A DNA stretch of 64,000 nt from Clostridia bacterium (GTDB taxonomy: Bacteria > Bacillota > Clostridia > Oscillospirales > Acutalibacteraceae): positions 1,953 to 65,952 of the forward strand of contig JAFRJB010000018.1 of NCBI GenBank assembly GCA_017432485.1. The letters are read 5' to 3'. Under the pieces are notes generated by a model, which was given only the letters and a program-made list of their open reading frames with translations, did no database searches and was not told the origin of the DNA. Position numbers and translations under genes: made by a program. Below, one piece after another: positions 1 to 64,000 of the stretch. Within the stretch, counting starts at the first letter, position 1, and the number at the start of each line of letters is the position of its first letter.

Positions 1-2380
1 GGGCTTCCTCAATCAGCGACATATCGCGAATGCCGCTTAAAGACATACTCAGCGTGCGCGGTATCGGTGTTGCGGAAAGGGTGAGCACATCCACCCCCGG
101 GAAGCGCTCTTTGATTCTCTCTTTTTGCGCCACGCCGAAGCGCTGCTCCTCATCAATAATGAGCAGCCCCAAATCCCGAAACTCGATATCTTTGGCAATG
201 AGCTTATGCGTACCCACCACCATATCTATCAGCCCCTTTTTGAGCTTTTCTTTAATGCGCTTTTGCTCGGCAGGCGTTTTAAAGCGCGAGAGCATTTCTA
301 TATTGAGCGCAAAGTTTTCCATGCGCGCGCTGACAGTTTGAAAATGCTGCATCGCCAAAATGGTGGTCGGCACCAGCATTGCCACCTGCTTGCCGTTTTC
401 CATCGCTTTAAAGGCGGCGCGCAGTGCCACTTCTGTCTTGCCGAAGCCGACATCGCCGCATAAGAGCCTGTCCATCGGGTGCGGCGCATACATATCTTTT
501 TTAATTTCTTCCACGCAGCGCTTTTGGTCAAGCGTTTCTTCATAGGGGAAGCGCAGTTCAAAGTCGCGCTGTAAATCATCATCCGGCGGGAAGGCAAAGC
601 CTTTAATGGTCTGCCGCTTTGCATAGAGCTCAATGAGCTCTTGCGCGGTCTTGACAATGCCCGCTTTCGCCTTTGCCTTGGTTCTGGTCCAATCCGCAGA
701 ACCTAAGGTGTTGATTTTCACGCGCGCATTTTCCCCGCCGCCGATGTATTTGGAAACGAGGTCTAACTGCGTGACCGGTACATAGAGCACATCGCCCTTG
801 GCGTAGGTAATTTTAATATAGTCTTTGGTCACACCCTGGCTGGTGACGGGCATCACGCCCGCGTAAATGCCGATACCATGCAGGTTATGCACAATGTAGT
901 CGCCGGGGTAAATCTCTTCAAGCGAATGAATTTCCCCCGCGCGGTGGTGGCGGTTCTTGCGCTTTTTGCTTTTCAGTGCCCGCGTGCCCTGTGCGTAGAG
1001 ATAAAACTTTGCCTGCGGGAAATAGAAGCCCGCCGACAGCGTGCCGGGTACCACGCAGACCGTCCCCTGCGGGAACGCCGAGGGGAAGTTTTCCATATAA
1101 ACGGCACTGATGCCGTCTGCAATCAAATCGTTATATACCGCTTTGGCGTTTTTCGCCGTACCCGCCATAAGCACGCAGCGGCTCTTGGTGGGGGCGACGG
1201 ATGCCGTGTCTTCCTCGAGCTGCGCCATCTTGCCCTGCCACAGCGGCAGCGAATGCGCCGAGAGGCTGTAGAGGGATTTGAGCGGCAGTTTATAGCTGCC
1301 GCGCGGCAAAGTATCTAAATAGACAGGCTGCATATCTTCGATATGTTTTTCTATTTGCGCGGCGGTGATATAAAAGGTATCTAACCCCTTGGCAATCACG
1401 CCGCTTTCGGTAAGCGCTTTGAATTCTTCGCGCAGCAGTTTCCCGCTGTCTTTGAGGCGCCGCTTGGATTTAGCGCTTTCCGAGAGAATGAGTAAATCCG
1501 AACTGCAATACTCAAAAATGCTCTCGGCTTTTTCATAAGCAAGCGGAAAATAGCGGTCAATATCGGCGGGCATCACACCGCCCTGCGCGCGCTCCAAGTC
1601 GCTGCGCAATGAGCGCTTGAGCGCCTCGTTTTTACTGCGCGCGATGCGCTTGAGGTAAGCGCTTAATTTCTCGCAAAAATCTTCTTCGCCCTCAAACAGC
1701 GTTTGCAGTACCGGCACAATGCGCACGGTGCGCAACATTTCCAACCGGCGCTGGTCGAGGGTGGAAAAGGTGAAAATGCTTTCAATCGTATCGCCCCAAA
1801 AGTCTACGCGCACCGGGTTTTCCGCCTGCGGGGAAAAGAAATCCACAATCTCGCCGCGGCAGGAAAACTGCCCGACACCATCGACCATATCGCTGCGCAC
1901 ATAACCGGCTTTCCCCAACTTTTCAATGAGCGCTTCTCTGCCGCACTCCAAGCCCTTACGAATGGTAAAGGAGCGTTTTTTGAGTTCCTTCTGCGGAATG
2001 GTCAGCTGCATGGCGCTCTCGATGCCCAGCACCGCAAAACGGTAATCTTTCTCGGCAATTTTAGCGAGCGCACCGAGCTTTTTGTGCTCATAGTCGCGGC
2101 TTTTTGCTTCGGCGCCAATGAGCGAAACATCCTTTGCCGGCACAAAAAGGGCAGCACCGAAAAGCGCGTTTAAATCCGCGCTGAGTTTCATCGCAGCACT
2201 CTCATCTTCGGTAATGATGAGCGCGCGCCTGCCTGCCGCTTCGCTCATCGCGCCGATGAGAACTGCTTTATGAACCGCCGAAAGCCCTGTTACGGCAAGG
2301 GGGAGGGTATGCGCCTCCACATCACCGAGCACAGAGCTGATTTCGTCAGAACTTTGTAAGGCTTTTAAAATTGCTGACAT
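1..2380 (-). CDS. mfd: transcription-repair coupling factor Mfd, N-terminal ~793 codons; the 3' end runs off the window start
   Basis: Absent from the ORF track because it stays open to the window edge. My minus-strand translation from the ATG at 2380-2378 gives MSAILKALQSSDEISSVLGDVEAHTLPLAVTGLSAVHKAVLIGAM...GKAGYVRSDMVDGVGQFSCRGEIVDFFSP (UvrB-like Mfd N-domain). In the same frame, 169-131 encodes GLLIIDEEQRFGV (helicase motif II). pth-mfd is a typical Firmicutes neighbourhood. Confidence 0.85.
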   Translation of the reverse strand, partial: MSAILKALQSSDEISSVLGDVEAHTLPLAVTGLSAVHKAVLIGAMSEAAGRRALIITEDESAAMKLSADLNALFGAALFVPAKDVSLIGAEAKSRDYEHKKLGALAKIAEKDYRFAVLGIESAMQLTIPQKELKKRSFTIRKGLECGREALIEKLGKAGYVRSDMVDGVGQFSCRGEIVDFFSPQAENPVRVDFWGDTIESIFTFSTLDQRRLEMLRTVRIVPVLQTLFEGEEDFCEKLSAYLKRIARSKNEALKRSLRSDLERAQGGVMPADIDRYFPLAYEKAESIFEYCSSDLLILSESAKSKRRLKDSGKLLREEFKALTESGVIAKGLDTFYITAAQIEKHIEDMQPVYLDTLPRGSYKLPLKSLYSLSAHSLPLWQGKMAQLEEDTASVAPTKSRCVLMAGTAKNAKAVYNDLIADGISAVYMENFPSAFPQGTVCVVPGTLSAGFYFPQAKFYLYAQGTRALKSKKRKNRHHRAGEIHSLEEIYPGDYIVHNLHGIGIYAGVMPVTSQGVTKDYIKITYAKGDVLYVPVTQLDLVSKYIGGGENARVKINTLGSADWTRTKAKAKAGIVKTAQELIELYAKRQTIKGFAFPPDDDLQRDFELRFPYEETLDQKRCVEEIKKDMYAPHPMDRLLCGDVGFGKTEVALRAAFKAMENGKQVAMLVPTTILAMQHFQTVSARMENFALNIEMLSRFKTPAEQKRIKEKLKKGLIDMVVGTHKLIAKDIEFRDLGLLIIDEEQRFGVAQKERIKERFPGVDVLTLSATPIPRTLSMSLSGIRDMSLIEEA

Positions 2381-2401
2381 TGGTTCACTTCGTTCACAGT
2401 T

Positions 2402-2436
2402 TTTAGTGTTTAGTTTTCAGTTTTCAGTGTTTTGGT
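2402..2436. repeat. heptanucleotide tandem repeat (TTTAGTG TTTAGTT TTCAGTT TTCAGTG TTTTGGT) in the leader just upstream of the mfd start
   Basis: Read directly. There are five 7-nt units, 22 nt from the mfd ATG on the minus strand. The only GGAGG lies a further ~57 nt upstream. Confidence 0.7.
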
Positions 2437-2669
2437 CTCCTCCTATGTCAAGGGGCGACAAAAAGCGAGTTAATTGAACATCAAACAAACAATGATTGAA
2501 ACCCAATAATAATTAGAGCGTAGCGTTAAATAATGAGGCACCCCGAAAAGTATTTCGCAGAAAACTTTTTGGGGAGAGGAGAAACAAACGCAATAACACT
2601 TAAAGGATTTGCTTGCAAATTCTTTCTGTTATGAAGTTTGTTTGGACGAGCGAGTGTCTCGCCCATTAA

Positions 2670-2697
2670 TTCCGAATTCCGCACTCCGCATTCCGCA
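2670..2697. repeat. heptanucleotide tandem repeat TTCCGMA x4 (TTCCGAA TTCCGCA CTCCGCA TTCCGCA) abutting the pth stop
   Basis: Read directly. It is a near-identical copy of the array at 3422-3449. Confidence 0.75.
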
Positions 2698-2698
2698 T

Positions 2699-3325
2699 TT
2701 AATTATATCTATTCATCGCTTCGTCAATTTTGCCGCCGACAATCAGGCGAATGGCATCGCAGGCGTTGTCAATCGCGGGTTCCAGTGCCTTGACTTCCTG
2801 TTCACTGAATTTGGAAAGCACCCAATCTGCCAAGTCATAATCGGGGTGCGGTTTCGCACCGATACCAATGCGAATGCGGGGAAAGGCGTTGCTGTTTAAG
2901 TGGTAGATAATGCTCTTCATGCCGTTGTGACCGCCGTCGCTCCCCTGCTTGCGAATGCGCATAATGCCGGGGTCAAAATTGATATCATCATAAATCACAA
3001 TAATATGCTCCGGCGCGATATTGTAAAAGCGCGCGCACTCGCCGACCGCTTCGCCGCTGTTATTCATAAAGGTAGAGGGCTTCATAAGCATACACCGCTT
3101 ACCCTCTAAAACCATGTCGCAAATGAGCGATTTGAACTTGATTTTTTTGATATCCAGCTTTTCCTGCTGCGCCAAACGCTCCACGGTTAAAAAGCCCACA
3201 TTGTGGCGGGTAGCGGCATACTTGTCGCCGGGGTTTCCCAAGCCGACAATCAGCCACTCCACCTTGCCTGCAGGCTCCGGTTTACGCTGAGATTTTAACT
3301 TTGCAAAAATTTCTTCTAAGCTCAT
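2699..3325 (-). CDS. pth: peptidyl-tRNA hydrolase
   Basis: 208-aa ORF with LIVGLGNPGDKYAATRHNVGF and GHNGMKSI, the classic Pth motifs. It lies upstream of mfd. Confidence 0.95.
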   Translation of the reverse strand: MSLEEIFAKLKSQRKPEPAGKVEWLIVGLGNPGDKYAATRHNVGFLTVERLAQQEKLDIKKIKFKSLICDMVLEGKRCMLMKPSTFMNNSGEAVGECARFYNIAPEHIIVIYDDINFDPGIMRIRKQGSDGGHNGMKSIIYHLNSNAFPRIRIGIGAKPHPDYDLADWVLSKFSEQEVKALEPAIDNACDAIRLIVGGKIDEAMNRYN

Positions 3326-3328
3326 TGA

Positions 3329-3364
3329 TTAGCAGTTAGCGGTTAGCACATTAGCCGTTAGCGA
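3329..3364. repeat. tandem TTAGCNN heptamers x5 (TTAGCAG TTAGCGG TTAGCACA TTAGCCG TTAGCGA) immediately upstream of the pth start
   Basis: Read directly. It occupies the position where an RBS would be expected, and no GGAGG lies within 40 nt of the pth ATG. Confidence 0.7.
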
Positions 3365-3421
3365 TAGGTGGTGCCGCTCGCGGCACAATTTCAATGCGAA
3401 GCACAGCTTCGCCACCACTCA

Positions 3422-3449
3422 TTCCGAATTCCGCATTCCGCATTCCGAA
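3422..3449. repeat. heptanucleotide tandem repeat TTCCGMA x4, second copy
   Basis: TTCCGAA TTCCGCA TTCCGCA TTCCGAA. Two perfect 7-bp hairpins precede it (GTGCCGC-TC-GCGGCAC and GCGAAGC-ACA-GCTTCGC). Confidence 0.75.
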
Positions 3450-3468
3450 TTGTTTCAGCTAACAGCTG

Positions 3469-3505
3469 AAATATGGAATAACGGCTGAGCCGTTATTCCA
3501 TATTT
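3469..3505 (-). terminator. perfect 17-bp-stem hairpin overlapping the glmU stop codon
   Basis: AAATATGGAATAACGGC-TGA-GCCGTTATTCCATATTT. A second 8-bp hairpin (TTTCAGCT-AAC-AGCTGAAA) follows on the minus strand. The U-tract is weak, so the terminator call is tentative. Confidence 0.4.
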
Positions 3506-4875
3506 CTAATCTTCTTCTTATCTTTGACCCAGTTGACTTTGTTTTCCTGGCGGTTTCTGGCGATTGCCAGGGTGTAATCGGGCACATCTTCATAAATGGT
3601 GGAACCGGCTGCCGTGTAGGCATATTTGCCGAGTTTTACCGGGGAAATCAGGTTGGTGTTACAGCCGATAAAGGTGCCGTCACCAATAACGGTGCGGTGC
3701 TTCTGCTGCCCGTCAAAATTCACGGTCACACAGCCGCAGCCCATGTTGATATTTTTACCGAGGTCACTGTCGCCCACATAGGTTAAATGGCTGACCTTGG
3801 TGCCGTTGTCAATGGTGGAATTTTTAATTTCCACGAAGTTGCCGATATGCACTTCCTTGCCGATTTTGGAACCGGGGCGCACATGCACAAAGGGGCCGAG
3901 GTCACAGCCGGAGCCGATTTTGCTCTCTTCGGCAACCACATTGTCAAGCAACACATCGTTGCCGACCACCGTATCGGTGATGTAAGAGTTCGGGCCGATG
4001 ATGCAGTTTTTGCCGATTTTGGTGTCGCCGAGCAGCACTGTGCCGGGCAAAATTCTGGTATCGGTGCCGATCTCGACATCGGGGCCGATGATAATGCCTT
4101 CCGAGCAGGGAATATCCACGCCCGCGAGCATTTGCTCCTGCAGAAATTTGTAGCGCAGTTTATCGTTTAAATCAAGCAGTTGAATTCTGTCGTTGGCGCC
4201 GAGCACCACATCGGGGTTTTGCGCGGTAAACGCAGAAGTCTTTAAGCCTTCGCGAATGGCAATTTCAATGCAGTCGGTCAGGTAATACTCGTGCTGCTTA
4301 TTCTTATTGGTAATCTTATTAAGGGAGTCAAGCAGCACATCGGTTTTAAACCAATACGCGCCGGAATTGACTTCGTTGACCGCGCGCTGGGCGGGGGTGG
4401 CATCCTTTTCTTCGACAATCGCTTTGAGGAAGCCGCCGGCATCTCTGATAATTCTGCCGTAGCCGAAGGGGTTTGCCACATTGGCGGAAATGACTGTCAC
4501 AGCATTTTGGTGCCTTTCGTGGTAAGAAAGCGCCGAGCGGATGGTCTCACCATCCATCAGCGGGCAGTCGCCGTTTAAAATCAGGGTGTTGCCGCCCTTA
4601 AATTTCTCAATAAAATCGACCGCCTGCATCACCGCGTGGCCGGTGCCGAGGCGCTCGGATTGAAAGGCGGTTTCGGTCTCGCCCTCCAAGTGCGCTTCAA
4701 GCATTTCGTGCAAATGCCCGGTCACCACGCAAATATCTTGAATTTTCGCAGCGCGCGAAGCGTCAATCGTCCAATCAATCATGGGCTTAAAAAGCACTTC
4801 ACACAATGCCTTGGGTTTGTTGGATTTCATTCGTTTGCCCTGCCCGCCGGCAAGGATTACTGCACAATTACTCAT
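3493..4875 (-). CDS. glmU: bifunctional UDP-N-acetylglucosamine pyrophosphorylase / glucosamine-1-phosphate N-acetyltransferase
   Basis: 460 aa. N-terminus AVILAGGQGKRMKSNKPKALCEV (nucleotidyltransferase signature). The C-terminal half consists of left-handed beta-helix hexapeptide repeats. Confidence 0.93.
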   Translation of the reverse strand: MSNCAVILAGGQGKRMKSNKPKALCEVLFKPMIDWTIDASRAAKIQDICVVTGHLHEMLEAHLEGETETAFQSERLGTGHAVMQAVDFIEKFKGGNTLILNGDCPLMDGETIRSALSYHERHQNAVTVISANVANPFGYGRIIRDAGGFLKAIVEEKDATPAQRAVNEVNSGAYWFKTDVLLDSLNKITNKNKQHEYYLTDCIEIAIREGLKTSAFTAQNPDVVLGANDRIQLLDLNDKLRYKFLQEQMLAGVDIPCSEGIIIGPDVEIGTDTRILPGTVLLGDTKIGKNCIIGPNSYITDTVVGNDVLLDNVVAEESKIGSGCDLGPFVHVRPGSKIGKEVHIGNFVEIKNSTIDNGTKVSHLTYVGDSDLGKNINMGCGCVTVNFDGQQKHRTVIGDGTFIGCNTNLISPVKLGKYAYTAAGSTIYEDVPDYTLAIARNRQENKVNWVKDKKKIRNME

Positions 4876-5327
4876 AGTGATTGCCTCTTTTCATAAGGGA
4901 AAATGTTTCTCTGTTATTTTTTTGCGTTTTTGCCACCAAAAACGCACCTGAAGTATTTATTATTTGAGTGCATTAATAAGTCAAAAACACCTGAATTGAT
5001 TGCTTTTGAGGACTTTTTGCGGGAGAGTGCCGTGAATTTGCGCCGATTGCCTGCTCCAAAAAGGTGAAGGAATACTTTGTGTATTGCAAGGCTTTTTGAG
5101 CGGGCAAGCGGTGTACAGGCACCGTGCTATACCGAAAAAAGCATCTCAAAAGCAATCAATTTGTATATTATGAATATATTATGACTTATTTTCTATCGTT
5201 TTGCAAGTAAAATTTGTGAATATTCTCCATTGCTTAATTTTGTTAATTAATATAGAATATATGAGTGCCACAATATGTGGCTTTCAAATTGTTTAAAAAT
5301 ATAGATAAAGTATATGGAGGGAAACAA

Positions 5328-7700
5328 ATGGCAAAAAAATATTGCTACCTTTTCTCGGAAGGTAATGCCAACATGAGAGAGCTTCTCGGCGGTAAAGGCG
5401 CTAACCTCGCGGAAATGACCAACATCGGTCTCCCGGTTCCGCAGGGCTTCACCATCACCACAGAGGCTTGCACGCAGTATTATGAAGACGGCAGACAAAT
5501 CAACCCCGAAATCATGGCGGAGATTGAAGAATACATCGTGAAGATGGAAGAAATCAACGGCAAAAAGTTCGGCGATAAAGAAAACCCGCTGCTCGTTTCC
5601 GTGCGCTCCGGCGCAAGAGCTTCCATGCCCGGTATGATGGATACCATCCTCAACCTCGGCTTGAATGAAGAAGTTGTGGAAGTTATGGCAGAGAAATCCA
5701 ATAACCCGCGCTGGGCTTGGGACTGCTACAGAAGATTTATTCAAATGTATTCCGACGTTGTTATGGAAGTCGGCAAGAAATATTTTGAAGAACTTATTGA
5801 TGAAATGAAAGCCAAGAAGGGCGTCACCCAGGATGTCGATTTGACAGCTGACGACCTCAAAGAATTGGCTTCTCAATTCAAGGCTGAATACAAAGCAAAA
5901 ATCGGTGTGGACTTCCCGACCGATCCCAAGGAGCAGTTGATGGGCGCCGTGAAGGCAGTGTTCCGCTCTTGGGATAACCCGCGCGCGAATGTATACCGCC
6001 GTGACAACGATATTCCCTACTCTTGGGGTACGGCTGTCAATGTGCAGGCAATGGCATTCGGCAATATGGGTGATGATTGCGGCACCGGTGTGGCATTCAC
6101 CCGCGACCCGGCTACCGGCGCAAAGGGCTTGTTCGGCGAGTTCTTAACCAACGCACAGGGCGAAGACGTAGTTGCCGGCGTGCGTACTCCCATGCACATC
6201 AGCGAAATGGAACAGAAATTCCCCGAAGCATTTGCGGAATTTACCAAAGTTTGTTCCCTGCTTGAAAACCACTACAGAGATATGCAGGATATGGAATTTA
6301 CCGTCGAACACGGCAAGCTCTATATGCTCCAAACCCGTAACGGCAAAAGAACCGCTCAGGCTGCGCTGCAGATCGCTTGCGACCTTGTAGACGAAGGTAT
6401 GAGAACGGAAGAAGAAGCCGTTGCGATGATTGACCCGCGTAACCTTGATACCCTCCTGCACCCGCAGTTTGATGCCGCCGCTTTGAAGGCTGCCACACCG
6501 ATTGGTAAAGGCTTGGGCGCTTCCCCCGGTGCTGCTTGCGGTAAGGTTGTGTTCACTGCCGATGATGCTGCAGAGTGGAACGCCAGAGGCGAAAAGGTTG
6601 TGCTTGTCAGATTAGAGACTTCTCCGGAAGATATCACCGGTATGAAAGCTTCGCAGGGTATTCTCACCGTGCGCGGCGGTATGACCTCTCACGCAGCGGT
6701 GGTTGCACGCGGTATGGGTACCTGCTGTGTTTCCGGCTGCTCCGAAATCGTTATGGACGAGGAAGGCAAGAAATTCACCCTCGCCGGTAAAGAATTCCAC
6801 GAAGGCGACTTCATTTCTATTGACGGCTCTACCGGTAACATCTACGATGGCATTATCGCCACCAAGGATGCCGAGATTGCCGGCACCTTCGGCAGAATTA
6901 TGGGCTGGGCAGACAAGTTCAGAACCCTCAAAGTGCGCACCAATGCCGACACACCGGCAGATGCGAGGAAGGCAAGAGAACTCGGCGCAGAAGGCATCGG
7001 CCTTTGCCGTACCGAGCATATGTTCTTTGAAGAGGACAGAATCGCCGCTTTCCGCGAAATGATTTGCTCCACGAAGTTGGAAGACAGAGAGGCTGCTCTC
7101 GAGAAAATTCTTCCCTACCAACAGAGCGACTTTGAAAAACTCTACGAGGCGCTGGAAGGTTGCCCCGTGACCATCCGCTTCTTAGACCCGCCGCTTCACG
7201 AGTTTGTTCCCACCGAGGAATCCGATATTGAAAAACTTGCCGCAGCTAAAGGCAAGAGTGTTGCCGATATCAAGGCGATTATCGACTCTCTCCACGAGTT
7301 CAACCCGATGATGGGTCACAGAGGCTTGCGATTGGCTGTCACCTATCCGGAAATTGCCAAGATGCAGACCAGAGCGGTTATCCGCGCGGCAATCAATGTG
7401 AAGAAAGCGCATCCGGATTGGGATATGGACCCCGAAATCATGATTCCGTTATCCTGCGACAGCAAGGAATTGAAGTATGTCAAGGATATCGTTGTTGCTA
7501 CTGCCGATGAAGAAATCGCAAAAGCAGGCGTGGAAATGAAGTACGAAGTCGGTACGATGATTGAGATTCCGCGTGCGGCTCTTACTGCCGACCAGATTGC
7601 CGAGCAGGCAGACTTCTTCTGCTTCGGTACCAACGATTTAACCCAGATGACCTTCGGCTTCAGCCGTGACGATGCCGGTAAGTTCCTCGACGCTTACTAG
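5328..7700 (+). CDS. ppdK: pyruvate, phosphate dikinase, terminated prematurely by an in-frame TAG at 7698-7700
   Basis: ATG at 5328 follows GGAGGG. MAKKYCYLFSEGNANMRELLGGKGANLAEM, the phosphohistidine region GGMTSHAAVVARGMG, and FFCFGTNDLTQMTFGFSRDDAGKFLDAY followed by TAG. The track start at 5265 (GTG) has no RBS. Confidence 0.9.
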   Translation: MAKKYCYLFSEGNANMRELLGGKGANLAEMTNIGLPVPQGFTITTEACTQYYEDGRQINPEIMAEIEEYIVKMEEINGKKFGDKENPLLVSVRSGARASMPGMMDTILNLGLNEEVVEVMAEKSNNPRWAWDCYRRFIQMYSDVVMEVGKKYFEELIDEMKAKKGVTQDVDLTADDLKELASQFKAEYKAKIGVDFPTDPKEQLMGAVKAVFRSWDNPRANVYRRDNDIPYSWGTAVNVQAMAFGNMGDDCGTGVAFTRDPATGAKGLFGEFLTNAQGEDVVAGVRTPMHISEMEQKFPEAFAEFTKVCSLLENHYRDMQDMEFTVEHGKLYMLQTRNGKRTAQAALQIACDLVDEGMRTEEEAVAMIDPRNLDTLLHPQFDAAALKAATPIGKGLGASPGAACGKVVFTADDAAEWNARGEKVVLVRLETSPEDITGMKASQGILTVRGGMTSHAAVVARGMGTCCVSGCSEIVMDEEGKKFTLAGKEFHEGDFISIDGSTGNIYDGIIATKDAEIAGTFGRIMGWADKFRTLKVRTNADTPADARKARELGAEGIGLCRTEHMFFEEDRIAAFREMICSTKLEDREAALEKILPYQQSDFEKLYEALEGCPVTIRFLDPPLHEFVPTEESDIEKLAAAKGKSVADIKAIIDSLHEFNPMMGHRGLRLAVTYPEIAKMQTRAVIRAAINVKKAHPDWDMDPEIMIPLSCDSKELKYVKDIVVATADEEIAKAGVEMKYEVGTMIEIPRAALTADQIAEQADFFCFGTNDLTQMTFGFSRDDAGKFLDAY

Positions 7701-7958
7701 GATGCTAAGATTTTTGAAAACGACCCGTTTGCAAAACTCGACCAAACCGGCGTTGGCAGATTGATGGAAATGGCAGTTGATATGGGTAAGAAAGTGCGCC
7801 CCGACCTCCACTGCGGTATCTGCGGTGAGCACGGCGGCGACCCGAGCAGTGTTGAGTTTTGCCACAAGATTGGGCTTGACTATGTTTCCTGCTCCCCGTT
7901 CCGCGTTCCGATCGCAAGACTCGCAGCGGCACAGGCAGCCATAGGCGAAAAGAGATAA
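7701..7958 (+). pseudogene. ppdK: C-terminal remainder of ppdK, in the same frame, downstream of the internal TAG
   Basis: Same frame as 5328. It reads [80 protein letters not shown], the conserved PPDK C-terminus including the catalytic-Cys region. Confidence 0.85.
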
Positions 7959-8001
7959 ATCGCACATTCGAAATAAACAATAATAACTAAAAACCTTATA
8001 G

Positions 8002-8034
8002 ATAGGCACATCTTAGCTGATGTGCCTATTTTTT
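8002..8034 (+). terminator. rho-independent terminator of ppdK
   Basis: ATAGGCACATC-TTAGCT-GATGTGCCTAT followed by a T-run. Confidence 0.85.
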
Positions 8035-8040
8035 ATTCAA

Positions 8041-8070
8041 CTTCTCTATCTTCAGATAGAGAAGTTTTTT
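8041..8070 (+). terminator. second, tandem rho-independent terminator
   Basis: CTTCTCTATC-TTCA-GATAGAGAAG followed by TTTTTT, 6 nt after the first terminator. Confidence 0.75.
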
Positions 8071-8518
8071 GTTGTTAAAGAGCACAAATCAAAACAACTA
8101 AAACTGTGCAATGCTACAAAAAATCGAAATTTTAAAAAAAGTTTCAAAAAACTTTTGCCAAAAAGGCGTTTTCGTCGGCTACTCTTTGAGAAATGTTTTT
8201 CTCAACACAACTCAACAACTAAATACACATTCATCAGATACATTCCTGAATGGAGGAAAAACCTCAGCCGTATAAAAGTACGCCAAAACCCATCTGCCAT
8301 TTATGGTTATCACGGAAAGCAAGATGGCGAGCGATTCCGAACTGTTTTGAAATATCCGGTTGCAACGGATAAGGCAATGAAACATTCAGGTATAATGATA
8401 CATCTCTACGGAGCTGGCGGAGTACCCGGCAGTGGTGAAATCCCAATGGAATTGGTTCGCAACCGATCGTCTGATGACTTCCCGTTGCGTGTGGGGTGCC
8501 GAGGACAAGTAACACGCA

Positions 8519-8561
8519 AAACCAAAGTGCAAAAATAGAAAGTGTTTTTGCACTTTGGTTT
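8519..8561 (+). terminator. 17-bp perfect hairpin closing a ~500-nt non-coding region upstream of the ParB-like gene
   Basis: AAACCAAAGTGCAAAAA-(9 nt)-TTTTTGCACTTTGGTTT. Confidence 0.45.
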
Positions 8562-8590
8562 AAACAAATAAATATTGGAGGAATAATAAA

Positions 8591-9463
8591 ATGAACCAAA
8601 ATATTACAGGAGAAATCCAAGAACTTGATATTTCGCTTATTGATGAATATCCAAACCATCCCTTTAAAGTGGTTGATGACGAAAAAATGATAGAACTAAC
8701 CGATAGCATTGAAAAAAACGGCGTATTATTACCAATACTTGTTAGACCAAAAGAAGGAGGCAGATATGAGATGATTTCCGGACACAGACGCTTAAGGGCA
8801 AGTGAACTAGCAGAAAAAAAGACAATTAAAGCCATGGTCTGTGATTACGACGATTTAACTGCTGCAATCGTTATGGTTGAGAGTAATATTAATCAAAGAG
8901 ATAATATGCTACCAAGCGAAAAAGCGTTTGCTTATAAAATTCTTTATGATGCCATGAAACATCAGGGAAGGCAAATAGAAATAACTTCGACACCAGTGGT
9001 GTCGAAGTTACGTTCAAACGAAGAACTCGCATATCAAGTAGGCGAAAGTAGAGAACAAATCCGCAGATACATTCGCCTAACAGACCTTGTTCCCGAACTG
9101 CTTGAATATATGGACAAGGGTAAAATGGCACTTCGCCCGGCTGTTGAACTGTCCTACCTGGACGAAGAAAGCCAAAGAGATATCGTGGACTTTATTGATG
9201 AAAACGAATCAACACCTTCTCATGCGCAAGCAATCAGAATGAGAAAGCTTTTTGAAAATGGCAAACTTGACACAAAAAAAATCGTGAAAATAATGTCTGA
9301 AATCAAACCCAATCAAAAAGAAAAACTCGTTCTCCATGCAGAAAGAGTTAGAAAGTACATTCCAAAAACTATTCCCCTTGAAAAAACCGAGGAATATGTA
9401 TGTAAAGCACTTGAACATTACACCAAGTATTTGCAAAAACAAAAAAGCCGAGATGCAAGGTAG
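8591..9463 (+). CDS. ParB/Srx-fold N-terminal domain protein (ParB-like partition/nuclease protein)
   Basis: RBS GGAGGA. Motifs LPILVRPKEGGRYEMISGHRRLRA (ParB box with GHRR). Ends in SRDAR. Confidence 0.85.
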   Translation: MNQNITGEIQELDISLIDEYPNHPFKVVDDEKMIELTDSIEKNGVLLPILVRPKEGGRYEMISGHRRLRASELAEKKTIKAMVCDYDDLTAAIVMVESNINQRDNMLPSEKAFAYKILYDAMKHQGRQIEITSTPVVSKLRSNEELAYQVGESREQIRRYIRLTDLVPELLEYMDKGKMALRPAVELSYLDEESQRDIVDFIDENESTPSHAQAIRMRKLFENGKLDTKKIVKIMSEIKPNQKEKLVLHAERVRKYIPKTIPLEKTEEYVCKALEHYTKYLQKQKSRDAR

Positions 9464-9590
9464 TGTGGATATAACTCCACGCTGATATATATAGATAGTA
9501 ATTAATAAAGGAGATGATGCCGATGTTTTAGTTCGCACCTTTGTCTAAATACGGTTTTGGTAGTACGATTTAGATAAAGGAGATGATATT

Positions 9591-10223
9591 ATGAAGAAAT
9601 ATGTATTAGTGATTTTAGTGGTACTTGTTGCTTCGCTCACTGCCTGCGCAGTCAAAGCAAGCACCAACCCATCGGATCCGCAAACAGAAGTCAGTATAAC
9701 CAGTGAAGAAACAAGTGAGTTGGTAACCGACACTACTAAAAAAGAAAGTGTAAAGGAAACCACTCAAACGACTTCAAAGAAACAAAAGAAAAGCGCTTCT
9801 AAAAAAGCGACTACCGAAAAGAAAGAAACTACAAAATCACAAACCACTACCAAAGAAGCTACCACCACTCACAAACAACCCACTACTCAAAAACCAACCG
9901 AAAAGAAAACTACAACCACCAAAAAACAGACAACTACTAAAAGGCAGCAAACAACAAAAGCGCCTACCACGAAACCTCAAACCACAAAGCCGAAAACTTG
10001 TACCAATAACTATAATCACAGTTTATCGTGCGGCAATATGGGAAGATGGTTCAGTTCAAGAAGTGAAGTCAGAGCCTATGTTAATGCTGAAATGAACAAA
10101 TGGAACAGTCTGTTTGAAAGCGGTACAATCGGTGAGAATGAATACTTCCGTAATTGCCCCTCCGGTTATGAGTGTTGGAGTTGTTCTAACTGCGGAAGAT
10201 GGACAGGTAACTTCACTTACTAA
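9591..10223 (+). CDS. lipoprotein with a Thr/Lys-rich low-complexity linker and a Cys-rich C-terminal domain
   Basis: Signal peptide with lipobox MKKYVLVILVVLVASLTAC. RBS AAAGGAG. Confidence 0.7.
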   Translation: MKKYVLVILVVLVASLTACAVKASTNPSDPQTEVSITSEETSELVTDTTKKESVKETTQTTSKKQKKSASKKATTEKKETTKSQTTTKEATTTHKQPTTQKPTEKKTTTTKKQTTTKRQQTTKAPTTKPQTTKPKTCTNNYNHSLSCGNMGRWFSSRSEVRAYVNAEMNKWNSLFESGTIGENEYFRNCPSGYECWSCSNCGRWTGNFTY

Positions 10224-10244
10224 AACAAAATACTGCGGAGAAAA

Positions 10245-10274
10245 GGGCAAGAGAAATCTTGCTCTTTTTCTTTT
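10245..10274 (+). terminator. hairpin plus T-run after the lipoprotein gene
   Basis: GGGCAAGA-GAAA-TCTTGCTC (one G-T pair) followed by TTTTTCTTTT. Confidence 0.5.
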
Positions 10275-10291
10275 GCAGGGAAAGGACAAGA

Positions 10292-13200
10292 ATGAAAAGA
10301 TTAAGTAAAAGGACAGTATCTCTCTTACTTGCTTTATTAATACTCACCTCGGTATTTCCATTAGCAGCTTTTGCTGAAAGTGCTAACTTGGGTAAAGTGA
10401 CAGGACGCGATATTAATGTGACTGTTAGTTCTCATTATGGTCACGAACTCCATACCGCCACTGTCGGTGGAAACACTTACCCGCTTTTCTGTGTTGAATA
10501 CAACACCACATCCCCTTCCGAAGCATATTTAAAAGCAAGGAAAGCAGGTTCTAATGCCGATGTCATTACGGCAGCGAAATGGATTTTTGCCGGTTACTAT
10601 CTCGAGCATGGTAATTCCATAAATTGGAAAGATATGGCTATGTGTCAAAAGAAAGTTTGGTCGATTATGGGCAGTAGCACTTCCTGGGATTTCTCTGACA
10701 GTGATTACGAGAACTGGTGTGATACGGCAGAAGCAAATATGAAGAAACTGAACACAAAGCCCTCTTTCGATAAAACCAATGTCGGAACAATCACAGCTGG
10801 CACAAGTAAAACCTTTACGGATACGAACAAAGTCTTTAAAGACTATCCCGCTTTTACCATCAACAAAGACGGGATAAAAATGGTTCACAGCGCCGGCACA
10901 AACACGCTCGTTGTAACTGTCGATAAAACCTGCACACAAACCTCTTTCAGTATCCTTAACGGTGCCTACTACAAAACCGATACCGGTGATGATGACGAGC
11001 TGTTGCTCTACTACCCTTACGGCAGTGAGAGTTACCAAAAACTGATTTATTCGGCATACTATGATCCCGTCTCATTTTCGGTTGTAGGTAATATCCAACC
11101 ACTTGGTGATTTAAAAATAAAAAAGGTGTCGGAAGATGGAAAAACCGAAGGCTTTAAATTCACTATCAATGGAACAAATTATACCAAAACCGTTTCCACC
11201 GATGCAAACGGTGAAGCGGTTTTAGATTACCTTGTTCCCGGTACCTATACTGTAACCGAAGCGAGCAGTAATATTTATGAGCCGCAAAGCACTAAAAGCG
11301 TTACTGTTCAATCAAATAAAACCGCAACCATATCATTTTCTAATGTGCTTAGAAAAGGCAGTTTGCAAGTAACGAAAACTTCCGAGGATGGCATTAATGA
11401 AGGCGTAAAATTCAGATTGACAGGTACTTCCCTGTCGGGCGAAACTATCAATGAAACTGCAAGCACCAATGCAGATGGTGTTGCCACCTTTAAAAACATC
11501 TTGATTGGTACGGGATATGTTATTGAAGAAGTTAATACGGCTATACGCTATGTTATTCCCGATAATCAGACCACCTCAATCAAGTGGAATGAGGTTACAA
11601 AAGCAAGTTTCACAAATACTCTCAAAAAGTTTCGGGTAACCGTTACAAAAACTGACAAAGAAAAAGGCGCCGCACAAGGCGATGCTACTCTTGCCGGAGC
11701 AAAATATGGTTTGTATGATAACGGCCGGTTGGTTGGCACATATACTACCGATGCTCACGGTCAATTCACCACAGACTACTATATTTGCGGTGAACATTGG
11801 ACTATCAAAGAGATTGAACCGAGTGAGGGATATTTGCTTGATAGCACTGTCGATAATGTCGGTGCAAGTGCATCTCTTTATACCATTGAATACAACAGTA
11901 CAAGTGCGGCAGTAAAAGAACAGGTAATCAAAGGTAACATTGCTGTTATTAAGCACAGCGATGACGGCAGTACGCAAATTGAAACTCCCGAACCTGAAGC
12001 AGAGTTCCAAGTCTATCTCAAATCTGCCGGTTCTTTTGCCGATGCAAAAGCAAGTGAAAAAGCGGTTTTAGATTGCGATAATGACGGTTTTGCACAAGCC
12101 ACTAATTTGCCTTACGGCGTATACACTGTTCATCAAACAAAAGGCAAAGAAGGTTCTGAGTTTATGCCGGACTTTGATGTATTTGTTTCGGAAAACGGTA
12201 AAACCTACAAGTATCTTATTAACAACGCCCCATTCCAAGCATATATCAAAATCATAAAGACAGATACAGAAACAGGCAAAAGCATTCCTTATGCGGGCGC
12301 AGGTTTCCAAATCTTTGATGCTTCGGGCAAAAAGATTTCAATGTCTTTCACTTATCCCAAAAAGACAACCGTGGATACTTTCTATACTAATGAAGAAGGC
12401 TATCTTTTAACACCCGAGAAATTGGAATTGGGTAGAGGTTATTCCCTTGTAGAAGTCACTGCGCCTTACGGCTATGTATTAGATAACTCTCCCGTTTCTT
12501 TTGATGTAACAAGAGAAAACAGCCACTATGAAGATGCACTCACAATCGTAAAAGTAAACAAAAAAAATGTGGCACAAAAAGGTGTTATCCAAATCACCAA
12601 GACCGGCGAGGTTTTTGCGAGCGTGGAAAACAGCGATAGTATATATACGCCTGTATATGAAGAACAGAACCTTAAAAATGCTGTCTTTGAAGTCTATGCT
12701 GCTGAAGATATTGCAACAGGCGACGGTGCCATTCGCTACCATAAAGGAGCTTTGATAGATGAAATCACAACCGGTGAAGACGGCATTGCCATTTCCAAAG
12801 CGATATATCTCGGCAAATACAAAGTTACCGAAAAGGCAGCACCCGATGGTTTTGTGAAAGACACAACCGAATATATTGTAGAGCTTTCCTATGCCGGTCA
12901 AAATATCAAAGTAACAAGTACCGCTTTGAATATGAACAATCAACGACAGAAAGTAAGCGTTTCACTTGCAAAATCGGTTCAGGTTGATGAAACCTTCGGC
13001 ATCGGTAAATCGGGCGAAGTAGAATCCATACAATTCGGTCTTTTTGCCGCAGAAACAATTACTGCCTCGGACGGTTCTGAAATCCCCGAAAATGGGCTTA
13101 TCACTTTCGCATATTGCGATGAAAACGGCAAAGTTGCTTTTGATTGTGACCTGCCTTTAAACGCAAAGTATTATGTGAAAGAACTCTCTGCCGATAATCA

Positions 13201-14137
13201 TTATATCATTGATGAAAGTAAGTATGAATTTGATGCAGCATATAAAGGGCAAGATGAATCCGTTATTGATATTCAAATCAATGACGGACAAATCATTGAA
13301 AACAAATTGCTTTATGGCAGTATCAAAGGAACAAAAACCGACAGAGAAAGTGGCAAACCTATTGCGGGAGTTGTTTTCGGTTTGTTCAAATCTGACGCAC
13401 AAGAGTATAATGAACAAACAGCTGTTTTGACTGTGACAACCGATAAGAACGGTGCTTTTGAGTTTGCAGGTGTTCCCTACGGTTCCTATTTCATTAAGGA
13501 ATTGAAAGCCGCCGACGGTTATCTTGAAAACAGTACATTGTATACACTTGACATTACCGAAAACGAACAAGTTATCGAGTATAATATCGTGAATGACCGT
13601 ATTCCCGAACTCAAAACAAGTGCTACCGTGAACGGTAAGAAAACGATGGAACAAAACAAAGTGCTTGATATTTATGACATTGTTGAGTATCAGCATTTAG
13701 TTCCCGAAACGGAATATACCATCAAGGGAATTTTGATGGATAAAAAGACCGGCAAACCGTTGCTTATTAACGGCAAAACTGTGACTGCCGAAATAACCTT
13801 TGTACCGAAAGAGCCGAGCGGTTCATTAGAACTTGTTTTCAAGGTTGATAGCAGTTACCTCACGGAAGATACTGAAATTGTCGTCTTTGAAACGCTGTAT
13901 AAAGATGGCACCGAAATTGCTTCCCATTGTGATTTAAAGGATAAGGAACAAACCGTAAAAATCACTATGCCGAAACCGAAACAAACCACCAAAGTTCCGG
14001 ACACCGGCGACAATCTCGACAAGAGAACCATATATACAATGGCTGCTGCATCTGCTCTCGCCATTCTCGTTATCGTTTACAATCTTCTCAGAAAGAGAAA
14101 GAAATCTGACAAGGAGGATGATAAGCATGAGCATTAA
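10292..14137 (+). CDS. cell-wall-anchored adhesin with many CnaB/SpaA-type (prealbumin-fold) repeats
   Basis: ATG at 10292 gives the signal peptide MKRLSKRTVSLLLALLILTSVFPLAAFA. Repeated G(S/D)LxVxKxxEDG...GxYxVxExxAPxGY modules. C-terminal VPDTGD plus a hydrophobic helix plus RKRKK, which is a sortase-type signal with a non-canonical motif. Confidence 0.85.
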   Translation: MKRLSKRTVSLLLALLILTSVFPLAAFAESANLGKVTGRDINVTVSSHYGHELHTATVGGNTYPLFCVEYNTTSPSEAYLKARKAGSNADVITAAKWIFAGYYLEHGNSINWKDMAMCQKKVWSIMGSSTSWDFSDSDYENWCDTAEANMKKLNTKPSFDKTNVGTITAGTSKTFTDTNKVFKDYPAFTINKDGIKMVHSAGTNTLVVTVDKTCTQTSFSILNGAYYKTDTGDDDELLLYYPYGSESYQKLIYSAYYDPVSFSVVGNIQPLGDLKIKKVSEDGKTEGFKFTINGTNYTKTVSTDANGEAVLDYLVPGTYTVTEASSNIYEPQSTKSVTVQSNKTATISFSNVLRKGSLQVTKTSEDGINEGVKFRLTGTSLSGETINETASTNADGVATFKNILIGTGYVIEEVNTAIRYVIPDNQTTSIKWNEVTKASFTNTLKKFRVTVTKTDKEKGAAQGDATLAGAKYGLYDNGRLVGTYTTDAHGQFTTDYYICGEHWTIKEIEPSEGYLLDSTVDNVGASASLYTIEYNSTSAAVKEQVIKGNIAVIKHSDDGSTQIETPEPEAEFQVYLKSAGSFADAKASEKAVLDCDNDGFAQATNLPYGVYTVHQTKGKEGSEFMPDFDVFVSENGKTYKYLINNAPFQAYIKIIKTDTETGKSIPYAGAGFQIFDASGKKISMSFTYPKKTTVDTFYTNEEGYLLTPEKLELGRGYSLVEVTAPYGYVLDNSPVSFDVTRENSHYEDALTIVKVNKKNVAQKGVIQITKTGEVFASVENSDSIYTPVYEEQNLKNAVFEVYAAEDIATGDGAIRYHKGALIDEITTGEDGIAISKAIYLGKYKVTEKAAPDGFVKDTTEYIVELSYAGQNIKVTSTALNMNNQRQKVSVSLAKSVQVDETFGIGKSGEVESIQFGLFAAETITASDGSEIPENGLITFAYCDENGKVAFDCDLPLNAKYYVKELSADNHYIIDESKYEFDAAYKGQDESVIDIQINDGQIIENKLLYGSIKGTKTDRESGKPIAGVVFGLFKSDAQEYNEQTAVLTVTTDKNGAFEFAGVPYGSYFIKELKAADGYLENSTLYTLDITENEQVIEYNIVNDRIPELKTSATVNGKKTMEQNKVLDIYDIVEYQHLVPETEYTIKGILMDKKTGKPLLINGKTVTAEITFVPKEPSGSLELVFKVDSSYLTEDTEIVVFETLYKDGTEIASHCDLKDKEQTVKITMPKPKQTTKVPDTGDNLDKRTIYTMAAASALAILVIVYNLLRKRKKSDKEDDKHEH

Positions 14138-14216
14138 AGCAATCATTGGCATTAGTGTAGTAGTCGTAATTCTTGCGGCTATTATTATTTTGCAAATCAA
14201 AAACAGAAAGAAATAA
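14127..14216 (+). CDS. candidate 29-aa single-pass membrane micropeptide (below the track cutoff)
   Basis: AAGGAGG lies 9 nt upstream of the ATG at 14127. MSIKAIIGISVVVVILAAIIILQIKNRKK then TAA. Overlaps the adhesin stop by 11 nt. Confidence 0.4.
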   Translation: MSIKAIIGISVVVVILAAIIILQIKNRKK

Positions 14217-14243
14217 CTAAGTAAAAACGAGAGGAGTTTATCT

Positions 14244-15062
14244 ATGAGCAGATACAAAGAATTGTTTATTAAAAACGCAGAGGAACTGACAGAAAACAGT
14301 CATAAGAAAAAGTTAATAGGCAGTTGTGCCGTACTCTCCAAAAAAGAGTTTGATGCTTGGCGAGATGAAAATGAAGCGCACATTGTCGGTAACATTCGTA
14401 AAAGGCAGCTTCGGTTTAAAGAAAAATCCGGCAGACAGAAGTTGAGAGAAAGAAAAATCGCAAAAGCCGTTTTATGTGAAGACGATAGCGAAAAAAATTA
14501 CGATGTAAAAGAAAACAGGTCGGCACACACATACGGATATGCTTGGGTTGGTGGTAATGATTTTTTAAGAGTAACTACCCTCAATCCTCTTTTTATTATT
14601 CTCGCTATTCTGTTAACTGCAATCATTGTCAGCGCCTCAAAATTCGTGCCTCGATATATGAGCATTAAAGCGTTACCCGTTGAAGGTGAAAAAATCATCG
14701 AGGAAGTCAAAGACATGGGATATAAAGTCCTGTATGTAGATATTAACGGATACGACGGAAGCGAGATTAAGTTGTCCCCGAAACACAGAACTTTAGAGTT
14801 ATTGCATTTGGACACTGAGAATAACAAAAACTTCCTGCTCGCCTATAAAATCTACTGCGGCGATAAGTTGATTTTCCAAACCTATAATGAGAAAACAGAA
14901 CAAGTTTCACTTATTAAAGCGGGCTACTCAATTCAAGCGGATGTTTATGATAAACTCCCTCTCGGAAGAAGCAAACTCAAATACGAAATCACCGCATATA
15001 CGGCGGACAAGTACCAAAAAGGAAATACGTTTTACCAAACGGTTTCCGTCATCAAAAACTAA
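14244..15062 (+). CDS. hypothetical protein with one central TM helix
   Basis: RBS GAGAGGAG. TM segment LFIILAILLTAIIVSA. No family recognised. Confidence 0.65.
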   Translation: MSRYKELFIKNAEELTENSHKKKLIGSCAVLSKKEFDAWRDENEAHIVGNIRKRQLRFKEKSGRQKLRERKIAKAVLCEDDSEKNYDVKENRSAHTYGYAWVGGNDFLRVTTLNPLFIILAILLTAIIVSASKFVPRYMSIKALPVEGEKIIEEVKDMGYKVLYVDINGYDGSEIKLSPKHRTLELLHLDTENNKNFLLAYKIYCGDKLIFQTYNEKTEQVSLIKAGYSIQADVYDKLPLGRSKLKYEITAYTADKYQKGNTFYQTVSVIKN

Positions 15063-15087
15063 TTTAAAGAAAAGAGGATTTTAACCC

Positions 15088-15702
15088 ATGAAAAACATTA
15101 AGAAAACACTTTCAATCGTTCTGGCAGTCGCAATGCTGTTTACACTCGCTTTGCCCACCTTTGCAGCGAGTACAACTCAAAACTCCTATGGTTCAAGGGA
15201 TTTTCACGATAATTCAAACTCTTCTGTTTATGTCGGAAAAGACCTGACGCAGAATAAGCAAACCACCTATTCTGTGTATACTGAAGAAGACGGCGATGAT
15301 GAAGTGGCTGTTCTCGTGTACGCTTCACAAGCATCCACCTATACCGTTAAGGTTCCTGCCGTTTTGATTGTTAACGGTGCATATGTCGGTGCCGATAGAA
15401 CCAATGACTTTGGTTATGAAGTCTCTGCCACCGGCAATATTGCAGGCGATGAAGAAGTATATATCGAACCCGATGAAAGCTTTACTATGTCTTCTATCGG
15501 CAAGGATGATATTACGGGCACCATTACACAGGAGCAGACAACCTTCACCTATGCTGATGGCTTAAGATATGATGCAACCTTAACTTCTTCCGGTGCAGGT
15601 GCGGTGTCAGGCATGACCGCAGGATTATGGCATGGCGATTTTGCAATCCAGATTGGTTTAAGAAAATGTGCATGTCCATTTCGTCAGCACAACACCAATT
15701 AA
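15088..15702 (+). CDS. secreted hypothetical protein, paralogous to the N-domain of the next gene
   Basis: Signal peptide MKNIKKTLSIVLAVAMLFTLALPTFA. Shares ...YTVKVPAVLIVNGA...NDFGYEVSATGNIAGDE...MTAGLWHG with 15729..18239. Confidence 0.7.
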   Translation: MKNIKKTLSIVLAVAMLFTLALPTFAASTTQNSYGSRDFHDNSNSSVYVGKDLTQNKQTTYSVYTEEDGDDEVAVLVYASQASTYTVKVPAVLIVNGAYVGADRTNDFGYEVSATGNIAGDEEVYIEPDESFTMSSIGKDDITGTITQEQTTFTYADGLRYDATLTSSGAGAVSGMTAGLWHGDFAIQIGLRKCACPFRQHNTN

Positions 15703-15728
15703 CTCTATAAAAATACTAGGAGGTAAAT

Positions 15729-18239
15729 GTGAAAAGATTTAAACTGATTATTTCGTTTGTTCTTATCGTAATGGTTGTGTTTCCGTTTTCCATCCTTCCG
15801 GTAAATGCTTCGAGCTACTATGATTTAGTCAAAGATAGTAAAGCTTCCGAGAATTTCGATGACGACAAAGTCAATGTCGGCATTGATGAAACGCAAAGGA
15901 GGAACACGGATTATTCCGTATACAATACCTACAACATTATCGGGGAACAAACAGTAGAAGTTCGAGCAACGCAGCATACCACATACACTGCAAAAGTGCC
16001 CGCCATTCTCATAGTGGATGGCGCTTTCAAGCCAAATGATACTAATGATTTTTCATTCGAAGTATCTGTAGAAGGAAATATAGCTGGCGATGCTATGGTG
16101 AAACTTCAACCCGACAATAGCTTTATGCTTTCTTCCTACGGAAAAGATGAAATCCCTGCATCCATCACACAAGAGAAAACCAAATTCACTTACGAAGATG
16201 GCGTTCGCATAAACAATCCCGTTTCAACAATGGGTTTTGGAAAAGTGCAGAATATGACTGCAGGGCTTTGGTTTGGCAGTTGGAACTATAACATTCGTTT
16301 GCTGCCGATTGTGGATTATGATTGCTATACTTGGGCTGATGACGATTACACTACCGGTCAAATTACAGGTATTACCGAACTGGGTAAAGACAAGTTAGAA
16401 ACCTTTGGCATTATGCTTTTTCCCGAACCAAATGAAGCTGACAATTATGATGGAGTTAAAAGTATCTCATCTGATGTATCCGCTCTCACAAAGGGAATTG
16501 ACAGAACAGATTGCGATATTGTTATTCCCAAAACACTTGAAAGAATTGAGGATAGTGTAGGCAGTCAATCTCCTTTTGGTTTTGGAACAGTAAATAAAGT
16601 CATATTTGAAAAGCCGTCTTCACTCAAGTATATCGGAAACTGTGCATTCACATGTGCAAACATTAAAGAACCGATTGAAATTCCTGCTTCTGTGGAAGAA
16701 TTGGGAACACTTGCTTTAGCAGAAATAAACGGTTATCTTTCAAACTCAAGTAAATATGCATATATTTCATTTGAGCAAGGTTCAAAACTTAAAACTATTG
16801 GAGATCAAGCATTTCGGTACGCTAATGTTACCGGCAAACTGATTTTGCCTGAAGGTTTAGAAACAATTGGGACAGAAGCGTTTTCATATTGCAATTATTC
16901 AGAGATCGCTATTCCTGATTCTGTTACAACAATCGAAAACCATGCTTTTTCCAAAAGAACCGCAAATGGTACTTCTCCCTTTCTTAAACTGAATTTTCCC
17001 GCAAATCTTACAAATTGGAGCGAAGCATTTGCATATTCAGCTATTACACAGTTTGTTATTCCGGATACTATTACCATTATCCCTGCAAATGCTTTTAAAA
17101 GTTGCTCAAATCTCACAAAAATCACGATGTCACCGAATCTTACTCGCATAGGTGGATATGCCTTCGCATACACTGCTCTTTCCAGCGTGACCATTCCCGA
17201 CAAAGTTGAGTATTTAGGGCACAGCGCATTTAATGGCACAAAACTAACAAGTTTAGTTTTGCCGGACAGTATCAATGAGTTAGGCGGTTCTTGCAATTAC
17301 GGTGAAGAATCACCCGTGTATAACTGCAAGCTTCTCACTTCAATCACAATAGGAAAAAACACGCCAAATTTGGATAAGTTTAATTTTTCCTCGTTGACAA
17401 AGCTGGCTACCATAACGCTCAATGGGACAAAAAACATTGCTTCATCAGCATTTGCAAGATGCGCAGCACTCACAACACTTAATATTAATCCCGGAGTCGA
17501 AACAATCGGAAGTAATGCCTTCTCGGGTTGTAGCAAACTCATAAAAGTGAATTTTACCGGTACAATCAATGAGTGGTTCCACATCTCTTTTGAAAATGCT
17601 GGCAGTGATCCGACTTTCATTACACGTGCTCTCTATCTGAATAATAAACCGGTTACCAGCATAACTATCCCCAGTTGGCTTGAAAATGTAGGGGCTTCGT
17701 ATAGCGAAGGCAATCGTTGTGTAGCATGGACTCCCCTTACAAGTGTTGTAATCGAGGAGGGAGTATCGGAAATTAATAGCGGTGCTTTTGAAAACTGTTC
17801 CAATTTGACATATATTAAGTTACCGCAAAGTCTTACTCGTATCGGAAGCAATGCATTTTCTTACTGTTCTCAGTTAAAAAGCATTGTACTCCCTTCTGAT
17901 ATTACGGAAATTGAATCAAATACTTTTTCCTCATCCGGTCTTACAAGTATCACCATACCTGATAATGTTACAGTAATTGGTTCGAATGCCTTTCGCTCTT
18001 GCAAAAGCCTTGTCACAGTCAATCTTTCCTCCGGTCTGAAAACGATTGGAGAATATGCTTTTTCAAGTTGTACAGCTACTACAAACTTGACCATTCCGAA
18101 TAGCGTTGAAACCATTGAAAGATATGCTTTTAACAGTATAACTAAACAAATTAGAATTGATAATGTAGAAGGTTCTATTTCCGGTTCCCCTTGGGGAGCA
18201 AGAGCATCGAACATTGTTTGGTTGCGAGAAGCAGAATAA
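15729..18239 (+). CDS. secreted BspA-type leucine-rich-repeat protein
   Basis: GTG start after AGGAGG. Signal peptide. Long array of ~23-aa repeats (IGxxAFxxCxxLxxIxIPxSV), the LRR_5/BspA type. Confidence 0.85.
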   Translation: MKRFKLIISFVLIVMVVFPFSILPVNASSYYDLVKDSKASENFDDDKVNVGIDETQRRNTDYSVYNTYNIIGEQTVEVRATQHTTYTAKVPAILIVDGAFKPNDTNDFSFEVSVEGNIAGDAMVKLQPDNSFMLSSYGKDEIPASITQEKTKFTYEDGVRINNPVSTMGFGKVQNMTAGLWFGSWNYNIRLLPIVDYDCYTWADDDYTTGQITGITELGKDKLETFGIMLFPEPNEADNYDGVKSISSDVSALTKGIDRTDCDIVIPKTLERIEDSVGSQSPFGFGTVNKVIFEKPSSLKYIGNCAFTCANIKEPIEIPASVEELGTLALAEINGYLSNSSKYAYISFEQGSKLKTIGDQAFRYANVTGKLILPEGLETIGTEAFSYCNYSEIAIPDSVTTIENHAFSKRTANGTSPFLKLNFPANLTNWSEAFAYSAITQFVIPDTITIIPANAFKSCSNLTKITMSPNLTRIGGYAFAYTALSSVTIPDKVEYLGHSAFNGTKLTSLVLPDSINELGGSCNYGEESPVYNCKLLTSITIGKNTPNLDKFNFSSLTKLATITLNGTKNIASSAFARCAALTTLNINPGVETIGSNAFSGCSKLIKVNFTGTINEWFHISFENAGSDPTFITRALYLNNKPVTSITIPSWLENVGASYSEGNRCVAWTPLTSVVIEEGVSEINSGAFENCSNLTYIKLPQSLTRIGSNAFSYCSQLKSIVLPSDITEIESNTFSSSGLTSITIPDNVTVIGSNAFRSCKSLVTVNLSSGLKTIGEYAFSSCTATTNLTIPNSVETIERYAFNSITKQIRIDNVEGSISGSPWGARASNIVWLREAE

Positions 18240-18252
18240 AACCATATTTGTT

Positions 18253-18287
18253 GAAAGGGGCAATCACAAGATTGTCCCTTTCCTTTT
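18253..18287 (+). terminator. rho-independent terminator after the surface module
   Basis: GAAAGGGGCAATC-ACAA-GATTGTCCCTTTC then CTTTT. Confidence 0.7.
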
Positions 18288-18299
18288 AAGGAGGTGTGT

Positions 18300-18878
18300 A
18301 TGAACACAGAAAAAAGAATGATTGGTAGTTATGAGATTATTCAGAGCGTATCGCTTGGCAAAACAGAGTTGGTTGTCGCCGAGAGTATTAACGAAAGCCC
18401 TCGCTTTGTCTGTTGTGATATTGAATATGCCTCAGGTGTCGAGTTTTATCGAGAACAAATGGGTAGTGATAATTATCTCGAAATCATGCACAATTTCAGC
18501 GACAGATTGGCTCAACGAGTATCAGAACTCGAAAAGACAGTTCCGAAAGAAATGGTTGTTATCACAAAAGAGATGTGTAAACCTGTGGGAAACAACGAGT
18601 ATCTTGCAGGCAAAATCATCGTTTTAAATCCTCTTGTATTGAAACGAGAATACCAAACGCAGGAAAGCCAGCTGTTTTTTGTCACCGGTGGCAACGGCAC
18701 AAATCCTTTTGCCAGAGGAACAGGCGTTTTCGGGTATAACCTTGCCACAAAGACACATTCGCGAGTCGAAAGATATGATGTAATCGGCACACTCGATAAG
18801 GACAAACTACCCGAATGGGCAAAAACCAATTTAACTCACATCCAAAAAATCATCAAACAACGAGAGGAGGCGCGCTAA
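18300..18878 (+). CDS. hypothetical protein, first of three tandem paralogs with an N-terminal GxYEIIQ motif
   Basis: AAGGAGG lies 6 nt before the ATG at 18300. MNTEKRMIGSYEIIQSVSLGKTELVV. Ends in REEAR. Confidence 0.65.
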   Translation: MNTEKRMIGSYEIIQSVSLGKTELVVAESINESPRFVCCDIEYASGVEFYREQMGSDNYLEIMHNFSDRLAQRVSELEKTVPKEMVVITKEMCKPVGNNEYLAGKIIVLNPLVLKREYQTQESQLFFVTGGNGTNPFARGTGVFGYNLATKTHSRVERYDVIGTLDKDKLPEWAKTNLTHIQKIIKQREEAR

Positions 18879-19166
18879 ATGAGCGAAAAAAAGATGAACG
18901 GTGAGTATGAAATCATACAAACCTTAATTATCGGGGATGCGGTTTTAGCGTTAGGCCATAATCCCAACATCCCCGAAAACAATATGACAACGCCCTATGT
19001 CACATGGCAAGCAAACGAGGATTTAACTAACTTTTATTGGGGGCACTACCATAAGTCACTTTATGCTGCGCAGAGAGATTTGGTCAAGCGTGGCGTAGAA
19101 AAAGTACGGTTCTATGATAGACAGAACGGATTTACCAAAACCCATAAGGAGCGTGATGCACGATGA
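18879..19166 (+). CDS. hypothetical small protein, paralog 2
   Basis: MSEKKMNGEYEIIQTLIIGDAVLALG...LYAAQRDL. Ends in ERDAR. The stop overlaps the next start (ATGA). Confidence 0.65.
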   Translation: MSEKKMNGEYEIIQTLIIGDAVLALGHNPNIPENNMTTPYVTWQANEDLTNFYWGHYHKSLYAAQRDLVKRGVEKVRFYDRQNGFTKTHKERDAR

Positions 19167-19441
19167 ACAAATATATTTTCGGATACAAGATTATTCAGCG
19201 GCTTCCTATTCGGGATGTCACTTTTTTTATCGGTCGGAATAAAAGAGCGAAATCGCCGTATATTTCCTTCTTTATGCGAGAAGGAAACGATAACACAGCG
19301 AGGCTCAAATTCCACGACTCCTTGTATGATGCACAAAAGGAAATCGTTATCAATGCATACTGCGAAATCCCCATGATTGAACACTATATGGCAAAGGAGG
19401 CAGAGAAATATGCCAAACAATCCGACTGTCAACAAGTATAG
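19163..19441 (+). CDS. hypothetical small protein, paralog 3
   Basis: MNKYIFGYKIIQRLPIRDVTFFIG...LYDAQKEIV. Confidence 0.6.
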   Translation: MNKYIFGYKIIQRLPIRDVTFFIGRNKRAKSPYISFFMREGNDNTARLKFHDSLYDAQKEIVINAYCEIPMIEHYMAKEAEKYAKQSDCQQV

Positions 19442-19658
19442 ACTTCTTGAAAAACTCAAAAATGCCGGATATGCCGATGAAAAAAGTATTCTGAATATGG
19501 ACATAAGCATTATCGGTGTAAAAACCATTACACGGGTTGAACTCGAATATGTTTTAGAAATCCGAGAAGCAGTGCGCCAAAAAAGGATAATTGAGTATCT
19601 TGCAAGTCCGCATTTAAAACTTGATTCCCCGAAAGGAAGTGACAAGAATGGAACTTAA
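19410..19658 (+). CDS. hypothetical small protein
   Basis: AAGGAGG lies 8 nt before the ATG at 19410 (MPNNPTVNKYRLLEKLKNAGY...). The track ORF 19377 starts upstream without an RBS. Confidence 0.55.
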   Translation: MPNNPTVNKYRLLEKLKNAGYADEKSILNMDISIIGVKTITRVELEYVLEIREAVRQKRIIEYLASPHLKLDSPKGSDKNGT

Positions 19659-20598
19659 TTTGCGACCTATGGGCAAGAAAGAACAACTCTATGCCTACAC
19701 CCAATCACAAACTATCAGTTCTAAAACCGGTTACTTGGGTTACCTTCGTGGTGATTTCGGCAAAAGCGGAGAGGAGTATCACCCTACTTTTTTTGAGTAT
19801 GATGGCAGCAATGACAATGAACACTTCGTTATGATTTTCGGCGAGTTAATTGATGCGCTTCAAACCGACAAAAGACAATATCAACCGATGAGCAATCGCA
19901 ATAACATGAGAGCATTTTGTTCTTTTCAGCAAAAAGCCCTTATGCAAGGCAACTACGGTGAAGAATACGGCTTCCGAGTTGATGTTGAAGAATATGCTTT
20001 TCTCATCCGCTTTGAGCCGTATCAATTAGGTGATTATGATTTCTACATCTTTGCCTATGAAAAAGAGTACCTTGACCACCACATAAAAAAGGCATCCAAA
20101 GATATTCGTTTTATCACTCCCGACTACAAAACTATCTTTATGTTGGAGGACGGTGACAATATCAAAATCTTTCACAAAGATGGTAGTAGTGTCGTAAGAA
20201 ACTGTCGTTTCATTGATGAATATCACACTGAAATCGGTAATTGTATCTATCATATCTGTGAATTTGCAGAGATTTGTAAACGCGCAGAAAGTACCGTTAT
20301 CCCTTATCGCCAATCTCTTCCCGAGAAAGCATACACCTTTGACGAAGACAATAACAAAATCATCGAAATCATAAAAGGAAATGCTCAAAGCAAAATCATA
20401 CCTAATCCAAGTATATATTCGCCTTTAAACGAAGCATATACTAATAATTTAAACAAAGACTTGGGCGTGTCTAAAAAACAAATTGGTGCTATGATTGGCG
20501 GTTCTATTCACGGTTGGGACAGTAAACACGCTGATCCCCGCAACTACACGGACGAAGGGAAACTGATACAGCCGAAGAATCGTCAATGGGAAAGATAG
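19648..20598 (+). CDS. hypothetical protein (conjugative-element accessory)
   Basis: GAAAGGAAG precedes the ATG at 19648 (MELNLRPMGKKEQLYAYTQSQ). Ends in RQWER. No family recognised. Confidence 0.65.
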   Translation: MELNLRPMGKKEQLYAYTQSQTISSKTGYLGYLRGDFGKSGEEYHPTFFEYDGSNDNEHFVMIFGELIDALQTDKRQYQPMSNRNNMRAFCSFQQKALMQGNYGEEYGFRVDVEEYAFLIRFEPYQLGDYDFYIFAYEKEYLDHHIKKASKDIRFITPDYKTIFMLEDGDNIKIFHKDGSSVVRNCRFIDEYHTEIGNCIYHICEFAEICKRAESTVIPYRQSLPEKAYTFDEDNNKIIEIIKGNAQSKIIPNPSIYSPLNEAYTNNLNKDLGVSKKQIGAMIGGSIHGWDSKHADPRNYTDEGKLIQPKNRQWER

Positions 20599-20606
20599 GA
20601 GGTCTT

Positions 20607-23600
20607 ATGCCGAATAAATATGAGTTTATAAAAGCCACTTTCGATGAAACACTCAAAGAAATCATAAATTCATCCGAGAAGTGGCAATCCTTTTTAACAA
20701 CCGCTTGCAGAAACTTTAAACTTCCGTTTGAAGAGCAAGTGTTACTCTATGCACAAAGACCAGATGCCACCGCAGTCCTCCCCTTTGACACTTGGAATAA
20801 ACGCTTCGGTAGAAGAATCAAAACAGGCGCTTCCGGCATAGCGGTCATTCAAGACCTTGCCGGTCAAAACCAAAGACTGAAATATTACTTTGATATTTCC
20901 GACACAAGACAAACCGAGTTTTCCAAGCCTGTTCCTCTTTGGATTTATCGGGACGAATATGCCGATGATGTTGTCGAAATGCTTGAAGACACCTATGGTG
21001 AACTCTCCAAAAAGTTTGACATTGCAAATGCTGTCATTTCCGCGGCCGAAAATATGGCAGCGGATAATCTTCCCGATTACAAAAGTGACTTGATAAGATA
21101 TTCCAAACAAGGCAGCTACCTTGAAGACCTTGACGATGATATCATTGAAAGCGAATTCAGAATGCTTGTAGAAAAAAGCGTTGCCTTTATGATACTCACA
21201 CGGCTTGGCATTGACGCTACCGAATATTTTGCGGACGAGGATTTTCAATCTGTCTTTGATTATAATACTCCCGATGCCTTATCGGTTCTCGGTACTGCAA
21301 CAAGTGATATTGCAAAAATGGGGCTGTCCGAAATAGGAAGAACCGTATTTTCTCTTGCAAAACAAAATCGCACATTTGCGCAACAAAAGCAAAGCGAATA
21401 TACTAAAGCCGATAAAGAAAACGAAAGGAGTGTTCACAATGACACAAGTACAATACACAACCGTGAACGGGATGAAACTTCCGAACCTCGTTCTCCCGCA
21501 GGACAAGCAGATACATTTTGGTCGGTACGCCGAAATGCACAGACAGTTTCTCAAGGAGAACCACAAACCGTATTACACGAGCCTGAAGATGCAGTGCAAG
21601 CTCGACAGCCATCTGGGCGAGATTCAGACGAGAGCGACCGAGATGGAAAGCCGCCTGATGAAACAGATGGCGAAAAAAGAGGGCTTGACGGAAGCACTCA
21701 AGGCACAGAACATGATGGCTTGGGTGCAAGGGATGAACAATCTCAAGAGTCGAGTGCAGGAAATCGTGCTGACGGAAGTAGTTTATCAGAGGTAAGCGAT
21801 GAGCTGCCGCCCTTCGTTGATGAAGAAGTGATACTCGGCATTCTTGCCAACAAGGATAACGACCTTGTTCAAGACAAATCGACTATTGCAGAATTCTTCA
21901 AGGCAAATCCCGATAATGAGCGGCAAGCCGAGTTTCTCAAATCTATCTATCCTGTTCGCTATACCGAATTGGATATAGGCAACCAAAGAGTCGGGTACTA
22001 CCCGACAGCAGACGGACTTCTTTTGTGGGAAGGTCACTACCTCTCACGCACAAAGGAGTCCGTTTTTTCTTGGAGTTTAGTCGCCGAGCTGACAGACAAC
22101 CTTATAAGACAAGGCAAGTATATCGAAAACCAATCCCCGCAAATCAACCTCTTTGACTTTGCAGATTCCATTCCTATGGAACAAAGCTTTGACGAACCGG
22201 AACAAACTTCCCTGTTATTTGATTTTACCTTACCGCAGCAGATTATTGATGAAGCCCTTTGCATCGGTTCAAACGAGACTAACAGCAAGTTGGATATCGT
22301 GATGTTTTTCCGTAGAGACAGAGGAAACGAGTATAATGCAAAGTTTTTAAAAACGCACTACGGAACTAACGGTGCCGGTTTTTATTTTCAAGGTGAACCG
22401 ATTGCCGTTTGGTATAACCAAGATGGGATGTATATCTCCAGAGGAAAGTCGGCGCAGAAATCTACCGCTACTCATCTGTCGTGGGAGCAAGTCGCCAACA
22501 GAATTGGCGAGCTACTTGATATGGGCAGGTACCTACCGCAATATCAGTTGGACAAAGTCGATGATAGAGAACTGACTTTTTTAGCAGAACGCATCACAAT
22601 GTTCTACCGTGATATGACGGAAATCGACAGAGAACGCTGTTTCCCGTCACTCATAGAACCGTTAAAAGAAAAATACGGCTATCCCGATGAATTAGAAGTA
22701 GTCAAAAACCTGCTTTCAAATCCCGATACTTTTGAAGATTTAGATAATGACTATATCGAGTTTATGGATAACCGTCGCAGAGGGAGCCTTCAAAGTGCTT
22801 TAAAGTATTCTTTTCGGTATTCTCCCGAATACATCTATGAGATTATGAAAGGAGTGTCTCTTGAAAAAAAGGACTATATCGCCGAAGCGGGATATAACCC
22901 CGAAAGAGAGTATTTCATTTCAGACGATGAAATCGACAAACTGCTTATTTCCGGCACAATGGTCAGCGGAGGGAAACAACGAGTTGTATCCTTTTTTCAA
23001 GAAAATACCGATGTACAAAAAAGAGCACAAATGCTGAAAAATGAATATGGTTTAAGCGGCTTCGGTTCGGGTAATGACAATGCAAACTTTGATGGTAAAG
23101 GCTTCTATTTCAGTCACGGTTCCATTATGGAGCCATATGCTAAAGTCCTTTTGCCTTGGACAGATATTGCAAAAAGAGTTGACCGACTGATTAAGGCGGG
23201 CAAATATCTCCCTGCAAATGAAATCGAAAAAGGCAATGAGGATAAATCGGAGCCACAAAAAGACACGACACAGAAACTCAACAATGATCAAATCCAAGAA
23301 CTCGGTGCACTCGATAACTTGTTTCACGCTTGCAAAATGAATGATATTACTGTCGAATTTGATGGTAGTACGCTGATAGCATATGATGATGACAATGTCT
23401 GGAAAGATGCAGAAGTTTATGACTTTATTCTTAATGAGGTACTCGCCTTTGATGTAAACGGCTTGCTTGTTGAAGGCTTAAGCATGGACAGCGACATCGT
23501 TACAGAAATCGTCAAATATGCTGCAAAATACAATGTTAAACCTGCTTTTGCTGATGAAGTGCCTGAGTTTATCCAAAGCTATGCGGGACTAAAAGCACAG

Positions 23601-26600
23601 TATCCCAATACCATTTTGTTTGTCAGGGTTGGAGATTTTTATGAAGCCCTTGATGAAGACGCTAAAAATGTAGCCAAAGAACTCGACCTTGTATTGACCG
23701 GTAGAACGATAAACACGGAAACCGGGGAACGCATCCCGATGTGCGGTGTTCCTGTTCATAACATCGACCTGTATATTTCACAGCTTGTTGCAAAGGGCTA
23801 CACTGTCGCGCTCGCTGAGCAAGAAGATGTAAAGCGGGTAGTCGCACCTGGCAAAACAGAAAAAACCGTTGAAGAAGTTGAACAAACTTCTCTTGCTTCT
23901 CGCTTGGTTTCGTTTGCGAAAGATTATGACTTTTATGATTACCAAGATAACCTTGAAATCGATGAAACCGATGAGGATGCAGAAGCGAAAATGCAGAAGA
24001 ATCTGCAAGAAAAAGCCTTTTGCGAGTCCCTAATCAGTTTTCTATCGGACAGAGCTGCCGAAATCAGCATTGATGCACACGAAGCGGGAAATGATGAAAC
24101 GGAAAGGTTAAAAACTTTACAAACCTTGCTGTATGACTTAACTGCTCATACGAATGCCTTACCCGCACAAGAAACAGCACCCGAACAAGACTATACAGAT
24201 TTAATCGGCGAGGAGATTGTCCTTGATGGTATGCACTTTGTTGTCGAATCGGTCAATGGCAATTATGTATCGATGCGAGACAAGACATTCGCCGAGAATA
24301 ACGGGTTTCCAATCTTTCGCAGAGAGCATATAGAAAGTATTTTACCTTTACTTCAAAAGGGAGAAAAGCCGCCCGAAGAAATCCTCCCTGCGCCGCAAAA
24401 AATACACACGAGAGTAAACGAATTCGATTTGCATCCCGAAGTGCCGCCGGAACAGCGGCATAATTTTGATTTTTCACAAAAGGAAATCGAAACTGTCGGC
24501 AAAAAAGAGCGTTTTCGTCGCAATATTGCAGCTATCAATGTGCTCAAAGAGTGCGAGTTTGATAATCGCTTTGCCACACCCGAAGAACAAGAGGTACTTT
24601 CACAGTATGTCGGCTGGGGCGGTATTCCCGAAGCGTTTGATGAAAACAATTCCGCTTGGGCTGATGAATACAAAGAGTTAATTATCACCCTTTCCCCCGA
24701 TGAATATGAAGCGGCAAAAGAAAGCACCCTAACCGCCTTCTACACACCCCAACCTGTAATCGCAGCAATCTATTCTTCTTTGCAAAGTATGGGCTTCAAA
24801 CAAGGCAATATTTTGGAACCTTCGTGCGGTATCGGCAACTTCATCGGTATGCTGCCGAAGGAGTTACAAGACAGCAAAATGTATGGCGTAGAAATCGACA
24901 GCATTTCTGCACAGATAGCCCAACAGTTATATCAAAAATCATCTGTAATGGCTTCACCCTTTGAAAAAACCAATCTGCCCGATTCTTTCTTTGATGTCGT
25001 GGTCGGTAATGTGCCTTTCGGCGATTTCAAAGTCGCCGACAAACGGTACGATAAACACAACTTCCTTATTCACGACTACTTCTTTGCAAAGTCCATTGAT
25101 AAAGTCCGTGCCGGCGGTCTTTTGTTTTTGGTTACTTCCAAAGGCACGATGGATAAAGAAAACTCGGCGGTGCGCAGATATATTGCGCAGCGAGCGGAGC
25201 TTCTCGGAGCCATTCGCCTGCCGAACGATACATTTGGCGGCAATGCAGGAACCGATGTCACATCGGATATTCTTGTATTGAAAAAGCGTGACCGATTGGT
25301 CAATGAGGAACCGGACTGGCTGATGCTTGACAGCAGTGAAGACGGTATTCGGTTGAACAAATACTTTGTCGAGCATCCCGAAATGATACTCGGCAATATG
25401 GTGATGAAATCGGGCAGGTTCGGTCCCGAAAGCACATGCGAGCCATTCGATGACAGAACACTTGAAGAACAGCTTGAACAGGCGTTTTCCAATATCAGCA
25501 CAGAGTACACCGAAGTCACTCTTGATGATGATTTGGAAGAAGATGTGGCATATATCCCCGCAGACCCGACAGTTAAAAACTTTTCTTTTACTTTGGTTGA
25601 CGGAACTATTTATTTCCGCGAAAATTCCATAATGAAGGAAGTAAAAACTTCAGCAACAGGTGAAAACCGCATTAAAGGATTACTTCAAATCCGCGAGAGT
25701 GTACGCAAGCTCATTGAACTGCAAACCGATGACTTTCCTGAAAGCGAAATCTTGGCAGAACAAAAGCATTTAAACGAAGTTTATGATGCCTTTACCAAAA
25801 AGTATGGTCTTATCAATAGTCGTGCCAACCGCATGGTGTTCTCTGATGACAACTCATATTATCTGCTTTCCGCATTGGAGGTGCTTGACGAAGAAGGCAA
25901 CCTTGAACGAAAAGCGGATATGTTCTCAAAGAGAACTATTAAACCGCATATTCCCGTAACAAGTGTTGACACATCTATGGAAGCTCTCGCCGTATCTATG
26001 GGCGAAAAAGCAAAGCCCGATATGGAATATATGATGCAGCTCACGGGCAAATCGGAAGAAGAAATCTATTCTGATTTAGTCGGTGTTATCTTTCTTAATC
26101 CTATGTACTCGGAAGATAGACCATCCGAAAACAAATACTTACCTGCCGATGAATACCTTTCGGGAAATGTTCGTGCCAAATTGCGAGCCGCTGAAAACTT
26201 GGCAAAGGTTAATCCTGAATTTCAAGTTAATGCGGAAGCACTTGAAAAAGTGCAACCAAAAGATTTAAGTGCAAGTGAGATTGATGTGCGTTTAGGTGCC
26301 ACTTGGTTACCGCCCGATGTTGTACAGAAGTTTATCTATGAGTTTTTGGATACCCCCTACTATTCCAGATACAAAATTAAAGTGAACTTTTCGCCGCATA
26401 CAGGTGAATGGAACATCACTGGCAAATCAAGTGACTACGGGAATGTTAAAGCAAACAGCACCTATGGCACAACACGCATCAATGCCTACAAAATCATCGA
26501 ACAAACTCTTAACCTTAAAAATGTGCGCATCTTTGATTATGTGGAAGATGCCGATGGCAAACGAACTGCCGTGCTCAATAAAAAGGAAACGGCTATCGCG

Positions 26601-29240
26601 CAATCAAAGCAAGAATTGATAAAGCAGGCTTTCAAAGATTGGATATGGTCAGACCCCGACAGAAGAACAAAACTCTGTCGGTTATATAACGACAAATTCA
26701 ATTCTACACGACCTCGTGAATATGACGGAAGTCATATTATTTTTAGCGGAATGAACCCTGAAATAAACTTGCGCCCGCATCAAAAAAATGCCGTTGCGCA
26801 TATCCTCTATGGAGGCAATACGCTATTGGCTCACGCAGTCGGTGCCGGCAAAACTTTTGAGATGGTTGCTGCTGCGCAAGAGAGCAAAAGACTTGGTTTA
26901 TGCACCAAGTCTTTATTTGTTGTCCCAAACCATTTGACGGAACAATGGGCAGCCGAATACTTAACGCTCTATCCTTCTGCAAACATTCTTGTCGCTACTA
27001 AAAAGGATTTTGAAACAAAGAACCGTAAAACCTTCTGCGGCAGAATTGCAACAGGCGATTATGATGCTGTTATCATCGGGCATTCGCAGTTTGAAAAGAT
27101 ACCAATGAGCTTAGAGCGACAGCGATATTTAATCGAACAACAGATTGATGAAATCGTTGAGGGCATTGATGAGGCAAAGAGAAACAACGCAGAGAACTTC
27201 ACGGTCAAGCAGATGGTGAGAACAAAAAAGAGCCTTGAAACTCGATTAGCTAAACTTAATGACCAAAGCCGAAAGGATGACATCGTCACCTTTGAAGAAC
27301 TCGGCATTGATCGTATCTTCATTGACGAAAGCCATTACTACAAAAACCTTTTCCTTTATACCAAAATGAGAAATGTCGGCGGTATCGCTCAAACCGAGGC
27401 ACAGAAGTCCAGCGACCTGTTTATGAAGTGCCGATACCTTGATGAAATCACCGGCGGCAAAGGTTCCGTATTTGCCACAGGCACACCCATTTCCAATTCA
27501 ATGGTTGAACTTTACACCATTCAGCGCTATTTGCAATACCACACTTTGCAAATGAATGGGCTGCAGTTATTCGATGCTTGGGCATCCACCTTCGGTGAAA
27601 CCGTGACCGCTGTGGAACTCACTCCCGAAGGTTCGGGCTATCGCGCCAAGACACGCTTTGCGCGCTTCTATAACCTGCCTGAACTGATGGCGATGTTCAA
27701 GGAAATTGCTGATATTCAAACAGCCGATATGCTTGACCTGCCTGTCCCTAAAGCAAACTACCACAACATTGCCGTAAAGCCTTCGGAGTTACAAACCAAG
27801 ATGGTAGAAGGTCTCTCGGAGCGAGCAGATAAGGTGCGCAATCGTCAGGTTGATTCCAATGTCGATAATATGCTTGTCATCACCAACGACGGTAGAAAAT
27901 TGGCACTTGACCAGCGAATGATTGATGAGATGCTTCCCGATTATGAGGGCAGTAAGGTCAACGCCTGTGTCGATAATATCTTTGAGATATGGGAAGCCAA
28001 TGCCGACAAAAAATCTGCGCAGTTAGTGTTCTGTGATCTGTCCACTCCGAAGCAAGGAACCTTCTCCGTGTACTTTGACATTCGTGACAAGCTGATCGCA
28101 AAGGGTATCCCTGCGGATGAAATCGCTTTTATTCACGATGCCAAAACGGAAACACAAAAGGCAGACCTCTTTAAGAAAGTGCGTAGCGGTGAAGTCCGCG
28201 TGTTAATGGGCAGCACACAGAAGATGGGTGCAGGTACAAATGTGCAAGACCGCTTAATTGCCTTGCACGATTTAGATTGTCCTTGGCGACCTTCCGACTT
28301 GGAGCAGCGTTCCGGCAGAATTATCCGACAAGGCAACGGTAACGAAGAAGTAGATATTTTCCGCTATGTTACCGAGCAAACCTTTGATGCCTACCTCTAT
28401 CAATTAGTGGAAGGAAAACAAAAATTTGCCTCTCAAATTATGTCAAGCAAGTCTCCTGTTCGGTCGGCTGAAGACATTGATGAAACGGCATTATCGTATG
28501 CTGAAATCAAGATGCTTGCGACCGGTAACCCGTATATTAAAGAGAAGATGGACTTGGATATTCAGGTACAAAAACTGCGCCTGTTAAAATCCAACTTTTT
28601 GTCGGAACGATACTCATTAGAAGACAAGGTTCTCTCCTACTTCCCGCAAAAAATCACGGAATATGATGAGCGTATTGCTGGTTTGGAGAAAGATATAGTC
28701 ACTGCAAAAGAGCATCCAAAAGCCAACGGCGATAGTTTTGTCGGTATGGTAGTCAACGGTATTCCCTACTCCGAAAGAGCAGATGCCGGTGCCGCTATTA
28801 TTGATGTATGCAAAACCTTACCCGATACGCAGACCTATCCTTTAGGCGAATATAGAGGGTTTAAATTGGAAGTGAACTATGATAGCTTTGAGCATCAGCA
28901 TCGCGTATTCATTAAAGGTGCAATCACTTATCAAGGAACACTCGGTACAGATGGTGTCGGTAATGTGGTAAGAATTGATAACATTATCGACGGATTGGAA
29001 GCGACATTAAACACTACTAAACAACAACGGGAGAACACTCAAATGCAGTTTGAAACCGCAAAAGAAGAAATTAAAAAGCCGTTTGTAAAAGAGGAAGAAT
29101 TAAAGCAAAAAGAAGCAAGGCTTAATGAGTTAAATGCTCTTTTGAATGTTGATAAAAAGGAGAATGACCTTGTTGATGATGTGCCTGATGCAACAGATTC
29201 CTCACCGAGTAAAGTACCCGTTGACAGAGATGCTCGTTGA
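20607..29240 (+). CDS. polyvalent conjugative-element protein: ArdC_N-like ssDNA-binding domain, disordered linker, MutS domain-I-like module, N6-adenine DNA methyltransferase, SNF2-family helicase
   Basis: AGGAGG precedes the ATG at 20607. N-terminus [35 protein letters not shown]. MutS-I-like [31 protein letters not shown]...[30 protein letters not shown]. MTase motifs [11 protein letters not shown] and VVGNVPFG. Helicase motifs [19 protein letters not shown] and [11 protein letters not shown]. Ends in DRDAR. Confidence 0.85.
   Translation: [2877 protein letters not shown]
21439..21795 (+). CDS. tnpV: TnpV-family ORF nested in the +1 frame inside the polyvalent gene
   Basis: AAAGGAG lies 8 nt upstream of the ATG at 21439. 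The product is MTQVQYTTVNGMKLPNLVLPQDKQIHFGRYAEMHRQFLKENHKPYYTSLK...AKKEGLTEALKAQNMMAWVQGMNNLKSRVQEIVLTEVVYQR, which I recognise as the TnpV pattern (from memory of Tn4451-type TnpV). G/C is enriched at third positions of this frame. Confidence 0.55.
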   Translation: MTQVQYTTVNGMKLPNLVLPQDKQIHFGRYAEMHRQFLKENHKPYYTSLKMQCKLDSHLGEIQTRATEMESRLMKQMAKKEGLTEALKAQNMMAWVQGMNNLKSRVQEIVLTEVVYQR

Positions 29241-29250
29241 TAAATTTCTG

Positions 29251-29278
29251 TTGAATTATTCTGTATGTTTGGTATAAT
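29251..29278 (+). promoter_or_regulatory. sigma-A-type promoter with an extended -10
   Basis: TTGAAT, 16 nt spacer, TGgTATAAT, located 11 nt after the polyvalent gene stop. Confidence 0.55.
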
Positions 29279-29539
29279 AGTTATGGTTGAATTTGTATTG
29301 TTGAAGAACATAAGGCAGTACAAATTAAACTCCTCACATAGATAATTAGATTATGCAAAGACTTTTCATTATCATAATTGTTCTGAAGATAATGAAGCAT
29401 TCGTGCGGTTTAAAAAAGCTCTCGGTAGCGACCATTCTCTATTGCATACTAAATCACAAAGAAAGTCTTTGCTTGCCGTGAAGGTTAAAGCAAATGAAGT
29501 CCAGAGTGATAACCTTCTATGTAGAAAGGAGATGCGACT

Positions 29540-29728
29540 ATGGCAAAACCAAAAAAGGTTTCCGGCAAGACACACACGAAGCAGCAGTTAGATAATTATG
29601 CAAACCAGCATAACCCTAACAATAAAGCTTATAAAGCCAATCAAAGAAACCATAACAAATCAAAGCATAATCGTGTAGATAATGTCGCTGATTTAGAATG
29701 GTTCCAGTATGGCTGGTGTAATGATTAA
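29540..29728 (+). CDS. small basic Asn/Lys/Gln-rich protein with a DNYANQHNPNNKAYKANQRN motif
   Basis: RBS AAAGGAG. 62 aa. A terminator follows it. Function unknown. Confidence 0.55.
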   Translation: MAKPKKVSGKTHTKQQLDNYANQHNPNNKAYKANQRNHNKSKHNRVDNVADLEWFQYGWCND

Positions 29729-29752
29729 GGAAACAAAGAACTAATTAGTAGG

Positions 29753-29786
29753 AACCCGTGAAGTAGAAATACCTCACGGGTTTTCT
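29753..29786 (+). terminator. rho-independent terminator
   Basis: AACCCGTGA-(12 nt)-TCACGGGTT followed by TTTCT. Confidence 0.65.
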
Positions 29787-29806
29787 ATTTTGAAGAGGAG
29801 GTTTAA

Positions 29807-30157
29807 ATGTTAAAGAAACCTAAACCGAGTGACCAACTCTACTTCAAAATGAAGAAAGAGTTAGAGGCATTCAAAGCAGACCTTATGATAAAAACACCGA
29901 AAGAAATCCTCGAAGGTGCATATGAACTCACGATGAAAGAAGACCTCATATGTATCTTTGAAATGGAGGATAGGTTCTCGGATAAAGAGTGCCATGCATT
30001 ACTCAAATGTAAAGCACCTTTAGACTATCTCTATCAAGAATGGATGGACACCGATGTAACATATATGGATATGCTTCGTGACAGTGTTCGGTGCGCTATT
30101 GACAAACAAGTTGAGTCCCTTGCAAAAGCAGCAAGGCCGAGTCGAGATTGCAGATAG
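29807..30157 (+). CDS. hypothetical protein (conjugative-element accessory)
   Basis: RBS GAGGAGG. 116 aa. Ends in SRDCR. Confidence 0.65.
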   Translation: MLKKPKPSDQLYFKMKKELEAFKADLMIKTPKEILEGAYELTMKEDLICIFEMEDRFSDKECHALLKCKAPLDYLYQEWMDTDVTYMDMLRDSVRCAIDKQVESLAKAARPSRDCR

Positions 30158-30166
30158 AGGTAATGT

Positions 30167-31141
30167 ATGATTTCGAAAGAACAACTCCAAGAAGCAAAGC
30201 GCATTGACCTCTTAACCTATTTGCAAAACTATGAGCCGGATAATCTTGTTCCTGTTTCGGCGGGTGTTTACTCCACAAAGGAGCATGACAGCTTAAAGGT
30301 TTCCAATGGCTTATGGTATCAATGGTCGACAGGTATCGGCGGCAAGTCAGCACTTGACTACCTCATTAAAGTAAGGGGGCTATCTCTTACCGAGGCCGTG
30401 CAAACCATACTCGGCTATACTGCCGACCACCCACCTATCTTTGCAATAAATGAAGTGGAATATAGCACAAAAACCTTTAACCTTTCAGACTGTACTCCGC
30501 CTCATCAAAAGGTAATTGATTACCTTTTGAACGAGAGAGGTATAGATGAAACGATTGTCCATTATTGTGTTAAGCAAAGCTTAATACTTGAAAGCACCAT
30601 ACACCACAATGTAGTTTTCGTTGGGTATGACGAAACGAACATCCCTCGCTTTGGTAGCTTTCGAGCGTGCAACAGCACCCGCATTATGGGTGAGCTATCG
30701 GGAAGCAATAAGGCATACGCTTTTCGGCTAATCGGTAATTCCGAGGGCACAAAGATACACTTATTCGAGAGTGCTATTGACCTATTATCCTATGCCACCC
30801 TTCTTAAAAGAAAAGGGTTAAATTGGAAACAATATAACCTCATATCCCTATCAGGTATCCACCAACCTAACAAGCAAACAAAGGAGAGTAAACTCCCCAT
30901 ATCATTAGAAAGGTACCTTGATAATAACCCTCAAACAGAAACAGTTTATCTTCACCTTGATAACGATAAAGCCGGTAGGCTTGCTTCCAAAATGATGCAA
31001 ACCTTACTGCCAAAAAGTATAAAGGTCATTGATAACCCTCCCCCTGCGGGAAAGGATGTCAATGACTTTTTATTATCTCAAATCAAAGATAATAGCAGGT
31101 TTCAAAACACCAAGAAGAACAGAAACCTGCCCGAACGGTAA
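30167..31141 (+). CDS. DUF3991 plus Toprim domain protein (primase/topoisomerase-like conjugation protein)
   Basis: N-terminus IDLLTYLQNYEPDNLVPVSAGVYSTKEHDSLKVSNGLWYQWS. C-terminal Toprim HLFESAIDLLSY ... YLHLDNDKAGR. Ends in LPER. Confidence 0.75.
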   Translation: MISKEQLQEAKRIDLLTYLQNYEPDNLVPVSAGVYSTKEHDSLKVSNGLWYQWSTGIGGKSALDYLIKVRGLSLTEAVQTILGYTADHPPIFAINEVEYSTKTFNLSDCTPPHQKVIDYLLNERGIDETIVHYCVKQSLILESTIHHNVVFVGYDETNIPRFGSFRACNSTRIMGELSGSNKAYAFRLIGNSEGTKIHLFESAIDLLSYATLLKRKGLNWKQYNLISLSGIHQPNKQTKESKLPISLERYLDNNPQTETVYLHLDNDKAGRLASKMMQTLLPKSIKVIDNPPPAGKDVNDFLLSQIKDNSRFQNTKKNRNLPER

Positions 31142-31261
31142 AAACGCAATTTTGCGTTGCGTTATCGTAGCGAGCAGACCCTTTGTGCCACAAAATGCGG
31201 CAAAACGGTAACTCGTGAGGGGATAACTCCCCTAAAACCCCAAAAAAGAAAGGATGATGTA

Positions 31262-31420
31262 ATGAACTTCTTAACCATTTTTATTTTCTGCTTCTTGGGT
31301 GCGGCACTCGGTGTCGGCATTTATGAAATCACAAAAATCAATCCTGTCAAAAGAGATAAAAACGATTTGGAAACGGAGGTGAATGCCGATGTACTGGAAG
31401 AAGAAACTCAAAACAAATGA
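31262..31420 (+). CDS. small single-pass membrane protein
   Basis: AAAGGA precedes the ATG at 31262. MNFLTIFIFCFLGAALGVGIYEI... Confidence 0.5.
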   Translation: MNFLTIFIFCFLGAALGVGIYEITKINPVKRDKNDLETEVNADVLEEETQNK

Positions 31421-31790
31421 GAAAGTTGCAGAGGATTTTTTAACGCTGCAATTGCTCTCAAATTTAAACGATGTGCTTGCAATCGAAACCAAAAATCACT
31501 CGGAAATTTTAAAAGTGATTGCAGACAGTATGCTCTCCAAATATCCGATTGAAAAATTGAGTGCGTTAGTTGCCAACCACATTCGTTACACTTACACTCA
31601 TTCAAAAGAATGTGTGTTTGATGATGAAGTATTAGTGTGGGCATCCGGCTATAACGACTTCAAAACATTTTCAATTGATGTAAACGGAAAGCATTTCACC
31701 GACAAAGATTTGCTTATCAAAAATCTCACACCGAGTGATGCAAACTTCTTTGCTTGGTATTGTATTGAAAGAACCGTGAATTCAAAATGA
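31383..31790 (+). CDS. hypothetical protein
   Basis: RBS GGAGGTGA. 135 aa. Stop/start overlap with the MobC-like gene. Confidence 0.6.
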   Translation: MPMYWKKKLKTNEKVAEDFLTLQLLSNLNDVLAIETKNHSEILKVIADSMLSKYPIEKLSALVANHIRYTYTHSKECVFDDEVLVWASGYNDFKTFSIDVNGKHFTDKDLLIKNLTPSDANFFAWYCIERTVNSK

Positions 31791-32113
31791 GAACAAAAAG
31801 TATCAGTAGACACTTTCGACTTTCAAAGGAAGAAAATGAACTTCTCAAAAAGAAAGCAGAGCAATGTGGTTTGACAGATGCTGCCTTCATCCGAATGGCA
31901 ATTCATTCTCTGGTGCCCAAAGAAAAGCCCGATGAAGAATTCTACACTGCCATTCGTCAACTCACAGGCATCAGTATTAACCTAAATCAGTTAACCGCAA
32001 AAGCAAACTCTCTCGGCTTTATTGATGTTCCTTTACTTCACAAATTAGCTGATGACATTTCAAAACTGCAAAGCGAATTATTTTCCAAATATTTATTTCC
32101 TGATGAGGAGTGA
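31787..32113 (+). CDS. MobC-type relaxosome accessory protein
   Basis: FRLSKEENELLKKKAEQCGLTDAAFIRMAI ... GISINLNQLTAKANSLG. Located immediately upstream of the relaxase. Confidence 0.8.
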   Translation: MRTKSISRHFRLSKEENELLKKKAEQCGLTDAAFIRMAIHSLVPKEKPDEEFYTAIRQLTGISINLNQLTAKANSLGFIDVPLLHKLADDISKLQSELFSKYLFPDEE

Positions 32114-33495
32114 AAGAATTGGCAGTCACAAAACTATGGGTAGTCAATGACAATCTCGGCAGAGTAATTGACTATGCGAAGAACCCTACAAAAACACATA
32201 AACCTAAGTATTCTAAAGAGGATATTCAATCGTTAAGAGATGTATTGGCATATGCAACCGATGAGGAAAAGACGGACAAAGAATTGTATGTTACGGGCAT
32301 ACACTGTGATAAGCACAATGCCCGTGCCGACTTTATCAGAGTTAAAAAACAATTTCAAAAAACGGATGGCGTACAAGCCTATCACGGATATATGAGTTTT
32401 GCTCCGGACGAACTTACTCCGGATGAATGTCACCAAATCGGAATTGAATTTGCACAGCGAATGTGGGGAGACAAGTTTCAAGTTGTTGTCACAACTCACT
32501 TGAACACAAAGTCTTTACACAATCATTTTGTCGTTAATTCTGTTTCATTTGTTGATGGTAAAAGACTACATAATGAAAAAGCATGGTTCATTTTTCGTAG
32601 AGTTGCAGATGACATTTGCAAGGAACACGGTTTGGGTATTATCGAAAAACCGGAAACACATATTGACTCTCGCTTTCTGCAAGAATGCGATAAAAAGAAT
32701 ATGCCGACTCGGTACAATCTTGCTAAAGCCGCAATTGATGATGCCATCGCACACAGCCGAACAATGGGTGAGTTTCAACGCAACTTAATAAAGCTCGGTT
32801 ATTACTATGATCTTAGTAAGAATCGCAAGTATTGGACTATTCGCCCAATGGGCAGCAAAAAGTCCATTCGGCTATATCGGCTCGGTGAAGAATACACCAA
32901 TAAGCGTATTCAAAAAAGAATAGAAGAAAACACATTAAAACGAAATTTTCAAAGAAACTTTCAAGGTTATTCACCACCGCCATATAACCCGCACTATGAC
33001 ATTCGCAGAGTCAAAGGCAGTCTATATAACCTCTATTTATATTACTGCTATCGCCTCGGTTGCTTTGACAAACCCGAACAAAAACAACCGCCACACAAAC
33101 TTCACTATCTGATTCGACAGGATTTAATGAAAGTCGAAAAATATTCCCAAGAAGCAAGACTGCTCGGCAAGCATCACATTGATACTACCGAGCAGCTTTT
33201 GTCATTCAAAGAGTCTTGCGAAAAGGAAACGGATGCTTTAATTGAGGAACGAAAGCACCTGCGAAACCAAGAACGACATAAAGATATATCTGAGAGTGAG
33301 CGTTCCGAAATCAAAAGCAAAATTGCTTCCATTTCAAAAAAACTCAAAGAATTGCGCACCGACATTTCACTTTGCGAAGATATTGTCGAACGCTCCCAAG
33401 AAATTGAGAGACGAACGGAGCAGATACGCAAAGATGATGAAAAATTAAAAACAAAGGAGGTAAGGTCGCATGAGCAATTCCAGCGACGCCGCTGA
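32110..33495 (+). CDS. relaxase/mobilization nuclease (MobA/VirD2 family)
   Basis: (M)AVTKLWVV... N-terminus and histidine triad THLNTKSLHNHFVVN. A TTG at 32119, 8 nt after GAGGAG, is an equally good start. Ends in QRRR. Confidence 0.85.
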   Translation: MKELAVTKLWVVNDNLGRVIDYAKNPTKTHKPKYSKEDIQSLRDVLAYATDEEKTDKELYVTGIHCDKHNARADFIRVKKQFQKTDGVQAYHGYMSFAPDELTPDECHQIGIEFAQRMWGDKFQVVVTTHLNTKSLHNHFVVNSVSFVDGKRLHNEKAWFIFRRVADDICKEHGLGIIEKPETHIDSRFLQECDKKNMPTRYNLAKAAIDDAIAHSRTMGEFQRNLIKLGYYYDLSKNRKYWTIRPMGSKKSIRLYRLGEEYTNKRIQKRIEENTLKRNFQRNFQGYSPPPYNPHYDIRRVKGSLYNLYLYYCYRLGCFDKPEQKQPPHKLHYLIRQDLMKVEKYSQEARLLGKHHIDTTEQLLSFKESCEKETDALIEERKHLRNQERHKDISESERSEIKSKIASISKKLKELRTDISLCEDIVERSQEIERRTEQIRKDDEKLKTKEVRSHEQFQRRR

Positions 33496-34285
33496 ACAAA
33501 TTGTCCACTTTACTTTGGAAGGTGTCGAGGTTGCGGCTAAAATCACAGGCGAAGCCGCAAGAGATATTGCGGGTTTAATCGCCGCAGCCATTAAAAACCC
33601 CAAGAATAAACGGACAAAAGGCAGAACAAGATTATCAAGGTTGCTTAAATCCGGCAAGGAATTAACTGTCTTTTCTCTCAAACAAAGAGACTTAGAACAG
33701 TTTACCCGTAACGCAAAAAAATACGGTGTCCTATATACCGTGCTGCGTGACAGAACAACAAAGAAGCATCCCGATGCCGAAATTGATATTATCGCCAGAG
33801 CGGAAGACGGCTCAAAAATTCAAAGAATAATTGAGCGCTTTGGTCTTAATCTCACAGAAGAACAAAAGGCAACCATTGTCAACGAATCTCAAAAAGAACT
33901 TGAGGAAAGAGCGGCAAAAGAAAAGGATAAGCCCGAAAAGAGCAAATCCGAATTGGTTGCCGAAAAAGCCCTCGGAAAACCGGTTCAAAAAGAGGAGAAC
34001 GAACAGGAAAACCCCTCTTTGGGTTCGATAGAAAAAGACCCTCTATCCGAACCGCAATCGATGAAAAAAGAGACATCATCTACAATCAATCATGAGGGTG
34101 TCGCCAAACCTTCCGTGAAAGAAAAGATTGATGCCTACAGGGCACAAATCAAAAAAGAAAAGGAAGAAAAGGCGAGAGAATCGCTCGAAGTCGATTTGCC
34201 AAAAAAGGCAGATAAACCGAGAGTAACCGAACACAAACAGCCGATTATTCCCCCAAGGAAAATCAAAACAGAAAAGGAGAAATAA
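33470..34285 (+). CDS. PcfB-family (DUF3801) conjugation protein
   Basis: RBS AAAGGAGG. LSRLLKSGKELTVFSLKQRDLEQFTRNAKKYGVLYTVLRD. Confidence 0.75.
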   Translation: MSNSSDAAEQIVHFTLEGVEVAAKITGEAARDIAGLIAAAIKNPKNKRTKGRTRLSRLLKSGKELTVFSLKQRDLEQFTRNAKKYGVLYTVLRDRTTKKHPDAEIDIIARAEDGSKIQRIIERFGLNLTEEQKATIVNESQKELEERAAKEKDKPEKSKSELVAEKALGKPVQKEENEQENPSLGSIEKDPLSEPQSMKKETSSTINHEGVAKPSVKEKIDAYRAQIKKEKEEKARESLEVDLPKKADKPRVTEHKQPIIPPRKIKTEKEK

Positions 34286-34287
34286 GC

Positions 34288-35184
34288 ATGTCAAATTACA
34301 GACCTAAACACAGCCGCTCAAAAAGCTATGAGCAGCAATCCCCTCAAATGAGTAAAGAAGAATATCGCATCAAGAAAGAGCAGGAAAGAGCCGAAGCGTA
34401 TGAGATGATTGACGAAGGCATTTCCGATGCTTTGAAAAGTCCCGAATCTTTCAGAGAGTACCTTGATATGCAAGCAAGGATGGACAGGTATTCCGTTGCA
34501 AATACTTTACTCATTAAAAAGCAGTTGCCGGAAGCCACACAGCTTAAAGAATTTAAGGACTGGGCAGAAGCAGGCGTAACCGTAAAAAGGCACCAAAAGA
34601 GCCTTATGCTTTTAGAACCGAAGGAATATACCCGCCAAAACGGCACCATCGGTGTCACCTACGCTGTCAAGAGAGTGTTTGACATCTCACAGACTACGGC
34701 TCGACAGACGAAAAGGCGTGAGAAAAGCAATGACCCTGCAAAACTCATCCCCGCCTTATTGGAAACGAGCCAAATCGACTTTGACAGTGTAAATTCTCTG
34801 CCCGACCTGAATGCCATTGCTTTTTACGATAACGAGAAGAATGTACTTCTTGTAAAAGAGGGTGTCGGTGACAGCACAAAAGTCTTTCAAGCCATTGCAC
34901 AGGAATTATCTCTGGCAGAGATTGCGTACAACTCCGAAACCTATGACCGCAACGAAGCATTATTCCCCGCCGTTTGTGCATCATATATGCTCTGCAAGAA
35001 ATATGGAGTTGATACTGCGGATATCCCGATTGATAAAATGCCTGCCGAATGGGCAAAACTTGAGAACAAGGAAATCCGTGAGAAGCTGACAATGGCAAGA
35101 GATTGTGTCAATGAAATCGGCAGAAACCTTTACCGTGAGCTGAACAAAGAGAAGCAGCCGAGAGTTGCTGACCACGAAAGATAA
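34288..35184 (+). CDS. ArdC_N-like ssDNA-binding (antirestriction-type) protein
   Basis: YLDMQARMDRYSVANTLLIKKQLPEATQLKEFKDWAEAGVTVKRHQKSLMLLEP matches the ArdC N-domain pattern. No HExxH is seen. Ends in DHER. Confidence 0.6.
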   Translation: MSNYRPKHSRSKSYEQQSPQMSKEEYRIKKEQERAEAYEMIDEGISDALKSPESFREYLDMQARMDRYSVANTLLIKKQLPEATQLKEFKDWAEAGVTVKRHQKSLMLLEPKEYTRQNGTIGVTYAVKRVFDISQTTARQTKRREKSNDPAKLIPALLETSQIDFDSVNSLPDLNAIAFYDNEKNVLLVKEGVGDSTKVFQAIAQELSLAEIAYNSETYDRNEALFPAVCASYMLCKKYGVDTADIPIDKMPAEWAKLENKEIREKLTMARDCVNEIGRNLYRELNKEKQPRVADHER

Positions 35185-35195
35185 GGGGTGCAGCT

Positions 35196-35402
35196 ATGTT
35201 AAGAACCAAAAACTATTTTCTCGCTCTGAATAATGAGGAGCACAGCCTACTCCTTCGTGGTATGGAGGCGTTAAAGAATGAAATCAAAGACGGCAAAGAT
35301 ATGGAAGATTGTGTCAAAGCCGTTAATGAGCTGATTGTCAAAATCGGTCACGCAAAAACCAAAACCTTTAAGGTGGTTGACCAAAACCGCGATGCAAGAT
35401 AA
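35196..35402 (+). CDS. hypothetical small protein
   Basis: RBS AAGGGGTG. 68 aa. Ends in NRDAR. Its last codons contain the VirD4-like start. Confidence 0.6.
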   Translation: MLRTKNYFLALNNEEHSLLLRGMEALKNEIKDGKDMEDCVKAVNELIVKIGHAKTKTFKVVDQNRDAR

Positions 35403-37191
35403 GCAAAATAACAAAAAGTCGGTATATATCTTTGCTATCATCGGTATCTTACCCGTCATTTGGTTCGGCGTGGTAATTGCTCCCTATGTCAGCGGCGGTT
35501 TGCCTGCTATCTTAAAAGCATTTACCGGTGCTATGAGCAATCCTTTTTCGATTGAACTTTGCAAGGACAGCTTAAAAACTGTCCTTGCGGTTTTACTCGT
35601 CTATGCTTTAGGCATAGCCATAGTTCTTGCCAGTATGCGCAACTATCGCAAAGGCGAAGAACACGGCTCTGCAAAATGGGGCAGCATTAATCAATTAAAA
35701 AAGAAGTATCAGCAAAAGCCGAAATCATATAATAAGATTTTAACCAATGAAATGAGTATGGGGCTTAATGCAAAGGCACACATGAGAAACCTTAACACTT
35801 TAGTGGTTGGCGGCGCCGGTGCTGGCAAAACATTCTTTTTTGCAAAGCCGAACATCATGCAGTGCAACTGTTCTTTTGTTATCACAGACCCAAAAGGTGA
35901 AATTGTCAGAGATACGGGTGCTCTTCTTGAAGCAAACGGGTACAATGTTTTGGTCGTTGACTTAGTCAATATGTATCGTTCTCATTGCTATAACCCGTTT
36001 AAATATTTGCAAAATGATAATGATGTACAGCGCCTTGTAACGAATCTTTTTAAGGCAACAACGCCAAAGGGTTCTCAAAGTAACGACCCGTTTTGGGATA
36101 CTGCTGCACAAATGCTTTTGTTGGCACTCGTCTTCTATCTTGTCTATGAAGCACCGGAGGAAGAACAAAACTTTGCAATGGTAATGTATATGTTAGGTGA
36201 AGCGGATGTGGGTGAAGAAGAAAATGCCTTGCCAAGTCCTGTTGACTTGCTTTTTCGTGATTTGGAAGAAATCAACGAAAACCACATTGCCTTGAAGTAT
36301 TACCGTGCCTATCGTAGCGGATCCGGCAAAACCTTGAAATCCATTCAAATCACATTGGCGGCAAGACTCGAAAAGTTTAATCTTGATTCTCTTGCCTCAA
36401 TGACTTCCTATGATGAACTTCATCTTGAAAAGATAGGGGAAGAAAAAACCGCACTTTTTGCCGTTATTCCCGATAACGACGCAAGTTTTAATTTCCTCAT
36501 TTCCATTCTTTATACACAGTTGTTCCAACAACTTTTCTATGCTGCAGACCATATCTATAAAGGTGCATTACCGATTTCCGTTCACTTTTGTATGGATGAA
36601 TTTGCAAACATTTCCCTCCCCGATGATTTCGATAAAATCTTAGCAGTTATGCGTTCCAGAGGGGTATCCGTTTCTATCATCTTGCAAAACCTGTCACAGC
36701 TTAAAGCACTTTTTGAAAAGCAGTGGGAGAGCATTGTCGGTAACTGTGATGAATTTCTGTATCTTGGCGGTAATGAACAGTCCACTCATAAATATGTTTC
36801 AGAACAACTTGGAAAAGAAACCATTGATACCAACACCTATGGTAAGAGCATGGGTAGAAACGGTAACTACTCTACCAACTATCAAATCTCCGGCAGAGAG
36901 TTGATGACTCCCGGTGAAGTGCGTATGCTTGATAACAAGTATTGCATTTTATTCATTCGCGGCGAAAGACCGATACTTGATTTAAAGTATAACATCCGTA
37001 GGCACCCCAACTTTGCCCTTACCGAAGATGGTGGAGCAGAACCGTATATCCACGGGAAAGTGGATACAAACATCGCAACGATTTCCATTACGGGAATACG
37101 AGAGTCAAATGAGTCGAATGAATATGTCGAAGGCACTACCGACTATGAAATTCTTACTGAAGAAGAACTTGAACACAAATACAATATTTAA
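35392..37191 (+). CDS. VirD4/TraG-type type IV coupling protein
   Basis: Two N-terminal TM helices, Walker A VVGGAGAGKTFFF, Walker B-like FCMDEF. The start at ATG 35392 (MQDKQNNKK) is preferred over the track's 35335. Confidence 0.88.
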   Translation: MQDKQNNKKSVYIFAIIGILPVIWFGVVIAPYVSGGLPAILKAFTGAMSNPFSIELCKDSLKTVLAVLLVYALGIAIVLASMRNYRKGEEHGSAKWGSINQLKKKYQQKPKSYNKILTNEMSMGLNAKAHMRNLNTLVVGGAGAGKTFFFAKPNIMQCNCSFVITDPKGEIVRDTGALLEANGYNVLVVDLVNMYRSHCYNPFKYLQNDNDVQRLVTNLFKATTPKGSQSNDPFWDTAAQMLLLALVFYLVYEAPEEEQNFAMVMYMLGEADVGEEENALPSPVDLLFRDLEEINENHIALKYYRAYRSGSGKTLKSIQITLAARLEKFNLDSLASMTSYDELHLEKIGEEKTALFAVIPDNDASFNFLISILYTQLFQQLFYAADHIYKGALPISVHFCMDEFANISLPDDFDKILAVMRSRGVSVSIILQNLSQLKALFEKQWESIVGNCDEFLYLGGNEQSTHKYVSEQLGKETIDTNTYGKSMGRNGNYSTNYQISGRELMTPGEVRMLDNKYCILFIRGERPILDLKYNIRRHPNFALTEDGGAEPYIHGKVDTNIATISITGIRESNESNEYVEGTTDYEILTEEELEHKYNI

Positions 37192-37204
37192 TTGGAGGTA
37201 ATCT

Positions 37205-37552
37205 ATGAAAAATGTAAGAAAGCCCACAGGGCTTAAACCCCACAAGGAGCCGATGTCAGCAAAGACAAAGGCTCTTTTTTCTGTCTATATTGCAGTGGTG
37301 ATTTCCGTCTGCTGCTTTGCGGTCACTTCGTTTGCCGCAGGCGACCCGCTGTCCGTTATCAATAACCTGTCCACCTTTATTTTCGGTCTTATCCGTGCTA
37401 TCGGTTTAATTATCTTGGGTTTCGGTGTAGTACAGGTTGGTTTATCCCTTAAATCACACGACCCGTCACAAAGAGCTAACGGACTTTTAACTCTTGCCGG
37501 CGGTGTAGTCATCACCTTTGCAAAAGAAATCTTGAGCCTTATTACAGGTTGA
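37205..37552 (+). CDS. Maff2/VirB2(TrbC)-like small two-TM protein
   Basis: RBS GGAGGT. Signal-like TM helix plus a second TM helix, with GLSLKSHDPSQRANGLLTLAGG between them. The position after VirD4 is typical. Confidence 0.55.
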   Translation: MKNVRKPTGLKPHKEPMSAKTKALFSVYIAVVISVCCFAVTSFAAGDPLSVINNLSTFIFGLIRAIGLIILGFGVVQVGLSLKSHDPSQRANGLLTLAGGVVITFAKEILSLITG

Positions 37553-37938
37553 ATAAGTGTCAACCCGCATCGCATTTGGTGTTTCATTTTCTGTACAGAC
37601 TCTGATTACTGACAATACAGAAATGCAATTTTTATTAATTTTCCACTATGTGAATGTCACTTTTTCTTGCAGATAGATAATTGCTAATGGAAACATTTTA
37701 CAATCTTTTTTCTGCCCTGAAATGCAATCTGTTATCGCATTTCATTTTTTTGTATAGCCTCTTTATAGAATTCGCCATTTCACTGTATGTGAAAACTCTT
37801 TATTTCAAAATTATTTTGATTCTAAATTTGTTTTTTCTTGGCTAACAGAACTTTTACGGTATTATCTTTTGAATATCTTGTTTACCTGTTGAACAATTTT
37901 AAACCATGAACTATAGCACTCACATAGTTATAAAAATA

Positions 37939-37973
37939 AACTAATAGGCTGTTGAAAAAACAGCCTATTAGTT
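37939..37973. terminator. bidirectional 15-bp perfect hairpin
   Basis: AACTAATAGGCTGTT-GAAAA-AACAGCCTATTAGTT, lying between convergent genes. Confidence 0.65.
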
Positions 37974-37990
37974 CAATGTCATTAGATATT

Positions 37991-38755
37991 TTATATTTTT
38001 AAAAATAAACTATTCTTTTTAAAAAGGTTTTTAATTTCTATTTTTTCAGATTTGGTAAATTTTCGATCATTTAAAGAATCAATATATGAAACTAATTCAT
38101 CATACGACATACAAACCGTGATATTATTGTTAATATACTTTATGTCCATTTTTTTATTATGTTCTAAATATATAGTAATTGGTTCATAAAAACCATGTAA
38201 TTGATAATCATCAATGGCTTTTTGAAGATCATGATTTGTATCATAATATCTGTTGATTTCACTTTTATCAATAATATACCAAATACTCTTACTATGTTCA
38301 AATACCTTTGTCGTATAAATAACATTTAAGTACACACTTATCTTTGGCAACTGATCCATTTTTTTATCAATGTAGTATGTGATTGATGTCATATTCGAGA
38401 AATACTGTTCTAAAAGTGTATTAGATATGTCAAAAATAAATGCCTGTTCAGTATTTGAATCTGTCAAAGTGGTCTGACAATGATCAAATACACAAGTTAT
38501 TAATTCATCATTCACAAAAAAAGAGACAGTAAAATACAAGACAGCCTTATAGTTTTTATTAAAGTCTTTGCTTGTTTTTTTAATCTTTAATTCAGTTGTC
38601 TCACTATCCTTTTCTTTAGAAAAAAGTTGAAAGTCAACTTTTTTTTCTATCCACTCATTATTAATTGTAATTATATAAACGCATGCCGATAGTATTGACA
38701 GAATCAAACCACTAGCAATAATCTTTATAAACGCTTCTTTTACGGAAAATTTCAT
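37991..38755 (-). CDS. hypothetical lipoprotein (AT-rich insertion 1)
   Basis: AAAGGATGG precedes the ATG at 38755. MKFSVKEAFIKIIASGLILSILSAC (lipobox LSAC). Confidence 0.6.
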   Translation of the reverse strand: MKFSVKEAFIKIIASGLILSILSACVYIITINNEWIEKKVDFQLFSKEKDSETTELKIKKTSKDFNKNYKAVLYFTVSFFVNDELITCVFDHCQTTLTDSNTEQAFIFDISNTLLEQYFSNMTSITYYIDKKMDQLPKISVYLNVIYTTKVFEHSKSIWYIIDKSEINRYYDTNHDLQKAIDDYQLHGFYEPITIYLEHNKKMDIKYINNNITVCMSYDELVSYIDSLNDRKFTKSEKIEIKNLFKKNSLFLKI

Positions 38756-39047
38756 AAAAACCATCCTTTCAAAACAATATAGGCTTTTCATTACCCTATA
38801 ATTTTATTTATCTTGAATAACGAAATATATAATGAAGTACTATTGTTTAAATGGTTTTTAATCGCCTCCTTTCAAATATAATAACGCACAGAGAGGTTAA
38901 ACAAAAAACATCAACTCCTTTACTCGTTTTTAATATCATTGTAATCAACAAAATGGTTAAGTTATATACTTTTTTTGTATCACAGCTTAATTATATATGT
39001 TAATTTATGAGTTGTCAATAGCACTAACCCTATCATTATTTTGTGAC

Positions 39048-39076
39048 TTGAAATTTGTGTATTTCAACAGTATAAT
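39048..39076 (+). promoter_or_regulatory. sigma-A-type promoter for the ROK gene
   Basis: TTGAAA, 17 nt spacer, TATAAT. Confidence 0.55.
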
Positions 39077-39175
39077 AAACAATATTTCGTTATAGTTGCC
39101 AAACTATTTATGTTGTCTTTTTTTTTTGTATGTGCTATACTAATATTTATAATACTTGTTAAAGGGGTGTTCCGT

Positions 39176-40573
39176 TTGCCAAAAGCATCAGTATCAAAGG
39201 AAAATAAAAAAGATTTTTTAAAAAAATGTTTAATTTATATAAATGCGATTCGACAAAATGGCGGTAGAATTGATAAAGCTGGATTGAAAAATGCCACTGG
39301 GGTTGCTTGGCCAACTTTAGACAATGCAATAAAAAAACATTTTTCCTTATCCTATAGTCCAATTAAACAAAATGACAATGAATTCATACTTGACAGAAAT
39401 TACTCTATTCTTGCAGGAATTAGTATTGGTGCTACACAAATCAAACTTTTTCTTTGCGATTTCTATTATGAGCCTTTATGGACAAACCAATCCTTGCGAA
39501 AAAATCTTTCTCAAGTTTTAGATGATTTAAAATTAGAAGACATTAGAAATAATACAGACAGCCAAAACAATGATGTTGATTGGTCTTACTTTTGTTATAA
39601 AAGAGAAAATTCTATTGAAGGCATTGTTTATAGATTAGAAAAGATTTTTAATGTTCTATTAAAAAATAATTTTCTTTCATCAAATTTATTATCTATAGGT
39701 ATATCGTTTCCTGGCATAATCAACTCAGACTTAAGAATAGATTTTAGTCCAAATATAAAATGTTTAAGGAACATAAATATAAAGGACTTATTATCAAATG
39801 AGTTATGGACAAAACTCAAAGAAAAAAATATCCCGGTTCATTTTGAACATGACACACAAGCAGCGTTAATATATGAAAAAGAACATCTATTTAAGTCTAA
39901 TAAAAACTGGGCATCTAAAAAGAACGTTTGCTGCGTTTATATGGCAGCTGGAATTGGAACTTCTTTAATTATTGATAACACTTTATATAGAGGCACTTCA
40001 AATTCTTTTGGAGAACTAGGACACACACCTGCACCTGATTTGTTAACAAGTAGCATTCCAGATGAAAATTTAACTATAAAAGAAAGAGATGATAAAAATA
40101 ATTATTTTTATAATGAAAAAACTATAATTGTATCACAAAAGAAGAACATAACTCCTTGTGAATGTGGAAAACTTGCTTGTTTAGAAAATGCCTTTAGACG
40201 AAATGTGTTTGATGCTTATGATACTGATAGCTATCTAGATACAATCAATAATACTAAAGAATTAAATAATTTCCATATAAACCATCCATATAGATATCGA
40301 GTTCTAAAAGAGTATTTAGGATATATTATTGGGTTAACAATAAATCTGTTAAATCCTGACATGATCATTTTTTCCGGAAGAATTATGAGAGATATCTCTA
40401 AAATTGGAAATGAACTCAATACAATAAAAGCTAATAGTGCTATTGGCATTCCTGCTGCAAAATGCCAGATCTCTTTAGGTTCAAAAGATATTTTTTCTGC
40501 TGCAGCGGGTGCAGCAATATCTTCCCTTCATTGTTGTATTCAAGAAAAAGATTTTTGTGAAATAAAATGGTGA
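39176..40573 (+). CDS. ROK-family protein (wHTH plus sugar-kinase-like domain; probable repressor)
   Basis: TTG at 39176 follows AAAGGGGTG. ROK zinc motif CECGKLACLE and glycine-rich AAGIGTSLI. The track start at 39110 adds a hydrophobic leader and has no RBS. Confidence 0.75.
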   Translation: MPKASVSKENKKDFLKKCLIYINAIRQNGGRIDKAGLKNATGVAWPTLDNAIKKHFSLSYSPIKQNDNEFILDRNYSILAGISIGATQIKLFLCDFYYEPLWTNQSLRKNLSQVLDDLKLEDIRNNTDSQNNDVDWSYFCYKRENSIEGIVYRLEKIFNVLLKNNFLSSNLLSIGISFPGIINSDLRIDFSPNIKCLRNINIKDLLSNELWTKLKEKNIPVHFEHDTQAALIYEKEHLFKSNKNWASKKNVCCVYMAAGIGTSLIIDNTLYRGTSNSFGELGHTPAPDLLTSSIPDENLTIKERDDKNNYFYNEKTIIVSQKKNITPCECGKLACLENAFRRNVFDAYDTDSYLDTINNTKELNNFHINHPYRYRVLKEYLGYIIGLTINLLNPDMIIFSGRIMRDISKIGNELNTIKANSAIGIPAAKCQISLGSKDIFSAAAGAAISSLHCCIQEKDFCEIKW

Positions 40574-40600
40574 GTCAAAAAAACTTCAATAAATAACTAA

Positions 40601-40633
40601 TTAATGCCTCTAACAATATGTTAGAGGCATTAA
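40601..40633 (+). terminator. 14-bp perfect hairpin at the right edge of AT-rich insertion 1
   Basis: TTAATGCCTCTAAC-AATAT-GTTAGAGGCATTAA. There is no T-run, so it may be a boundary structure rather than a terminator. Confidence 0.4.
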
Positions 40634-40653
40634 TTAATAAGGAGGTGATATCT

Positions 40654-41490
40654 ATGTCAGATAATTGGGTAGTACAAAACCTTCAAAATTCCCTTGATAC
40701 TTGGAATAGTAAAATGACAGAGATATGGGGATTGCTTACACAATCTCCGCAAAATTTCAAAGGCGGTGCCATTTGGAAAGTCATCGTCAATATTAACGGC
40801 ACCTTGCAGGCAATCGGTCTTGCACTGTTGGTGCTGTTTTTTGTGATTGGTATGGTGAAAACCTGCTCATCGTTTACAGATGTAAAGAAACCAGAACACG
40901 CCTTAAAACTCTTTGTGCGCTTTGCTCTTGCAAAAGGCGTTGTCACCTACGGTATGCAGTTAATGCTCGCCCTGTTCAACATCGTGCAAGGTGTCATTTC
41001 CAACATTATGACTTCATCCGGTTTATCCACCACTTCCAAAACCACTCTACCAAACAATATGATAACGGCGATAGAAGGCTGCTCATTTTTAGAGAGCATC
41101 CCCCTATGGGCTGTTACACTAATTGGCGGTCTTGTTATAACCGTATTATCCTTTATTCTTATTTTCACTGTTTACGGCAGGTTCTTCAAACTGTATATGT
41201 ACACAGCATTGGCACCGATACCGCTTTCCACCTTTGCAGGTGAGCCGACACAGAATGTCGGTAAATCTTTCTTAAAGTCTTATTGTGGCGTGCTATTGGA
41301 AGGTGCAGTGATTATTCTTGCGTGTGTTATCTTTTCGCTTTATGCAAACACACCGCCCCATGTCAGTGCTTCTTTAGCGCCGGTTACGATGGTATGGAAA
41401 TATATCGGTGAATTGGCATTTAATATGCTCGTACTTGTTGGCACGGTAAAAATGTCGGATAAAGTTATTCACGAAATGCTAGGCTTTTAA
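40654..41490 (+). CDS. polytopic membrane protein, VirB6/TrbL analogue (CD1112-type)
   Basis: AAGGAGG precedes the ATG at 40654. About 6 TM helices. Position between the Maff2-like and PrgI genes. Confidence 0.6.
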   Translation: MSDNWVVQNLQNSLDTWNSKMTEIWGLLTQSPQNFKGGAIWKVIVNINGTLQAIGLALLVLFFVIGMVKTCSSFTDVKKPEHALKLFVRFALAKGVVTYGMQLMLALFNIVQGVISNIMTSSGLSTTSKTTLPNNMITAIEGCSFLESIPLWAVTLIGGLVITVLSFILIFTVYGRFFKLYMYTALAPIPLSTFAGEPTQNVGKSFLKSYCGVLLEGAVIILACVIFSLYANTPPHVSASLAPVTMVWKYIGELAFNMLVLVGTVKMSDKVIHEMLGF

Positions 41491-41659
41491 TTTAAAAGTT
41501 AGGGAGCTTTACACCTAAATATTAACTCAAATGGAACAATTCCTAATACTTGTTAAAAAGTCCATGTCTTAGCACTGCGTTTCAAAAATGCCAGCCAAAT
41601 GTTTGCCGGTGAATTTGTTGCTTGTTACTGCATTTTTACCACTTATTTTGCAGTTTGTG

Positions 41660-41687
41660 TTGACAAATTTATCCTTTTTTGTATAAT
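41660..41687 (+). promoter_or_regulatory. near-consensus sigma-A promoter
   Basis: TTGACA, 16 nt spacer, TATAAT (preceded by TG). Confidence 0.6.
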
Positions 41688-41744
41688 AAATATGGAAAAC
41701 GCAGAAACTAACTGCAAATATAATACTAAAAGTGGTGAGAAATT

Positions 41745-43064
41745 ATGCAAAGAGATATTACTTTGGATTTAGTGAAATGGAAGAATCAAAAAAAGAGAAA
41801 ACCATTAGTTGTTACGGGAGTTCGTCAATGTGGAAAAACCTATATCATTGATGATTTCGGCAAAAAGTATTATGATGAAATAGCTCCCTTTAATTTTGAA
41901 AAGCAGGAAGCGCTTTCCGGTATCTTTGAAAATGACTACGATACTGACAGAATCATTTTTGAACTTGGTTTATTTTTTGGTAAAACAATAAAACCTGAAA
42001 AAACACTGATATTCTTTGATGAAATTCAAGCATGTTCAAGAGCAATCACCTCGCTCAAATATTTCTGCGAAAATGCTCCGCAGTACCATATTGTTTGTGC
42101 GGGGTCTTTGCTGGGTGTAAAATTGAGTAAAGAATCTTCATTCCCTGTAGGGAAAGTGGAATTTGTTACAATGTATCCTATGAGTTTTTCAGAGTTTGTG
42201 AGAGCAAATGGAGAGGATATGCTGGCGGACTATATTTCCGATTTTGATGTTTCAAAAAACATTCCCGAAGCTATCGGTAACAAACTCAGCCATTTATTGC
42301 GCCAATATTATGTAACCGGCGGAATGCCTGAGGTTGTTCAGAGTTGGTGTGAGACAAATGATATTGAGCAAGTTGAAGCAAAACAGCAGGAAATTATTGA
42401 CGGCTATGAGTTTGACTTTGCAAAACACGCACCAATTAAGGATTTTCCAAAGCTCACTGCAATTTGGAAATCTATTCCAATTCAGCTTGCAAAAGAGAAT
42501 AACAAATTTATTTTCGGTCATGTGAAAAAGGGCTGGCGCTCAAAGGACTTAGAAGATGCATTGGAATGGCTTGTTAACGCAGGTTTAGTATATAAGGTTT
42601 GCCAAATTGAAAAACCGTTTTTTCCCCTTTCAGCTTATGAAAAGCCGACTGCTTTTAAATTATATTTATGCGATATAGGGCTGCTTCGCAAGCTATCGGG
42701 TGTACCATATCAAGTTGTCCTTGAAAGTTCGAGTATCTATACAGAGTTCAAAGGTGCCATGACAGAAAACTATGTTCTCGGAGAACTTGTTAAAAAGGTT
42801 TATAAAACACCATATTACTGGAATTCAGGTAACACCGCGGAAGTAGATTTTGTGATACAGTCAGGTTCGGAAATTGTACCGATTGAGGTCAAATCTGAAA
42901 AGAATGTTAAGGCAAAATCACTTTCAGTATATTGTAAGAAATACAATCCGGGCTATGCAGTCAAAACATCTATGAAAAATGACACAAATGGTAATGAATT
43001 TCTCAATATGCCGCTATATATCATTTCTTCATTAAACAAATTCATCAAAAATAAATCGTTATAA
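41745..43064 (+). CDS. AAA-family ATPase with a DUF4143-type C-terminal domain (AT-rich insertion 2)
   Basis: Walker A VTGVRQCGKTY, Walker B LIFFDEIQ, and a C-terminal restriction-endonuclease-like EVDFV...IEVK. Confidence 0.75.
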   Translation: MQRDITLDLVKWKNQKKRKPLVVTGVRQCGKTYIIDDFGKKYYDEIAPFNFEKQEALSGIFENDYDTDRIIFELGLFFGKTIKPEKTLIFFDEIQACSRAITSLKYFCENAPQYHIVCAGSLLGVKLSKESSFPVGKVEFVTMYPMSFSEFVRANGEDMLADYISDFDVSKNIPEAIGNKLSHLLRQYYVTGGMPEVVQSWCETNDIEQVEAKQQEIIDGYEFDFAKHAPIKDFPKLTAIWKSIPIQLAKENNKFIFGHVKKGWRSKDLEDALEWLVNAGLVYKVCQIEKPFFPLSAYEKPTAFKLYLCDIGLLRKLSGVPYQVVLESSSIYTEFKGAMTENYVLGELVKKVYKTPYYWNSGNTAEVDFVIQSGSEIVPIEVKSEKNVKAKSLSVYCKKYNPGYAVKTSMKNDTNGNEFLNMPLYIISSLNKFIKNKSL

Positions 43065-43111
43065 TCACTGGTATTGCAACGATAAAACAACAAAAAACTC
43101 ATAAAATCCAA

Positions 43112-43148
43112 AAAATCGTTATTTTTCATCAAGAAAAATAACGATTTT
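43112..43148 (+). terminator. 16-bp perfect hairpin terminator
   Basis: AAAATCGTTATTTTTC-ATCAA-GAAAAATAACGATTTT followed by GCTTTT. Confidence 0.75.
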
Positions 43149-43167
43149 GCTTTTAAAGGAGGTTGAA

Positions 43168-43551
43168 ATGAGAGTACAAATCAATAACGAGTTTCGCGAT
43201 TACAGCGAATCCATCTTTTTCGGGCTGAACCTGCGTCAGCTCATTTTTTCTGCCTGCGCCTGCGGTGCAGCAGTCGGCTCATATTTCCTGTTAAGAAATC
43301 ATTTGAGCCTTGAAACCCTTTCTTGGTTATGCGTTTTAATCGCATCTCCCTTTGCCGCTTTAGGCTTTGTTAAGTACAACGGTATGACAGCAGAGAAAAT
43401 CTTATGGGCATGGATAAAAAGTGAAATCCTAATACCCTATGAACTCAAATTCAAGAGCAAAAATGCTTTTGAAACCCTACTCATCGAGGAAGAAGAACCC
43501 AAGAAAAAGAAACACAAAAAGGAGGAACCCAATGCCAAAAAAGAAAATTAA
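43168..43551 (+). CDS. PrgI-family conjugation membrane protein
   Basis: AAAGGAGG precedes the ATG at 43168. FGLNLRQLIFSACACGAAVGSYFLL plus a second TM helix. Confidence 0.75.
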   Translation: MRVQINNEFRDYSESIFFGLNLRQLIFSACACGAAVGSYFLLRNHLSLETLSWLCVLIASPFAALGFVKYNGMTAEKILWAWIKSEILIPYELKFKSKNAFETLLIEEEEPKKKKHKKEEPNAKKEN

Positions 43552-45850
43552 AAGAAACAAAGAGCATTTTAAAATCCCCAAATCCGTGCAAGACAGTATT
43601 CCGATTGAAGCCGCCTACAATGACGGCATTTTTCAAGTCGGCAAAAAGCGGTATTCAAAAACCTACCGATTTGCTGACATTAACTATTCCGTCGCAAGCG
43701 ATGAAGACCAGCGAGAAATGTTCCTTGACTATTCCGCTTTTCTCAATGCTTTTGATGATGAAGCGATTACAAAAATCACTATCAACAACCGCGAAGTAAA
43801 CAAAGCCTCCATTGAAAGAGAACTTCTTTTGCCGTACCGGCATGATAACCTTGACGGTTATCGCAAAGAATACAATGAAATGCTTGTTGATAAAGCGGCA
43901 ACTGCTAATTCCATTGTGCAAGAGAAATACATCACCGTTACTACCGAGAAAGAGAATGTTGATGAAGCAAAGGCATATTTCTCACAAATTGAAACAGACT
44001 TTGCTTTGCGGCTCAAAAAACTCGGCAGTAAGTTGGTAGATTTAAGTGCCAATGACAGACTTCACATTCTGCACGATTTCTACCGTGTGGGTGAAGATGA
44101 AGCATTTGATTTTGATTTAAAGGTCTGTGACAAACGAGGTCACGACTTTAAGGACTGCATTTGTCCCGACTCGTTTGAGTTTAAGCGTGACTATTTCAGA
44201 ATGGGCGATAAATTCGGCAGAGTGATTTTCTTGCGTGACTATGCTTCCGGCATATCCGACAGCTTTATATCTAAACTCACTTCTCTCAACCGAAACTTAA
44301 TGCTTTCGATTGATGTGGAACCGATTGCGGCTCACGAAGCCGTTAAAAAGGTGGAAAAAACCTTACTCGGCATCAACACCGAAATCACGAATTGGAAACG
44401 CAAGCAATCTTCCAACGGTAACTATGGTGCCGACATTCCCTATGATATGGCAGCGCGCAAAGAAAAAGTTGAAGATTTGCTCAATGACTTAAATGACCGT
44501 GACCAAAAGATGTTTATGTGTGTTCTGACAATGGTCATCACTGCCGATTCTATGGAGCAGTTAAACATTGACACCAAGCAAATCTTTATGACAGCACAAG
44601 GCGAAAACTGCCAAATGGGAAAACTCACATTCCAACAGTATGAGGGACTTCGCACAGTTCTTCCCATCGGTCAATGTGAGATTGAAAGCAAGAGAACATT
44701 AACGAGTGAATCCCTTGCAGTGCTGATGCCGTTTAGAGTGCAGGATATTCGCCACAATAACGGTATCTATTACGGTCTTAACCCTATTAGCAAAAACCTG
44801 ATTCTTATCAACCGCGCGGAACTTTTAAACGGTAACGGCTTTATTCTCGGTGTGCCCGGCGGTGGTAAATCCTTCACGGCTAAAGGCGAAATTTTTGCAG
44901 AAGTGCTTGCAGGGCAAGCAGATATTATCATCATTGATCCCGAGAGAGAATACTCGCCGCTTGTCAAAGCACTTGGCGGTGAAGTTATCCCCATCTCTGC
45001 TAACTCCGACTTCCATATCAATGCTCTTGATATGAACAAAGATTACGATGAAAGCGCAAACCCGATTGCACTCAAATCGCAGTTTATTATGTCGCTTTGT
45101 CAGCAGATTATGGGCAATATGGATGTCAATGCAAAGCATCGCTCCATTATTGATAATTGCGCTATTAATGTGTATAAGGACTTCATCGCCAATGGATACA
45201 GAGGAAAAGCACCAACATTGGTTGATTTCAGAAACGAACTGATTAAACGAAGCGAAGATGAAGCACAGGATATGGCGCTGGCTTTAGAACTCTTTACAGA
45301 GGGTTCACTCAACACCTTTGCACAGCCGACCAATGTGGACACCGACAACCGCCTTATCTGCTATGACATTCTTGACTTGGGCAAACAGTTAATGCCTATC
45401 GGTATGTTAGTCATTCTTGACAGTATCCTAAACCGTGTTACTTCCAACAGAGCAAGAGGAAAGAAAACCTACATCTTCATAGATGAAATCTACTTGTTAT
45501 TCGAGTATGAATACAGTGCCAATTTCCTGTTTACTCTTTGGAAGCGCGTGAGAAAGTACGGTGCATATGCAACCGGTATTACACAGAATGTGGAAGATTT
45601 GTTGCAAAGCCATACCGCCCGTTCAATGCTTTCCAATTCCGAATTGATTGTGATGCTCAATCAGGCATCAACCGACAGATTGGAACTTGCAAAACTGCTC
45701 GGCATCTCGGATGAGGAAATGAAGTATATCACCAATGTGGATGCCGGTAACGGACTGATTAAGATAGGCAGCTCGCTTGTGCCGTTTGAAAACAAATTCC
45801 CGCATAATTCACTCTATAAACTCATGTCAACAAAACCGGGAGAGTCTTAA
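43532..45850 (+). CDS. VirB4-like conjugal transfer ATPase (CD1110-type)
   Basis: AAGGAGG precedes the ATG at 43532. Walker A GVPGGGKSF, Walker B IFIDEIYLL. Confidence 0.9.
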   Translation: MPKKKIKRNKEHFKIPKSVQDSIPIEAAYNDGIFQVGKKRYSKTYRFADINYSVASDEDQREMFLDYSAFLNAFDDEAITKITINNREVNKASIERELLLPYRHDNLDGYRKEYNEMLVDKAATANSIVQEKYITVTTEKENVDEAKAYFSQIETDFALRLKKLGSKLVDLSANDRLHILHDFYRVGEDEAFDFDLKVCDKRGHDFKDCICPDSFEFKRDYFRMGDKFGRVIFLRDYASGISDSFISKLTSLNRNLMLSIDVEPIAAHEAVKKVEKTLLGINTEITNWKRKQSSNGNYGADIPYDMAARKEKVEDLLNDLNDRDQKMFMCVLTMVITADSMEQLNIDTKQIFMTAQGENCQMGKLTFQQYEGLRTVLPIGQCEIESKRTLTSESLAVLMPFRVQDIRHNNGIYYGLNPISKNLILINRAELLNGNGFILGVPGGGKSFTAKGEIFAEVLAGQADIIIIDPEREYSPLVKALGGEVIPISANSDFHINALDMNKDYDESANPIALKSQFIMSLCQQIMGNMDVNAKHRSIIDNCAINVYKDFIANGYRGKAPTLVDFRNELIKRSEDEAQDMALALELFTEGSLNTFAQPTNVDTDNRLICYDILDLGKQLMPIGMLVILDSILNRVTSNRARGKKTYIFIDEIYLLFEYEYSANFLFTLWKRVRKYGAYATGITQNVEDLLQSHTARSMLSNSELIVMLNQASTDRLELAKLLGISDEEMKYITNVDAGNGLIKIGSSLVPFENKFPHNSLYKLMSTKPGES

Positions 45851-45878
45851 CTCTCTCGGTCATTGTGAGGTGATACAA

Positions 45879-46238
45879 TTGGCGAAGGAATTTACAAAAG
45901 TTCAAAATCTCAAAATCAAGAAATTGATTAAAAAGTCTTGTGCTAACTGCTTTAATGAAAATTGTTGCCTACTTGATGACGGGTACGGCTGTCCTTGTGT
46001 TCAAATCAACAGTTGCCACCTAATGTGCACTTACTTCAAAAACGCAGTTTTGCCATTAGAACCTTCTTTGGAAAAAGAGCTACTTGGTTATAGCAGTAAA
46101 GAGTTGTGTGCTTTGTGTAAAAAACCGTTTGTAAAAACAGGCAACAATCAAAGATACTGTATTAAATGTTCAAAAATTAGAAGAAACTCTAAGAATACTG
46201 AATATGTTAATCAGCATAGAAATCGCAAAAAAATGTAA
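45879..46238 (+). CDS. cysteine-rich small protein (Cys-rich VLP-like)
   Basis: TTG at 45879 follows GTGAGGTGA. CANCFNENCCLLDDGYGCPCVQINSCHLMC and CALCKK...CIKC. Confidence 0.55.
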   Translation: MAKEFTKVQNLKIKKLIKKSCANCFNENCCLLDDGYGCPCVQINSCHLMCTYFKNAVLPLEPSLEKELLGYSSKELCALCKKPFVKTGNNQRYCIKCSKIRRNSKNTEYVNQHRNRKKM

Positions 46239-46360
46239 GCATTTTGAGCATTTTAAAGCACATAGTTATGCGCTTTGTGAATACCACTTTTTAAAGGGTA
46301 ATATGTTTTCATTAACACCCCAAAAAATAGCTTCAAAATGCTTACAAAGGAGGTGAAAAA

Positions 46361-48157
46361 TTGCCTGATATTAAAGAAGTTGCAGACAGAACTATTAAAA
46401 CGATTGATAGTGCAAAAATTGCGACTGAAAGAATCAAAGACACCGGCATTAAAACCGTGAATGAAACAAAATCTGCCGCTACGTCTCATTCCAAAAATGT
46501 GAATGAATACGGTTCCGAACGCATTGAAAGCACAACGCACTCTGCGGCAGAAACGGTAGTGTATGAAGCGGAGCAGACTAATAAGCGAGTGAAAAAGCAC
46601 ATTCGCAAAAAATTTGAGCAGAAGTATTATTCCGATAGACATCAGCCACAATCTACAAATGAAGGCAACTTTGAAACAAGTCCATCCAACCAAACAGTGG
46701 AATCGGAAATTGCTCCGAGAAGACCTCAAAGAGCTATTCAGAGAGAATATGAAACTCCAAAACCGCAAAATCCTGTCAAAAAAATCAAAACCGTTGAAGC
46801 AGGTGAAATCAAGCAGAAAACCAAAGCCACCTACAAGTCGGCAGACGCATCTATCAAAACTGTAGAGAGAACTACCAAAGAAACCGCTAAAGCGGCTCAA
46901 AAGAGCAAACAGGCGTTTAAAAGCGCTAAAGAAAGTAAAGTGGTTGCAAAAGAAGCTGCCAAAAAATCGGCACAAGCCGCAAAGAAAAGTGCCGAGATTG
47001 CAAAAGCAGCGGCAAAAAAAGCGGCTCAGCTGGCAAAGAAACTTGCCGACTTTTTGGTGAAACTCTTTAAAGCCATCGGTGCCGCGTTCAAAGAGCTTGG
47101 AGCGGCTATCGGTGCAGGCGGTGGAGTTGCAGTTGTCGTCATTATTGTTCTCTGCTTAATCGGTGCGATTGCCTTTTCTATTTACGGCATCTTCTATTCC
47201 GGTGAGGATAGCGGAACAGGCATTACCGTTCATTCTGCCGTTGCCGAATTTAACGAAGCCTTCCAACAAAAGAACGATGAGATTCTTTCTTCTGTCAAAT
47301 ATGACAAGCTGGAAATGTCCGGTTCACAAGCTGATTGGAAAGATGTATTGGCTGTTTATACCGTTAAACTCTGCGGCGATACCGATAACCCGACAGAAGT
47401 TGCCACAATGGATGAAAGCAAGAAAAAAGAACTTGAAAAGGTCTTTTGGGATATGAACAGTATTGACTACCATACCGTAACAAAAGAAACTAAAAAGATG
47501 GTAGAAGTGGAGGAAAACGGCAAAAAAGTCAAAAAAGAAAAAATCATTAGAACTGTTTGGCTTTATATTGAGCACAATTCTAAAACTGCCAACCAAATGG
47601 CTGAGGAATACGGCTTCACTGCCAAACAAAAAGAAGACTTGGCAGAACTGCTTTCCCCTGCAAATGAAAGTTTGTGGATTTCCCTTATCTACGGTCTTGG
47701 TTTAAATCAAACGGTAGATGTGACTAACCTAAACTTTCAAAATGAAAAAGCGACAGTAGAGCAAAAGAAAGTTGCTCTTGTCGCTATGAATGCAGATTCT
47801 TACGGTATTCCTGCTATAAAAGGATATTGTGAAGGCTGGGTTGCCGATGTATATAATGTTGCAGTGCACAACCGAGGCTATGCCTACTCTGCTATTGCCG
47901 CCGGCAGAGCATGGTCGGTTTCCAAAGATTGGAGCCAAATCCAAATCGGTGCTACCGTTTACGGTCACGCCGGCAACCCTTGCGGGCATGTCGGCATCTA
48001 TATTGGCGGCGGTATGGTTGCACACAATAATGGCGGTGTGATTGTAGAATCACTCGAACATTGGATAAGTTGGTACAGCGGGGTTTGCTGGGGATGGGAA
48101 AATGGATATAACCTGTCCGGCAATCCAAAGTACAATAGTGTAGGAGCGTTGATATAA
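46361..48157 (+). CDS. cell-wall hydrolase of the conjugation apparatus (CD1108-type; coiled Lys/Ala-rich region, TM helix, C-terminal NlpC/P60-CHAP-like domain)
   Basis: TTG start after AAAGGAGGTG. TM helix VAVVVIIVLCLIGAIAFSIYGIF. C-terminus CEGWVADVY ... GHVGIYIGGGMVAHN. Confidence 0.8.
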   Translation: MPDIKEVADRTIKTIDSAKIATERIKDTGIKTVNETKSAATSHSKNVNEYGSERIESTTHSAAETVVYEAEQTNKRVKKHIRKKFEQKYYSDRHQPQSTNEGNFETSPSNQTVESEIAPRRPQRAIQREYETPKPQNPVKKIKTVEAGEIKQKTKATYKSADASIKTVERTTKETAKAAQKSKQAFKSAKESKVVAKEAAKKSAQAAKKSAEIAKAAAKKAAQLAKKLADFLVKLFKAIGAAFKELGAAIGAGGGVAVVVIIVLCLIGAIAFSIYGIFYSGEDSGTGITVHSAVAEFNEAFQQKNDEILSSVKYDKLEMSGSQADWKDVLAVYTVKLCGDTDNPTEVATMDESKKKELEKVFWDMNSIDYHTVTKETKKMVEVEENGKKVKKEKIIRTVWLYIEHNSKTANQMAEEYGFTAKQKEDLAELLSPANESLWISLIYGLGLNQTVDVTNLNFQNEKATVEQKKVALVAMNADSYGIPAIKGYCEGWVADVYNVAVHNRGYAYSAIAAGRAWSVSKDWSQIQIGATVYGHAGNPCGHVGIYIGGGMVAHNNGGVIVESLEHWISWYSGVCWGWENGYNLSGNPKYNSVGALI

Positions 48158-48165
48158 AAACTTTG

Positions 48166-48198
48166 ACGGAGAGGTTCTGACCTCTCCGTATTTTCTCT
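48166..48198 (+). terminator. rho-independent terminator ending the ICE backbone operon
   Basis: ACGGAGAGGT-TCTG-ACCTCTCCGT then ATTTTCTCTT. Composition turns very AT-rich right after it. Confidence 0.8.
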
Positions 48199-48293
48199 TA
48201 TGTTTTATTTGCCCTTCTTTTTGAACTAACAATGAAAGTTAGATTACAGAAGAGATTTTTAAATCGAATTATTAATCATATTGCTTAATAAAC

Positions 48294-48322
48294 TTGCAAA
48301 TAGAACAGCCAACTGATATACT
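48294..48322 (+). promoter_or_regulatory. sigma-A-type promoter for the graspetide-like operon
   Basis: TTGCAA, 17 nt spacer, TATACT. Confidence 0.5.
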
Positions 48323-48353
48323 ATTCACATAAACAAAAAGGAGGCTTATCACA

Positions 48354-48560
48354 ATGAAAAAACATATTATTATTGAAAAATCAAAAAAATATGTATTAAC
48401 TAATCAAGAACTTGTACCAGCCGGGTGTTCATACAATTCAAAAGGTGGCTTTTGGGTAGATGATTCTTCAAATATTGCTATGATGAGAAGTCTTAATTTT
48501 GAATTAGCAGCGACTAAAAAGTGTGATATTGAGACTGGAGAGGATCAAAAAGGTGAATGA
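48354..48560 (+). CDS. candidate graspetide (omega-ester/amide RiPP) precursor peptide
   Basis: RBS AAAGGAGG. 68 aa. C-terminal tail ATKKCDIETGEDQKGE is rich in Thr/Lys donors and Asp/Glu acceptors. Its last codons overlap the ATP-grasp start. Confidence 0.55.
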   Translation: MKKHIIIEKSKKYVLTNQELVPAGCSYNSKGGFWVDDSSNIAMMRSLNFELAATKKCDIETGEDQKGE

Positions 48561-49497
48561 TATTGAATACTTAGTCATTGCTTCTTCTGTTGATTTCTCT
48601 ACGGATCTTATTTGCATGGAATTGCAAGAAAGGCAAAAAAAGTATATCCGATTAAATCGTGACAGATTTGAAGAATATGAGATATCTTATTCACTGCAGA
48701 ATCAAGTAATGACCATTAGAGTGGAAGAAACAACATATACTATCAAGAACGAGAATCTTAAGGGAATATACTTTAGGGCTCCTGTTTTTTTACGTTCTCA
48801 CAAAAGTTATAGTATAGACAAACAATTATATAGAAGTCAATGGAGTTCATTTATTAGGAATTTAATTGTTTTTGAAAGAGCGAAATGGATTAATCACCCG
48901 GTGAATACATATCGTGCAGAGAATAAGCTATTTCAGCTTCAATGTGCAAAAAATGTGGGATTGTTAACGCCGAAAACACATATTGGAAATGTATTACCTC
49001 AAACAATAATACCCACTAATAATTATATAGTGAAGTCTTTGGATACTGCGTTGTTTTATAATGAAATTCAAGAATACTTCACATATACTTCAGTTGTTAG
49101 CGGCAAAGAACTTTTAGAATCGAATATCAAAGATGCACCTATTATTTTACAAGAATTCCTTGAAGATAAGCTGGATATAAGGGTGACGGTCATTGGAAAC
49201 AAGTTATATCCAGTTTCCATAACAAAAAATGGCGAAAACATATATGGAGATTGGAGAAAGAATTCAAAAGATGTTTTAAATTATGAGTCAATAGAATTAC
49301 CTGTTGATATTTCTACGAATATAGTCAAATTAATGGAACAGCTGGGGCTCGTGTTTGGTGGTATTGATTTAGCTTTAGCGAATGGAAATTACTACTTTAT
49401 TGAAGTTAACCCTACCGGTGAATGGGGATGGTTACGTCAATATGGATCTATACCACTTGAAGAAGCTATTGTAAATAAATTAGTTGGTGAAACATAA
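48553..49497 (+). CDS. MvdC/MvdD-type ATP-grasp peptide maturase
   Basis: GTG at 48553 follows GGAGAGGA. VNDIEYLVIASSVDFSTD..., NKLFQLQCAKNVGLLTP, GDWRK, YYFIEVNPTGEWGWL. Collinear with microviridin ligase motifs as I remember them. Confidence 0.7.
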   Translation: MNDIEYLVIASSVDFSTDLICMELQERQKKYIRLNRDRFEEYEISYSLQNQVMTIRVEETTYTIKNENLKGIYFRAPVFLRSHKSYSIDKQLYRSQWSSFIRNLIVFERAKWINHPVNTYRAENKLFQLQCAKNVGLLTPKTHIGNVLPQTIIPTNNYIVKSLDTALFYNEIQEYFTYTSVVSGKELLESNIKDAPIILQEFLEDKLDIRVTVIGNKLYPVSITKNGENIYGDWRKNSKDVLNYESIELPVDISTNIVKLMEQLGLVFGGIDLALANGNYYFIEVNPTGEWGWLRQYGSIPLEEAIVNKLVGET

Positions 49498-49498
49498 A

Positions 49499-50362
49499 AT
49501 GAAAAGAATCATTCAGTCAATAATCGAACAAATATTTCCCTCTATTTCTATAAGTAAGGCAAATAAACTACTTAAAAAGAAGATAAACAGCGAAAAAAGC
49601 CAAAGCAATGTTTCTGCTAAGGAAAATTTCGATGTAATTCCAATTGAAAATTTTAGGCAGAAATACACCGAAACATTTAATATTAAAAGCAAGTTTGAAG
49701 AAAAAGCAAAAACAAATGTGGTTGGTATCACAATTGCTATTACCATAATAATGGGAGCCTCTGGACTAATCGACTCGCTTATTAGAAAGTACACAAGCGT
49801 CCCCCTTCATTGGATATCCTTTGTTCTTCTTTCAGTATCTATTATTTATTTACTCGTTTCTGGCATCGATGCTATCAGAGTTCTTTTTAATGAAAATACA
49901 ATGTCAATAGTTGACTTGCCTGATTTGTCTGCAGATGATATTGGAACAAAAGAAAAATATGATGATTATACAAACAGGAATATTAATCGAAATATAGTTA
50001 GAAACAATATTGTATATTCATCATATATTTGCATTAGAAACGCTTTAATCTGTATGATGGTTCTTTTTATTCTTGTATCAATTCCATTTTCGGATATTAG
50101 AGAGGAAGTTGATACTGGGATGGTTACCAACAATTCTTCAATATCTTATTCCTCAGACATAATTATTCCCGATCGAATATCTCGTTCTACAATAAACAAT
50201 AATATTACTATTGATAAATCCACCAGAGAAGATATCAAAGACGGAGAAACATATACTTTTGTAAACATGGAAGAAAAATTTCTTGTGAAATATAAGTGTG
50301 TTGGAACTAATATTATTGTCCAAACCTTTTCCACTTTTGATAAGATAATAAATAATCAATAA
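49499..50362 (+). CDS. hypothetical membrane protein (about 3 TM helices)
   Basis: The ATG lies 1 nt after the ATP-grasp stop. An imperfect hairpin follows at about 50372-50410. Confidence 0.6.
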   Translation: MKRIIQSIIEQIFPSISISKANKLLKKKINSEKSQSNVSAKENFDVIPIENFRQKYTETFNIKSKFEEKAKTNVVGITIAITIIMGASGLIDSLIRKYTSVPLHWISFVLLSVSIIYLLVSGIDAIRVLFNENTMSIVDLPDLSADDIGTKEKYDDYTNRNINRNIVRNNIVYSSYICIRNALICMMVLFILVSIPFSDIREEVDTGMVTNNSSISYSSDIIIPDRISRSTINNNITIDKSTREDIKDGETYTFVNMEEKFLVKYKCVGTNIIVQTFSTFDKIINNQ

Positions 50363-50642
50363 ACTCTATCAAACAAATCCGGGTTGCCTCTTTATTGAGA
50401 CAACCCGAATTATTATTTACTTAGAACTGTTGAATTGTAATAGAAGAAAATACTGTCTGTTGTTTATTATAATATTTTTTCTTTTCAACTAGTGTGTAAC
50501 TAATACCTGTTTTATTATATATATGGTTATATTAACAAAAAGACAAAAAGCAACACGCTTTTTTATTAATATTCTTCTCATTCGTTTTAATGCAGCAAAT
50601 GTTAACTAATAGATACCAAATGTGAACATTTTATAACAAATA

Positions 50643-50671
50643 TTGACAAAATAATATGTTTTATTTATTAT
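50643..50671 (+). promoter_or_regulatory. sigma-A-type promoter for the TIR-like/ThyA-like operon
   Basis: TTGACA, 17 nt spacer, TATTAT, 27 nt upstream of the start at 50698. Confidence 0.5.
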
Positions 50672-50697
50672 TAAAGAAATAATGTGAGAGGTGACAT

Positions 50698-51156
50698 ATG
50701 GCTGATAATGCAAAGAACATTTTCGTTTCACATCACCATACGGATGCTGAAAGTATTGAAAAGTTAAAGGATCTACTATCAAAAAATGGATTAACTATGA
50801 GAGACAGTTCTATCTATGAATCGAAATCCCAGAATAATGCTCATAACGAAGAATATATCAAAAGTTTAATTCGTCCACAAATTAATTGGGCAGGAGAAAT
50901 TATTGTACTTATAGGGAGTAATACCGCCAAAAGTGACTGGGTTGATTGGGAAATAGAAGCTGCGGCAAAAAAAGACAAGCGTATTATAGGTGTCTATCTT
51001 CCAGGTGAAAAGGATGCAGAATTATCAGACGCATTCAACACTTATGCTGACTCGCTCATCGGCTGGGACTCCTCATCAATAATTGACGCATTAAATGGCG
51101 AAGATATTTGGGTTGGTCCAGCTCGCAATAACATGATTCAAGGAGTTAATTGTTAA
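50698..51156 (+). CDS. ThsB-type TIR-like domain protein (DUF1863/MTH538-like)
   Basis: RBS GAGAGGTG. NIFVSHHHTDAESIEKLKDLL ... IIVLIGSNTAKSDWVDWEIEAAAKKDKRIIGVYLPG (the WVxWEI motif). Confidence 0.65.
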   Translation: MADNAKNIFVSHHHTDAESIEKLKDLLSKNGLTMRDSSIYESKSQNNAHNEEYIKSLIRPQINWAGEIIVLIGSNTAKSDWVDWEIEAAAKKDKRIIGVYLPGEKDAELSDAFNTYADSLIGWDSSSIIDALNGEDIWVGPARNNMIQGVNC

Positions 51157-51785
51157 AACCAATGAAAATATATTCATATAAAATTACAAGAGATTTTGGT
51201 TTTGCACCTAACCCATACTTTGGTATTTGTACATTAGCGACATGTAAACCTGATATTCGAAAATTGGCAAATGAGGGTGACTGGATAATCGGATTTGGAG
51301 GAAAAAACACAAATGCTTATCATAAAATTGTCTATTTAATGGAAGTGTCCGAGGTGATAAGCTTTGAACAATATTGGATTGATGAGAGATTTGTTCAAAA
51401 AAGACCAAGATTTGATAAAAACTTAAAATACTGCTATGGAGATAATATTTATCATAAAAACGCACAAGGCGAATGGATTCAAGAGCAGTCTCATCACAGC
51501 AATGGCATAGAGATTAATCCTAATAATTTAAAAAGGGACACTGGCAGAACTACAAATGTCCTAATATCAACAAACTATTGGTACTTTGGTGATGATGCAA
51601 TTAATACGCCTTCTGACTTTGCCGCCTTTTTCCCTGAATGTAGAAATTACAGAATATTTCAATCAGAGGAAGATATAAGACAATTTTTACTTCTTAAAAA
51701 CCATATTGAGAATAACTATGAGAGGGGTATGAATGGTCTTCCCTTCTCCCAAAAAGGAAAATTTATACAATATAAAGGTGAATAA
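51150..51785 (+). CDS. Nmad2-like (nucleotide modification associated domain 2) protein
   Basis: MKIYSYKITRDFGFAPNPYFGICTLATCKPDIRKLANEGDWIIGFGG matches my memory of the Nmad2 N-terminal signature. Start is TTG at 51150 (4 nt after AAGGAG) or ATG at 51162. Overlaps the TIR-like gene. Confidence 0.5.
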   Translation: MLKPMKIYSYKITRDFGFAPNPYFGICTLATCKPDIRKLANEGDWIIGFGGKNTNAYHKIVYLMEVSEVISFEQYWIDERFVQKRPRFDKNLKYCYGDNIYHKNAQGEWIQEQSHHSNGIEINPNNLKRDTGRTTNVLISTNYWYFGDDAINTPSDFAAFFPECRNYRIFQSEEDIRQFLLLKNHIENNYERGMNGLPFSQKGKFIQYKGE

Positions 51786-51788
51786 AAC

Positions 51789-52757
51789 TTGGAATACTTT
51801 AAAAAACACTATTTAAAAACAACACCGGTATTTGACACATATTGGAAGTTTGCTTGTGAACGACAAAACATTTTTATAAAAAAAAACAATGGTGAGCCAT
51901 CACCATGGACAAATGATCCTATACTGCAAACTTATAAATTTACAAACGCTTACAGAGCAAGTGACCGAGTAAGCCAATACTTAATTAAAGATGTAATATA
52001 TTCATATTCAGGAAATGATGAAGACTTATTGTTCAGAATTCTTCTATTTAAGATATTTAACAAAATTGAAACATGGAATTATTTATTAGAAAACATCGGA
52101 GAAATCAGTTATCATACATATAAAAGAAGTCAGTATTCATCTCTTCTTAATGATTTAAGAGAGAAAAAAACCGCAATATATTCAGGTGCATATATTATGG
52201 CATCAGGAATAAATGAGTTTGGGAATAGAAAAAAATATGAAAACCATCTTGATTTATTGGAACTGATGTTTAAAGATAATTTGTTGCTGAGAATTAATCA
52301 ATGCAAATCATTGGAAGAATTATACTGTTTATTGCTTAATTATCCAACAATTGGCACTTTTCTGGCATATCAATATACTATTGATATAAACTATAGTGAA
52401 ATATGTGACTTCGATGAGATGGAATTTGTTGTCGCCGGTCCAGGAGCTAAATCAGGTATACTGAAATGCTTTAAAGATACTGACTCTCTTAGTGAATCAG
52501 AAGTCATTCGGTTTATGTGTGAAAACCAAGAACAAGAATTTAATAAAAGAGGCCTTGATTTTAAATATTTATTCGGAAGAAAATTGCAACTAATTGATTG
52601 TCAAAACCTCTTCTGTGAAACCGACAAATATGCACGAGTTCTTCATCCTGAATATATTGGCACTTCAAGTAGAAAAAGAATAAAACAAAAATACAGTACA
52701 AACAAAAATGCAATCGAATTCTTTTACCCTCCAAAATGGGGATTGACAATGAGGTAA
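51789..52757 (+). CDS. alpha-glutamyl/putrescinyl-thymine pyrophosphorylase (aGPT-Pplase)-like DNA base hypermodification protein
   Basis: TTG start after AAAGGTGA. YWKFACERQNIFIKKNNGEPSPWTNDPILQTYKFTNAYRASDRVSQYL, GTFLAYQYTIDINY and VVAGPGAKSG, assigned from memory. No P-loop is present. Confidence 0.45.
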   Translation: MEYFKKHYLKTTPVFDTYWKFACERQNIFIKKNNGEPSPWTNDPILQTYKFTNAYRASDRVSQYLIKDVIYSYSGNDEDLLFRILLFKIFNKIETWNYLLENIGEISYHTYKRSQYSSLLNDLREKKTAIYSGAYIMASGINEFGNRKKYENHLDLLELMFKDNLLLRINQCKSLEELYCLLLNYPTIGTFLAYQYTIDINYSEICDFDEMEFVVAGPGAKSGILKCFKDTDSLSESEVIRFMCENQEQEFNKRGLDFKYLFGRKLQLIDCQNLFCETDKYARVLHPEYIGTSSRKRIKQKYSTNKNAIEFFYPPKWGLTMR

Positions 52758-52761
52758 TACT

Positions 52762-53772
52762 ATGGCTTTTTTTTATGAAGGTGATACAATAAATGAAATT
52801 TTCAATAAAATCTATCACTCATTTGAAACTTCTAAAAATATAACTATTCCGAGCCAAAGAGGCGATACCATAGAAAAACTCCATTCAATAATTTCTTTAC
52901 ATAATCCTCAACAAAGATGGTTAACGATACGAAAACCTAGTATTAGCCTTGCATATGTCTTTGCAGAACTAATTATTCTTTTGAGCGGAAATAATGAAGC
53001 TAAAATTATTAATAGTTGGAATCCTTCGCTACCAAAGTTTCAAGGCGATTATCAAAAATATCCCGGTTCCTATGGAAACAGATTAAAATACCAGTTTGGA
53101 TTTGATCAACTTGAGCAAGCCTACAGTGCACTCTTACATGAACCCTCATCTAGACAAATTGTTCTTAGCATTTGGAAGCCTGACCTTGATTTGCCAAAAA
53201 CACAAGGGATCCCCAACAGTATGGACATTCCTTGTAATGTGATTTCTATGCTGAAAATTCGCGACAATAAATTACACTGGTCTCAAATAATGAGGAGTAA
53301 CGATTTTTATCTAGGTCTTCCTTATGATGTTATTCTGTTTTCCTTATTGCAAGAAGTTTTCGCCGGATGGTTGGAAATTGAATTAGGTGAATACTCACAT
53401 TTTTGTGATAGTTTACATTACTATGTCAATAAAAAAATGAACATTGCTGAAACTGATGATTCAACTTTTCAAATTGAAGATTTACGTCTAAAAAAATCAG
53501 AATACGATAAAGCATTTCCAATCCTTTATAGTTACTTTACGTCTTTAAGTGATAATGAGAAAGTAGAAAATGAGGTTGAAATGATAATTAATTCACCAAT
53601 AACTCTTCCTAAATCATATGATAATATTTTAATGATATTATGTCTTTATAAATCTTTCAAAGAAACGAGAAATAGCAATCATTTCGATATTTGCATGAAA
53701 CGGTGTTCAAATGAATTATATAAATCATTGTTCATAAATTGGATGTCTGAACAAAAAAAGGATAAGGAGTAA
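52762..53772 (+). CDS. thymidylate-synthase-superfamily pyrimidine hydroxymethylase/methylase with Asp at the base-discriminating position
   Basis: Collinear with ThyA: IPCNV (catalytic Cys), MRSNDFYLGLPYDVILFSLL versus E. coli [20 protein letters not shown], and DSLHYYVNK versus DTHLYSNH. The Asn177 equivalent is Asp. Confidence 0.8.
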   Translation: MAFFYEGDTINEIFNKIYHSFETSKNITIPSQRGDTIEKLHSIISLHNPQQRWLTIRKPSISLAYVFAELIILLSGNNEAKIINSWNPSLPKFQGDYQKYPGSYGNRLKYQFGFDQLEQAYSALLHEPSSRQIVLSIWKPDLDLPKTQGIPNSMDIPCNVISMLKIRDNKLHWSQIMRSNDFYLGLPYDVILFSLLQEVFAGWLEIELGEYSHFCDSLHYYVNKKMNIAETDDSTFQIEDLRLKKSEYDKAFPILYSYFTSLSDNEKVENEVEMIINSPITLPKSYDNILMILCLYKSFKETRNSNHFDICMKRCSNELYKSLFINWMSEQKKDKE

Positions 53773-53779
53773 TAGCGCT

Positions 53780-54397
53780 ATGAGTATTTTAAGTTTCGAA
53801 TATAGAAATTGTTCTTTAGTAATAACGTTTAGTATTTTAGCTCTTGTAATAATTACTTTATTGTTATGCGCTTTTTTTCTAATAAAGTTTTTACTTAAAA
53901 AATATTCGAAAAACAACAAACTTTCTTCAATGATTATTGATGAGGCCAAACTGGGTACCGGTAGTAACTGCATCACACTAAAATTTGACAACAGAGATAA
54001 GGAAGTCGCTTATAAGTTGTGGATTGAGATGACTACACGAAAAATTGGACTTGTTTTTGATGAGGAAAATGATGTTATTGTTGAGATTTATGATTCTTGG
54101 TATGAATTCTTTAAAATAACACGTGAATTGATTAAAGATATACCGTTTGAAAAAAAGCATACATATCAGCTAATAGAATTAACAAAAGACGTACTAAACA
54201 AAGGATTAAGACCACATTTAACAAAATGGCAAGCAAAGTATCGAAAATGGTATGCTCTCGCTGCAAAAAATTCCCAAAAAACGCCACAAGAAATTCAACG
54301 AGAATATCCAGAATACAAAGAACTTGTCAATGATTTAAAAAGAACCAATCAAAACATGCTAGAATATAGCGACTTGCTACATTCAATTTTAATGTAA
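53780..54397 (+). CDS. hypothetical N-terminally membrane-anchored helical protein
   Basis: RBS AAGGAG. TM helix VITFSILALVIITLLLCAFFLI. Last gene of the operon. Confidence 0.6.
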   Translation: MSILSFEYRNCSLVITFSILALVIITLLLCAFFLIKFLLKKYSKNNKLSSMIIDEAKLGTGSNCITLKFDNRDKEVAYKLWIEMTTRKIGLVFDEENDVIVEIYDSWYEFFKITRELIKDIPFEKKHTYQLIELTKDVLNKGLRPHLTKWQAKYRKWYALAAKNSQKTPQEIQREYPEYKELVNDLKRTNQNMLEYSDLLHSILM

Positions 54398-54434
54398 TAG
54401 TTATATAAAAAACTGTTAAAGGAATAACCTTTAA
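54397..54434. terminator. bidirectional terminator
   Basis: AAAA-AACTGTTAAAGG-AATAA-CCTTTAACAGTT-TTTT. Confidence 0.8.
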
Positions 54435-54457
54435 CAGTTTTTTATTAGCATAGTTTA

Positions 54458-55393
54458 TTATTCCAACACAGTTTTTATCAACTCTATATTTTCAAAATAA
54501 AGAAAATCACAAGAACCTTCTAATTGTATCCTATTACAATTAGTAATAAACCGCTGATTATCTGCAGCTTCTATTAACTCTACACTACAGTCTTTAATAT
54601 GTAAATTAAATAAATGCGTAGGGTTTATAGCAATCAAAATAATATTTGAAGAAATAGGGAAATAGATAAAGGTTGTATTATTTCTTAGTCCTTCTTTGAA
54701 TAAGACACACTTGTTTGTACGACTATTAACAAAATTAACCGGTGAATCACTTGTTAAAAAGCATTTCTCTTTCTTTGAGACGCAAAACAAAAAGGAGTAC
54801 TGCATCAAAGCCTCAACACAAGTTTTCAAATTATCTATATTTAGTGCGCTTCCCATTGCCGTTTCTTTAAAATAAAACTCACCGTTAAAACCATCTAAAT
54901 AATTATTACATTTCTCTGAAAGAATAAAATGATGCTTAATATCACTTAACAACTCCGGGAGATGTTCATAATAATAATTCGACATATACTTTCGAACTTT
55001 TTGTCCTCGGAATAATTGAAGCATTAAATGTATTGACAGAATCACTTTTTCATCTTGAGAGATAATAACACTGTTGTTTTGAATCAAGACATTTTCACAT
55101 GCTTGTCTAATCTTTTTTAAAAGTACGCCTAATTCTGGTTCGACTATTGTTGCATAATAATTTTCCCAATAATATTTCTCATCTATACTATTTACAGTAT
55201 AAAAATCCTTTTCCGCAGCAATGTTCTTTATTTCTGCTGGAAACACCTTTCTATTTGATTTAGAATAAACAAATATATTTGCTTTTTTTGACCCACATCC
55301 AAAATTTTTTAAGTATGTTTGTGGGACATAGTGTTGTTTTTTTGGTTTGTTCATTATTTCTAAAATATTATTGATATTGAAATAGTTCAACAC
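54458..55393 (-). CDS. DUF4238-family protein
   Basis: KKQHYVPQTYLKNFG is the DUF4238 N-terminal signature. The likely true start is the ATG at 55354 (MNKPKKQHY); the track start at 55393 is a GTG. Confidence 0.7.
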   Translation of the reverse strand: MLNYFNINNILEIMNKPKKQHYVPQTYLKNFGCGSKKANIFVYSKSNRKVFPAEIKNIAAEKDFYTVNSIDEKYYWENYYATIVEPELGVLLKKIRQACENVLIQNNSVIISQDEKVILSIHLMLQLFRGQKVRKYMSNYYYEHLPELLSDIKHHFILSEKCNNYLDGFNGEFYFKETAMGSALNIDNLKTCVEALMQYSFLFCVSKKEKCFLTSDSPVNFVNSRTNKCVLFKEGLRNNTTFIYFPISSNIILIAINPTHLFNLHIKDCSVELIEAADNQRFITNCNRIQLEGSCDFLYFENIELIKTVLE

Positions 55394-55394
55394 A

Positions 55395-55413
55395 GGATAA
55401 CTAACAATTATCT
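55395..55413 (+). promoter_or_regulatory. 19-bp dyad GGATAACTAACAATTATCT, copy 1, 16 nt upstream of the STAND-like gene
   Basis: Identical to the minus-strand sequence at 59927-59909 and similar to 61516-61534. Half-sites are GATAAY-N5-RTTATC. Confidence 0.65.
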
Positions 55414-55429
55414 ATAGTGGAGAATAAAT

Positions 55430-57901
55430 ATGAGAATTGAAGTTAACAGCATTACTAATAGAGAGCAATGTATAGATAGAATTGTAGAAGAGTGCATTCA
55501 GTCTAAATCACATTCTTATGTCTTTAGCGGTCCTGAAGGAAGCGGAAAAGAGCACTATATAAAAAAACTTTATAAAAACTTTTCACAAATAGATAATATT
55601 ACTATTTTAGAATTTATTGACGATCAATTGGTATGTAAAGAGGAAAAATACAAAACGACCAAAAATCACATAGAGATAAATGCTGCGTTTTATATTGGTA
55701 TAGCATTAAGCAAAGAAGAGAAAAACCAAAGTAACTTAAACTATATAGTCACATCTATAAATAGTATTAAAAATAGTAACATTGTGATTATGCAACCTAA
55801 TGTTGATTCTATAAGTGATTGTGCAAGAACAATACTTAGAATTATTACGAATAATAGAAACTACATAGAAAAAAACACTGGAAAATCAATATCTTTAGTA
55901 TGTTCATATGATGAGAACAATACTGTTAGGATAAATGATTTTCTTTTCGATTATACATATTCATTTAAAAACTATTCTATAAAAGATATTAACACAATTC
56001 TAATAAATACAGGGAGGATAAAGGTTGACACAATTAAGAACTATGGAAATAAAATAAAAAAACTTTATGATATTTCAAACGGCAACTTTAATCTAGTAAA
56101 TATTATTTATAAAGACATATTTCTTAGTGATATTAATTACAGTAATTCTTTATCTGAAATAGTTAAAAAGCGCATTGAGTATATTAAATTACACAAATCA
56201 AATGAGATGGTTAGTAGTAAAGATTTAGAAGATATTATTTTAACCTGCTCACTATGCGTTGACTGTTTTAACCACCAAATAATTTCATATAGTAGCAAAA
56301 AAACTAAAGAAAAAGTGTTTGAAGGATTCCAGATATATACTACGGAACGATTAATAGAGGAAAAAGCAAATCAGTATTCTTTTATCTCAGACGAAATAAA
56401 GCAAATATTAGAACAACATCAATCACTTAATAAAAGAATTTCATACATTGAATTATATAATTATTTATCTCATTTTAAATGTGATTCATATTATGAAAGA
56501 GCTTTTTATCTAATGCGATATTATAATGAAATAAATATTGATGTCTTAAGTCTTTTTATTCTTTCTGTTTCTAAATCATATATACTCGGCGAATACTGGA
56601 GAATAGAAAAAATTACAGATATGATATATAACGAACCTACAGGGTTGTTATACTATAGTGAAATATTTATACATTACATCAATGCATTTAAGTATTTTGA
56701 AAACAAAGATTATTTAAACGCCATTAAAGAACTAGACTTAATAAACGAGAATATCACGAATACTATAATCCGTACAGAAGTGAATAGATTAAGGTTTAAG
56801 TGTTACTATTATGGTGACAATACTAACAATATTGATTGTATTAAAACAATAAACAAACTAAAAAATATTGCTCAGAAAGAATTAAAGATTGAACTTGAAG
56901 AAAAATCATTTTTTTCAGTTGATGAATTCATATTGAGACTGCAAATTTTACTTGAAATTTCGCCATGCATTATAGATGATTATAACGATTGTCAAACTTT
57001 TGATGAATTATATACTTTAATTATTAGTATTTGCAGAAAGATAGAAACGGAAAATCTTTCAACATTCACAACAAATTATTTACTTAATATATTTAATAGA
57101 AAAGCTTTTTTGTTTTCAAACTCGATGGTATCAGATGTTTATTACGAGGAGGCTAAATCCTTTTTCTTTAGAAACCATATTTTAGATGAATACTGTATCA
57201 CACTGATTTGTTATGCTGGCTCCCTTTTATTCTCCTCTGAGTTTAAAAAAGCTGTGACACTCTGTAAAGAAGTAATAGATATTATTACAAAACAAAATAT
57301 AGTAATACCTACACCGGAAAAACTGTATAATAATCTTTATATTGCTGAATTTCTAAATAGAGAACAATTTTCAAGTAAACGGGAAGCAATAAAATATGGA
57401 AATATTATTTCGCAGAAACTTTATCAAATAGCAAATGAATTGTCATCGTCTCCAAGTAAAAATGTAATTCTCACAAATGTTGCATCCTTGGCCCTTTATT
57501 CTAACAATTTTAACTTGTATTCAAGAGCAAAGTGTGATATAGAAGAATCACTTAATTGTTCAGATGTGTCGAATGTACTAGATTCTAGAATTAATGATTT
57601 CTATAGATATCATTTTGCTTGGTTTGAAATATTTTTTAATATACAAAAATCCGACTGGGATAGTGTAACTGATAAATTTGCGCAAGTGGAATATTTTGTT
57701 CCTGCTTTGTTTCAGAAGACCGAAGATCTAATTCAAGAAAAAAACAAATACATAAAAGAACTAATTATCAAGAAAGAAAGTATTGATAGTTATGATTTCT
57801 GCAACAATCTTGTAAAAACAACAAATCCCAAAGCAAGTTATAATAGTCTATATTATAGAGGATTACCATTATCTGATTTACAATATACCTCATATAATTA
57901 G
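55430..57901 (+). CDS. STAND/AAA_16-like NTPase with a long TPR-like helical C-terminal region and a non-canonical Walker A
   Basis: FSGPEGSGKEHYIKKL (GxxxxGK followed by Glu rather than Ser/Thr), NIVIMQPNVD (Walker B-like), ISNGNFNLVNIIY (GNP-like). The remaining ~550 aa are helical repeats. Confidence 0.5.
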   Translation: MRIEVNSITNREQCIDRIVEECIQSKSHSYVFSGPEGSGKEHYIKKLYKNFSQIDNITILEFIDDQLVCKEEKYKTTKNHIEINAAFYIGIALSKEEKNQSNLNYIVTSINSIKNSNIVIMQPNVDSISDCARTILRIITNNRNYIEKNTGKSISLVCSYDENNTVRINDFLFDYTYSFKNYSIKDINTILINTGRIKVDTIKNYGNKIKKLYDISNGNFNLVNIIYKDIFLSDINYSNSLSEIVKKRIEYIKLHKSNEMVSSKDLEDIILTCSLCVDCFNHQIISYSSKKTKEKVFEGFQIYTTERLIEEKANQYSFISDEIKQILEQHQSLNKRISYIELYNYLSHFKCDSYYERAFYLMRYYNEINIDVLSLFILSVSKSYILGEYWRIEKITDMIYNEPTGLLYYSEIFIHYINAFKYFENKDYLNAIKELDLINENITNTIIRTEVNRLRFKCYYYGDNTNNIDCIKTINKLKNIAQKELKIELEEKSFFSVDEFILRLQILLEISPCIIDDYNDCQTFDELYTLIISICRKIETENLSTFTTNYLLNIFNRKAFLFSNSMVSDVYYEEAKSFFFRNHILDEYCITLICYAGSLLFSSEFKKAVTLCKEVIDIITKQNIVIPTPEKLYNNLYIAEFLNREQFSSKREAIKYGNIISQKLYQIANELSSSPSKNVILTNVASLALYSNNFNLYSRAKCDIEESLNCSDVSNVLDSRINDFYRYHFAWFEIFFNIQKSDWDSVTDKFAQVEYFVPALFQKTEDLIQEKNKYIKELIIKKESIDSYDFCNNLVKTTNPKASYNSLYYRGLPLSDLQYTSYN

Positions 57902-58944
57902 AACTTTGATAGTTGTACTACAACTTTATAAATATCATTATATGAGAGATTATATTGTTTAAAAATATAGCTTATTGAACTATGTTTTATCGTATATGGA
58001 GTTCCAGCAATGTCAATTAAAAAACAATTTCCATTGTAATCGATGCGAAAGTCAAATCTAGCATATGTATCAATACATAGTAATTCCGCAGATTTCTCTG
58101 CATATTCACATATACTGTCACATGTTTCTTTGCAAACATTATTTTGGAGCAAGTCAAATTCGTAGTCATAGGCGTTAGATATTTTACTGGTAATAATATC
58201 AGAGTCTTTTATTTTTATCAAAACCGGATCTAAAGCTTTATATTGGTTGTTAACTTTTAGGACTAACACCTCACACTCTAATCCAGGTATGTATTCTTGA
58301 ACCATAACACGTTCATCTTGCATATTATTAGAAATTTTAATTAAAGATTCTTCCCAGTTACTATTATTAAGAATTGTAATAATATTTTTTTCAGACATTC
58401 CGATACTGGCTGATTCGTTAATGCTTTTTATGATTACTGTTTTGCAATCTGGTTTCTTAGTGAGGAATCCTTTTTCTTTACTATAATAATAGGTTTTGGG
58501 TATAGGTATTTCAAAGTTATTAAGAAACGAAGAATAAGTAAACTTGTTTCTTAAAAGCGAAATCACAAACGCATTAGAACCAGTATATTTTATTCCTAAC
58601 AAATCACAAAATGCTGGAATTAAAGATTTTTTGCCTTCCTTTATACCATCTCTAGAAAAGTTATAAACAATTGTCTTTTCCTTTTCAATACTATTGTTTA
58701 TTGCGAAGTTAATAAACTCCATTTCAGAATAAAACACTTTAACATAGCCGAAAACACTAAAAATAGCAGAAGCTATCTCGGCAAATTCTTCTCTAGAAAA
58801 GAATTCATCCATACTGGCATGGTTATAATCCCATTTTTTAGTTTCCTTTAGGATGTTGCGGGTGTTAGCGACAATAAAAATCGTGTAGTTTTGAGCATCT
58901 TGGTTAAATTCATAAATAATATCTCTAACAATTGCATCTTTCAT
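57898..58944 (-). CDS. ATP-grasp ligase, D-Ala-D-Ala-ligase-like
   Basis: KSLIPAFCDLLGIKYTGSNAFVISLLRNKFTYSSFLNNFEIPIP, VMVQEYIPGLECEVLVL, ARFDFRIDYNGNCFLIDI. Its stop overlaps the stop of 55430..57901 by 4 nt. Confidence 0.7.
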   Translation of the reverse strand: MKDAIVRDIIYEFNQDAQNYTIFIVANTRNILKETKKWDYNHASMDEFFSREEFAEIASAIFSVFGYVKVFYSEMEFINFAINNSIEKEKTIVYNFSRDGIKEGKKSLIPAFCDLLGIKYTGSNAFVISLLRNKFTYSSFLNNFEIPIPKTYYYSKEKGFLTKKPDCKTVIIKSINESASIGMSEKNIITILNNSNWEESLIKISNNMQDERVMVQEYIPGLECEVLVLKVNNQYKALDPVLIKIKDSDIITSKISNAYDYEFDLLQNNVCKETCDSICEYAEKSAELLCIDTYARFDFRIDYNGNCFLIDIAGTPYTIKHSSISYIFKQYNLSYNDIYKVVVQLSKF

Positions 58945-58945
58945 A

Positions 58946-59890
58946 TTATTTCTCCGGTGTAAATATTGTTTCAGAATAGTATCTTGTAATTACAGTCCCC
59001 CAATTTATTTCAGATATTTTCATTGGTTTGTGTTCTAAAAAATGCTCAATATAAATCTTCATCAAATTATCTCCTGCCAGGCTACTTGCTATAGTTGTTC
59101 CACCTATTCTTAAATTTGTTTCAATATAATATGCGATTCCTTCTTTTACAATAAACTGACTATTTGAAAAGCCAGGAATATAATAATTTTGGTAAAGCTT
59201 CTTGCAAGCATCTATCAGTAATTGATTTTTCTCAATGATACATTTGTACGTAATACCATTTCTAATAGCTAACCGCCTTCTAGGAATAATATTTTTTGGA
59301 TTGCCTTCAAAATCGCAGAGAACATCTACTGTATATTCAGTTCCATCAATATAATCCTGTATAAATGAAGATTTATTAGTGTATTTTTTTATTTCATCTG
59401 TTTTTGCGTTTTTTAATACTTTAATTCCATAGCTACAGCAAGATACTTTTTCTCTAATAATAACTGGTTGGTCAATTAATACTGTCAAATTGTCATCATT
59501 ATATATGTGAGGTATTTCTAAACCTATCTTTGAAACGGCAATACTTGCATTATATTTGTTTGTAAATAAATCAACTAATTTGTTATCTACCGTTATTATC
59601 TTACTTGAGAAATATTCTGAAAATTTATTAAACCATTTTTGCTCTTCTTCTTCAGAAGAAATGATTAATTCAATATTGTGAGCCTCGCAAATCATTTTGA
59701 TTTGCATAATGTATTCATATCCTTTATCAATATCATCGGTTTTTATGAACTTATCAACTAATATGCTACCGCTGCTATAGCCATATGGTATACTTGAACA
59801 TCCAATAATAAATATAGAGGGAAGATCTCTACACATTTTTATTGCACTAACGGCATTGTGATAAGATACATTTGTAATTAAAACATTCAT
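58946..59890 (-). CDS. ATP-grasp ligase (carbamoyl-phosphate-synthase L-chain-like/ATP-grasp_4)
   Basis: The ATG at 59890 follows AAGGTAGAG (MNVLITNVSYHN). FIQDYIDGTEYTVDVLCD, YYIETNLRIGG. The track start at 59908 is a TTG. Confidence 0.7.
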   Translation of the reverse strand: MNVLITNVSYHNAVSAIKMCRDLPSIFIIGCSSIPYGYSSGSILVDKFIKTDDIDKGYEYIMQIKMICEAHNIELIISSEEEEQKWFNKFSEYFSSKIITVDNKLVDLFTNKYNASIAVSKIGLEIPHIYNDDNLTVLIDQPVIIREKVSCCSYGIKVLKNAKTDEIKKYTNKSSFIQDYIDGTEYTVDVLCDFEGNPKNIIPRRRLAIRNGITYKCIIEKNQLLIDACKKLYQNYYIPGFSNSQFIVKEGIAYYIETNLRIGGTTIASSLAGDNLMKIYIEHFLEHKPMKISEINWGTVITRYYSETIFTPEK

Positions 59891-59908
59891 TTGCTCTACC
59901 TTTATCAA

Positions 59909-59927
59909 AGATAATTGTTAGTTATCC
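59909..59927 (-). promoter_or_regulatory. 19-bp dyad GGATAACTAACAATTATCT, copy 2, in the 38-nt gap between the regulator stop and the ATP-grasp start
   Basis: The plus strand reads AGATAATTGTTAGTTATCC. It lies 18 nt upstream of the ATG at 59890 and 1 nt after the stop at 59929. Confidence 0.65.
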
Positions 59928-59928
59928 T

Positions 59929-61404
59929 TTAATAATTTATTTTGTAAACTCGATTTTTAGTCTTCCCTTCACATATGACTCTATCTTCATTAACCAATTC
60001 TAATAGATAGTCTTTTGTTCGAGAAATTCCAAGGTCAATTGCTTTAGCAACATCTATAGAAGTGGCAGATTCAATGGTAGAAAGGTATTCAAGAATCTGT
60101 TTTTTTCTTTTGTCAGATATTTTTTCCGCCGATTTTTTCCGCCGATTTTTTCCGCCGATTTTTTCCGCCGATTTTTTGTCGGCAAATTTTGTTAAATAAA
60201 GATATAATATAGATCTTTCCGGATTGAACTTTTCTTCAATCACGGGCAAAGTCCACTGCTGTTCATCCCAAACCCTAAAAATGTTCGGAATGCCACTACC
60301 GGCTCTTTCACCAACATCAATTAAACTAAACATCTTCATAAGCGTTGTGTTTCTTGGATCTGAAACACCGCCGATAACTACTTCTCTCGAATCCACTCTA
60401 AAGGTTCCCGGATTAGAAATGATAATACATTTAGGTCTTTTAACAACAACTATCCCTTGTCTACCATAATAATCGGCATTAATCAGGCAATTAGCCAAAG
60501 CTTCTCTCAAAGCTTTGTGAACAGGAGTATCTTCCACACGCAAGCCACTTTCTAATTTAAATGGGACTTTAATATCCTGTATTAATCTATTATAAACTCG
60601 AAAATAGAAATCAAAAACATTTCCGCTCCATTCACCGGAAGATGAAATGATACGATCAGTCCATCTATTATCTTGATCATACTGTTCCTGATAATCAAGA
60701 AAGTAATTACGAAATTCTCTTGTAATTTCGTACTCATTTCCAAACATTAATAATCCGGCAGCAGTGGGGTGAATATTTCCGTCTTCACCTCTACCCATAG
60801 CACCTATTCTCAACAAAAATGCGGAATCTTCAAGTGATTCCCAAACATGTCCCGGTCTGGCATATTTCATACGCATTCTATAACTATGAATAGTATCATA
60901 ATTAAACACATCTTCATTCATGCCTTCAAGAACAGTTAGATCATTCGTTTGAGCAGATGCATCTCGCAGCATTGCTTTCACTTCTTCTTGAGAACATTTA
61001 TAGTCACCATCACCATCTCTTCGATAGGTTCCGGTTAAAGGATTTCCATTGATATAAATTGGCTTGTCCGCCCTTTGAGCACGAGGGACAGAAATAACAA
61101 TAATATCTTTATTGTTAAATGTTATAACTTCAACATCTTTATTGGATAAAATGTTAATATTAACTTTACTTTGATTGTTAATGGTATTCCAAAAATCAGT
61201 TAAAATATGCTCCGCATCGTTTAACCCCACAATTTCAAATGATTTGTCAGCTTTCTCACAAACACCAAGTAAAATGGTTCCTCCTAAGGTATTTGCGAAA
61301 GAAGAATATGTCTCCCAAATGCTGTTAGGCAAACCGCCTTTAGCTTTTTTTGCTTCTAAACGGTTATTTTCTTTATACTGCTCTAAATTATCGAAATCAA
61401 TCAT
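59929..61404 (-). CDS. Schlafen/AlbA_2 domain, HATPase_c_4-like domain and C-terminal wHTH (putative transcriptional regulator)
   Basis: GGAGGAA lies 6 nt before the ATG at 61404 (MIDFDNLEQYKENNRLEAKKAKGGLPNSIWETYSSFANTLGGTILLGV). GSGIPNIF (HATPase-like). C-terminus ILEYLSTIESATSIDVAKAIDLGISRTKDYLLELV. Confidence 0.7.
   Translation of the reverse strand: MIDFDNLEQYKENNRLEAKKAKGGLPNSIWETYSSFANTLGGTILLGVCEKADKSFEIVGLNDAEHILTDFWNTINNQSKVNINILSNKDVEVITFNNKDIIVISVPRAQRADKPIYINGNPLTGTYRRDGDGDYKCSQEEVKAMLRDASAQTNDLTVLEGMNEDVFNYDTIHSYRMRMKYARPGHVWESLEDSAFLLRIGAMGRGEDGNIHPTAAGLLMFGNEYEITREFRNYFLDYQEQYDQDNRWTDRIISSSGEWSGNVFDFYFRVYNRLIQDIKVPFKLESGLRVEDTPVHKALREALANCLINADYYGRQGIVVVKRPKCIIISNPGTFRVDSREVVIGGVSDPRNTTLMKMFSLIDVGERAGSGIPNIFRVWDEQQWTLPVIEEKFNPERSILYLYLTKFADKKSAEKIGGKNRRKKSAEKISDKRKKQILEYLSTIESATSIDVAKAIDLGISRTKDYLLELVNEDRVICEGKTKNRVYKINY
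60120..60171. repeat. perfect 13-nt tandem repeat x4 (TTTTTTCCGCCGA; coding strand TCGGCGGAAAAAA) inside the regulator CDS, plus a degenerate fifth unit
   Basis: Counted base by base. CCGCCGA starts at 60126, 60139, 60152 and 60165. It encodes KKSAEKIGGKNRRKKSAEK, so each unit is read in a different frame. Confidence 0.9.
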
Positions 61405-61515
61405 TATAGATTCCTCCAATATATTTCTATTATTTATTTTAATATAAATTGGAAGCATTATCAATAATAAATTAAACATAAAGATTTTTAAACAAGTGGT
61501 GAGAATCGCAACTTG

Positions 61516-61534
61516 TTTTTTTAAGGATAACTAT
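61516..61534 (+). promoter_or_regulatory. 19-bp dyad GGATAACTATTTGTTATCT, copy 3, in the divergent regulator/decarboxylase-fusion intergenic region
   Basis: Perfect GATAAC-N5-GTTATC palindrome, 20 nt upstream of the ATG at 61555. Confidence 0.6.
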
Positions 61535-61554
61535 TTGTTATCTTTTATTAATGG

Positions 61555-64000
61555 AGTATGTTCATGAAAAAACGAATACTAATTATATCAAATTTGCCTT
61601 ACAAAGAAACCAACTATATCTTACAGAATACAGAATATGTGTATTATAATAATTCAAAACAGAATTTAGAGGAAATATTAGCAAATAGCAATTTTGACTT
61701 TGTTATTCCATTATCCGAAGAGATTAATTACAATGGCATTAGTATGAATGTTCTGAAATTATTAGAGAGTTATGGATTAGAACACTTCACAAATAACTAT
61801 TTAAAATCGTTAATTGCAAAAGAAAAGTCTGTTTTTTTAATGAACAGTAATTACGGATATCCATTTGAAGTTGTTACCTCAAACGATTGTAATGCTGTAA
61901 TCAGTTCGCTAAAGAATTCTGATTTCCCAATATTAATAACTACTCCTGATAATAAAGAATATTTAAGTAACAATATTGATGAATATACAGCTATCTCAGA
62001 AGAATTAATTAATAATCAATTTAGATATTTTATAATATATAAAAAATATTCTTTTGAAAAAACCATTACTATAGCGATTTTAGGTAATAAGGGCAACTAT
62101 TGTTACATTTCTTCATTTTGCGAACAAAATGAAAATGATATTTTAAAACAAATATCGCTTAGATTGTTTACTAAGTATAACTTAAAGGATTTTGCAGAAT
62201 TTACCTATGTTAAAAAAGACGGTAATTATTATTTAATTAATATCAATTTACATAATATAGAGAACTGTAATTTTGTTAAACTCATATTCAATAAATTTAA
62301 TGTTAACTATGAGCAACTAATATATTTATTTACTTTGATTTTATATTCATCAAAAGACCAGTATCAAATCTATATTAATGAACTTATCTCATTTGTTCCA
62401 CTAGAGATTATTTTAGATATCCTACCGGTAGAAGTTTTATTGAATGGAGATTTTCAAATTAACTATAATATTGTCTGTAATAAACTGAAGAATAGACTTT
62501 TACTTAAAGACGATAGTAATAGATATGAATTCATTAATTTGATTCAAAATAGCTTTGAGAGTATTCCTGAAATATCCAATAATTCGGCATATATTGGGAC
62601 TGTTGATTTTGATTATGATCAATACTTGTCAGAATATGAAAGTATTCCTGAGGTGCCACAATCACAGGAGAGCGTTTTAAAAGCATCACTTCAAATTCTT
62701 AATGGACAAATTAGATGGAACTCTCCTTTAACTTTTTATAATATATGTCCGCCTACTATGATGGGAACTGTAGCCGCATCGACTATAACCAATATATATA
62801 ACCCCAATGGAATGATTGATAAAACGTCGGCTGGATATCATTCAATGGAAAAACAAATTGTTCGACAACTTTCAAAACTGCTGGGTATTGATGATAAACA
62901 ATCAGCAGGCATATTTACATCGGGTGGTAAAGTATGTATAACATACGCATTGAAATGCGGCTTAAATAGATGTCAAAGGGACTTTGAATCAGAAAAAGAA
63001 CCAGTAGTTATTACTTCTAATGCAAATCATTTTTCAATTGAAGATGCAGCGTATCAACTGGGAATTAAAAACTGTGTTAGAATACCAATCACCGACTCAC
63101 AGGAAATAGATTATTTTGAATTTGAAAATTGCATTAAAAATTGCATGAAAAAGAAGATTCCAATTGCATGTATAATTGTTTCAGGCGGAAACACGATGCA
63201 TTCAGTTGTCGAAGACATTAACAAAATACATCAAATTGTTTACCACTATAAAGAGAAATACAATTTATCATATTATCCATATATTTATTATGATTTGGTA
63301 GTTTGTTGGCCATGGCTATTTTATAAATATTATGATTTTAACACTAATAACCTGAGTTTAGATAAAAACTTAATTAAAAAGATAAAACACACTTCTGATA
63401 TTTTATTAAATTCACATTTAGCAGATGGCTTCGGTTTTGATTTTCATAAAGGAGGCTTTTCTCCATACACTACAAGTTTATTTATTACCAAAAACGGTGA
63501 TGATTTGTATCGATTAAATAGTTTAAAGGGAGAAATTAGAAATGCATCATGTTACTACTCCTTTACTAATTCAAGAAACACAACAGGCATTATATCAGCA
63601 TGGAATGTATTACAAAGCGTAGGTATACTGGGATTCCAATCATATATCGCCAATATGATTAAAAATTCACTAAAATTGAGTGATGTTTTTAGTCACTCCA
63701 GTATTTCAATTTTAGGTAAAGAGTATACCTACGGATTTGCTATAATACTGTGGTTAAAATCACCAATACTTAAAAAATATACTTTTTCAAGTATTACCGA
63801 AACAAACGAATTACTAAATGAAAACAATAAATATATATATGAATTTACGGAGTATTTAAAACATAATAACAAGCAAATAATATGTATGAGATACTTGCCG
63901 AGATACTATTATAAAAATGAGAAAATTAGTGTTATTTCACTATTGCCTATGACAATGAATTTAGATTCGGAAAACGCTCCTATAATTGCACAAGAAATAA
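61555..64000 (+). CDS. fusion protein: N-terminal ATP-grasp-like (Ddl-like) region plus C-terminal PLP-dependent group II decarboxylase-like domain. Partial; the 3' end lies beyond the window
   Basis: Not in the track because it is open to the window end. My translation from ATG 61555 (after TGGAG) gives MKKRILIISNLPYKE...LLESYGLEHFTNNYLKSLIAKEKSVF...DFAEFTYVKKDGNYYLININ, then ...GIFTSGGKVCITYALKCG...IIVSGGNTMHSVVED...GFGFDFHKGGFSPYTT (HK = PLP lysine). I saw no in-frame stop. Confidence 0.65.

Follow-up and report, generated by a model that had tools for sequence, protein, structure and literature searches.

The locus discussed here raises the question of whether one and the same stretch of DNA encodes two proteins, that is, whether a small gene, tnpV, is still a gene in its own right although the reading frame of a much larger gene runs straight through it. 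The window, which is the whole stretch of 64,000 nucleotides of DNA from a Clostridia bacterium that was analysed, is a conjugative element in which ParB, a relaxase, VirD4 and DUF3991-Toprim are present. Within it two frames share a 354-base stretch, one of them encoding a folded TnpV and the other a flexible tether of a 2,877-residue protein. A reading of the sequence alone (hereafter the sequence-only reading) had offered two alternatives, namely true dual coding with a linker tolerant of overprinting, or capture of a tnpV cassette into the linker. The comparative evidence favours the former, and very probably this is a true case of dual coding, with one gene fully nested in another on the same strand of a conjugative element, whereas capture as a recent event finds no support, the arrangement being ancient. 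By sequence comparison both frames are shown to be maintained by selection across Bacillota.

The giant gene and the small gene within it

All the features described in this section lie on the forward strand unless otherwise stated. The giant open reading frame (ORF) extends over 20586..29240 and gives 2884 aa from the first ATG in the ORF list; the ATG at 20607 is the probable true start (2877 aa), as the homologues begin at the residue aligned to M8. Residues 8-263 (20607..21374, AF2 pLDDT about 90) form an ArdC-N-like ssDNA-binding head domain, whose top PDB fold match is ArdC of R388 (6sna_A, prob 0.99, E 0.016) and whose distant tblastn matches carry the annotation "ArdC-like ssDNA-binding domain-containing protein". 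The head is followed by a hydrophilic tether, residues 264-405 (21375..21800), for which AF2 gives a pLDDT of about 27 and no secondary structure, and then by the beginning of the next folded domain, residues 406-505 (21801..22100, pLDDT about 88, no Pfam match). The entire overlap lies inside this disordered segment, flanked by two confidently folded domains, and in every locus whose contig extends that far a homologue of the post-linker domain follows in the frame of the N-domain. Further downstream are MutS domain I at residues 995-1083 (23568..23834, Pfam PF01624, E=8e-26), an N6-adenine DNA methyltransferase-like region at about residues 1400-1540 (24783..25205, weak Pfam matches to Eco57I, Methyltransf_11/25 and MTS, with homologues annotated as class I SAM-dependent methyltransferase) and an SNF2/ResIII helicase core with Helicase_C at residues 2060-2583 (26763..28334, Pfam SNF2-rel_dom, ResIII and Helicase_C). 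Even at E<=1, Pfam matched neither the N-domain nor the 591 aa past the linker; NCBIfam gave no model for TnpV and none for the first 505 aa of the giant protein, and no plasmid was matched by 20586-22600 in megablast.

Polyvalent proteins, as defined by Iyer et al. (2017, PMC5512222), combine in one polypeptide a number of unrelated domains for conflict or DNA handling, are encoded on conjugative elements or phages and often have an ArdC-N header. With its ArdC-like N-domain as the "header", MutS_I, a methylase-helicase dyad (the latter with SNF2/ResIII and Helicase_C) and flanking conjugation genes, the giant protein, judged by its domains, fits this class of anti-restriction/establishment "polyvalent" proteins of conjugative elements. 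The text of that paper makes no mention of TnpV, overlapping frames, frameshifts or linkers, and the embedded tnpV is an added layer beyond what it describes.

The nested tnpV gene consists of 118 codons and a stop codon at 21439..21795 (ATG at 21439-21441, TAA at 21793-21795) and covers residues 285-404 of the giant protein. Since (21439-20586) mod 3 = 1, its frame is +1 with respect to the giant ORF. This frame is open as an ORF at 21355..21795, which gives 146 aa from a TTG (152 codons from stop to stop), and the third frame has 11 stops across the overlap in the window. A Shine-Dalgarno (SD) sequence, GAAAGGAG at 21423..21430, precedes the ATG with a spacer of 8 nt, and in the giant frame it encodes a near-invariant E-R-S motif: E280 and R281 are invariant in a 17-sequence alignment (A1), and in an 85-sequence alignment (A4) R281 never varies and the conservation of E280 and S282 is 90% or more. 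The product matches Pfam TnpV (PF14198) over the full length of the model (1-111/111), scoring 125.7 bits where the cut-off is 27 (E=1e-36), and its AF2 model (pLDDT 85.5) is a compact β-hairpin with five helices. Like the family in general, whose members are small proteins of the ~110-130 aa class with a start of their own, it is encoded on a mobile element. The sequence-only reading had described just such an arrangement, that is, a 118-codon ORF with a ribosome-binding site 8 nt before its ATG in an alternative frame open for 146 codons, a globular, TnpV-like product and a low-complexity giant frame over the same DNA. It had also claimed that the giant frame has no independent start further downstream, and indeed no start codon preceded by an SD was found in that frame between 21700 and 22200.

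Sequence and fold searches of the PDB with TnpV yielded nothing usable (E 2.7 at best with Foldseek and 0.35 with hmmsearch), so that no solved structure offers a mechanism for it. The winged-helix fold of a λ Xis-like excisionase was not recovered: the model has a β-hairpin and five helices, and Foldseek against the PDB returned no excisionase. In a promoter and terminator scan, 19000-23000 had no more sites than shuffled sequences, and no internal promoter was found before tnpV. A third coding frame, an antisense ORF of 108 aa on the minus strand (21403-21729), was rejected: it is open in just 50% of the nested copies, which is consistent with the depletion of T on the sense strand.

Conservation and selection in the two frames

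Conservation was followed in 82 loci with the head domain, namely the window, a second locus (L001) and 80 loci of a genome collection, the latter being the best-scoring 80 of 425 relatives. In addition, 101 unique nested tnpV copies from all the retrieved loci were compared with 49 free-standing copies. Each of the head-domain loci (82/82) has a +1-frame TnpV homolog (37-70% identity), intact and with an ATG start, 114-119 aa and an SD ahead of the ATG (mostly the exact GAAAGGAG, with 3 one-mismatch variants) at a spacing of 7-9 nt, and in none of them is the giant frame interrupted within the nested gene; these counts do not represent independent events, because the loci are phylogenetically related. 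Furthermore, the identical arrangement in the identical frame was found in 10 of 12 sampled distant plasmid homologues, the carriers including Listeria monocytogenes, E. faecalis, C. perfringens, C. botulinum, B. cereus and Aerococcus, where the host proteins are very divergent (28% N-domain identity, across Clostridia and Bacilli). Five distant nested copies checked with Pfam scored 29-86 bits, all above the TnpV gathering score, and the remaining ones match the TnpV HMM of this analysis; ahead of the nested tnpV of five distant plasmids examined there is an SD-like GAAAGG, GAGAGG or GAGAAGG. In an Aerococcus locus (L169) the host ORF stops about 30 codons past the overlap, and in some Listeria plasmids it is interrupted by IS6, so tethering to the downstream domains is not always kept. 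Judged from these sequences, the nested arrangement is ancient and common to Clostridia and Bacilli, on plasmids and ICEs of the Bacillota. No description of it was found in the literature on TnpV/PF14198, overlapping polyvalent-protein genes or ArdC overprinting.

The dN/dS ratio by NG86 is 0.26 in the TnpV frame versus 1.42 in the giant frame, the giant frame being higher in 100% of 1048 pairs; only this contrast between the frames is meaningful, because NG86 is biased in overlapping regions. Codon periodicity in the overlap follows the TnpV frame, and that of the giant frame is inverted: entropy at giant codon positions 1/2/3 is 0.74/0.54/1.40 in the N-domain and 0.97/0.78/1.50 past the tnpV stop, but 1.12/0.82/0.66 in the overlap. 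At the same time the giant frame is free of stop codons. The overlap in the window has 0 giant-frame stops versus 6.5 expected with the TnpV amino-acid sequence fixed and the codon usage of the giant gene, and 0/300 resamples were stop-free. For 76 unique nested copies, 6.3 stops are expected from giant-gene codon usage (P0 about 0.007) and 2.7 from within-gene synonymous permutation, versus 0 seen. The giant frame is stop-free in 101/101 nested copies and in 0/49 free-standing ones, which have a mean of 4.8 stops in it, and the third frame has about 14 stops in this comparison. The avoidance is position-specific, T at the third codon position (T3) before AA/AG/GA codons occurring at 0/3615 junctions in the nested copies versus 14.3% at their other junctions and 14.1% at the same junctions of the free-standing genes. 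Even five AT-rich plasmids (giant-gene GC 25-39%) have 0 giant-frame stops versus 8.5-14.6 expected.

Over the 76 unique copies the giant-frame peptide is rich in G/D/E/S/A/R/P/Q and has no Cys; its hydrophobic residues amount to 11.9% versus 16.8% under a stop-free synonymous null, with Lys and Cys avoided. Gap-containing codon columns number 6/120 inside the overlap versus 104/166 immediately past it. On this evidence, purifying selection acts on the TnpV frame, while in the giant frame selection both prevents stops and acts on the composition of the peptide, toward hydrophilic. The sequence-only reading had proposed that orthologues be examined for an intact nested ORF, that the product be searched with the Pfam TnpV HMM and that constraint be sought in either frame; the ORF is intact in the 82 loci and the 10 distant plasmids, the HMM match is strong and full-length, and the constraint appears as purifying selection in the TnpV frame and as position-specific stop avoidance with a hydrophilic bias in the giant frame.

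The same reading had pointed to a GC-richer segment with the codon signature in the nested frame, which is borne out by the base composition. GC is 0.515-0.52 at 21500-21800 versus 0.40-0.42 in the upstream flank and 0.45-0.48 just downstream, GC3 is 0.686 in the nested frame versus 0.432 in the rest of the giant gene, and T3 is 0.119 versus 0.299, respectively. A GC excess over the overlap is found in 82/82 loci and in 5/5 AT-rich plasmids. A stop-free giant frame is needed, so that T is excluded from the third positions of tnpV before AA/AG/GA and the local GC content goes up. Recent capture of a foreign GC-rich cassette was rejected as an explanation, because the GC excess is universal and is accounted for by this avoidance of T3.

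Decoding of the two frames and their origin

In the proposed mechanism, a single mRNA would be decoded in two frames. Ribosomes from the giant start would make the ArdC-N-like head and then read frame 0 straight across the tnpV DNA, giving a disordered hydrophilic tether of ~140 residues that covalently links the head to the MutS-I, DNA methylase and SNF2 helicase domains. Other ribosomes would load at the internal GAAAGGAG and initiate at ATG 21439 in the +1 frame to produce TnpV, a folded protein of 118 residues with a β-hairpin and a helical bundle. Evolution constrains the amino-acid sequence of TnpV, whereas of the giant frame it requires just that it be stop-free and hydrophilic. Independent internal initiation of TnpV is what we infer, and such initiation inside an ORF under translation could be inefficient. 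TnpV itself would be an accessory factor of DNA processing or transfer.

As for the age of the two frames, the linker frame was probably laid over a pre-existing tnpV and is the younger one, since TnpV is folded and has many free-standing members and the giant-frame peptide is disordered with an apparent dN/dS >1. The direction of overprinting given in the sequence-only reading, tnpV inside the linker, is therefore probably to be reversed. The tether frame would have arisen when the head gene, tnpV and the methylase-helicase gene fused. It is improbable that, on the contrary, TnpV was born de novo by overprinting in the linker of the polyvalent protein and that the free-standing tnpV genes of transposons escaped from it later, even though a split in a rough NJ tree unites all 101 nested copies with 5 free-standing ones and the nested arrangement spans very divergent hosts (28% N-domain identity) in both Clostridia and Bacilli. 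De novo frames produced by overprinting are typically the disordered ones, whereas here the TnpV frame encodes a folded, conserved protein and the giant frame a disordered low-complexity peptide. Moreover, 44/49 free-standing copies fall outside the nested clan in the same rough tree, their contexts are diverse (serine recombinases, relaxases, coupling proteins and an integrase), and there are short stand-alone ArdC-like genes without any TnpV frame.

Quite unlikely is another way of making TnpV, mainly as an ArdC-N::TnpV fusion by programmed +1 frameshifting, in which the internal SD-like element would be a stimulator and not a ribosome-binding site. In its favour are the +1 offset of the TnpV frame from the giant frame, the known stimulation of frameshifting by SD-like sequences in prfB and dnaX, and a single database protein (P0042) in which head and TnpV are fused in frame. 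However, P0042 is accounted for by an 82-nt deletion in a single contig, so it was rejected as a frameshift product, and such a fusion is 1 in about 280 among the protein matches listed. In addition, the ATG lies exactly at the N-terminus of the TnpV family in 82/82 loci and in five examined distant copies, free-standing TnpVs begin at the same position, and the SD-to-ATG spacing of 7-9 nt is the initiation optimum, while the sequence of the spacer varies freely with no conserved slippery or shift-prone motif and the giant frame has no stop or hungry-codon stimulator.

Slightly less credible still is a relic, that is, a tnpV cassette swallowed by the giant gene and now serving as linker-coding DNA alone, with TnpV no longer made. 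Such a relic would agree with a giant frame that passes through tnpV uninterrupted and with the RefSeq annotation of Listeria, Enterococcus and Clostridium plasmids, which is without the nested ORF. In a relic, however, start, SD and frame would decay, yet the ATG, the SD and a frame of 114-119 codons are kept in 82/82 loci and in the distant plasmids. It is also the TnpV frame that has the dN/dS of 0.26 and normal codon periodicity, the giant frame being inverted, and there are hardly any indels in the overlap, whereas tether length is free just past it. Finally, the notion that there are really three genes (head, tnpV and methylase-helicase) and that the open giant frame is due to chance or sequencing error, as PGAP annotates L001 with TnpV called and the SNF2 protein started 3.1 kb downstream, can practically be dismissed, given the complete lack of giant-frame stops in the 101 unique nested copies and the distant plasmids, where 5-15 are expected, stops in that frame in 49/49 free-standing copies, one frame always shared by the head and post-linker domains, a head that would lack a stop codon, a downstream part without the SD or start that an independent restart would use, and recurrence of the arrangement in independent assemblies including complete plasmids.

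Relation to known overlapping genes and significance

The closest analogue of the nested tnpV is mobB inside mobA of RSF1010, in which the overlap falls between the relaxase and primase domains and MobB has a known role in the relaxosome. In this IncQ plasmid mobB lies wholly within mobA/repB and is translated in a different reading frame (PMC2200642). Common to the two systems is a small gene with an accessory role in transfer, putative for tnpV, embedded in a large multidomain gene for DNA processing on a mobile plasmid. The proteins are unrelated, however, MobB being no TnpV and MobA no ArdC-N/SNF2 polyvalent protein, and RSF1010 has a proteobacterial host. We know of no description of deep conservation with stop-avoidance statistics for mobB/mobA. 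Another nested out-of-frame gene in a giant multidomain gene of a Firmicute is comS of B. subtilis, a small ORF with its own start in srfAB, both products being functional. However, comS has 46 codons, is confined to a narrow lineage, lies over an enzymatic NRPS module and lacks a family of free-standing members, whereas the nested tnpV belongs to a widespread Pfam family, overlaps a disordered tether and is conserved across Bacillota. Rz/Rz1 of phage λ also consist of a +1-frame gene embedded in a longer gene of the same strand, both translated; they are spanins, mutually binding lysis proteins of phage, whose genes are found embedded, overlapped or separated in related phages, while within the head-domain subfamily the embedded arrangement alone was seen.

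TnpV of Tn4451/Tn4453 and the other free-standing PF14198 proteins share family, length, N-terminus and location on Firmicute mobile elements with the nested ones. The free-standing relatives adjoin serine recombinases, relaxases and coupling proteins. They differ in being encoded downstream of large serine recombinases, VirD4-like coupling proteins, Mob_Pre relaxases or an integrase and in having, in 49/49 copies, stops in the frame which is open in the nested copies. TnpV of Tn4451 was postulated to aid excision, from its similarity to λ Xis (PMC3158075), and the fold search of this analysis gives that analogy no support.

The annotation of these loci is affected as well. RefSeq is without TnpV on the Listeria, Enterococcus, C. 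perfringens, C. botulinum and B. cereus plasmids, and elsewhere PGAP retains TnpV and removes more than 1,000 residues from the polyvalent protein; gene callers which bar nested genes always lose one of the pair.

To our knowledge, long (~350 nt) out-of-frame overlaps conserved at the scale of a phylum are very rare in bacteria, and most proposals concern one genome. Here the support consists of more than 100 distinct sequences, free-standing paralogues as a negative control and a position-specific selection signature, and this breadth makes the locus a natural model for two proteins on one DNA, a folded one over a disordered tether. Listeria and Enterococcus plasmids are indicated as tractable hosts, and separation-of-function mutations, silent in one frame and null in the other, are easily designed. 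The finding ties the TnpV family to the ArdC-N anti-restriction/establishment machinery. It is tentatively suggested, as the less likely side of the matter, that the overlap of the ArdC-N head gene and tnpV is an ancient obligate two-protein unit of the conjugative elements of Bacillota, functional and not a frozen accident, in which the traffic of ribosomes on the giant frame sets the output of TnpV and TnpV works directly with the polyvalent protein. If this is true, TnpV may be, for example, an adaptor or chaperone for the ssDNA-bound head in transfer or establishment, and few known long same-strand gene overlaps of bacteria would be as deeply conserved as this pair.

The nested tnpV gene and the giant polyvalent protein

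The giant ORF of the window, the reading frame of a polyvalent protein, occupies 20586..29240 (+) and encodes 2884 aa from its first ATG or 2877 aa from the ATG at 20607, where its homologues begin, and both are candidates for the gene start. A second ORF (21355..21795, +) lies wholly within it in the +1 frame; its predicted product is 118 aa counted from the ATG at 21439, with a TAA stop at 21793-21795 and GAAAGGAG at 21423-21430, 8 nt upstream of the ATG, so that the ORF, start, SD sequence and stop described in the sequence-only reading are all confirmed. The product had been described as globular and TnpV-like, and it does match Pfam TnpV (PF14198) along the full length of the profile (E=1e-36; 125.7 bits, the cut-off being 27), with an AF2 model (55-sequence alignment, pLDDT 85.5) of an N-terminal beta-hairpin and five helices. 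The segment is also GC-richer, as had been noticed (~0.52 locally versus 0.40-0.42 upstream), and the nested frame holds the codon signature (GC3 0.686 versus 0.432 in the remainder of the giant gene). In addition, no SD-preceded start was found in the giant frame from 21700 to 22200, in keeping with the earlier statement that this frame has no independent downstream restart.

The first 278 aa of the giant protein have no Pfam match; further on are MutS_I (residues 995-1083), methyltransferase-like matches (about 1400-1540), SNF2/ResIII (2060-2212) and Helicase_C (2507-2583), all read on the + strand. In an AF2 model of residues 1-505 (85-sequence alignment), the N-domain (residues 8-263) folds confidently (pLDDT about 90), and the PDB structure closest to it in fold is that of ArdC, an anti-restriction protein encoded by R388 (6sna_A, prob 0.99, E 0.016); distant tblastn matches of this domain are annotated “ArdC-like ssDNA-binding domain-containing protein”. 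Residues 264-405 have no secondary structure (pLDDT about 27), which fits the low complexity reported earlier for the giant frame, and folding resumes at residues 406-505 (pLDDT about 88). The nested gene spans residues 285-404 and is therefore entirely inside this predicted disordered tether. With its ArdC-N head and MutS-I domain, the giant protein has the polyvalent architecture that Iyer et al. described (PMC5512222).

Genes flanking the giant ORF encode ParB (8591-9463, +), a 1,292-aa SpaA/TQ-ester LPXTG adhesin (10259-14137, +), an 836-aa BspA-type LRR protein (15729-18239, +), a DUF3991-Toprim protein, a MobA/VirD2 relaxase and a VirD4 coupling protein; these genes mark the locus as a conjugative element. 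Ahead of ParB lies a pyruvate phosphate dikinase gene (5265-7700, +) that is probably host DNA, so an element boundary may be nearby. The adhesin and LRR surface proteins stand upstream of the transfer genes, and the gene order is the same in Monoglobus pectinilyticus “plasmid 12” (L001). Directly upstream of the giant ORF and overlapping its start is a conserved 325-aa gene without a Pfam match (19621-20598, +), which has a homologue at the matching position in L001 (8467-9159); the gene next upstream in some distant plasmids bears the annotation LPD25 domain protein.

Conservation and selection in both frames

On comparative sequence evidence, the overlap in the window is genuine dual-coding DNA maintained by selection. 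Giant residues 1-505, used as a protein query, gave 733 relatives, and nearly all of the 120 best span about 98% of the query in one frame; their alignment has almost no indels in the tether over the overlap and large ones directly after. A genome scan with one genome per species gave 425 relatives, of which the best-scoring 80 loci, together with the window and L001, constitute a set of 82 mutually related N-domain loci. All 82 have a +1-frame TnpV homologue (37-70% identity) between the N-domain and the post-linker domain, these two being in a common frame. The nested ORF is intact in every one, starts with ATG, encodes 114-119 aa and is preceded by GAAAGGAG or a one-mismatch variant 7-9 nt upstream; a near-invariant E-R-S motif of the giant protein is this SD read in frame 0. 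The giant frame is open over the entire nested ORF in 82/82, with 0 stops there, and most run on for 2,000-3,280 codons. One element (L010) has, besides its nested copy (4793-5146), a free-standing tnpV paralogue (10210-10582) which begins two codons before the stop of the giant ORF and has 6 stops in the frame that the nested copy keeps open.

Avoidance of stops in the giant frame was measured in 76 unique nested genes against synonymous codons resampled from the giant gene's own codon usage. Resampling gives 6.3 expected stops per gene, with about 0.7% of resamples stop-free, and within-gene permutation of synonymous codons gives 2.7, while the number observed is 0 in 76/76; the third frame has about 14. 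Furthermore, viral and mobile-element contigs were scanned with a TnpV alignment, which brought the total to 150 unique genes: all 101 copies with an N-domain directly upstream have 0 stops in the giant frame, whereas all 49 free-standing copies have at least one (mean 4.8). Such a stop requires a tnpV codon ending in T ahead of a codon beginning AA, AG or GA. In nested genes T is found at 0/3,615 of these junctions versus 1,163/8,159 (14.3%) of the remaining ones, and in free-standing genes at 233/1,656 (14.1%) of the same junctions. The low T3 (0.099 versus 0.262) and high GC3 of nested tnpV, and the GC bump itself, result from this exclusion of T, so the bump (present in 82/82 loci and in 5/5 AT-rich plasmids) is a consequence of dual coding and not a mark of foreign DNA. 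Of the two explanations in the sequence-only reading, that of a tnpV cassette captured into the linker finds no support as a recent event.

The composition of the giant-frame peptide is constrained as well. Hydrophobic residues amount to 11.9% of it, where a synonymous null kept free of stops gives 16.8% and the corresponding frame of free-standing genes 18.2%; Ser is encoded more by AGY and less by TCN codons, and the peptide has almost no Lys and no Cys. Elements of gut Clostridia have an acidic, Gly-rich tether (D+E about 22%, K about 1%), whereas that of the AT-rich Clostridium, Bacillus and Enterococcus plasmids is rich in Arg, Lys, Ser and Asn; what seems universal is hydrophilicity and disorder, and not charge.

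Purifying selection acts on the TnpV frame. When the 101 nested genes are aligned by codon, the tnpV codon positions 1/2/3 have entropies of 0.88/0.70/1.18. Read by giant-frame positions, entropy is 1.12/0.82/0.66 in the overlap, where the third position is the least variable site, compared with the control regions along the same genes, 0.74/0.54/1.40 in the N-domain and 0.97/0.78/1.50 after the tnpV stop. Gapped codon columns number 6/120 inside the overlap versus 104/166 just after. Over 1,048 pairs, NG86 dN/dS is 0.26 for the TnpV frame and 1.42 for the giant frame, which has the higher value in every pair, a contrast that is meaningful although the absolute values are biased in overlaps. 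The comparison says that the TnpV sequence is what is conserved, the tether sequence being free beyond openness and composition. Consequently, of the two explanations it is true dual coding with an overprint-tolerant linker that is supported, by 82/82 loci, stop avoidance and selection on the TnpV frame.

Alternative explanations

A programmed +1 frameshift yielding a head::TnpV fusion is suggested by one database protein of 368 aa (P0042), but it is disfavoured: the ATG at the family's N-terminus is universally conserved, the SD-ATG spacing is of the initiation type, and the spacer is variable and without a shift motif. P0042 itself comes from a single 4.2-kb contig closely related to the window (L175:3040-3470, about 88% nt identity to window 21330-21830), in which an 82-nt deletion takes out the SD, the ATG and the first ~21 tnpV codons and moves the giant frame into the tnpV frame up to the tnpV stop; it is a broken copy or an assembly error. 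A third, antisense gene is not supported. Antisense ORFs of 108 aa (21403-21729, -) and 95 aa (21279-21566, -) do cross the segment, but the codon-aligned frame of the former is stop-free in just half of nested copies (50%, versus 16% of free-standing ones), an expected by-product of T depletion on the sense strand. Lastly, a relic tnpV whose product is no longer made is excluded by purifying selection and conserved start signals, and an artefactual giant ORF by the statistics of stop avoidance and by the absence of a signal for restarting downstream.

Distant plasmids, annotation and origin

Distant N-domain relatives (27-31% identity) are found on 175 plasmid records, and a TnpV HMM detected a +1-frame ORF of the family just after the ArdC-N domain in 10/12 sampled. 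The ten carriers are Clostridium botulinum p05/025, C. perfringens p3, Enterococcus faecalis pMP8-1, pAT22-a and pCFSAN126951_02, Listeria monocytogenes pLM6179 and pCFSAN008100, two Bacillus cereus plasmids and an Aerococcus tenax replicon. A TnpV frame is lacking in two ArdC-like genes that are short and stand alone (L. plantarum, Sulfobacillus). All five copies given a Pfam check pass the TnpV gathering score (29-86 bits), and the giant genes of those AT-rich plasmids (25-39% GC) have 0 giant-frame stops versus 8.5-14.6 expected, with 0/2,000 resamples stop-free. The host ORF of a few elements stops shortly past the overlap or is interrupted by an IS. The ArdC-N-headed ORF of A. tenax (CP127381.1; L169:3953-5260), where the record annotates no gene, has just 436 codons and ends about 30 codons past nested tnpV; the overlap is therefore kept without the downstream methylase-helicase domains.

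Annotation pipelines do not treat the overlap in a consistent way. The nested genes of the ten distant plasmids are absent from annotation tables, and in Listeria, Enterococcus, C. perfringens, C. botulinum and B. cereus plasmids the giant gene alone is annotated, as “SNF2-related protein”, “ArdC-like ssDNA-binding domain-containing protein” or similar (including 95 Listeria plasmids). The opposite error occurs in L001 (9175-16839), where PGAP calls a “TnpV protein” and places the start of the SNF2 protein at 12271, 3.1 kb further on, rather than at 9175, so that about 1,030 residues are lost.

Genes directly upstream of free-standing tnpV encode large serine recombinases (as in Tn4451), VirD4/TraG coupling proteins, Mob_Pre relaxases and a tyrosine integrase, and PF14198 occurs in 16/24 MOBQ2 IMEs with “unknown function, may be involved in transfer” (PMC12084326). 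An older proposal that TnpV is similar to lambda Xis (PMC3158075) found no support in sequence or fold searches against the PDB; we therefore go no further than to infer an accessory role for TnpV in DNA processing or transfer. Of the two products, TnpV is the folded and conserved one and has the wider distribution, the giant-frame peptide is disordered and evolves fast, and a rough NJ tree places 44/49 free-standing copies outside the nested clan. The likelier history, as far as so crude a tree can suggest, would be a read-through fusion of a head gene, tnpV and a methylase-helicase gene that laid the tether frame over a pre-existing tnpV.

Same-strand nested genes as such are already known, among them comS in srfAB and Rz1 in Rz. 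Nearest to the present case is mobB inside mobA/repB of RSF1010, likewise a same-strand nested gene translated in another frame (PMC2200642). No published description of an overlap between TnpV/PF14198 and a polyvalent protein was found in the literature searched. What is new is which two genes are paired, with a Pfam family lying in the tether between domains of an ArdC-N-headed polyvalent protein, together with the depth of its conservation across Clostridia and Bacilli and a clean evolutionary signature for which the free-standing copies provide a natural control.

Follow-up and report, generated by a model that had tools for sequence, protein, structure and literature searches.

What does a compact operon that joins an immune-type TIR protein to enzymes of pyrimidine modification do on a conjugative element? 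We analyzed this operon within a window of 64,000 nucleotides, the whole stretch of DNA under study, in which five co-directional plus-strand genes lie tightly packed at 50698-54397 (Table 1). A preliminary description had proposed an undescribed base-modification system that either marks transferred DNA against restriction or acts in defence. Between these two functional ideas the evidence favours defence: the operon is probably an anti-phage system of the TIR-Nmad2 family, of which E. coli DS-4 is the tested member, and it belongs to the cargo of the conjugative element, within its defence-island region.

The coordinates and junctions of all five open reading frames were rechecked and agree with the preliminary description. 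The TIR and Nmad2 genes overlap by 7 nt if the latter starts at TTG 51150, which has the Shine-Dalgarno motif AAGGAG 4 nt upstream, in line with the proposed translational coupling of the pair; the alternative start at ATG 51162 gives a 5-nt gap after the TIR gene. The other gaps measure 3, 4 and 7 nt, with a Shine-Dalgarno-like motif before each. As had been suggested, a promoter-like site precedes the operon and a strong bidirectional terminator closes it. The site TTGACA-17 nt-TATTAT is the top promoter-like match within 48-58.2 kb; such matches are not enriched in this AT-rich DNA (63, versus 65.2 in shuffles), so the match alone is weak evidence. It lies downstream of the preceding operon's terminator (50376-50411), and the Shine-Dalgarno sequence GAGAGGTG is found between it and the ATG at 50698. 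The terminator hairpin, preceded by an A-run and followed by a U-run, has a folding energy of -23.3 kcal/mol (z = -9.1) that shuffled sequences never equalled, and is common to the operon and a convergent DUF4238 gene, whose end falls just past it.

Table 1. Genes and putative signals of the operon, in window coordinates.
Feature	Position	Strand	Remarks
Promoter-like site TTGACA-17 nt-TATTAT	50643..50671	+	top consensus match, 11/12
ThsB-type TIR protein	50698..51156	+	152 aa
Nmad2 protein	51150..51785	+	211 aa from TTG 51150, or 207 aa from ATG 51162
PF18723 protein	51789..52757	+	322 aa
ThyA-superfamily pyrimidine C5-hydroxymethylase homologue	52762..53772	+	336 aa
Single-pass TM protein, putative effector	53780..54397	+	205 aa
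Bidirectional intrinsic terminator	54398..54450	.	hairpin with flanking A-run/U-run

Profile searches bear out the assignment of the first two genes. The TIR protein matches ThsB_TIR (PF08937, 2.5e-26) and the PADLOC ThsB model (PDLC00418, 8e-52). It carries a catalytic-type Glu85 within WEIE and a C-terminal Cys152, residues kept in 88% and 98%, respectively, of the Nmad2-linked TIRs (n = 66). The window TIR belongs to this Nmad2-linked subfamily with the C-terminal cysteine, which is distinct from the ThsB proteins linked to TM genes. The open reading frame at 51150, for which a profile search had been advised, is an Nmad2 protein (PF18753, 6.7e-62). Its AlphaFold2 model (pLDDT 89, pTM 0.87) gives weak but consistent Foldseek matches to ASCH, EVE, YTH, VcaM4I and McrB-N domains, with low TM-scores of 0.34-0.45 and a best E-value of 5e-3; the predicted fold is PUA-like (ASCH/EVE/YTH-like). 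In some proteins Nmad2 is fused to a nuclease-like NOV_C domain, to MazG, or to a TIR domain (L072 and P0299). Nmad2 was found in none of 50,697 phage genomes.

The pairing of TIR with Nmad2 is a family trait. In a survey of 80 related loci from many phyla, every locus had a TIR gene or TIR fusion at the Nmad2 gene or adjacent to it, called immediately upstream in 64, making TIR-Nmad2 the near-universal core of the family. The remaining parts vary: PF18723 occurs in 56 loci and is absent from 24, the ThyA homologue (TS) occurs in 28, leaving 52 with TIR and Nmad2 but no TS, the TM protein occurs in 16, and a dNMP kinase in six; MazG/UDG and TIR-SLOG proteins complete the variable set. Some relatives' operons include TIR-SLOG or SLOG proteins, and at L001 such a gene fills the slot of the TM gene, whereas sister loci carry a MazG-MazG_C protein and a UDG-superfamily protein in place of TS and PF18723. 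The base-modification genes, previously taken for the heart of the system, are accessory. Most homologous loci are chromosomal or lie in defence contexts.

Nor is the system undescribed. E. coli DS-4 ("NTTI", NZ_QOYB01000018.1:32107-36002), consisting of TS, dNMP kinase, PF18723, TIR and Nmad2, has been reported as anti-phage by DefensePredictor (Science 2026, PMC13092281), with a weak phenotype against lambda only (-log EOP 0.93, small plaques). It shares four of the five window proteins at E-values from 2e-23 to 7e-56: the ThsB-type TIR (38% identity, E = 2e-32), Nmad2 (49%), PF18723 (DS-4C, 28%) and the TS-like protein (31%). In both, TIR directly precedes Nmad2 with an identical 7-nt overlap. 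The gene orders differ (TS-kinase-PF18723-TIR-Nmad2 in DS-4, TIR-Nmad2-PF18723-TS-TM in the window), and so does the gene content: the T4-gp1-like dNMP kinase (PF21448) occurs only in DS-4 and the TM protein only in the window, which has no kinase, so that the system tested and ours are not the same. DS-4-type systems pair an immune-type TIR with enzymes from phage DNA-modification pathways; what is new here is the membrane protein and a hydroxymethylase of cytosine rather than uracil type.

The TIR and TM proteins also bring the operon close to Thoeris (types I-XI), in which a ThsB TIR acts with a signal-activated effector. Membrane effectors are known in type II (Macro-TM) and type VII (SLATT), and type III combines several TIRs with SLOG (bioRxiv 10.64898/2025.12.03.692087). 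The window has in common with these systems a ThsB-family TIR with a catalytic-type Glu and a small TM protein that elsewhere pairs with ThsB in two-gene operons; its relatives, too, contain several TIRs as well as TIR-SLOG or SLOG proteins. However, described Thoeris types lack an obligate Nmad2 partner and pyrimidine-modifying enzymes (the Thoeris survey makes no mention of TS, Nmad or hypermodification), and the TM protein fits no known effector model (Macro, SLATT, DUF2270 or SLOG). Matches to NCBIfam ThcB4 fall far under the cutoff.

No Pfam, NCBIfam or PADLOC family was found for the TM protein. Its AlphaFold2 model (pLDDT 84; TM helix 19-45, helices 71-204) predicts a single membrane pass followed by a cytoplasmic four-helix bundle; a PDB fold search returned no match, and the protein has no recognisable ligand-binding domain, so that gene context alone speaks for an effector role. 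More than 1,300 homologues were found. At L081-L091 they lie immediately 3' of ThsB_TIR genes; these operons have two to four genes and lack Nmad2, TS and PF18723, and one of them adjoins McrBC. A recurrent partner of ThsB TIRs, the protein is hardly the passenger it had seemed, and by analogy with Thoeris it is most likely the putative effector.

These free-standing ThsB-TM pairs, together with the combinatorial use of modules across loci, raise the question of whether the window holds two unrelated adjacent systems, a Thoeris-like ThsB-TM pair and a separate Nmad2/PF18723/TS nucleotide module. We regard this as very unlikely: TIR opens the operon and the TM gene closes it, the five genes follow one another at 3-7 nt or overlap and share a single promoter and a single terminator, the window TIR is of the Nmad2-linked and not the TM-linked kind, and the full five-component set recurs in four distant lineages (L034, L067, L078 and L079).

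Taken as a single anti-phage system, the operon might work as follows. The ThsB-type TIR, together with Nmad2 as its obligate partner, would sense infection and generate a signal, the TIR converting NAD+ into an ADP-ribose-derived molecule and Nmad2 contributing a PUA-like domain, a type that recognises or acts on modified bases. The single-pass four-helix-bundle protein would then arrest or kill the infected cell at the membrane. Alternatively, the TIR might synthesise no signal and act as an N-glycosidase or simply as an NADase. The two middle genes would form an accessory module drawn from the phage hypermodification toolkit, making or processing a 5-hydroxymethyl-pyrimidine nucleotide or DNA base that either feeds the ligand of Nmad2 or poisons replicating phage DNA. 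Against this reading stand the weak phenotype of DS-4 and its differing gene content, the low TM-scores of the Nmad2 matches, and the TM protein's lack of a recognisable ligand-binding domain; nor does any model explain what use a signalling system has for constitutive pyrimidine-modifying enzymes without sensor domains.

The first of these enzymes matches PF18723 at 1.4e-107. This Pfam family, now "HMUDK_hel", was formerly aGPT-Pplase1 (aGPT-Pplase clade 1), and one of the homologues in 503 phage records is so annotated, which vindicates the earlier aGPT-pyrophosphorylase-like call for the open reading frame at 51789; the current name, "kinase helical domain", stems from a fusion in phage SP10 and does not denote kinase activity. 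The protein is homologous to gp55 of phage M6, matches gp55 of M6-like phages in position, and has an invariant Cys276-Glu277 pair. The second enzyme matches PF00303 (4.6e-20) and scores far under the NCBIfam ThyA cutoffs. Alignment confirms both residues singled out previously, Cys158 (IPCNV) at the catalytic cysteine and Asp189 (LGLPYD) at L. casei N229 / E. coli N177 and the Asp of MilA; because of Asp189, (d)CMP is the predicted substrate. Yet the Asp, a minority state seen in 3 of 29, is no hallmark of the family, since the system-linked TS homologues have uracil-type Asn in 26 of 29 cases; the TS of DS-4 has Asn.

Phage relatives of the TS homologue (660 phage records) include SP8, Det7 and "pyrimidine hmase" genes; identity to the M6-like enzyme is 26% over residues 69-332. 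Homologues of TS and of PF18723 are frequent in phages that hypermodify their DNA. Thymidine hypermodification clusters of phages M6, ViI, SP10 and PhiW-14 (Lee et al. 2018, 2021) likewise combine a hydroxymethylase-clade ThyA homologue, with a C-terminal helical extension as in the window, and a PF18723 protein of the M6 gp55 / SP10 gp186C type. These homologues modify DNA in phages, and together with the conjugative-element location this could suggest cytosine hypermodification of element or host DNA against restriction in recipients. Such marking seems highly improbable. The window encodes no P-loop kinase, as noted before, and lacks both the 5-hmdU DNA kinase (5-HMUDK, PF18748) and the amino-acid:DNA transferase (ADDT, PF18724), two activities necessary for phage hypermodification and sufficient for it in vitro. 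It differs further in its host, which is a cell or an ICE and no phage, and in the Asp of its TS. The invariant partners, ThsB-type TIR and Nmad2, are absent from phages and accompany SLOG, TIR and TM effector-type genes and show no link with functions in conjugative transfer; as noted above, most of the loci lie on chromosomes or in a defence context, and the sole tested relative scored anti-phage.

The closest PDB match of the TS homologue is the CMP 5-hydroxymethylase MilA (E = 1.9e-17, with low identity over a 17-223 alignment), which, like T4 gp42 dCMP hydroxymethylase, shares the catalytic Cys and the specificity Asp. The TIR fold is kin to nucleoside 2-deoxyribosyltransferase-type glycosidases. 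With the ATP-grasp RiPP-like cluster upstream, these likenesses could be read as a MilA/MilB-like pathway, in which a CMP hydroxymethylase and a TIR-fold N-glycosidase supply 5-hydroxymethylcytosine as a free base to the synthesis of a nucleoside-type natural product. This is scarcely credible: the TIR scores as ThsB and accompanies Nmad2 in mostly TS-less loci, close TS relatives are of uracil type, the operon has no further biosynthetic genes, and the upstream cluster ends at a separate terminator. The C-terminal region differs from those of T4 gp42 and MilA, and their partner enzymes (dCTPase and glucosyltransferases, or MilB) are missing.

Another explanation places the pyrimidine enzymes at the centre of defence. 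The hydroxymethylase, with dNMP kinases of the host or system, would overload the nucleotide pool with 5-hm-dC or 5-hm-dU forms, which are then built into replicating phage DNA, and the PF18723 protein, seen as having a DNA-glycosylase-like fold with a Cys-Glu pair, would attack these bases, TIR-Nmad2 only sensing or regulating. The aG/PT-PPlase fold is indeed predicted to be HhH glycosylase-like, and the Cys-Glu pair is essential in related clade-2 enzymes. Kinases of DS-4 and of L002-type loci, which add dNMP/thymidylate-type kinases, work on free nucleotides, unlike the PF18748 DNA kinase, and the MazG-MazG_C and UDG proteins of sister loci again couple a pool enzyme to a DNA-glycosylase-fold enzyme. 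We nevertheless consider this explanation unlikely: TIR-Nmad2 is kept with SLOG or TM proteins where PF18723 or TS is missing, the kinase is absent from the window, constitutive production would hit host DNA too, and M6 gp55 has no demonstrated activity.

The setting initially read as AT-rich cargo of a conjugative element was recovered as well: VirD4/TraG (35335-37191), a VirB4-like ATPase (43439-45850) and an adhesin are present, and GC content drops from ~50% to ~30% across the window. Neighbours with a defence flavour comprise the DUF4238 gene and a Schlafen AlbA_2 gene.

The five ORFs of the operon lie on the forward strand at exactly the coordinates that the preliminary description had given them, and its account of their junctions and of the terminator was confirmed (table below). 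The 7-nt overlap between the TIR and Nmad2 genes holds if Nmad2 starts at a TTG codon, which has an AAGGAG Shine-Dalgarno sequence 4 nt upstream; the same motif is 16 nt from the next ATG. The remaining genes are separated by gaps of 3, 4 and 7 nt, and each gene is preceded by a Shine-Dalgarno-like motif. The top promoter-like match within the 10-kb neighbourhood lies upstream of the TIR gene, and is weak evidence taken alone because such sites are no commoner here than in shuffled AT-rich sequence. At the 3' end, a hairpin of -23.3 kcal/mol (z = -9.1) with A- and U-runs on either side forms a terminator common to the convergent gene, and the preceding operon is closed by a hairpin of its own.

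Positions of the features discussed, in the window unless another sequence is named
Feature	Sequence	Position	Strand	Description
MutS_I-SNF2 protein	window	20586-29240		2,884 aa; MutS domain I and SNF2-type helicase; within conjugation region
Separate upstream operon	window	48354-50411		68-aa ORF, MvdC/MvdD-like ATP-grasp peptide maturase, 292-aa membrane protein
Hairpin closing upstream operon	window	50376-50411
Promoter-like site	window	50643-50671		TTGACA-17-TATTAT
ORF1, TIR	window	50698-51156	+	PF08937 2.5e-26; PADLOC ThsB model 8e-52
Codon of TIR Cys152	window	51151-51153	+
ORF2, Nmad2	window	51150-51785	+	TTG start at 51150, next ATG at 51162; Nmad2 profile 6.7e-62
ORF3, PF18723 protein	window	51789-52757	+	PF18723 1.4e-107
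ORF4, ThyA homologue	window	52762-53772	+	PF00303 4.6e-20
ORF5, TM protein	window	53780-54397	+
DUF4238 gene	window	in 54458-61479		convergent on shared terminator; PADLOC DUF4238-Pers 5.6e-10
Further neighbours	window	in 54458-61479		823-aa ATPase-like, D-Ala-D-Ala-ligase-like ATP-grasp, Schlafen AlbA_2 and HATPase_c_4 proteins
Kinase next to PF18723	Pseudomonas phage vB_Pae_HLL23 (L085)	in 4423-5969		PF18748
Kinase next to PF18723	DS-4			PF21448
Kinase next to PF18723	L002	in 10469-12068		thymidylate-kinase-like

Profile searches (PF08937, Nmad2, PF18723, PF00303) showed that the domains had been called rightly for all families named. The system can no longer be called undescribed, given DS-4, a transcription unit of E. 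coli that DefensePredictor cloned and counted among 42 validated defence systems (PMC13092281); four of the five proteins are homologous to DS-4 proteins. DS-4 comprises a TS, a dNMP kinase, a PF18723 "DNA base hypermodification protein", a TIR and an Nmad2 protein (PMC13092281); identity to the window's counterparts is 31% for TS, 28% for PF18723, 38% for TIR and 49% for Nmad2. As in DS-4, the ThsB-type TIR gene lies directly 5' of Nmad2 and is coupled to it by an identical 7-nt overlap, and homologues of the PF18723 and ThyA-superfamily proteins (DS-4C and DS-4A) share the operon. Unlike DS-4, the window has no counterpart of the kinase DS-4B and no P-loop kinase in the operon, and its TM protein has no DS-4 counterpart. 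The evidence for DS-4 itself is thin, consisting of a single row of Table S7 (lambda, -log EOP 0.93, smaller plaques) with no mutants made; the same study points to further systems, predicted but untested, that contain aGPT-Pplase, MazG, MazG-C, NMAD and UDG domains (PMC13092281). The operon very probably belongs to this DS-4 / TIR-Nmad2 defence family.

Scanning species-representative genomes with an Nmad2 alignment recovered at least 572 relatives, of which 80 loci were analysed; the same kind of scan with a single Nmad2 sequence found no relatives, an alignment query being needed. An exhaustive search yielded about 2,100 Nmad2 representatives at 50% identity clustering. TIR-Nmad2 systems are thus widespread, with DS-4 their sole tested member, and weakly tested at that. 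Components were detected with HMMs made from the proteins of the window and of DS-4, and the counts are lower bounds because contig ends cut some loci. A TIR was found at or next to Nmad2 in all 80 loci (as the called adjacent upstream gene in 64, and fused in L072), PF18723 in 56, a TS homologue in 28 and a TM protein of the window's type in 16. A DS-4-type kinase was detected by homology in six loci, all Enterobacterales, besides some thymidylate-kinase-like genes. Other recurring operon genes encode TIR-SLOG (612-683 aa), standalone SLOG, MazG+MazG_C, UDG-superfamily and thymidylate-kinase-like proteins. In L001 (Lachnospiraceae), the closest complete relative, where the locus likewise follows an NlpC/P60 gene, the slot of the window's TM gene is taken by a TIR-SLOG gene. 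These counts and swaps indicate that TIR and Nmad2 form the core and that the remainder is modular. The emphasis previously laid on base modification was misplaced. Marking of self DNA by the operon is unlikely. All five components of the window's operon are found together again in four distant lineages (L034, L067, L078 and L079); a chance juxtaposition of two systems is likewise an unlikely account of it. The operon is very probably a variant of an already known defence family, one that has a putative TM effector and an Asp-type hydroxymethylase and lacks a kinase.

ORF1 resembles Thoeris in being a ThsB-family TIR with a catalytic Glu (Glu85), a residue conserved in 88% of Nmad2-linked TIRs. 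Of 66 Nmad2-linked TIRs, 98% have a C-terminal Cys (Cys152 in the window) at the final or penultimate position, a residue absent from the TM-linked ThsBs compared with them. The window TIR aligns over its full length with that of DS-4, and both carry this Cys. By these sequence characters the window TIR is placed in the Nmad2-linked subfamily and not among the TM-linked ThsBs.

The structure model of Nmad2 (pLDDT 89, pTM 0.87) gave weak Foldseek matches in the PDB (best E = 5e-3, TM-scores 0.34-0.45), nearly all of them PUA-like: ASCH, EVE and YTH domains, and the reader domains of VcaM4I and an McrB. PUA-like domains of the ASCH/EVE/YTH kind bind or hydrolyse modified bases. The Nmad2 sequence profile found no relative in the PDB, its lone match being a spurious one to a His-tag. 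About 20 polar residues are invariant in Nmad2, and Cys27, Cys32, His115 and His116 are near-invariant; these four and the C-terminal Cys of the TIR possibly form a shared metal or catalytic site. Nmad2 also occurs fused to MazG-MazG_C (P0258), two TIR domains (P0282), one TIR domain (P0299) and a NOV_C nuclease-like domain (P0373). A search of 50,697 phage genomes gave no match to the operon's Nmad2 subfamily, whereas homologues were found in 503 phage records for PF18723 and 660 for the TS homologue. Phage-type enzymes have therefore been recruited by the cellular TIR-Nmad2 pair, and not the reverse.

ORF4 is not a bona fide ThyA, as it falls under every NCBIfam equivalog cutoff (best score 59.7 bits, cutoff 174.55). 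Its nearest solved relative is the CMP hydroxymethylase MilA; that the operon serves a MilA/MilB-like metabolite pathway is unlikely. Residues 69-332 of ORF4, including the C-terminal extension, align with the enzyme of an M6-like phage. The phage relatives belong to phages making 5-hydroxymethyl-pyrimidine DNA, and ORF4 is assigned on sequence grounds to the hydroxymethylase clade. Alignment upheld the earlier reading of its key residues, with Cys158 at the catalytic position and Asp189 at the base-specificity position (E. coli N177). The Asp differs from the Asn of the dUMP hydroxymethylase of phage thymidine hypermodification. Asn was found in 26 of the 29 TS homologues linked to such systems. 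The other three, those of the window, L004 and L008 (Clostridia-type MAGs in each case), have Asp; in very near relatives of L008 the residue is Asn. Base specificity was reportedly switched by Asn/Asp exchange in the ThyA N177D and T4 D179N swap experiments, and a uracil-to-cytosine switch is therefore predicted in a few lineages. Cytosine specificity as a family trait is rejected, given Asp in just three of 29.

Of PF18723 and PF18724, ORF3 matches PF18723 alone, and a Microbacterium phage homologue is annotated aGPT-Pplase1. The aG/PT-PPlase fold has been predicted to be HhH-glycosylase-like and is fused to the kinase only in SP10 gp186. Pfam assigns gp51 to PF18724 (amino-acid:DNA transferase), gp54 to PF18748 (DNA kinase) and gp55 to PF18723; in an M6-like phage the PF18723 homologue sits at the position of gp55, which in M6 is dispensable for the reaction reconstituted in vitro. 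The Pfam name HMUDK_hel stems from the SP10 gp186 fusion and is therefore no sign of a kinase, and we rejected that reading of the name. The 5-hmdU DNA kinase PF18748 and the transferase PF18724 (ADDT, formerly aGPT-Pplase2) are absent from the operon, while the M6-like gp54 and gp51 homologues used as controls matched at 7.7e-18 and 6e-47, respectively. C276 and E277, a Cys and a Glu side by side, are invariant across 32 system-linked PF18723 homologues; in clade-2 enzymes a Cys and the neighbouring Glu are essential.

M6-like phages, DS-4 and L002 all have a P-loop kinase gene directly 5' of their PF18723 gene, the adjacency being conserved while the kinase families differ. In a sister architecture (L013, L015, L020-L022, L037, L052, L056, L068, L069 and L080), TIR-Nmad2 is accompanied by TIR-SLOG (~674 aa), MazG+MazG_C (~385 aa) and UDG-superfamily (~220 aa) proteins in place of TS and PF18723. 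The nucleotide-type kinases of DS-4 and L002 and the parallel MazG+UDG modules suggest, as the main alternative to an accessory role, that the pyrimidine arm may be the real weapon: modified bases would be incorporated and then attacked.

ORF5 has no match in Pfam, PADLOC or NCBIfam. Its model (pLDDT 84) consists of one TM helix and a four-helix bundle with no fold match in the PDB, and neither profiles nor fold support SLATT, Macro or DUF2270. More than 1,300 homologues exist, and a protein identical to ORF5 is on record for a Clostridia bacterium MAG. Four diverse and independent cases have a homologue immediately 3' of a ThsB_TIR gene, in operons of two to four genes without Nmad2, TS or PF18723, one of which adjoins McrBC. 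These operons have the layout of canonical Thoeris, a TIR gene and an effector gene, and the window is likewise Thoeris-like in carrying an effector-type gene paired with ThsB across genomes. Unlike in Thoeris, the TM protein showed no match in these profile and fold searches to an effector of a described type (SIR2-SLOG, Macro-TM, SLOG, caspase-like, DUF2270, DUF6650, SLATT, CMP hydrolase and others). The ThsB_TIR + TM operons fit none of the effector types described by domain in the accessible parts of the Thoeris literature; a recent survey includes many TM proteins among 29 putative effector types. Type III Thoeris membership was rejected because ThcB4 matches reached 24-52 bits where the cutoff is 220. 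A literature search under the names ThcA and ThcB returned cannabinoid papers only, and a survey of E. coli TIR proteins (PMC11350192) mentions none of the operon's domains. Compact operons of this kind (TM protein of ~205 aa with a four-helix bundle and no Pfam match) are abundant in human gut and other metagenomes, P0203 alone being indexed in 283 blocks, which draws attention to an unnamed pairing in gut bacteria.

Tentatively, and at slightly less than even chances, we favour a Thoeris-like scheme in which TIR and Nmad2 would detect infection and yield an NAD-derived signal, with the TM protein as the effector. The hydroxymethylase and PF18723 would serve as an accessory arm, producing or processing a 5-hydroxymethyl-pyrimidine. 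A more specific version, which we consider rather improbable, makes immunity dependent on a C5-hydroxymethylated pyrimidine: the two enzymes would make a 5-hm-C/5-hm-U nucleotide or DNA mark, the putatively PUA-like Nmad2 would read or process it and thereby gate the TIR, the Asp switch would retarget the arm from uracil to cytosine, and the TIR C-terminal Cys and the Nmad2 Cys/His residues would be the interface. If true, this version would provide a "write-then-read" arm or a modified-nucleotide co-signal that no described Thoeris type has. TIR-Nmad2 systems join two hitherto separate fields, TIR immune signalling and phage DNA-hypermodification enzymology. The window locus packs such a system compactly into five genes and offers two handles on the mechanism: a clear candidate for the effector, and a specificity position that has naturally changed from Asn to Asp.

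The element's conjugation genes encode a VirD4/TraG coupling protein, a VirB4-like ATPase, a SpaA/T-Q-ester adhesin and the MutS_I-SNF2 protein, and GC content drops from roughly 50% in the flanking chromosome (PPDK) to roughly 30% in the cargo. The separate upstream operon is possibly a graspetide-type RiPP cluster carried by the element; its ATP-grasp protein matches TIGR04185 at 3.5e-48, below cutoff. The neighbours 3' of the operon resemble a defence island.

What the first reader, a model, noticed from the sequence alone, without database searches (positions are those of the whole stretch)
60120..60171. Perfect 13-nt x4 tandem repeat inside the AlbA_2/HATPase/wHTH regulator: a frameshift-prone, phase-variation-like switch that would delete the DNA-binding domain
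Seen in sequence:
- TTTTTTCCGCCGA is repeated four times without a mismatch, followed by a degenerate fifth unit (TTTTTTGTCGGCA).
- Thirteen is not a multiple of 3, so successive units are read in all three frames (KKSAE/KIGG/KNRR/KKSAE). The repeat is therefore maintained at the DNA level, not the peptide level.
- I translated the variants by hand. Three copies give ...KKYLTKEKNRFLNTFLPLNLPLL-stop. Five copies give ...KN I-stop. Both lose the C-terminal wHTH (ILEYLSTIESATSIDVAKAIDLGISRTKDYLLELV).

Established knowledge: tandem repeats whose unit length is not divisible by 3 are classic slipped-strand contingency loci.

Inference: copy-number slippage could switch the regulator, and hence the dyad-marked genes, ON or OFF within a population.
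Basis: partly seen in the sequence, partly recalled or inferred. Interest (0 to 1): 0.65.

Follow-up and report, generated by a model that had tools for sequence, protein, structure and literature searches.

The report
Frameshift-prone repeat in Schlafen defence gene
A perfect 13-base repeat (four copies) encodes the floppy tether that joins a bacterial Schlafen-type anti-phage nuclease/ATPase to its DNA-binding tail; public assemblies hold versions of the same gene with two or three copies that lose the tail, but whether this is real switching or an assembly error could not be settled without raw reads.

Summary
The repeat is real: 13 nt x 4.5 perfect copies at 60119-60177, found nowhere else in the 2.6-Mb genome. 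It lies in a 491-aa gene (59929-61404, minus strand). That gene is not a classical regulator. It is a prokaryotic Schlafen of the SLFN_AlbA_2 + GHKL ATPase + winged-helix class. The repeat encodes the disordered, lysine-rich tether just before the winged helix.

One, 4 or 7 copies stay in frame. All other copy numbers truncate the protein before the winged helix.

Relatives keep exactly four identical units, but the unit sequence differs between lineages. That points to concerted evolution at DNA level. 13/14-nt arrays fill this linker across the family.

Public metagenome assemblies hold 2-copy and 3-copy alleles on haplotypes otherwise identical to 4-copy partners. One is a 2-copy allele of this exact protein.

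Three points weaken this:
- All ten 2-copy contigs I could trace come from one series of MEGAHIT assemblies.
- Only contractions occur.
- 0 of 77 species-representative genomes are frameshifted.

Verdict: a genuine slippage-homogenised frameshift hot spot. Programmed phase variation is unproven. The link to the dyad-marked genes is not supported.

The parts
60119..60177 (-). Perfect 13-nt tandem array. Coding strand: AAAAAATCGGCGG x4 (60126-60177) plus AAAAAAT. Encodes KKSAEKIGGKNRRKKSAEKI.
60179..60185 (-). Inverted copy of the repeat core (TTGCCGA), 7 nt before the first core (TCGGCGG). Candidate 7-8-bp hairpin with an A-rich loop.
   Evidence: MFE fold. In 8 lineage variants 91% of cells pair and 2 of 7 pairs change on both sides. 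Not a family-wide feature.
59929..61404 (-). 491-aa prokaryotic Schlafen gene (SLFN_AlbA_2 + GHKL ATPase + wHTH). Start ATG 61404 behind a GGAGGA site.
60994..61371 (-). SLFN_AlbA_2 (Schlafen nuclease) domain, residues 12-137, with E12-x4-E17-x-K19.
   Evidence: Pfam PF04326, E 8.1e-13. E12 and K19 invariant, E17 at least 90% conserved in 40 homologues. PDB 2KYY E 6.7e-11.
60229..60426 (-). HATPase_c_4 (GHKL-type ATPase) domain, residues 327-392.
   Evidence: Pfam PF13749, E 2.4e-8. Foldseek hits to histidine-kinase catalytic domains and 3LMM.
60121..60180 (-). Disordered tether, residues 409-428, encoded by the repeat.
   Evidence: AlphaFold2: pLDDT below 50, no secondary structure
59938..60114 (-). 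C-terminal winged helix-turn-helix, residues 431-489. Lost in 2-, 3-, 5- and 6-copy variants.
   Evidence: AlphaFold2 pLDDT 77-91, H-H-H-strand-strand. Foldseek hits to Zalpha, AspA, MarR and CadC winged helices.
59910..59927 (-). Downstream dyad GGATAACTAACAATTATC, at the 3' boundary of the gene cassette.
61525..61542 (+). Upstream dyad GGATAACTATTTGTTATC, at or near the 5' boundary of the gene cassette.

Best explanation
The array is a DNA-level tandem repeat. It encodes the disordered, lysine-rich tether between the Schlafen-nuclease/GHKL-ATPase body and the C-terminal winged helix of a mobile prokaryotic Schlafen (pSlfn 'HisKinase-HTH' / Schlatpase-HTH) gene. It is the local form of a family-wide linker array built from 13/14-nt units, each an A-run plus a 7-8-nt core.

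Shown: the units are kept identical within a gene while differing between lineages. This requires repeated gain and loss of units, or conversion between them.

Shown by arithmetic: because 13 is not divisible by 3, every one- or two-unit change shifts the frame. The result is a protein that ends inside the tether and lacks the winged helix.

Seen in public assemblies, but not confirmed at read level: alleles with 2 or 3 units on otherwise identical haplotypes.

Inferred: the site is a slipped-strand or unequal-exchange hot spot that occasionally turns the DNA-tethered form into a tail-less Schlatpase, which is itself a common natural architecture. Nothing shows that this is fast, reversible or selected as a switch.
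For: 1. Reality and uniqueness of the array.

2. Concerted evolution. The window, L180/L181 and (judging from its identical peptide) P0011, which is only 73% identical in protein, carry TCGGCGG x4. L005, L006 and L182 carry TCGGCAG x4. L093 and L094 carry CCGACAG x4. L095-L097 carry CCGTCAG x4. All are perfect within the gene.

3. The same DNA unit is read in three frames.

4. Family-wide feature. 83 of 133 distinct linkers hold an array of at least 40 nt, against 0 of 133 control segments of the same genes. Periods are 27 (=13+14), 13, 14 and 30.

5. Frameshifted alleles.
- 14 protein sequences on 27 contigs end as 2-copy forms.
- 3 sequences on 5 contigs end as 3-copy forms.
- 28 sequences on 70 contigs are full length.
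- Each truncated form has a full-length twin.
- P0123 (421 aa) equals the predicted 2-copy product of the window's own gene.

6. L004 and L005 align over 7,295 nt with 0 mismatches and a single 26-nt gap. L012 and L095/L096 align over 2,045 nt with 0 mismatches and one gap.

7. MEGAHIT contigs with perfect 4-copy arrays exist (k87, k127, k141: L096, L093, L182). The assembler therefore does not always collapse the array.

8. In an unselected metagenome sample, the N-domain and the winged helix are out of frame in 4 of 73 loci. Three of these four (L062, L071, L082) clearly differ from relatives by the number of linker units.

9. The tether is disordered and the winged helix is a separate, confident domain.
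Against: - All 10 traceable 2-copy contigs are MEGAHIT 'k141_' contigs of one ENA accession series: ERZ27280254-489 (9 contigs) and ERZ27256887 (1 contig). Of 13 traceable 4-copy contigs, 12 come from other assemblies.
- Two different genes are 2-copy in ERZ27280330 and 4-copy, with zero other differences, in ERZ1024281.
- Only contractions were seen. No allele has 1, 5, 6 or 7 copies. The two observed sizes, 33 and 46 nt, are the ones that a de Bruijn loop collapse of a 59-nt array would give at k of 33 or less and at k of 34-46 (my arithmetic, not a test).
- 0 of 77 species-representative genomes have the two domains out of frame.
- No read-level data could be obtained.
- Four copies of a 13-nt unit would, from general knowledge of repeat instability, slip far less often than classical long mono- to penta-nucleotide tracts.
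Confidence: 0.5

Rival explanations
1. The array is stable at four copies in living populations. The 2-copy and 3-copy 'alleles' are assembly artefacts, caused by collapse of a perfect short-period loop in one assembly pipeline. The repeat is then only a homogenised low-complexity linker with no switching.
For: - Allele state tracks the assembly series almost perfectly. All 10 of 10 traceable 2-copy contigs lie in the ERZ272xxxxx k141 series, against 1 of 13 traceable 4-copy contigs.
- The strains are identical apart from the gap.
- Only contractions occur, and they reach exactly the sizes predicted by small-k collapse.
- 0 of 77 GTDB representatives are shifted.
- The only 3-copy allele traced outside that series lies about 70 nt from a contig end (L071).
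Against: - The same assembler returns perfect 4-copy arrays in L096 (k87), L093 (k127) and L182 (k141, neighbouring accession range).
- The array (59 nt) is far shorter than the final k (141) and than the reads needed for such a k. From first principles I could find no step that would join the flanks falsely.
- If L010's strain carried the imperfect array of its closest full-length relative L098 (about 97% identical over the gene, identical around the array), the units share only 13 nt. No k of 21 or more could collapse that array.
- Frameshifts at linker arrays also occur in unrelated assemblies of distant family members (L062, L082).
- Lineage-specific homogenisation requires that copy number does change in nature.
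Confidence: 0.35
2. The array is a true contingency locus. It is maintained by selection so that a mobile Schlafen defence cassette can switch, reversibly and often, between a winged-helix-tethered form and a tail-less form or null.
For: - The unit length is not divisible by 3, and the array is perfect.
- Exactly four copies are kept in lineages whose unit sequences differ.
- About 31% of contigs in the close clade are out of frame, if the assemblies are taken at face value.
- One recombinant haplotype is seen only as 2-copy (P0010) and 3-copy (P0130) forms.
- Tail-less Schlatpases are a common natural architecture: HisKinase alone 34.0% against HisKinase-HTH 19.2% (PMC13056530).
- Phase-variable defence genes such as R-M systems are an established precedent.
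Against: - There is no read-level heterogeneity, no expansions and no evidence of reversal.
- Four long units are expected to slip rarely.
- Most family members use 13+14 = 27-nt pairs that keep the frame, so frameshifting is not the conserved property of the array.
- The artefact concern described above applies here too.
Confidence: 0.2
3. The repeated cores are a cis-acting nucleic-acid element. They could be a row of docking sites for the protein's own winged helix, or an mRNA/DNA hairpin system. Slippage would then be a by-product. This reading does not exclude the best explanation.
For: - The array travels with the winged-helix module. The recombinant L011 switches parent 15-25 nt upstream of the array.
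- The second residue of the recognition helix tracks the core. ...SRT(K/N)DYL goes with TCGGC(G/A)G, and ...(S/T)QTK(D/G/E)YL goes with CCG(A/T)CAG.
- An inverted core precedes the array and co-varies with it: covariation score 0.44 against 0.25 in shuffles, reached by 1 of 500 shuffles.
- Earlier notes of this scan propose docking sites for relatives. These are leads only.
Against: - The motif does not occur at this gene's promoter, at the dyads or elsewhere in the window above chance. Five extra hits with 3 mismatches compare with 5.06 expected.
- A 13-bp spacing is not helically phased.
- The array and the winged helix lie less than 100 nt apart, so simple linkage explains their co-variation.
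- The inverted head is not a family-wide feature: 12 observed against a permutation mean of 5.5 and maximum of 14.
- The fold z-score is only -1.64.
Confidence: 0.25

Closest known systems
Prokaryotic Schlafen proteins of the 'HisKinase-HTH' class (Perez Taboada et al., Nat Microbiol 2026, PMC13056530), also called the Schlatpase supradomain with C-terminal HTH (bioRxiv 10.64898/2026.05.29.728809); COG2865; PDB 3LMM and 2KYY
   Same: Same domain order: SLFN_AlbA_2 with the Ex4ExK motif, a GHKL ATPase and a short C-terminal HTH. The gene sits on mobile DNA among defence genes. Best structural matches are 3LMM and 2KYY.
   Different: Term searches of both papers (repeat, tandem repeat, linker, phase) found no mention of a repeat in the ATPase-HTH linker or of copy-number or frameshift alleles. 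No member of this clade has been tested for defence.
Simple-sequence contingency loci: coding repeats with a unit not divisible by 3 that switch genes by slipped-strand mispairing. Examples are the CTCTT repeat of Neisseria opa, the CAAT repeat of Haemophilus lic, and the AGTC/AGCC repeats of phase-variable mod genes of R-M systems (own knowledge).
   Same: A perfect tandem repeat lies inside an ORF, its unit length is not a multiple of 3, and it is read in all three frames. Assemblies contain frameshifted alleles. The gene is a defence gene, as in phase-variable R-M systems.
   Different: The unit is 13 nt and there are only 4 copies, whereas classical loci have 1-7-nt units and often 10-30 copies. 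The repeat sits at the 3' end, so a shift removes one domain rather than the whole protein. No expansions, no reversal and no within-population heterogeneity have been shown.
The TAEL (12-bp) repeat in the central conserved region of the type I R-M specificity subunit HsdS of EcoR124I/EcoR124II (own knowledge)
   Same: A short DNA repeat lies in the spacer between two modules of a defence protein. Its copy number changes by unequal exchange, and the same region is where modules are swapped.
   Different: The TAEL repeat is in frame. A change of copy number there alters the spacing and hence the specificity, not the reading frame.

Membership tests
Prokaryotic Schlafen, HisKinase-HTH class (Schlatpase-HTH, COG2865) | N-terminal SLFN_AlbA_2 domain | tested here: met
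   PF04326 E 8.1e-13, 49.4 bits against a cut-off of 25.3. 2KYY E 6.7e-11. Foldseek hits to SLFN13, SLFN5 and SLFN14 N-domains.
Prokaryotic Schlafen, HisKinase-HTH class (Schlatpase-HTH, COG2865) | Catalytic Ex4ExK motif of the nuclease | tested here: met
   E12-NNRL-E17-A-K19. E12 and K19 are invariant, and E17 is at least 90% conserved in 40 homologues.
Prokaryotic Schlafen, HisKinase-HTH class (Schlatpase-HTH, COG2865) | GHKL-type ATPase domain (PF13749) | tested here: met
   PF13749 E 2.4e-8, 34.3 bits against a cut-off of 26. Foldseek hits to PhoQ, CusS, CckA and ThkA catalytic domains.
Prokaryotic Schlafen, HisKinase-HTH class (Schlatpase-HTH, COG2865) | C-terminal helix-turn-helix domain | tested here: met
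   Residues 431-489 have pLDDT 77-91 and fold as three helices plus a two-strand wing. Winged-helix matches with TM-scores up to 0.91 normalised to the target.
Prokaryotic Schlafen, HisKinase-HTH class (Schlatpase-HTH, COG2865) | tRNA cleavage and phage defence | not testable with these tools
   Needs expression and phage assays. PADLOC gives only weak partial hits to pAgo-associated proteins.
Slipped-strand contingency locus (phase variation) | Perfect tandem repeat inside an ORF, with a unit not divisible by 3 | tested here: met
Slipped-strand contingency locus (phase variation) | Copy number differs between otherwise identical strains | tested here: inconclusive
   Four against 2 copies with 0 mismatches over 7.3 kb and over 2 kb. 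Many twin pairs exist. However, all traceable 2-copy contigs come from one assembly series.
Slipped-strand contingency locus (phase variation) | Both gains and losses of units (reversibility) | tested here: not met
   Only 2- and 3-copy variants were seen beside the 4-copy form. No allele has 1, 5, 6 or 7 copies among about 100 contigs.
Slipped-strand contingency locus (phase variation) | Heterogeneity within one population at a high rate | not testable with these tools
Operator or docking array for the protein's own winged helix | The same motif recurs at the gene's promoter or other target sites | tested here: not met
   There are no further copies near the gene. Hits with 3 mismatches are at the chance level.
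Operator or docking array for the protein's own winged helix | The motif co-varies with the recognition helix | tested here: inconclusive
   SRT goes with TCGGC and (S/T)QT with CCG(A/T)C. The two lie less than 100 nt apart and are inherited as one module.
Programmed -1 ribosomal frameshift site | Slippery heptamer in frame plus a downstream stimulatory structure | tested here: not met
   A_AAA_AAU is in frame in unit 3 (read from the sequence). The only predicted hairpin lies upstream of the array, and nothing is predicted downstream. No Rfam match.

The most novel reading that the evidence does not exclude
The 13/14-nt linker array is a selected, family-wide device of bacterial Schlafen defence cassettes. 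By gaining or losing units it toggles the protein between a DNA-tethered (winged-helix) form and a free Schlatpase form, which would be a domain-level phase switch. It also serves as the junction where DNA-binding tails are exchanged. The pure 13-nt clade in this window would be the version in which every single slip changes the frame.
Probability: 0.15. Interest if true: 0.8.

Novelty: new variant of a known kind. Interest (0 to 1): 0.5.

Why it matters
Bacterial Schlafens were shown to be anti-phage tRNases only in 2026, and the role of their very common C-terminal HTH is unknown. A DNA repeat could remove exactly that domain, and it is kept homogeneous at the junction in lineage after lineage. 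This would give a natural genetic handle on what the HTH does: compare 4-copy and 2-copy alleles. It would also extend phase variation of defence genes beyond restriction-modification systems and beyond short-unit repeats.

There is a practical side too. Part of the 'HTH-less' Schlatpase class in databases may be frameshifted HTH forms. If the rival is right, one large public assembly series systematically miscounts short tandem repeats. That would matter for anyone who mines those assemblies.

Tried and rejected
- Viral contigs. No array of this type was found.
- Plasmid collection. Only relatives below 43% identity, which are uninformative for this array.
- 100 related genomes. The gene is sporadic, with only two distant homologues, so no strain series was available.
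- Rfam. No match in or around the gene.
- Programmed frameshifting. Rejected, because there is no downstream structure.
- Inverted 'head' as a family-wide feature. Rejected: 12 observed against a permutation mean of 5.5 and maximum of 14.
- Motif at the promoter or at the dyads. Not found.
- NCBIfam gave no family. PADLOC gave only weak partial hits.
- Other tandem arrays in the suspect MEGAHIT contigs, sought as an internal control. None were long enough to be informative.
I therefore could not trace the 3-copy alleles P0130 and P0133, the 2-copy allele of the window's own protein (P0123), or the full-length partners P0124 and P0125.
Full report
**1. The observation**

Tandem Repeats Finder reports a period-13 array at 60119-60177 with 4.5 copies, 100% matches and score 118. 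TTTTTTCCGCCGA occurs four times, all at 60120-60171. The expected count is 0.30, and no shuffle out of 100 reaches four. The double unit occurs nowhere else in the 2.6-Mb genome.

The array lies in the minus-strand ORF 59929-61479. Homologues start at MIDF..., and a GGAGGA site precedes ATG 61404. The real gene is therefore 59929-61404, 491 aa.

On the coding strand the unit is AAAAAATCGGCGG. It is read as KKSAE-KIGG-KNRR-KKSAE-KI.

I rebuilt variants with 0-8 units:
- 1, 4 and 7 units stay in frame.
- 2, 5 and 8 units end in ...KNI*.
- 0, 3 and 6 units end in ...KKYLTKEKNRFLNTFLPLNLPLL*.

**2. What the gene is**

- Pfam finds SLFN_AlbA_2 (residues 12-137 of the 491-aa protein, E 8.1e-13) and HATPase_c_4 (327-392, E 2.4e-8).
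- The Schlafen catalytic motif Ex4ExK is present as E12-NNRL-E17-A-K19. E12 and K19 are invariant, and E17 is at least 90% conserved in 40 homologues.
- An AlphaFold2 model has mean pLDDT 62.8, so its domain arrangement cannot be trusted. It shows residues 409-428, the repeat-encoded peptide, as disordered (pLDDT below 50). Residues 431-489 form a confident three-helix, two-strand winged helix (pLDDT 77-91).
- Foldseek puts 3LMM and 2KYY first. Histidine-kinase ATPase domains, Schlafen N-domains and winged helices (Zalpha, AspA, MarR, CadC) follow.

This is the 'HisKinase-HTH' class of prokaryotic Schlafens. That family has anti-phage tRNase members (PMC13056530). It is also called Schlatpase-HTH (bioRxiv 10.64898/2026.05.29.728809).

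Term searches of both papers (repeat, tandem repeat, linker, phase) found no mention of a linker repeat. I found no paper that links bacterial Schlafens to phase variation.

The gene is thus better described as a defence-type nuclease/ATPase with a DNA-binding tail than as a regulator.

**3. The repeat is a DNA-level feature, and it is homogenised**

Close relatives (70-96% protein identity) all carry four units. The unit differs by lineage and is identical within a gene:

| Unit | Carriers |
|---|---|
| TCGGCGG | window, L180/L181; P0011 by its identical peptide (no DNA fetched) |
| TCGGCAG | L005, L006, L182 |
| CCGACAG | L093, L094 |
| CCGTCAG | L095-L097 |

A few arrays are slightly imperfect: L098, L013 and L183. 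A substitution can reach all four units only through repeated loss and gain of units, or through conversion. On evolutionary time the array therefore turns over.

The feature holds across the family. I examined 133 distinct linkers from two unselected samples: 80 metagenome loci and 80 loci from species-representative genomes, at 47-87% identity. Of these, 83 hold a tandem array of at least 40 nt at 85% or more self-identity. None of 133 control segments of equal length from the same genes does.

Most arrays alternate 13- and 14-nt units, which gives a 27-nt period and a 9-aa peptide such as GDKKSAIKI. Such arrays keep the frame when pairs of units are gained or lost. Twelve of the arrays, from several clades including this one, have period 13 as their best period.

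**4. Alleles with other copy numbers**

The ten 90%-identity clusters I expanded in the close clade, together with the other close-clade hits, give this tally:

| Form | Protein sequences | Contigs |
|---|---|---|
| Full length (4 units) | 28 | 70 |
| Ending as the 2-unit form | 14 | 27 |
| Ending as the 3-unit form (P0130, P0133, L071) | 3 | 5 |

Each truncated form has a full-length twin. P0123 (421 aa, on a 123-kb contig) is letter for letter the predicted 2-unit product of the window's own gene.

At DNA level, L004 (2 units) and L005 (4 units) align over 7,295 nt with no mismatch and one 26-nt gap. L012 and L095/L096 do the same over 2,045 nt.

In the unselected metagenome sample the N-domain and the winged helix are out of frame in 4 of 73 loci. 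Three of these four (L062, L071, L082) clearly differ from relatives by the number of linker units. In species-representative genomes the figure is 0 of 77.

**5. Why I do not accept these alleles at face value**

- All ten 2-unit contigs I could trace (L004, L010, L011, L012, L184-L189) are MEGAHIT 'k141_' contigs of one ENA accession series: ERZ27280254-489 (nine contigs) and ERZ27256887 (one).
- Of the thirteen traceable 4-unit contigs, twelve come from other assemblies and one (L182) comes from ERZ27252073.
- Two different genes are 2-unit in ERZ27280330 and 4-unit, with no other difference, in ERZ1024281.
- Only contractions occur. No allele has 1, 5, 6 or 7 units.
- By my arithmetic, a perfect 59-nt period-13 array collapses in a de Bruijn graph to 33 nt for k up to 33 and to 46 nt for k of 34-46. 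These are exactly the 2.5- and 3.5-unit sizes observed.

Arguments against an artefact:
- MEGAHIT contigs with perfect four-unit arrays exist at k87, k127 and k141 (L096, L093, L182).
- The array is much shorter than the final k.
- If L010's strain carried the imperfect array of its closest full-length relative L098 (about 97% identical over the gene, identical around the array), the units share only 13 nt and could not collapse at k of 21 or more.

I put real natural polymorphism at about one half.

**6. Mechanism and rivals**

My best reading has confidence 0.5. The array is a slippage or unequal-exchange hot spot that encodes a disordered tether. It is kept homogeneous by its own turnover, and it occasionally produces tail-less alleles.

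Reversal, expansions and within-population heterogeneity are all missing. Four long units should slip rarely. Most of the family uses frame-preserving 27-nt pairs.

The truncated product equals a common natural architecture: HisKinase alone makes up 34.0% of pSlfns and HisKinase-HTH 19.2% (PMC13056530). A slip therefore need not be a null mutation.

A cis-element reading (0.25, not exclusive) has some support:
- The recombinant L011 changes parent 15-25 nt upstream of the array, so the array and the winged helix move as one module.
- The second residue of the recognition helix tracks the core. SRT goes with TCGGC, and (S/T)QT goes with CCG(A/T)C.
- An inverted core precedes the first unit and co-varies with it. 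In 8 variants 91% of cells pair and 2 of 7 pairs show compensatory changes. The covariation score is 0.44 against 0.25 in shuffles, reached by 1 of 500 shuffles.

This reading also has weaknesses:
- The motif is absent from the promoter and from the rest of the window.
- The inverted head is not a family-wide feature.
- Linkage alone explains the co-variation.

Programmed frameshifting is rejected, because there is no downstream structure.

**7. The 'dyad-marked genes'**

GGATAAC-N4-RTTATC flanks this gene on both sides in relatives that have quite different neighbours.

Homology between the window and those relatives runs only from 59909 to about 61466.

Six contigs encode the identical 422-aa protein. 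Five have enough flanking sequence to compare, and their flanks are shuffled. Identity falls from 100% to the random level (about 0.3) at the two dyads.

The dyads are therefore the boundaries of a small cassette that carries the Schlafen gene. They stay the same while the recognition helix differs between lineages. This gives no support to the idea that this protein controls the dyad-marked genes.

**8. Earlier notes of this scan**

Several notes from other genomes describe repeat-encoded linkers in this family, and some propose docking sites. I used them as leads only. They pointed me to the two papers.

My own samples confirm the family-wide array. They do not confirm a promoter copy of the motif in this cassette.

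**9. Verdict**

This is a new variant of a known kind: a coding repeat that causes frameshifts, but with a 13-nt unit and four copies, placed at the 3' domain junction of a Schlafen defence gene.

I set interest at 0.5. The family-wide DNA repeat and the possible domain-level switch are unusual, and I found no description of them. The key claim, however, rests on assemblies that may be wrong.

Noticed in passing
window 59910-59927 and 61525-61542; L184-L189; L004/L005, L010, L012/L095, L013, L180-L182: The dyad GGATAAC-N4-RTTATC brackets the Schlafen gene in relatives with unrelated neighbours. Six contigs encode the identical 422-aa protein; the five with enough flank to compare show shuffled flanks, and identity falls from 100% to random at the dyads. 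Homology of the window to such relatives is limited to 59909-61466. This looks like a dyad-bounded mobile gene cassette. A third dyad at 55395 may bound the next cassette (STAND-like ATPase plus two ATP-grasp genes).
   Followed up: partly
window 60179-60185 with 60165-60171 (minus strand): An inverted copy of the repeat core lies 7 nt upstream of the first core and can form a 7-8-bp hairpin. In the window two of the pairs are G-U. The stem co-varies across lineages: CTGCCGA/TCGGCAG, CTGTCGG/CCGACAG, CCGACGG/CCGTCAG. The head could pair with any of the four cores. This could stabilise slipped intermediates or act at RNA level.
   Followed up: partly
L011 (P0010) against L098 and L093, alignment columns about 1269-1281: L011 is a recombinant allele. 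It is identical to the L098-type gene up to 15-25 nt before the array, and to the L093-type from there on (array plus winged helix). The tail and its array are exchanged as one module at this junction.
   Followed up: partly
P0135 (78 aa); 51-aa ORFs at L184:1698-1853 and equivalents: In 2-copy contigs gene callers predict the winged helix as a separate small ORF. In P0135 this ORF starts just upstream of the array in the shifted frame. Whether a free winged-helix protein is made is unknown.
   Followed up: no
recognition helix, residues about 455-463 of the 491-aa protein (window about 60016-60042) and homologues: The second residue of the predicted recognition helix tracks the repeat core. 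...SRT(K/N)DYL goes with TCGGC(G/A)G, and ...(S/T)QTK(D/G/E)YL goes with CCG(A/T)CAG. This fits Arg-G and Gln-A readout, but close linkage explains it equally well.
   Followed up: partly
P0139 (459 aa, 1.76-kb contig): This relative has a four-unit-like array followed by an unrelated C-terminus (...KKSAEKIQTENMRAEIKSAAEEPQNQDNGNV) instead of the winged helix. It is either another tail exchange at the array or a chimeric contig.
   Followed up: no
window about 61490-61522 (plus strand): A terminator-like hairpin AAACAAGT...ACTTGTTT is followed by a T-run. It lies between the Schlafen gene start and the upstream dyad, and faces the ATP-grasp/PLP-decarboxylase fusion gene.
   Followed up: no
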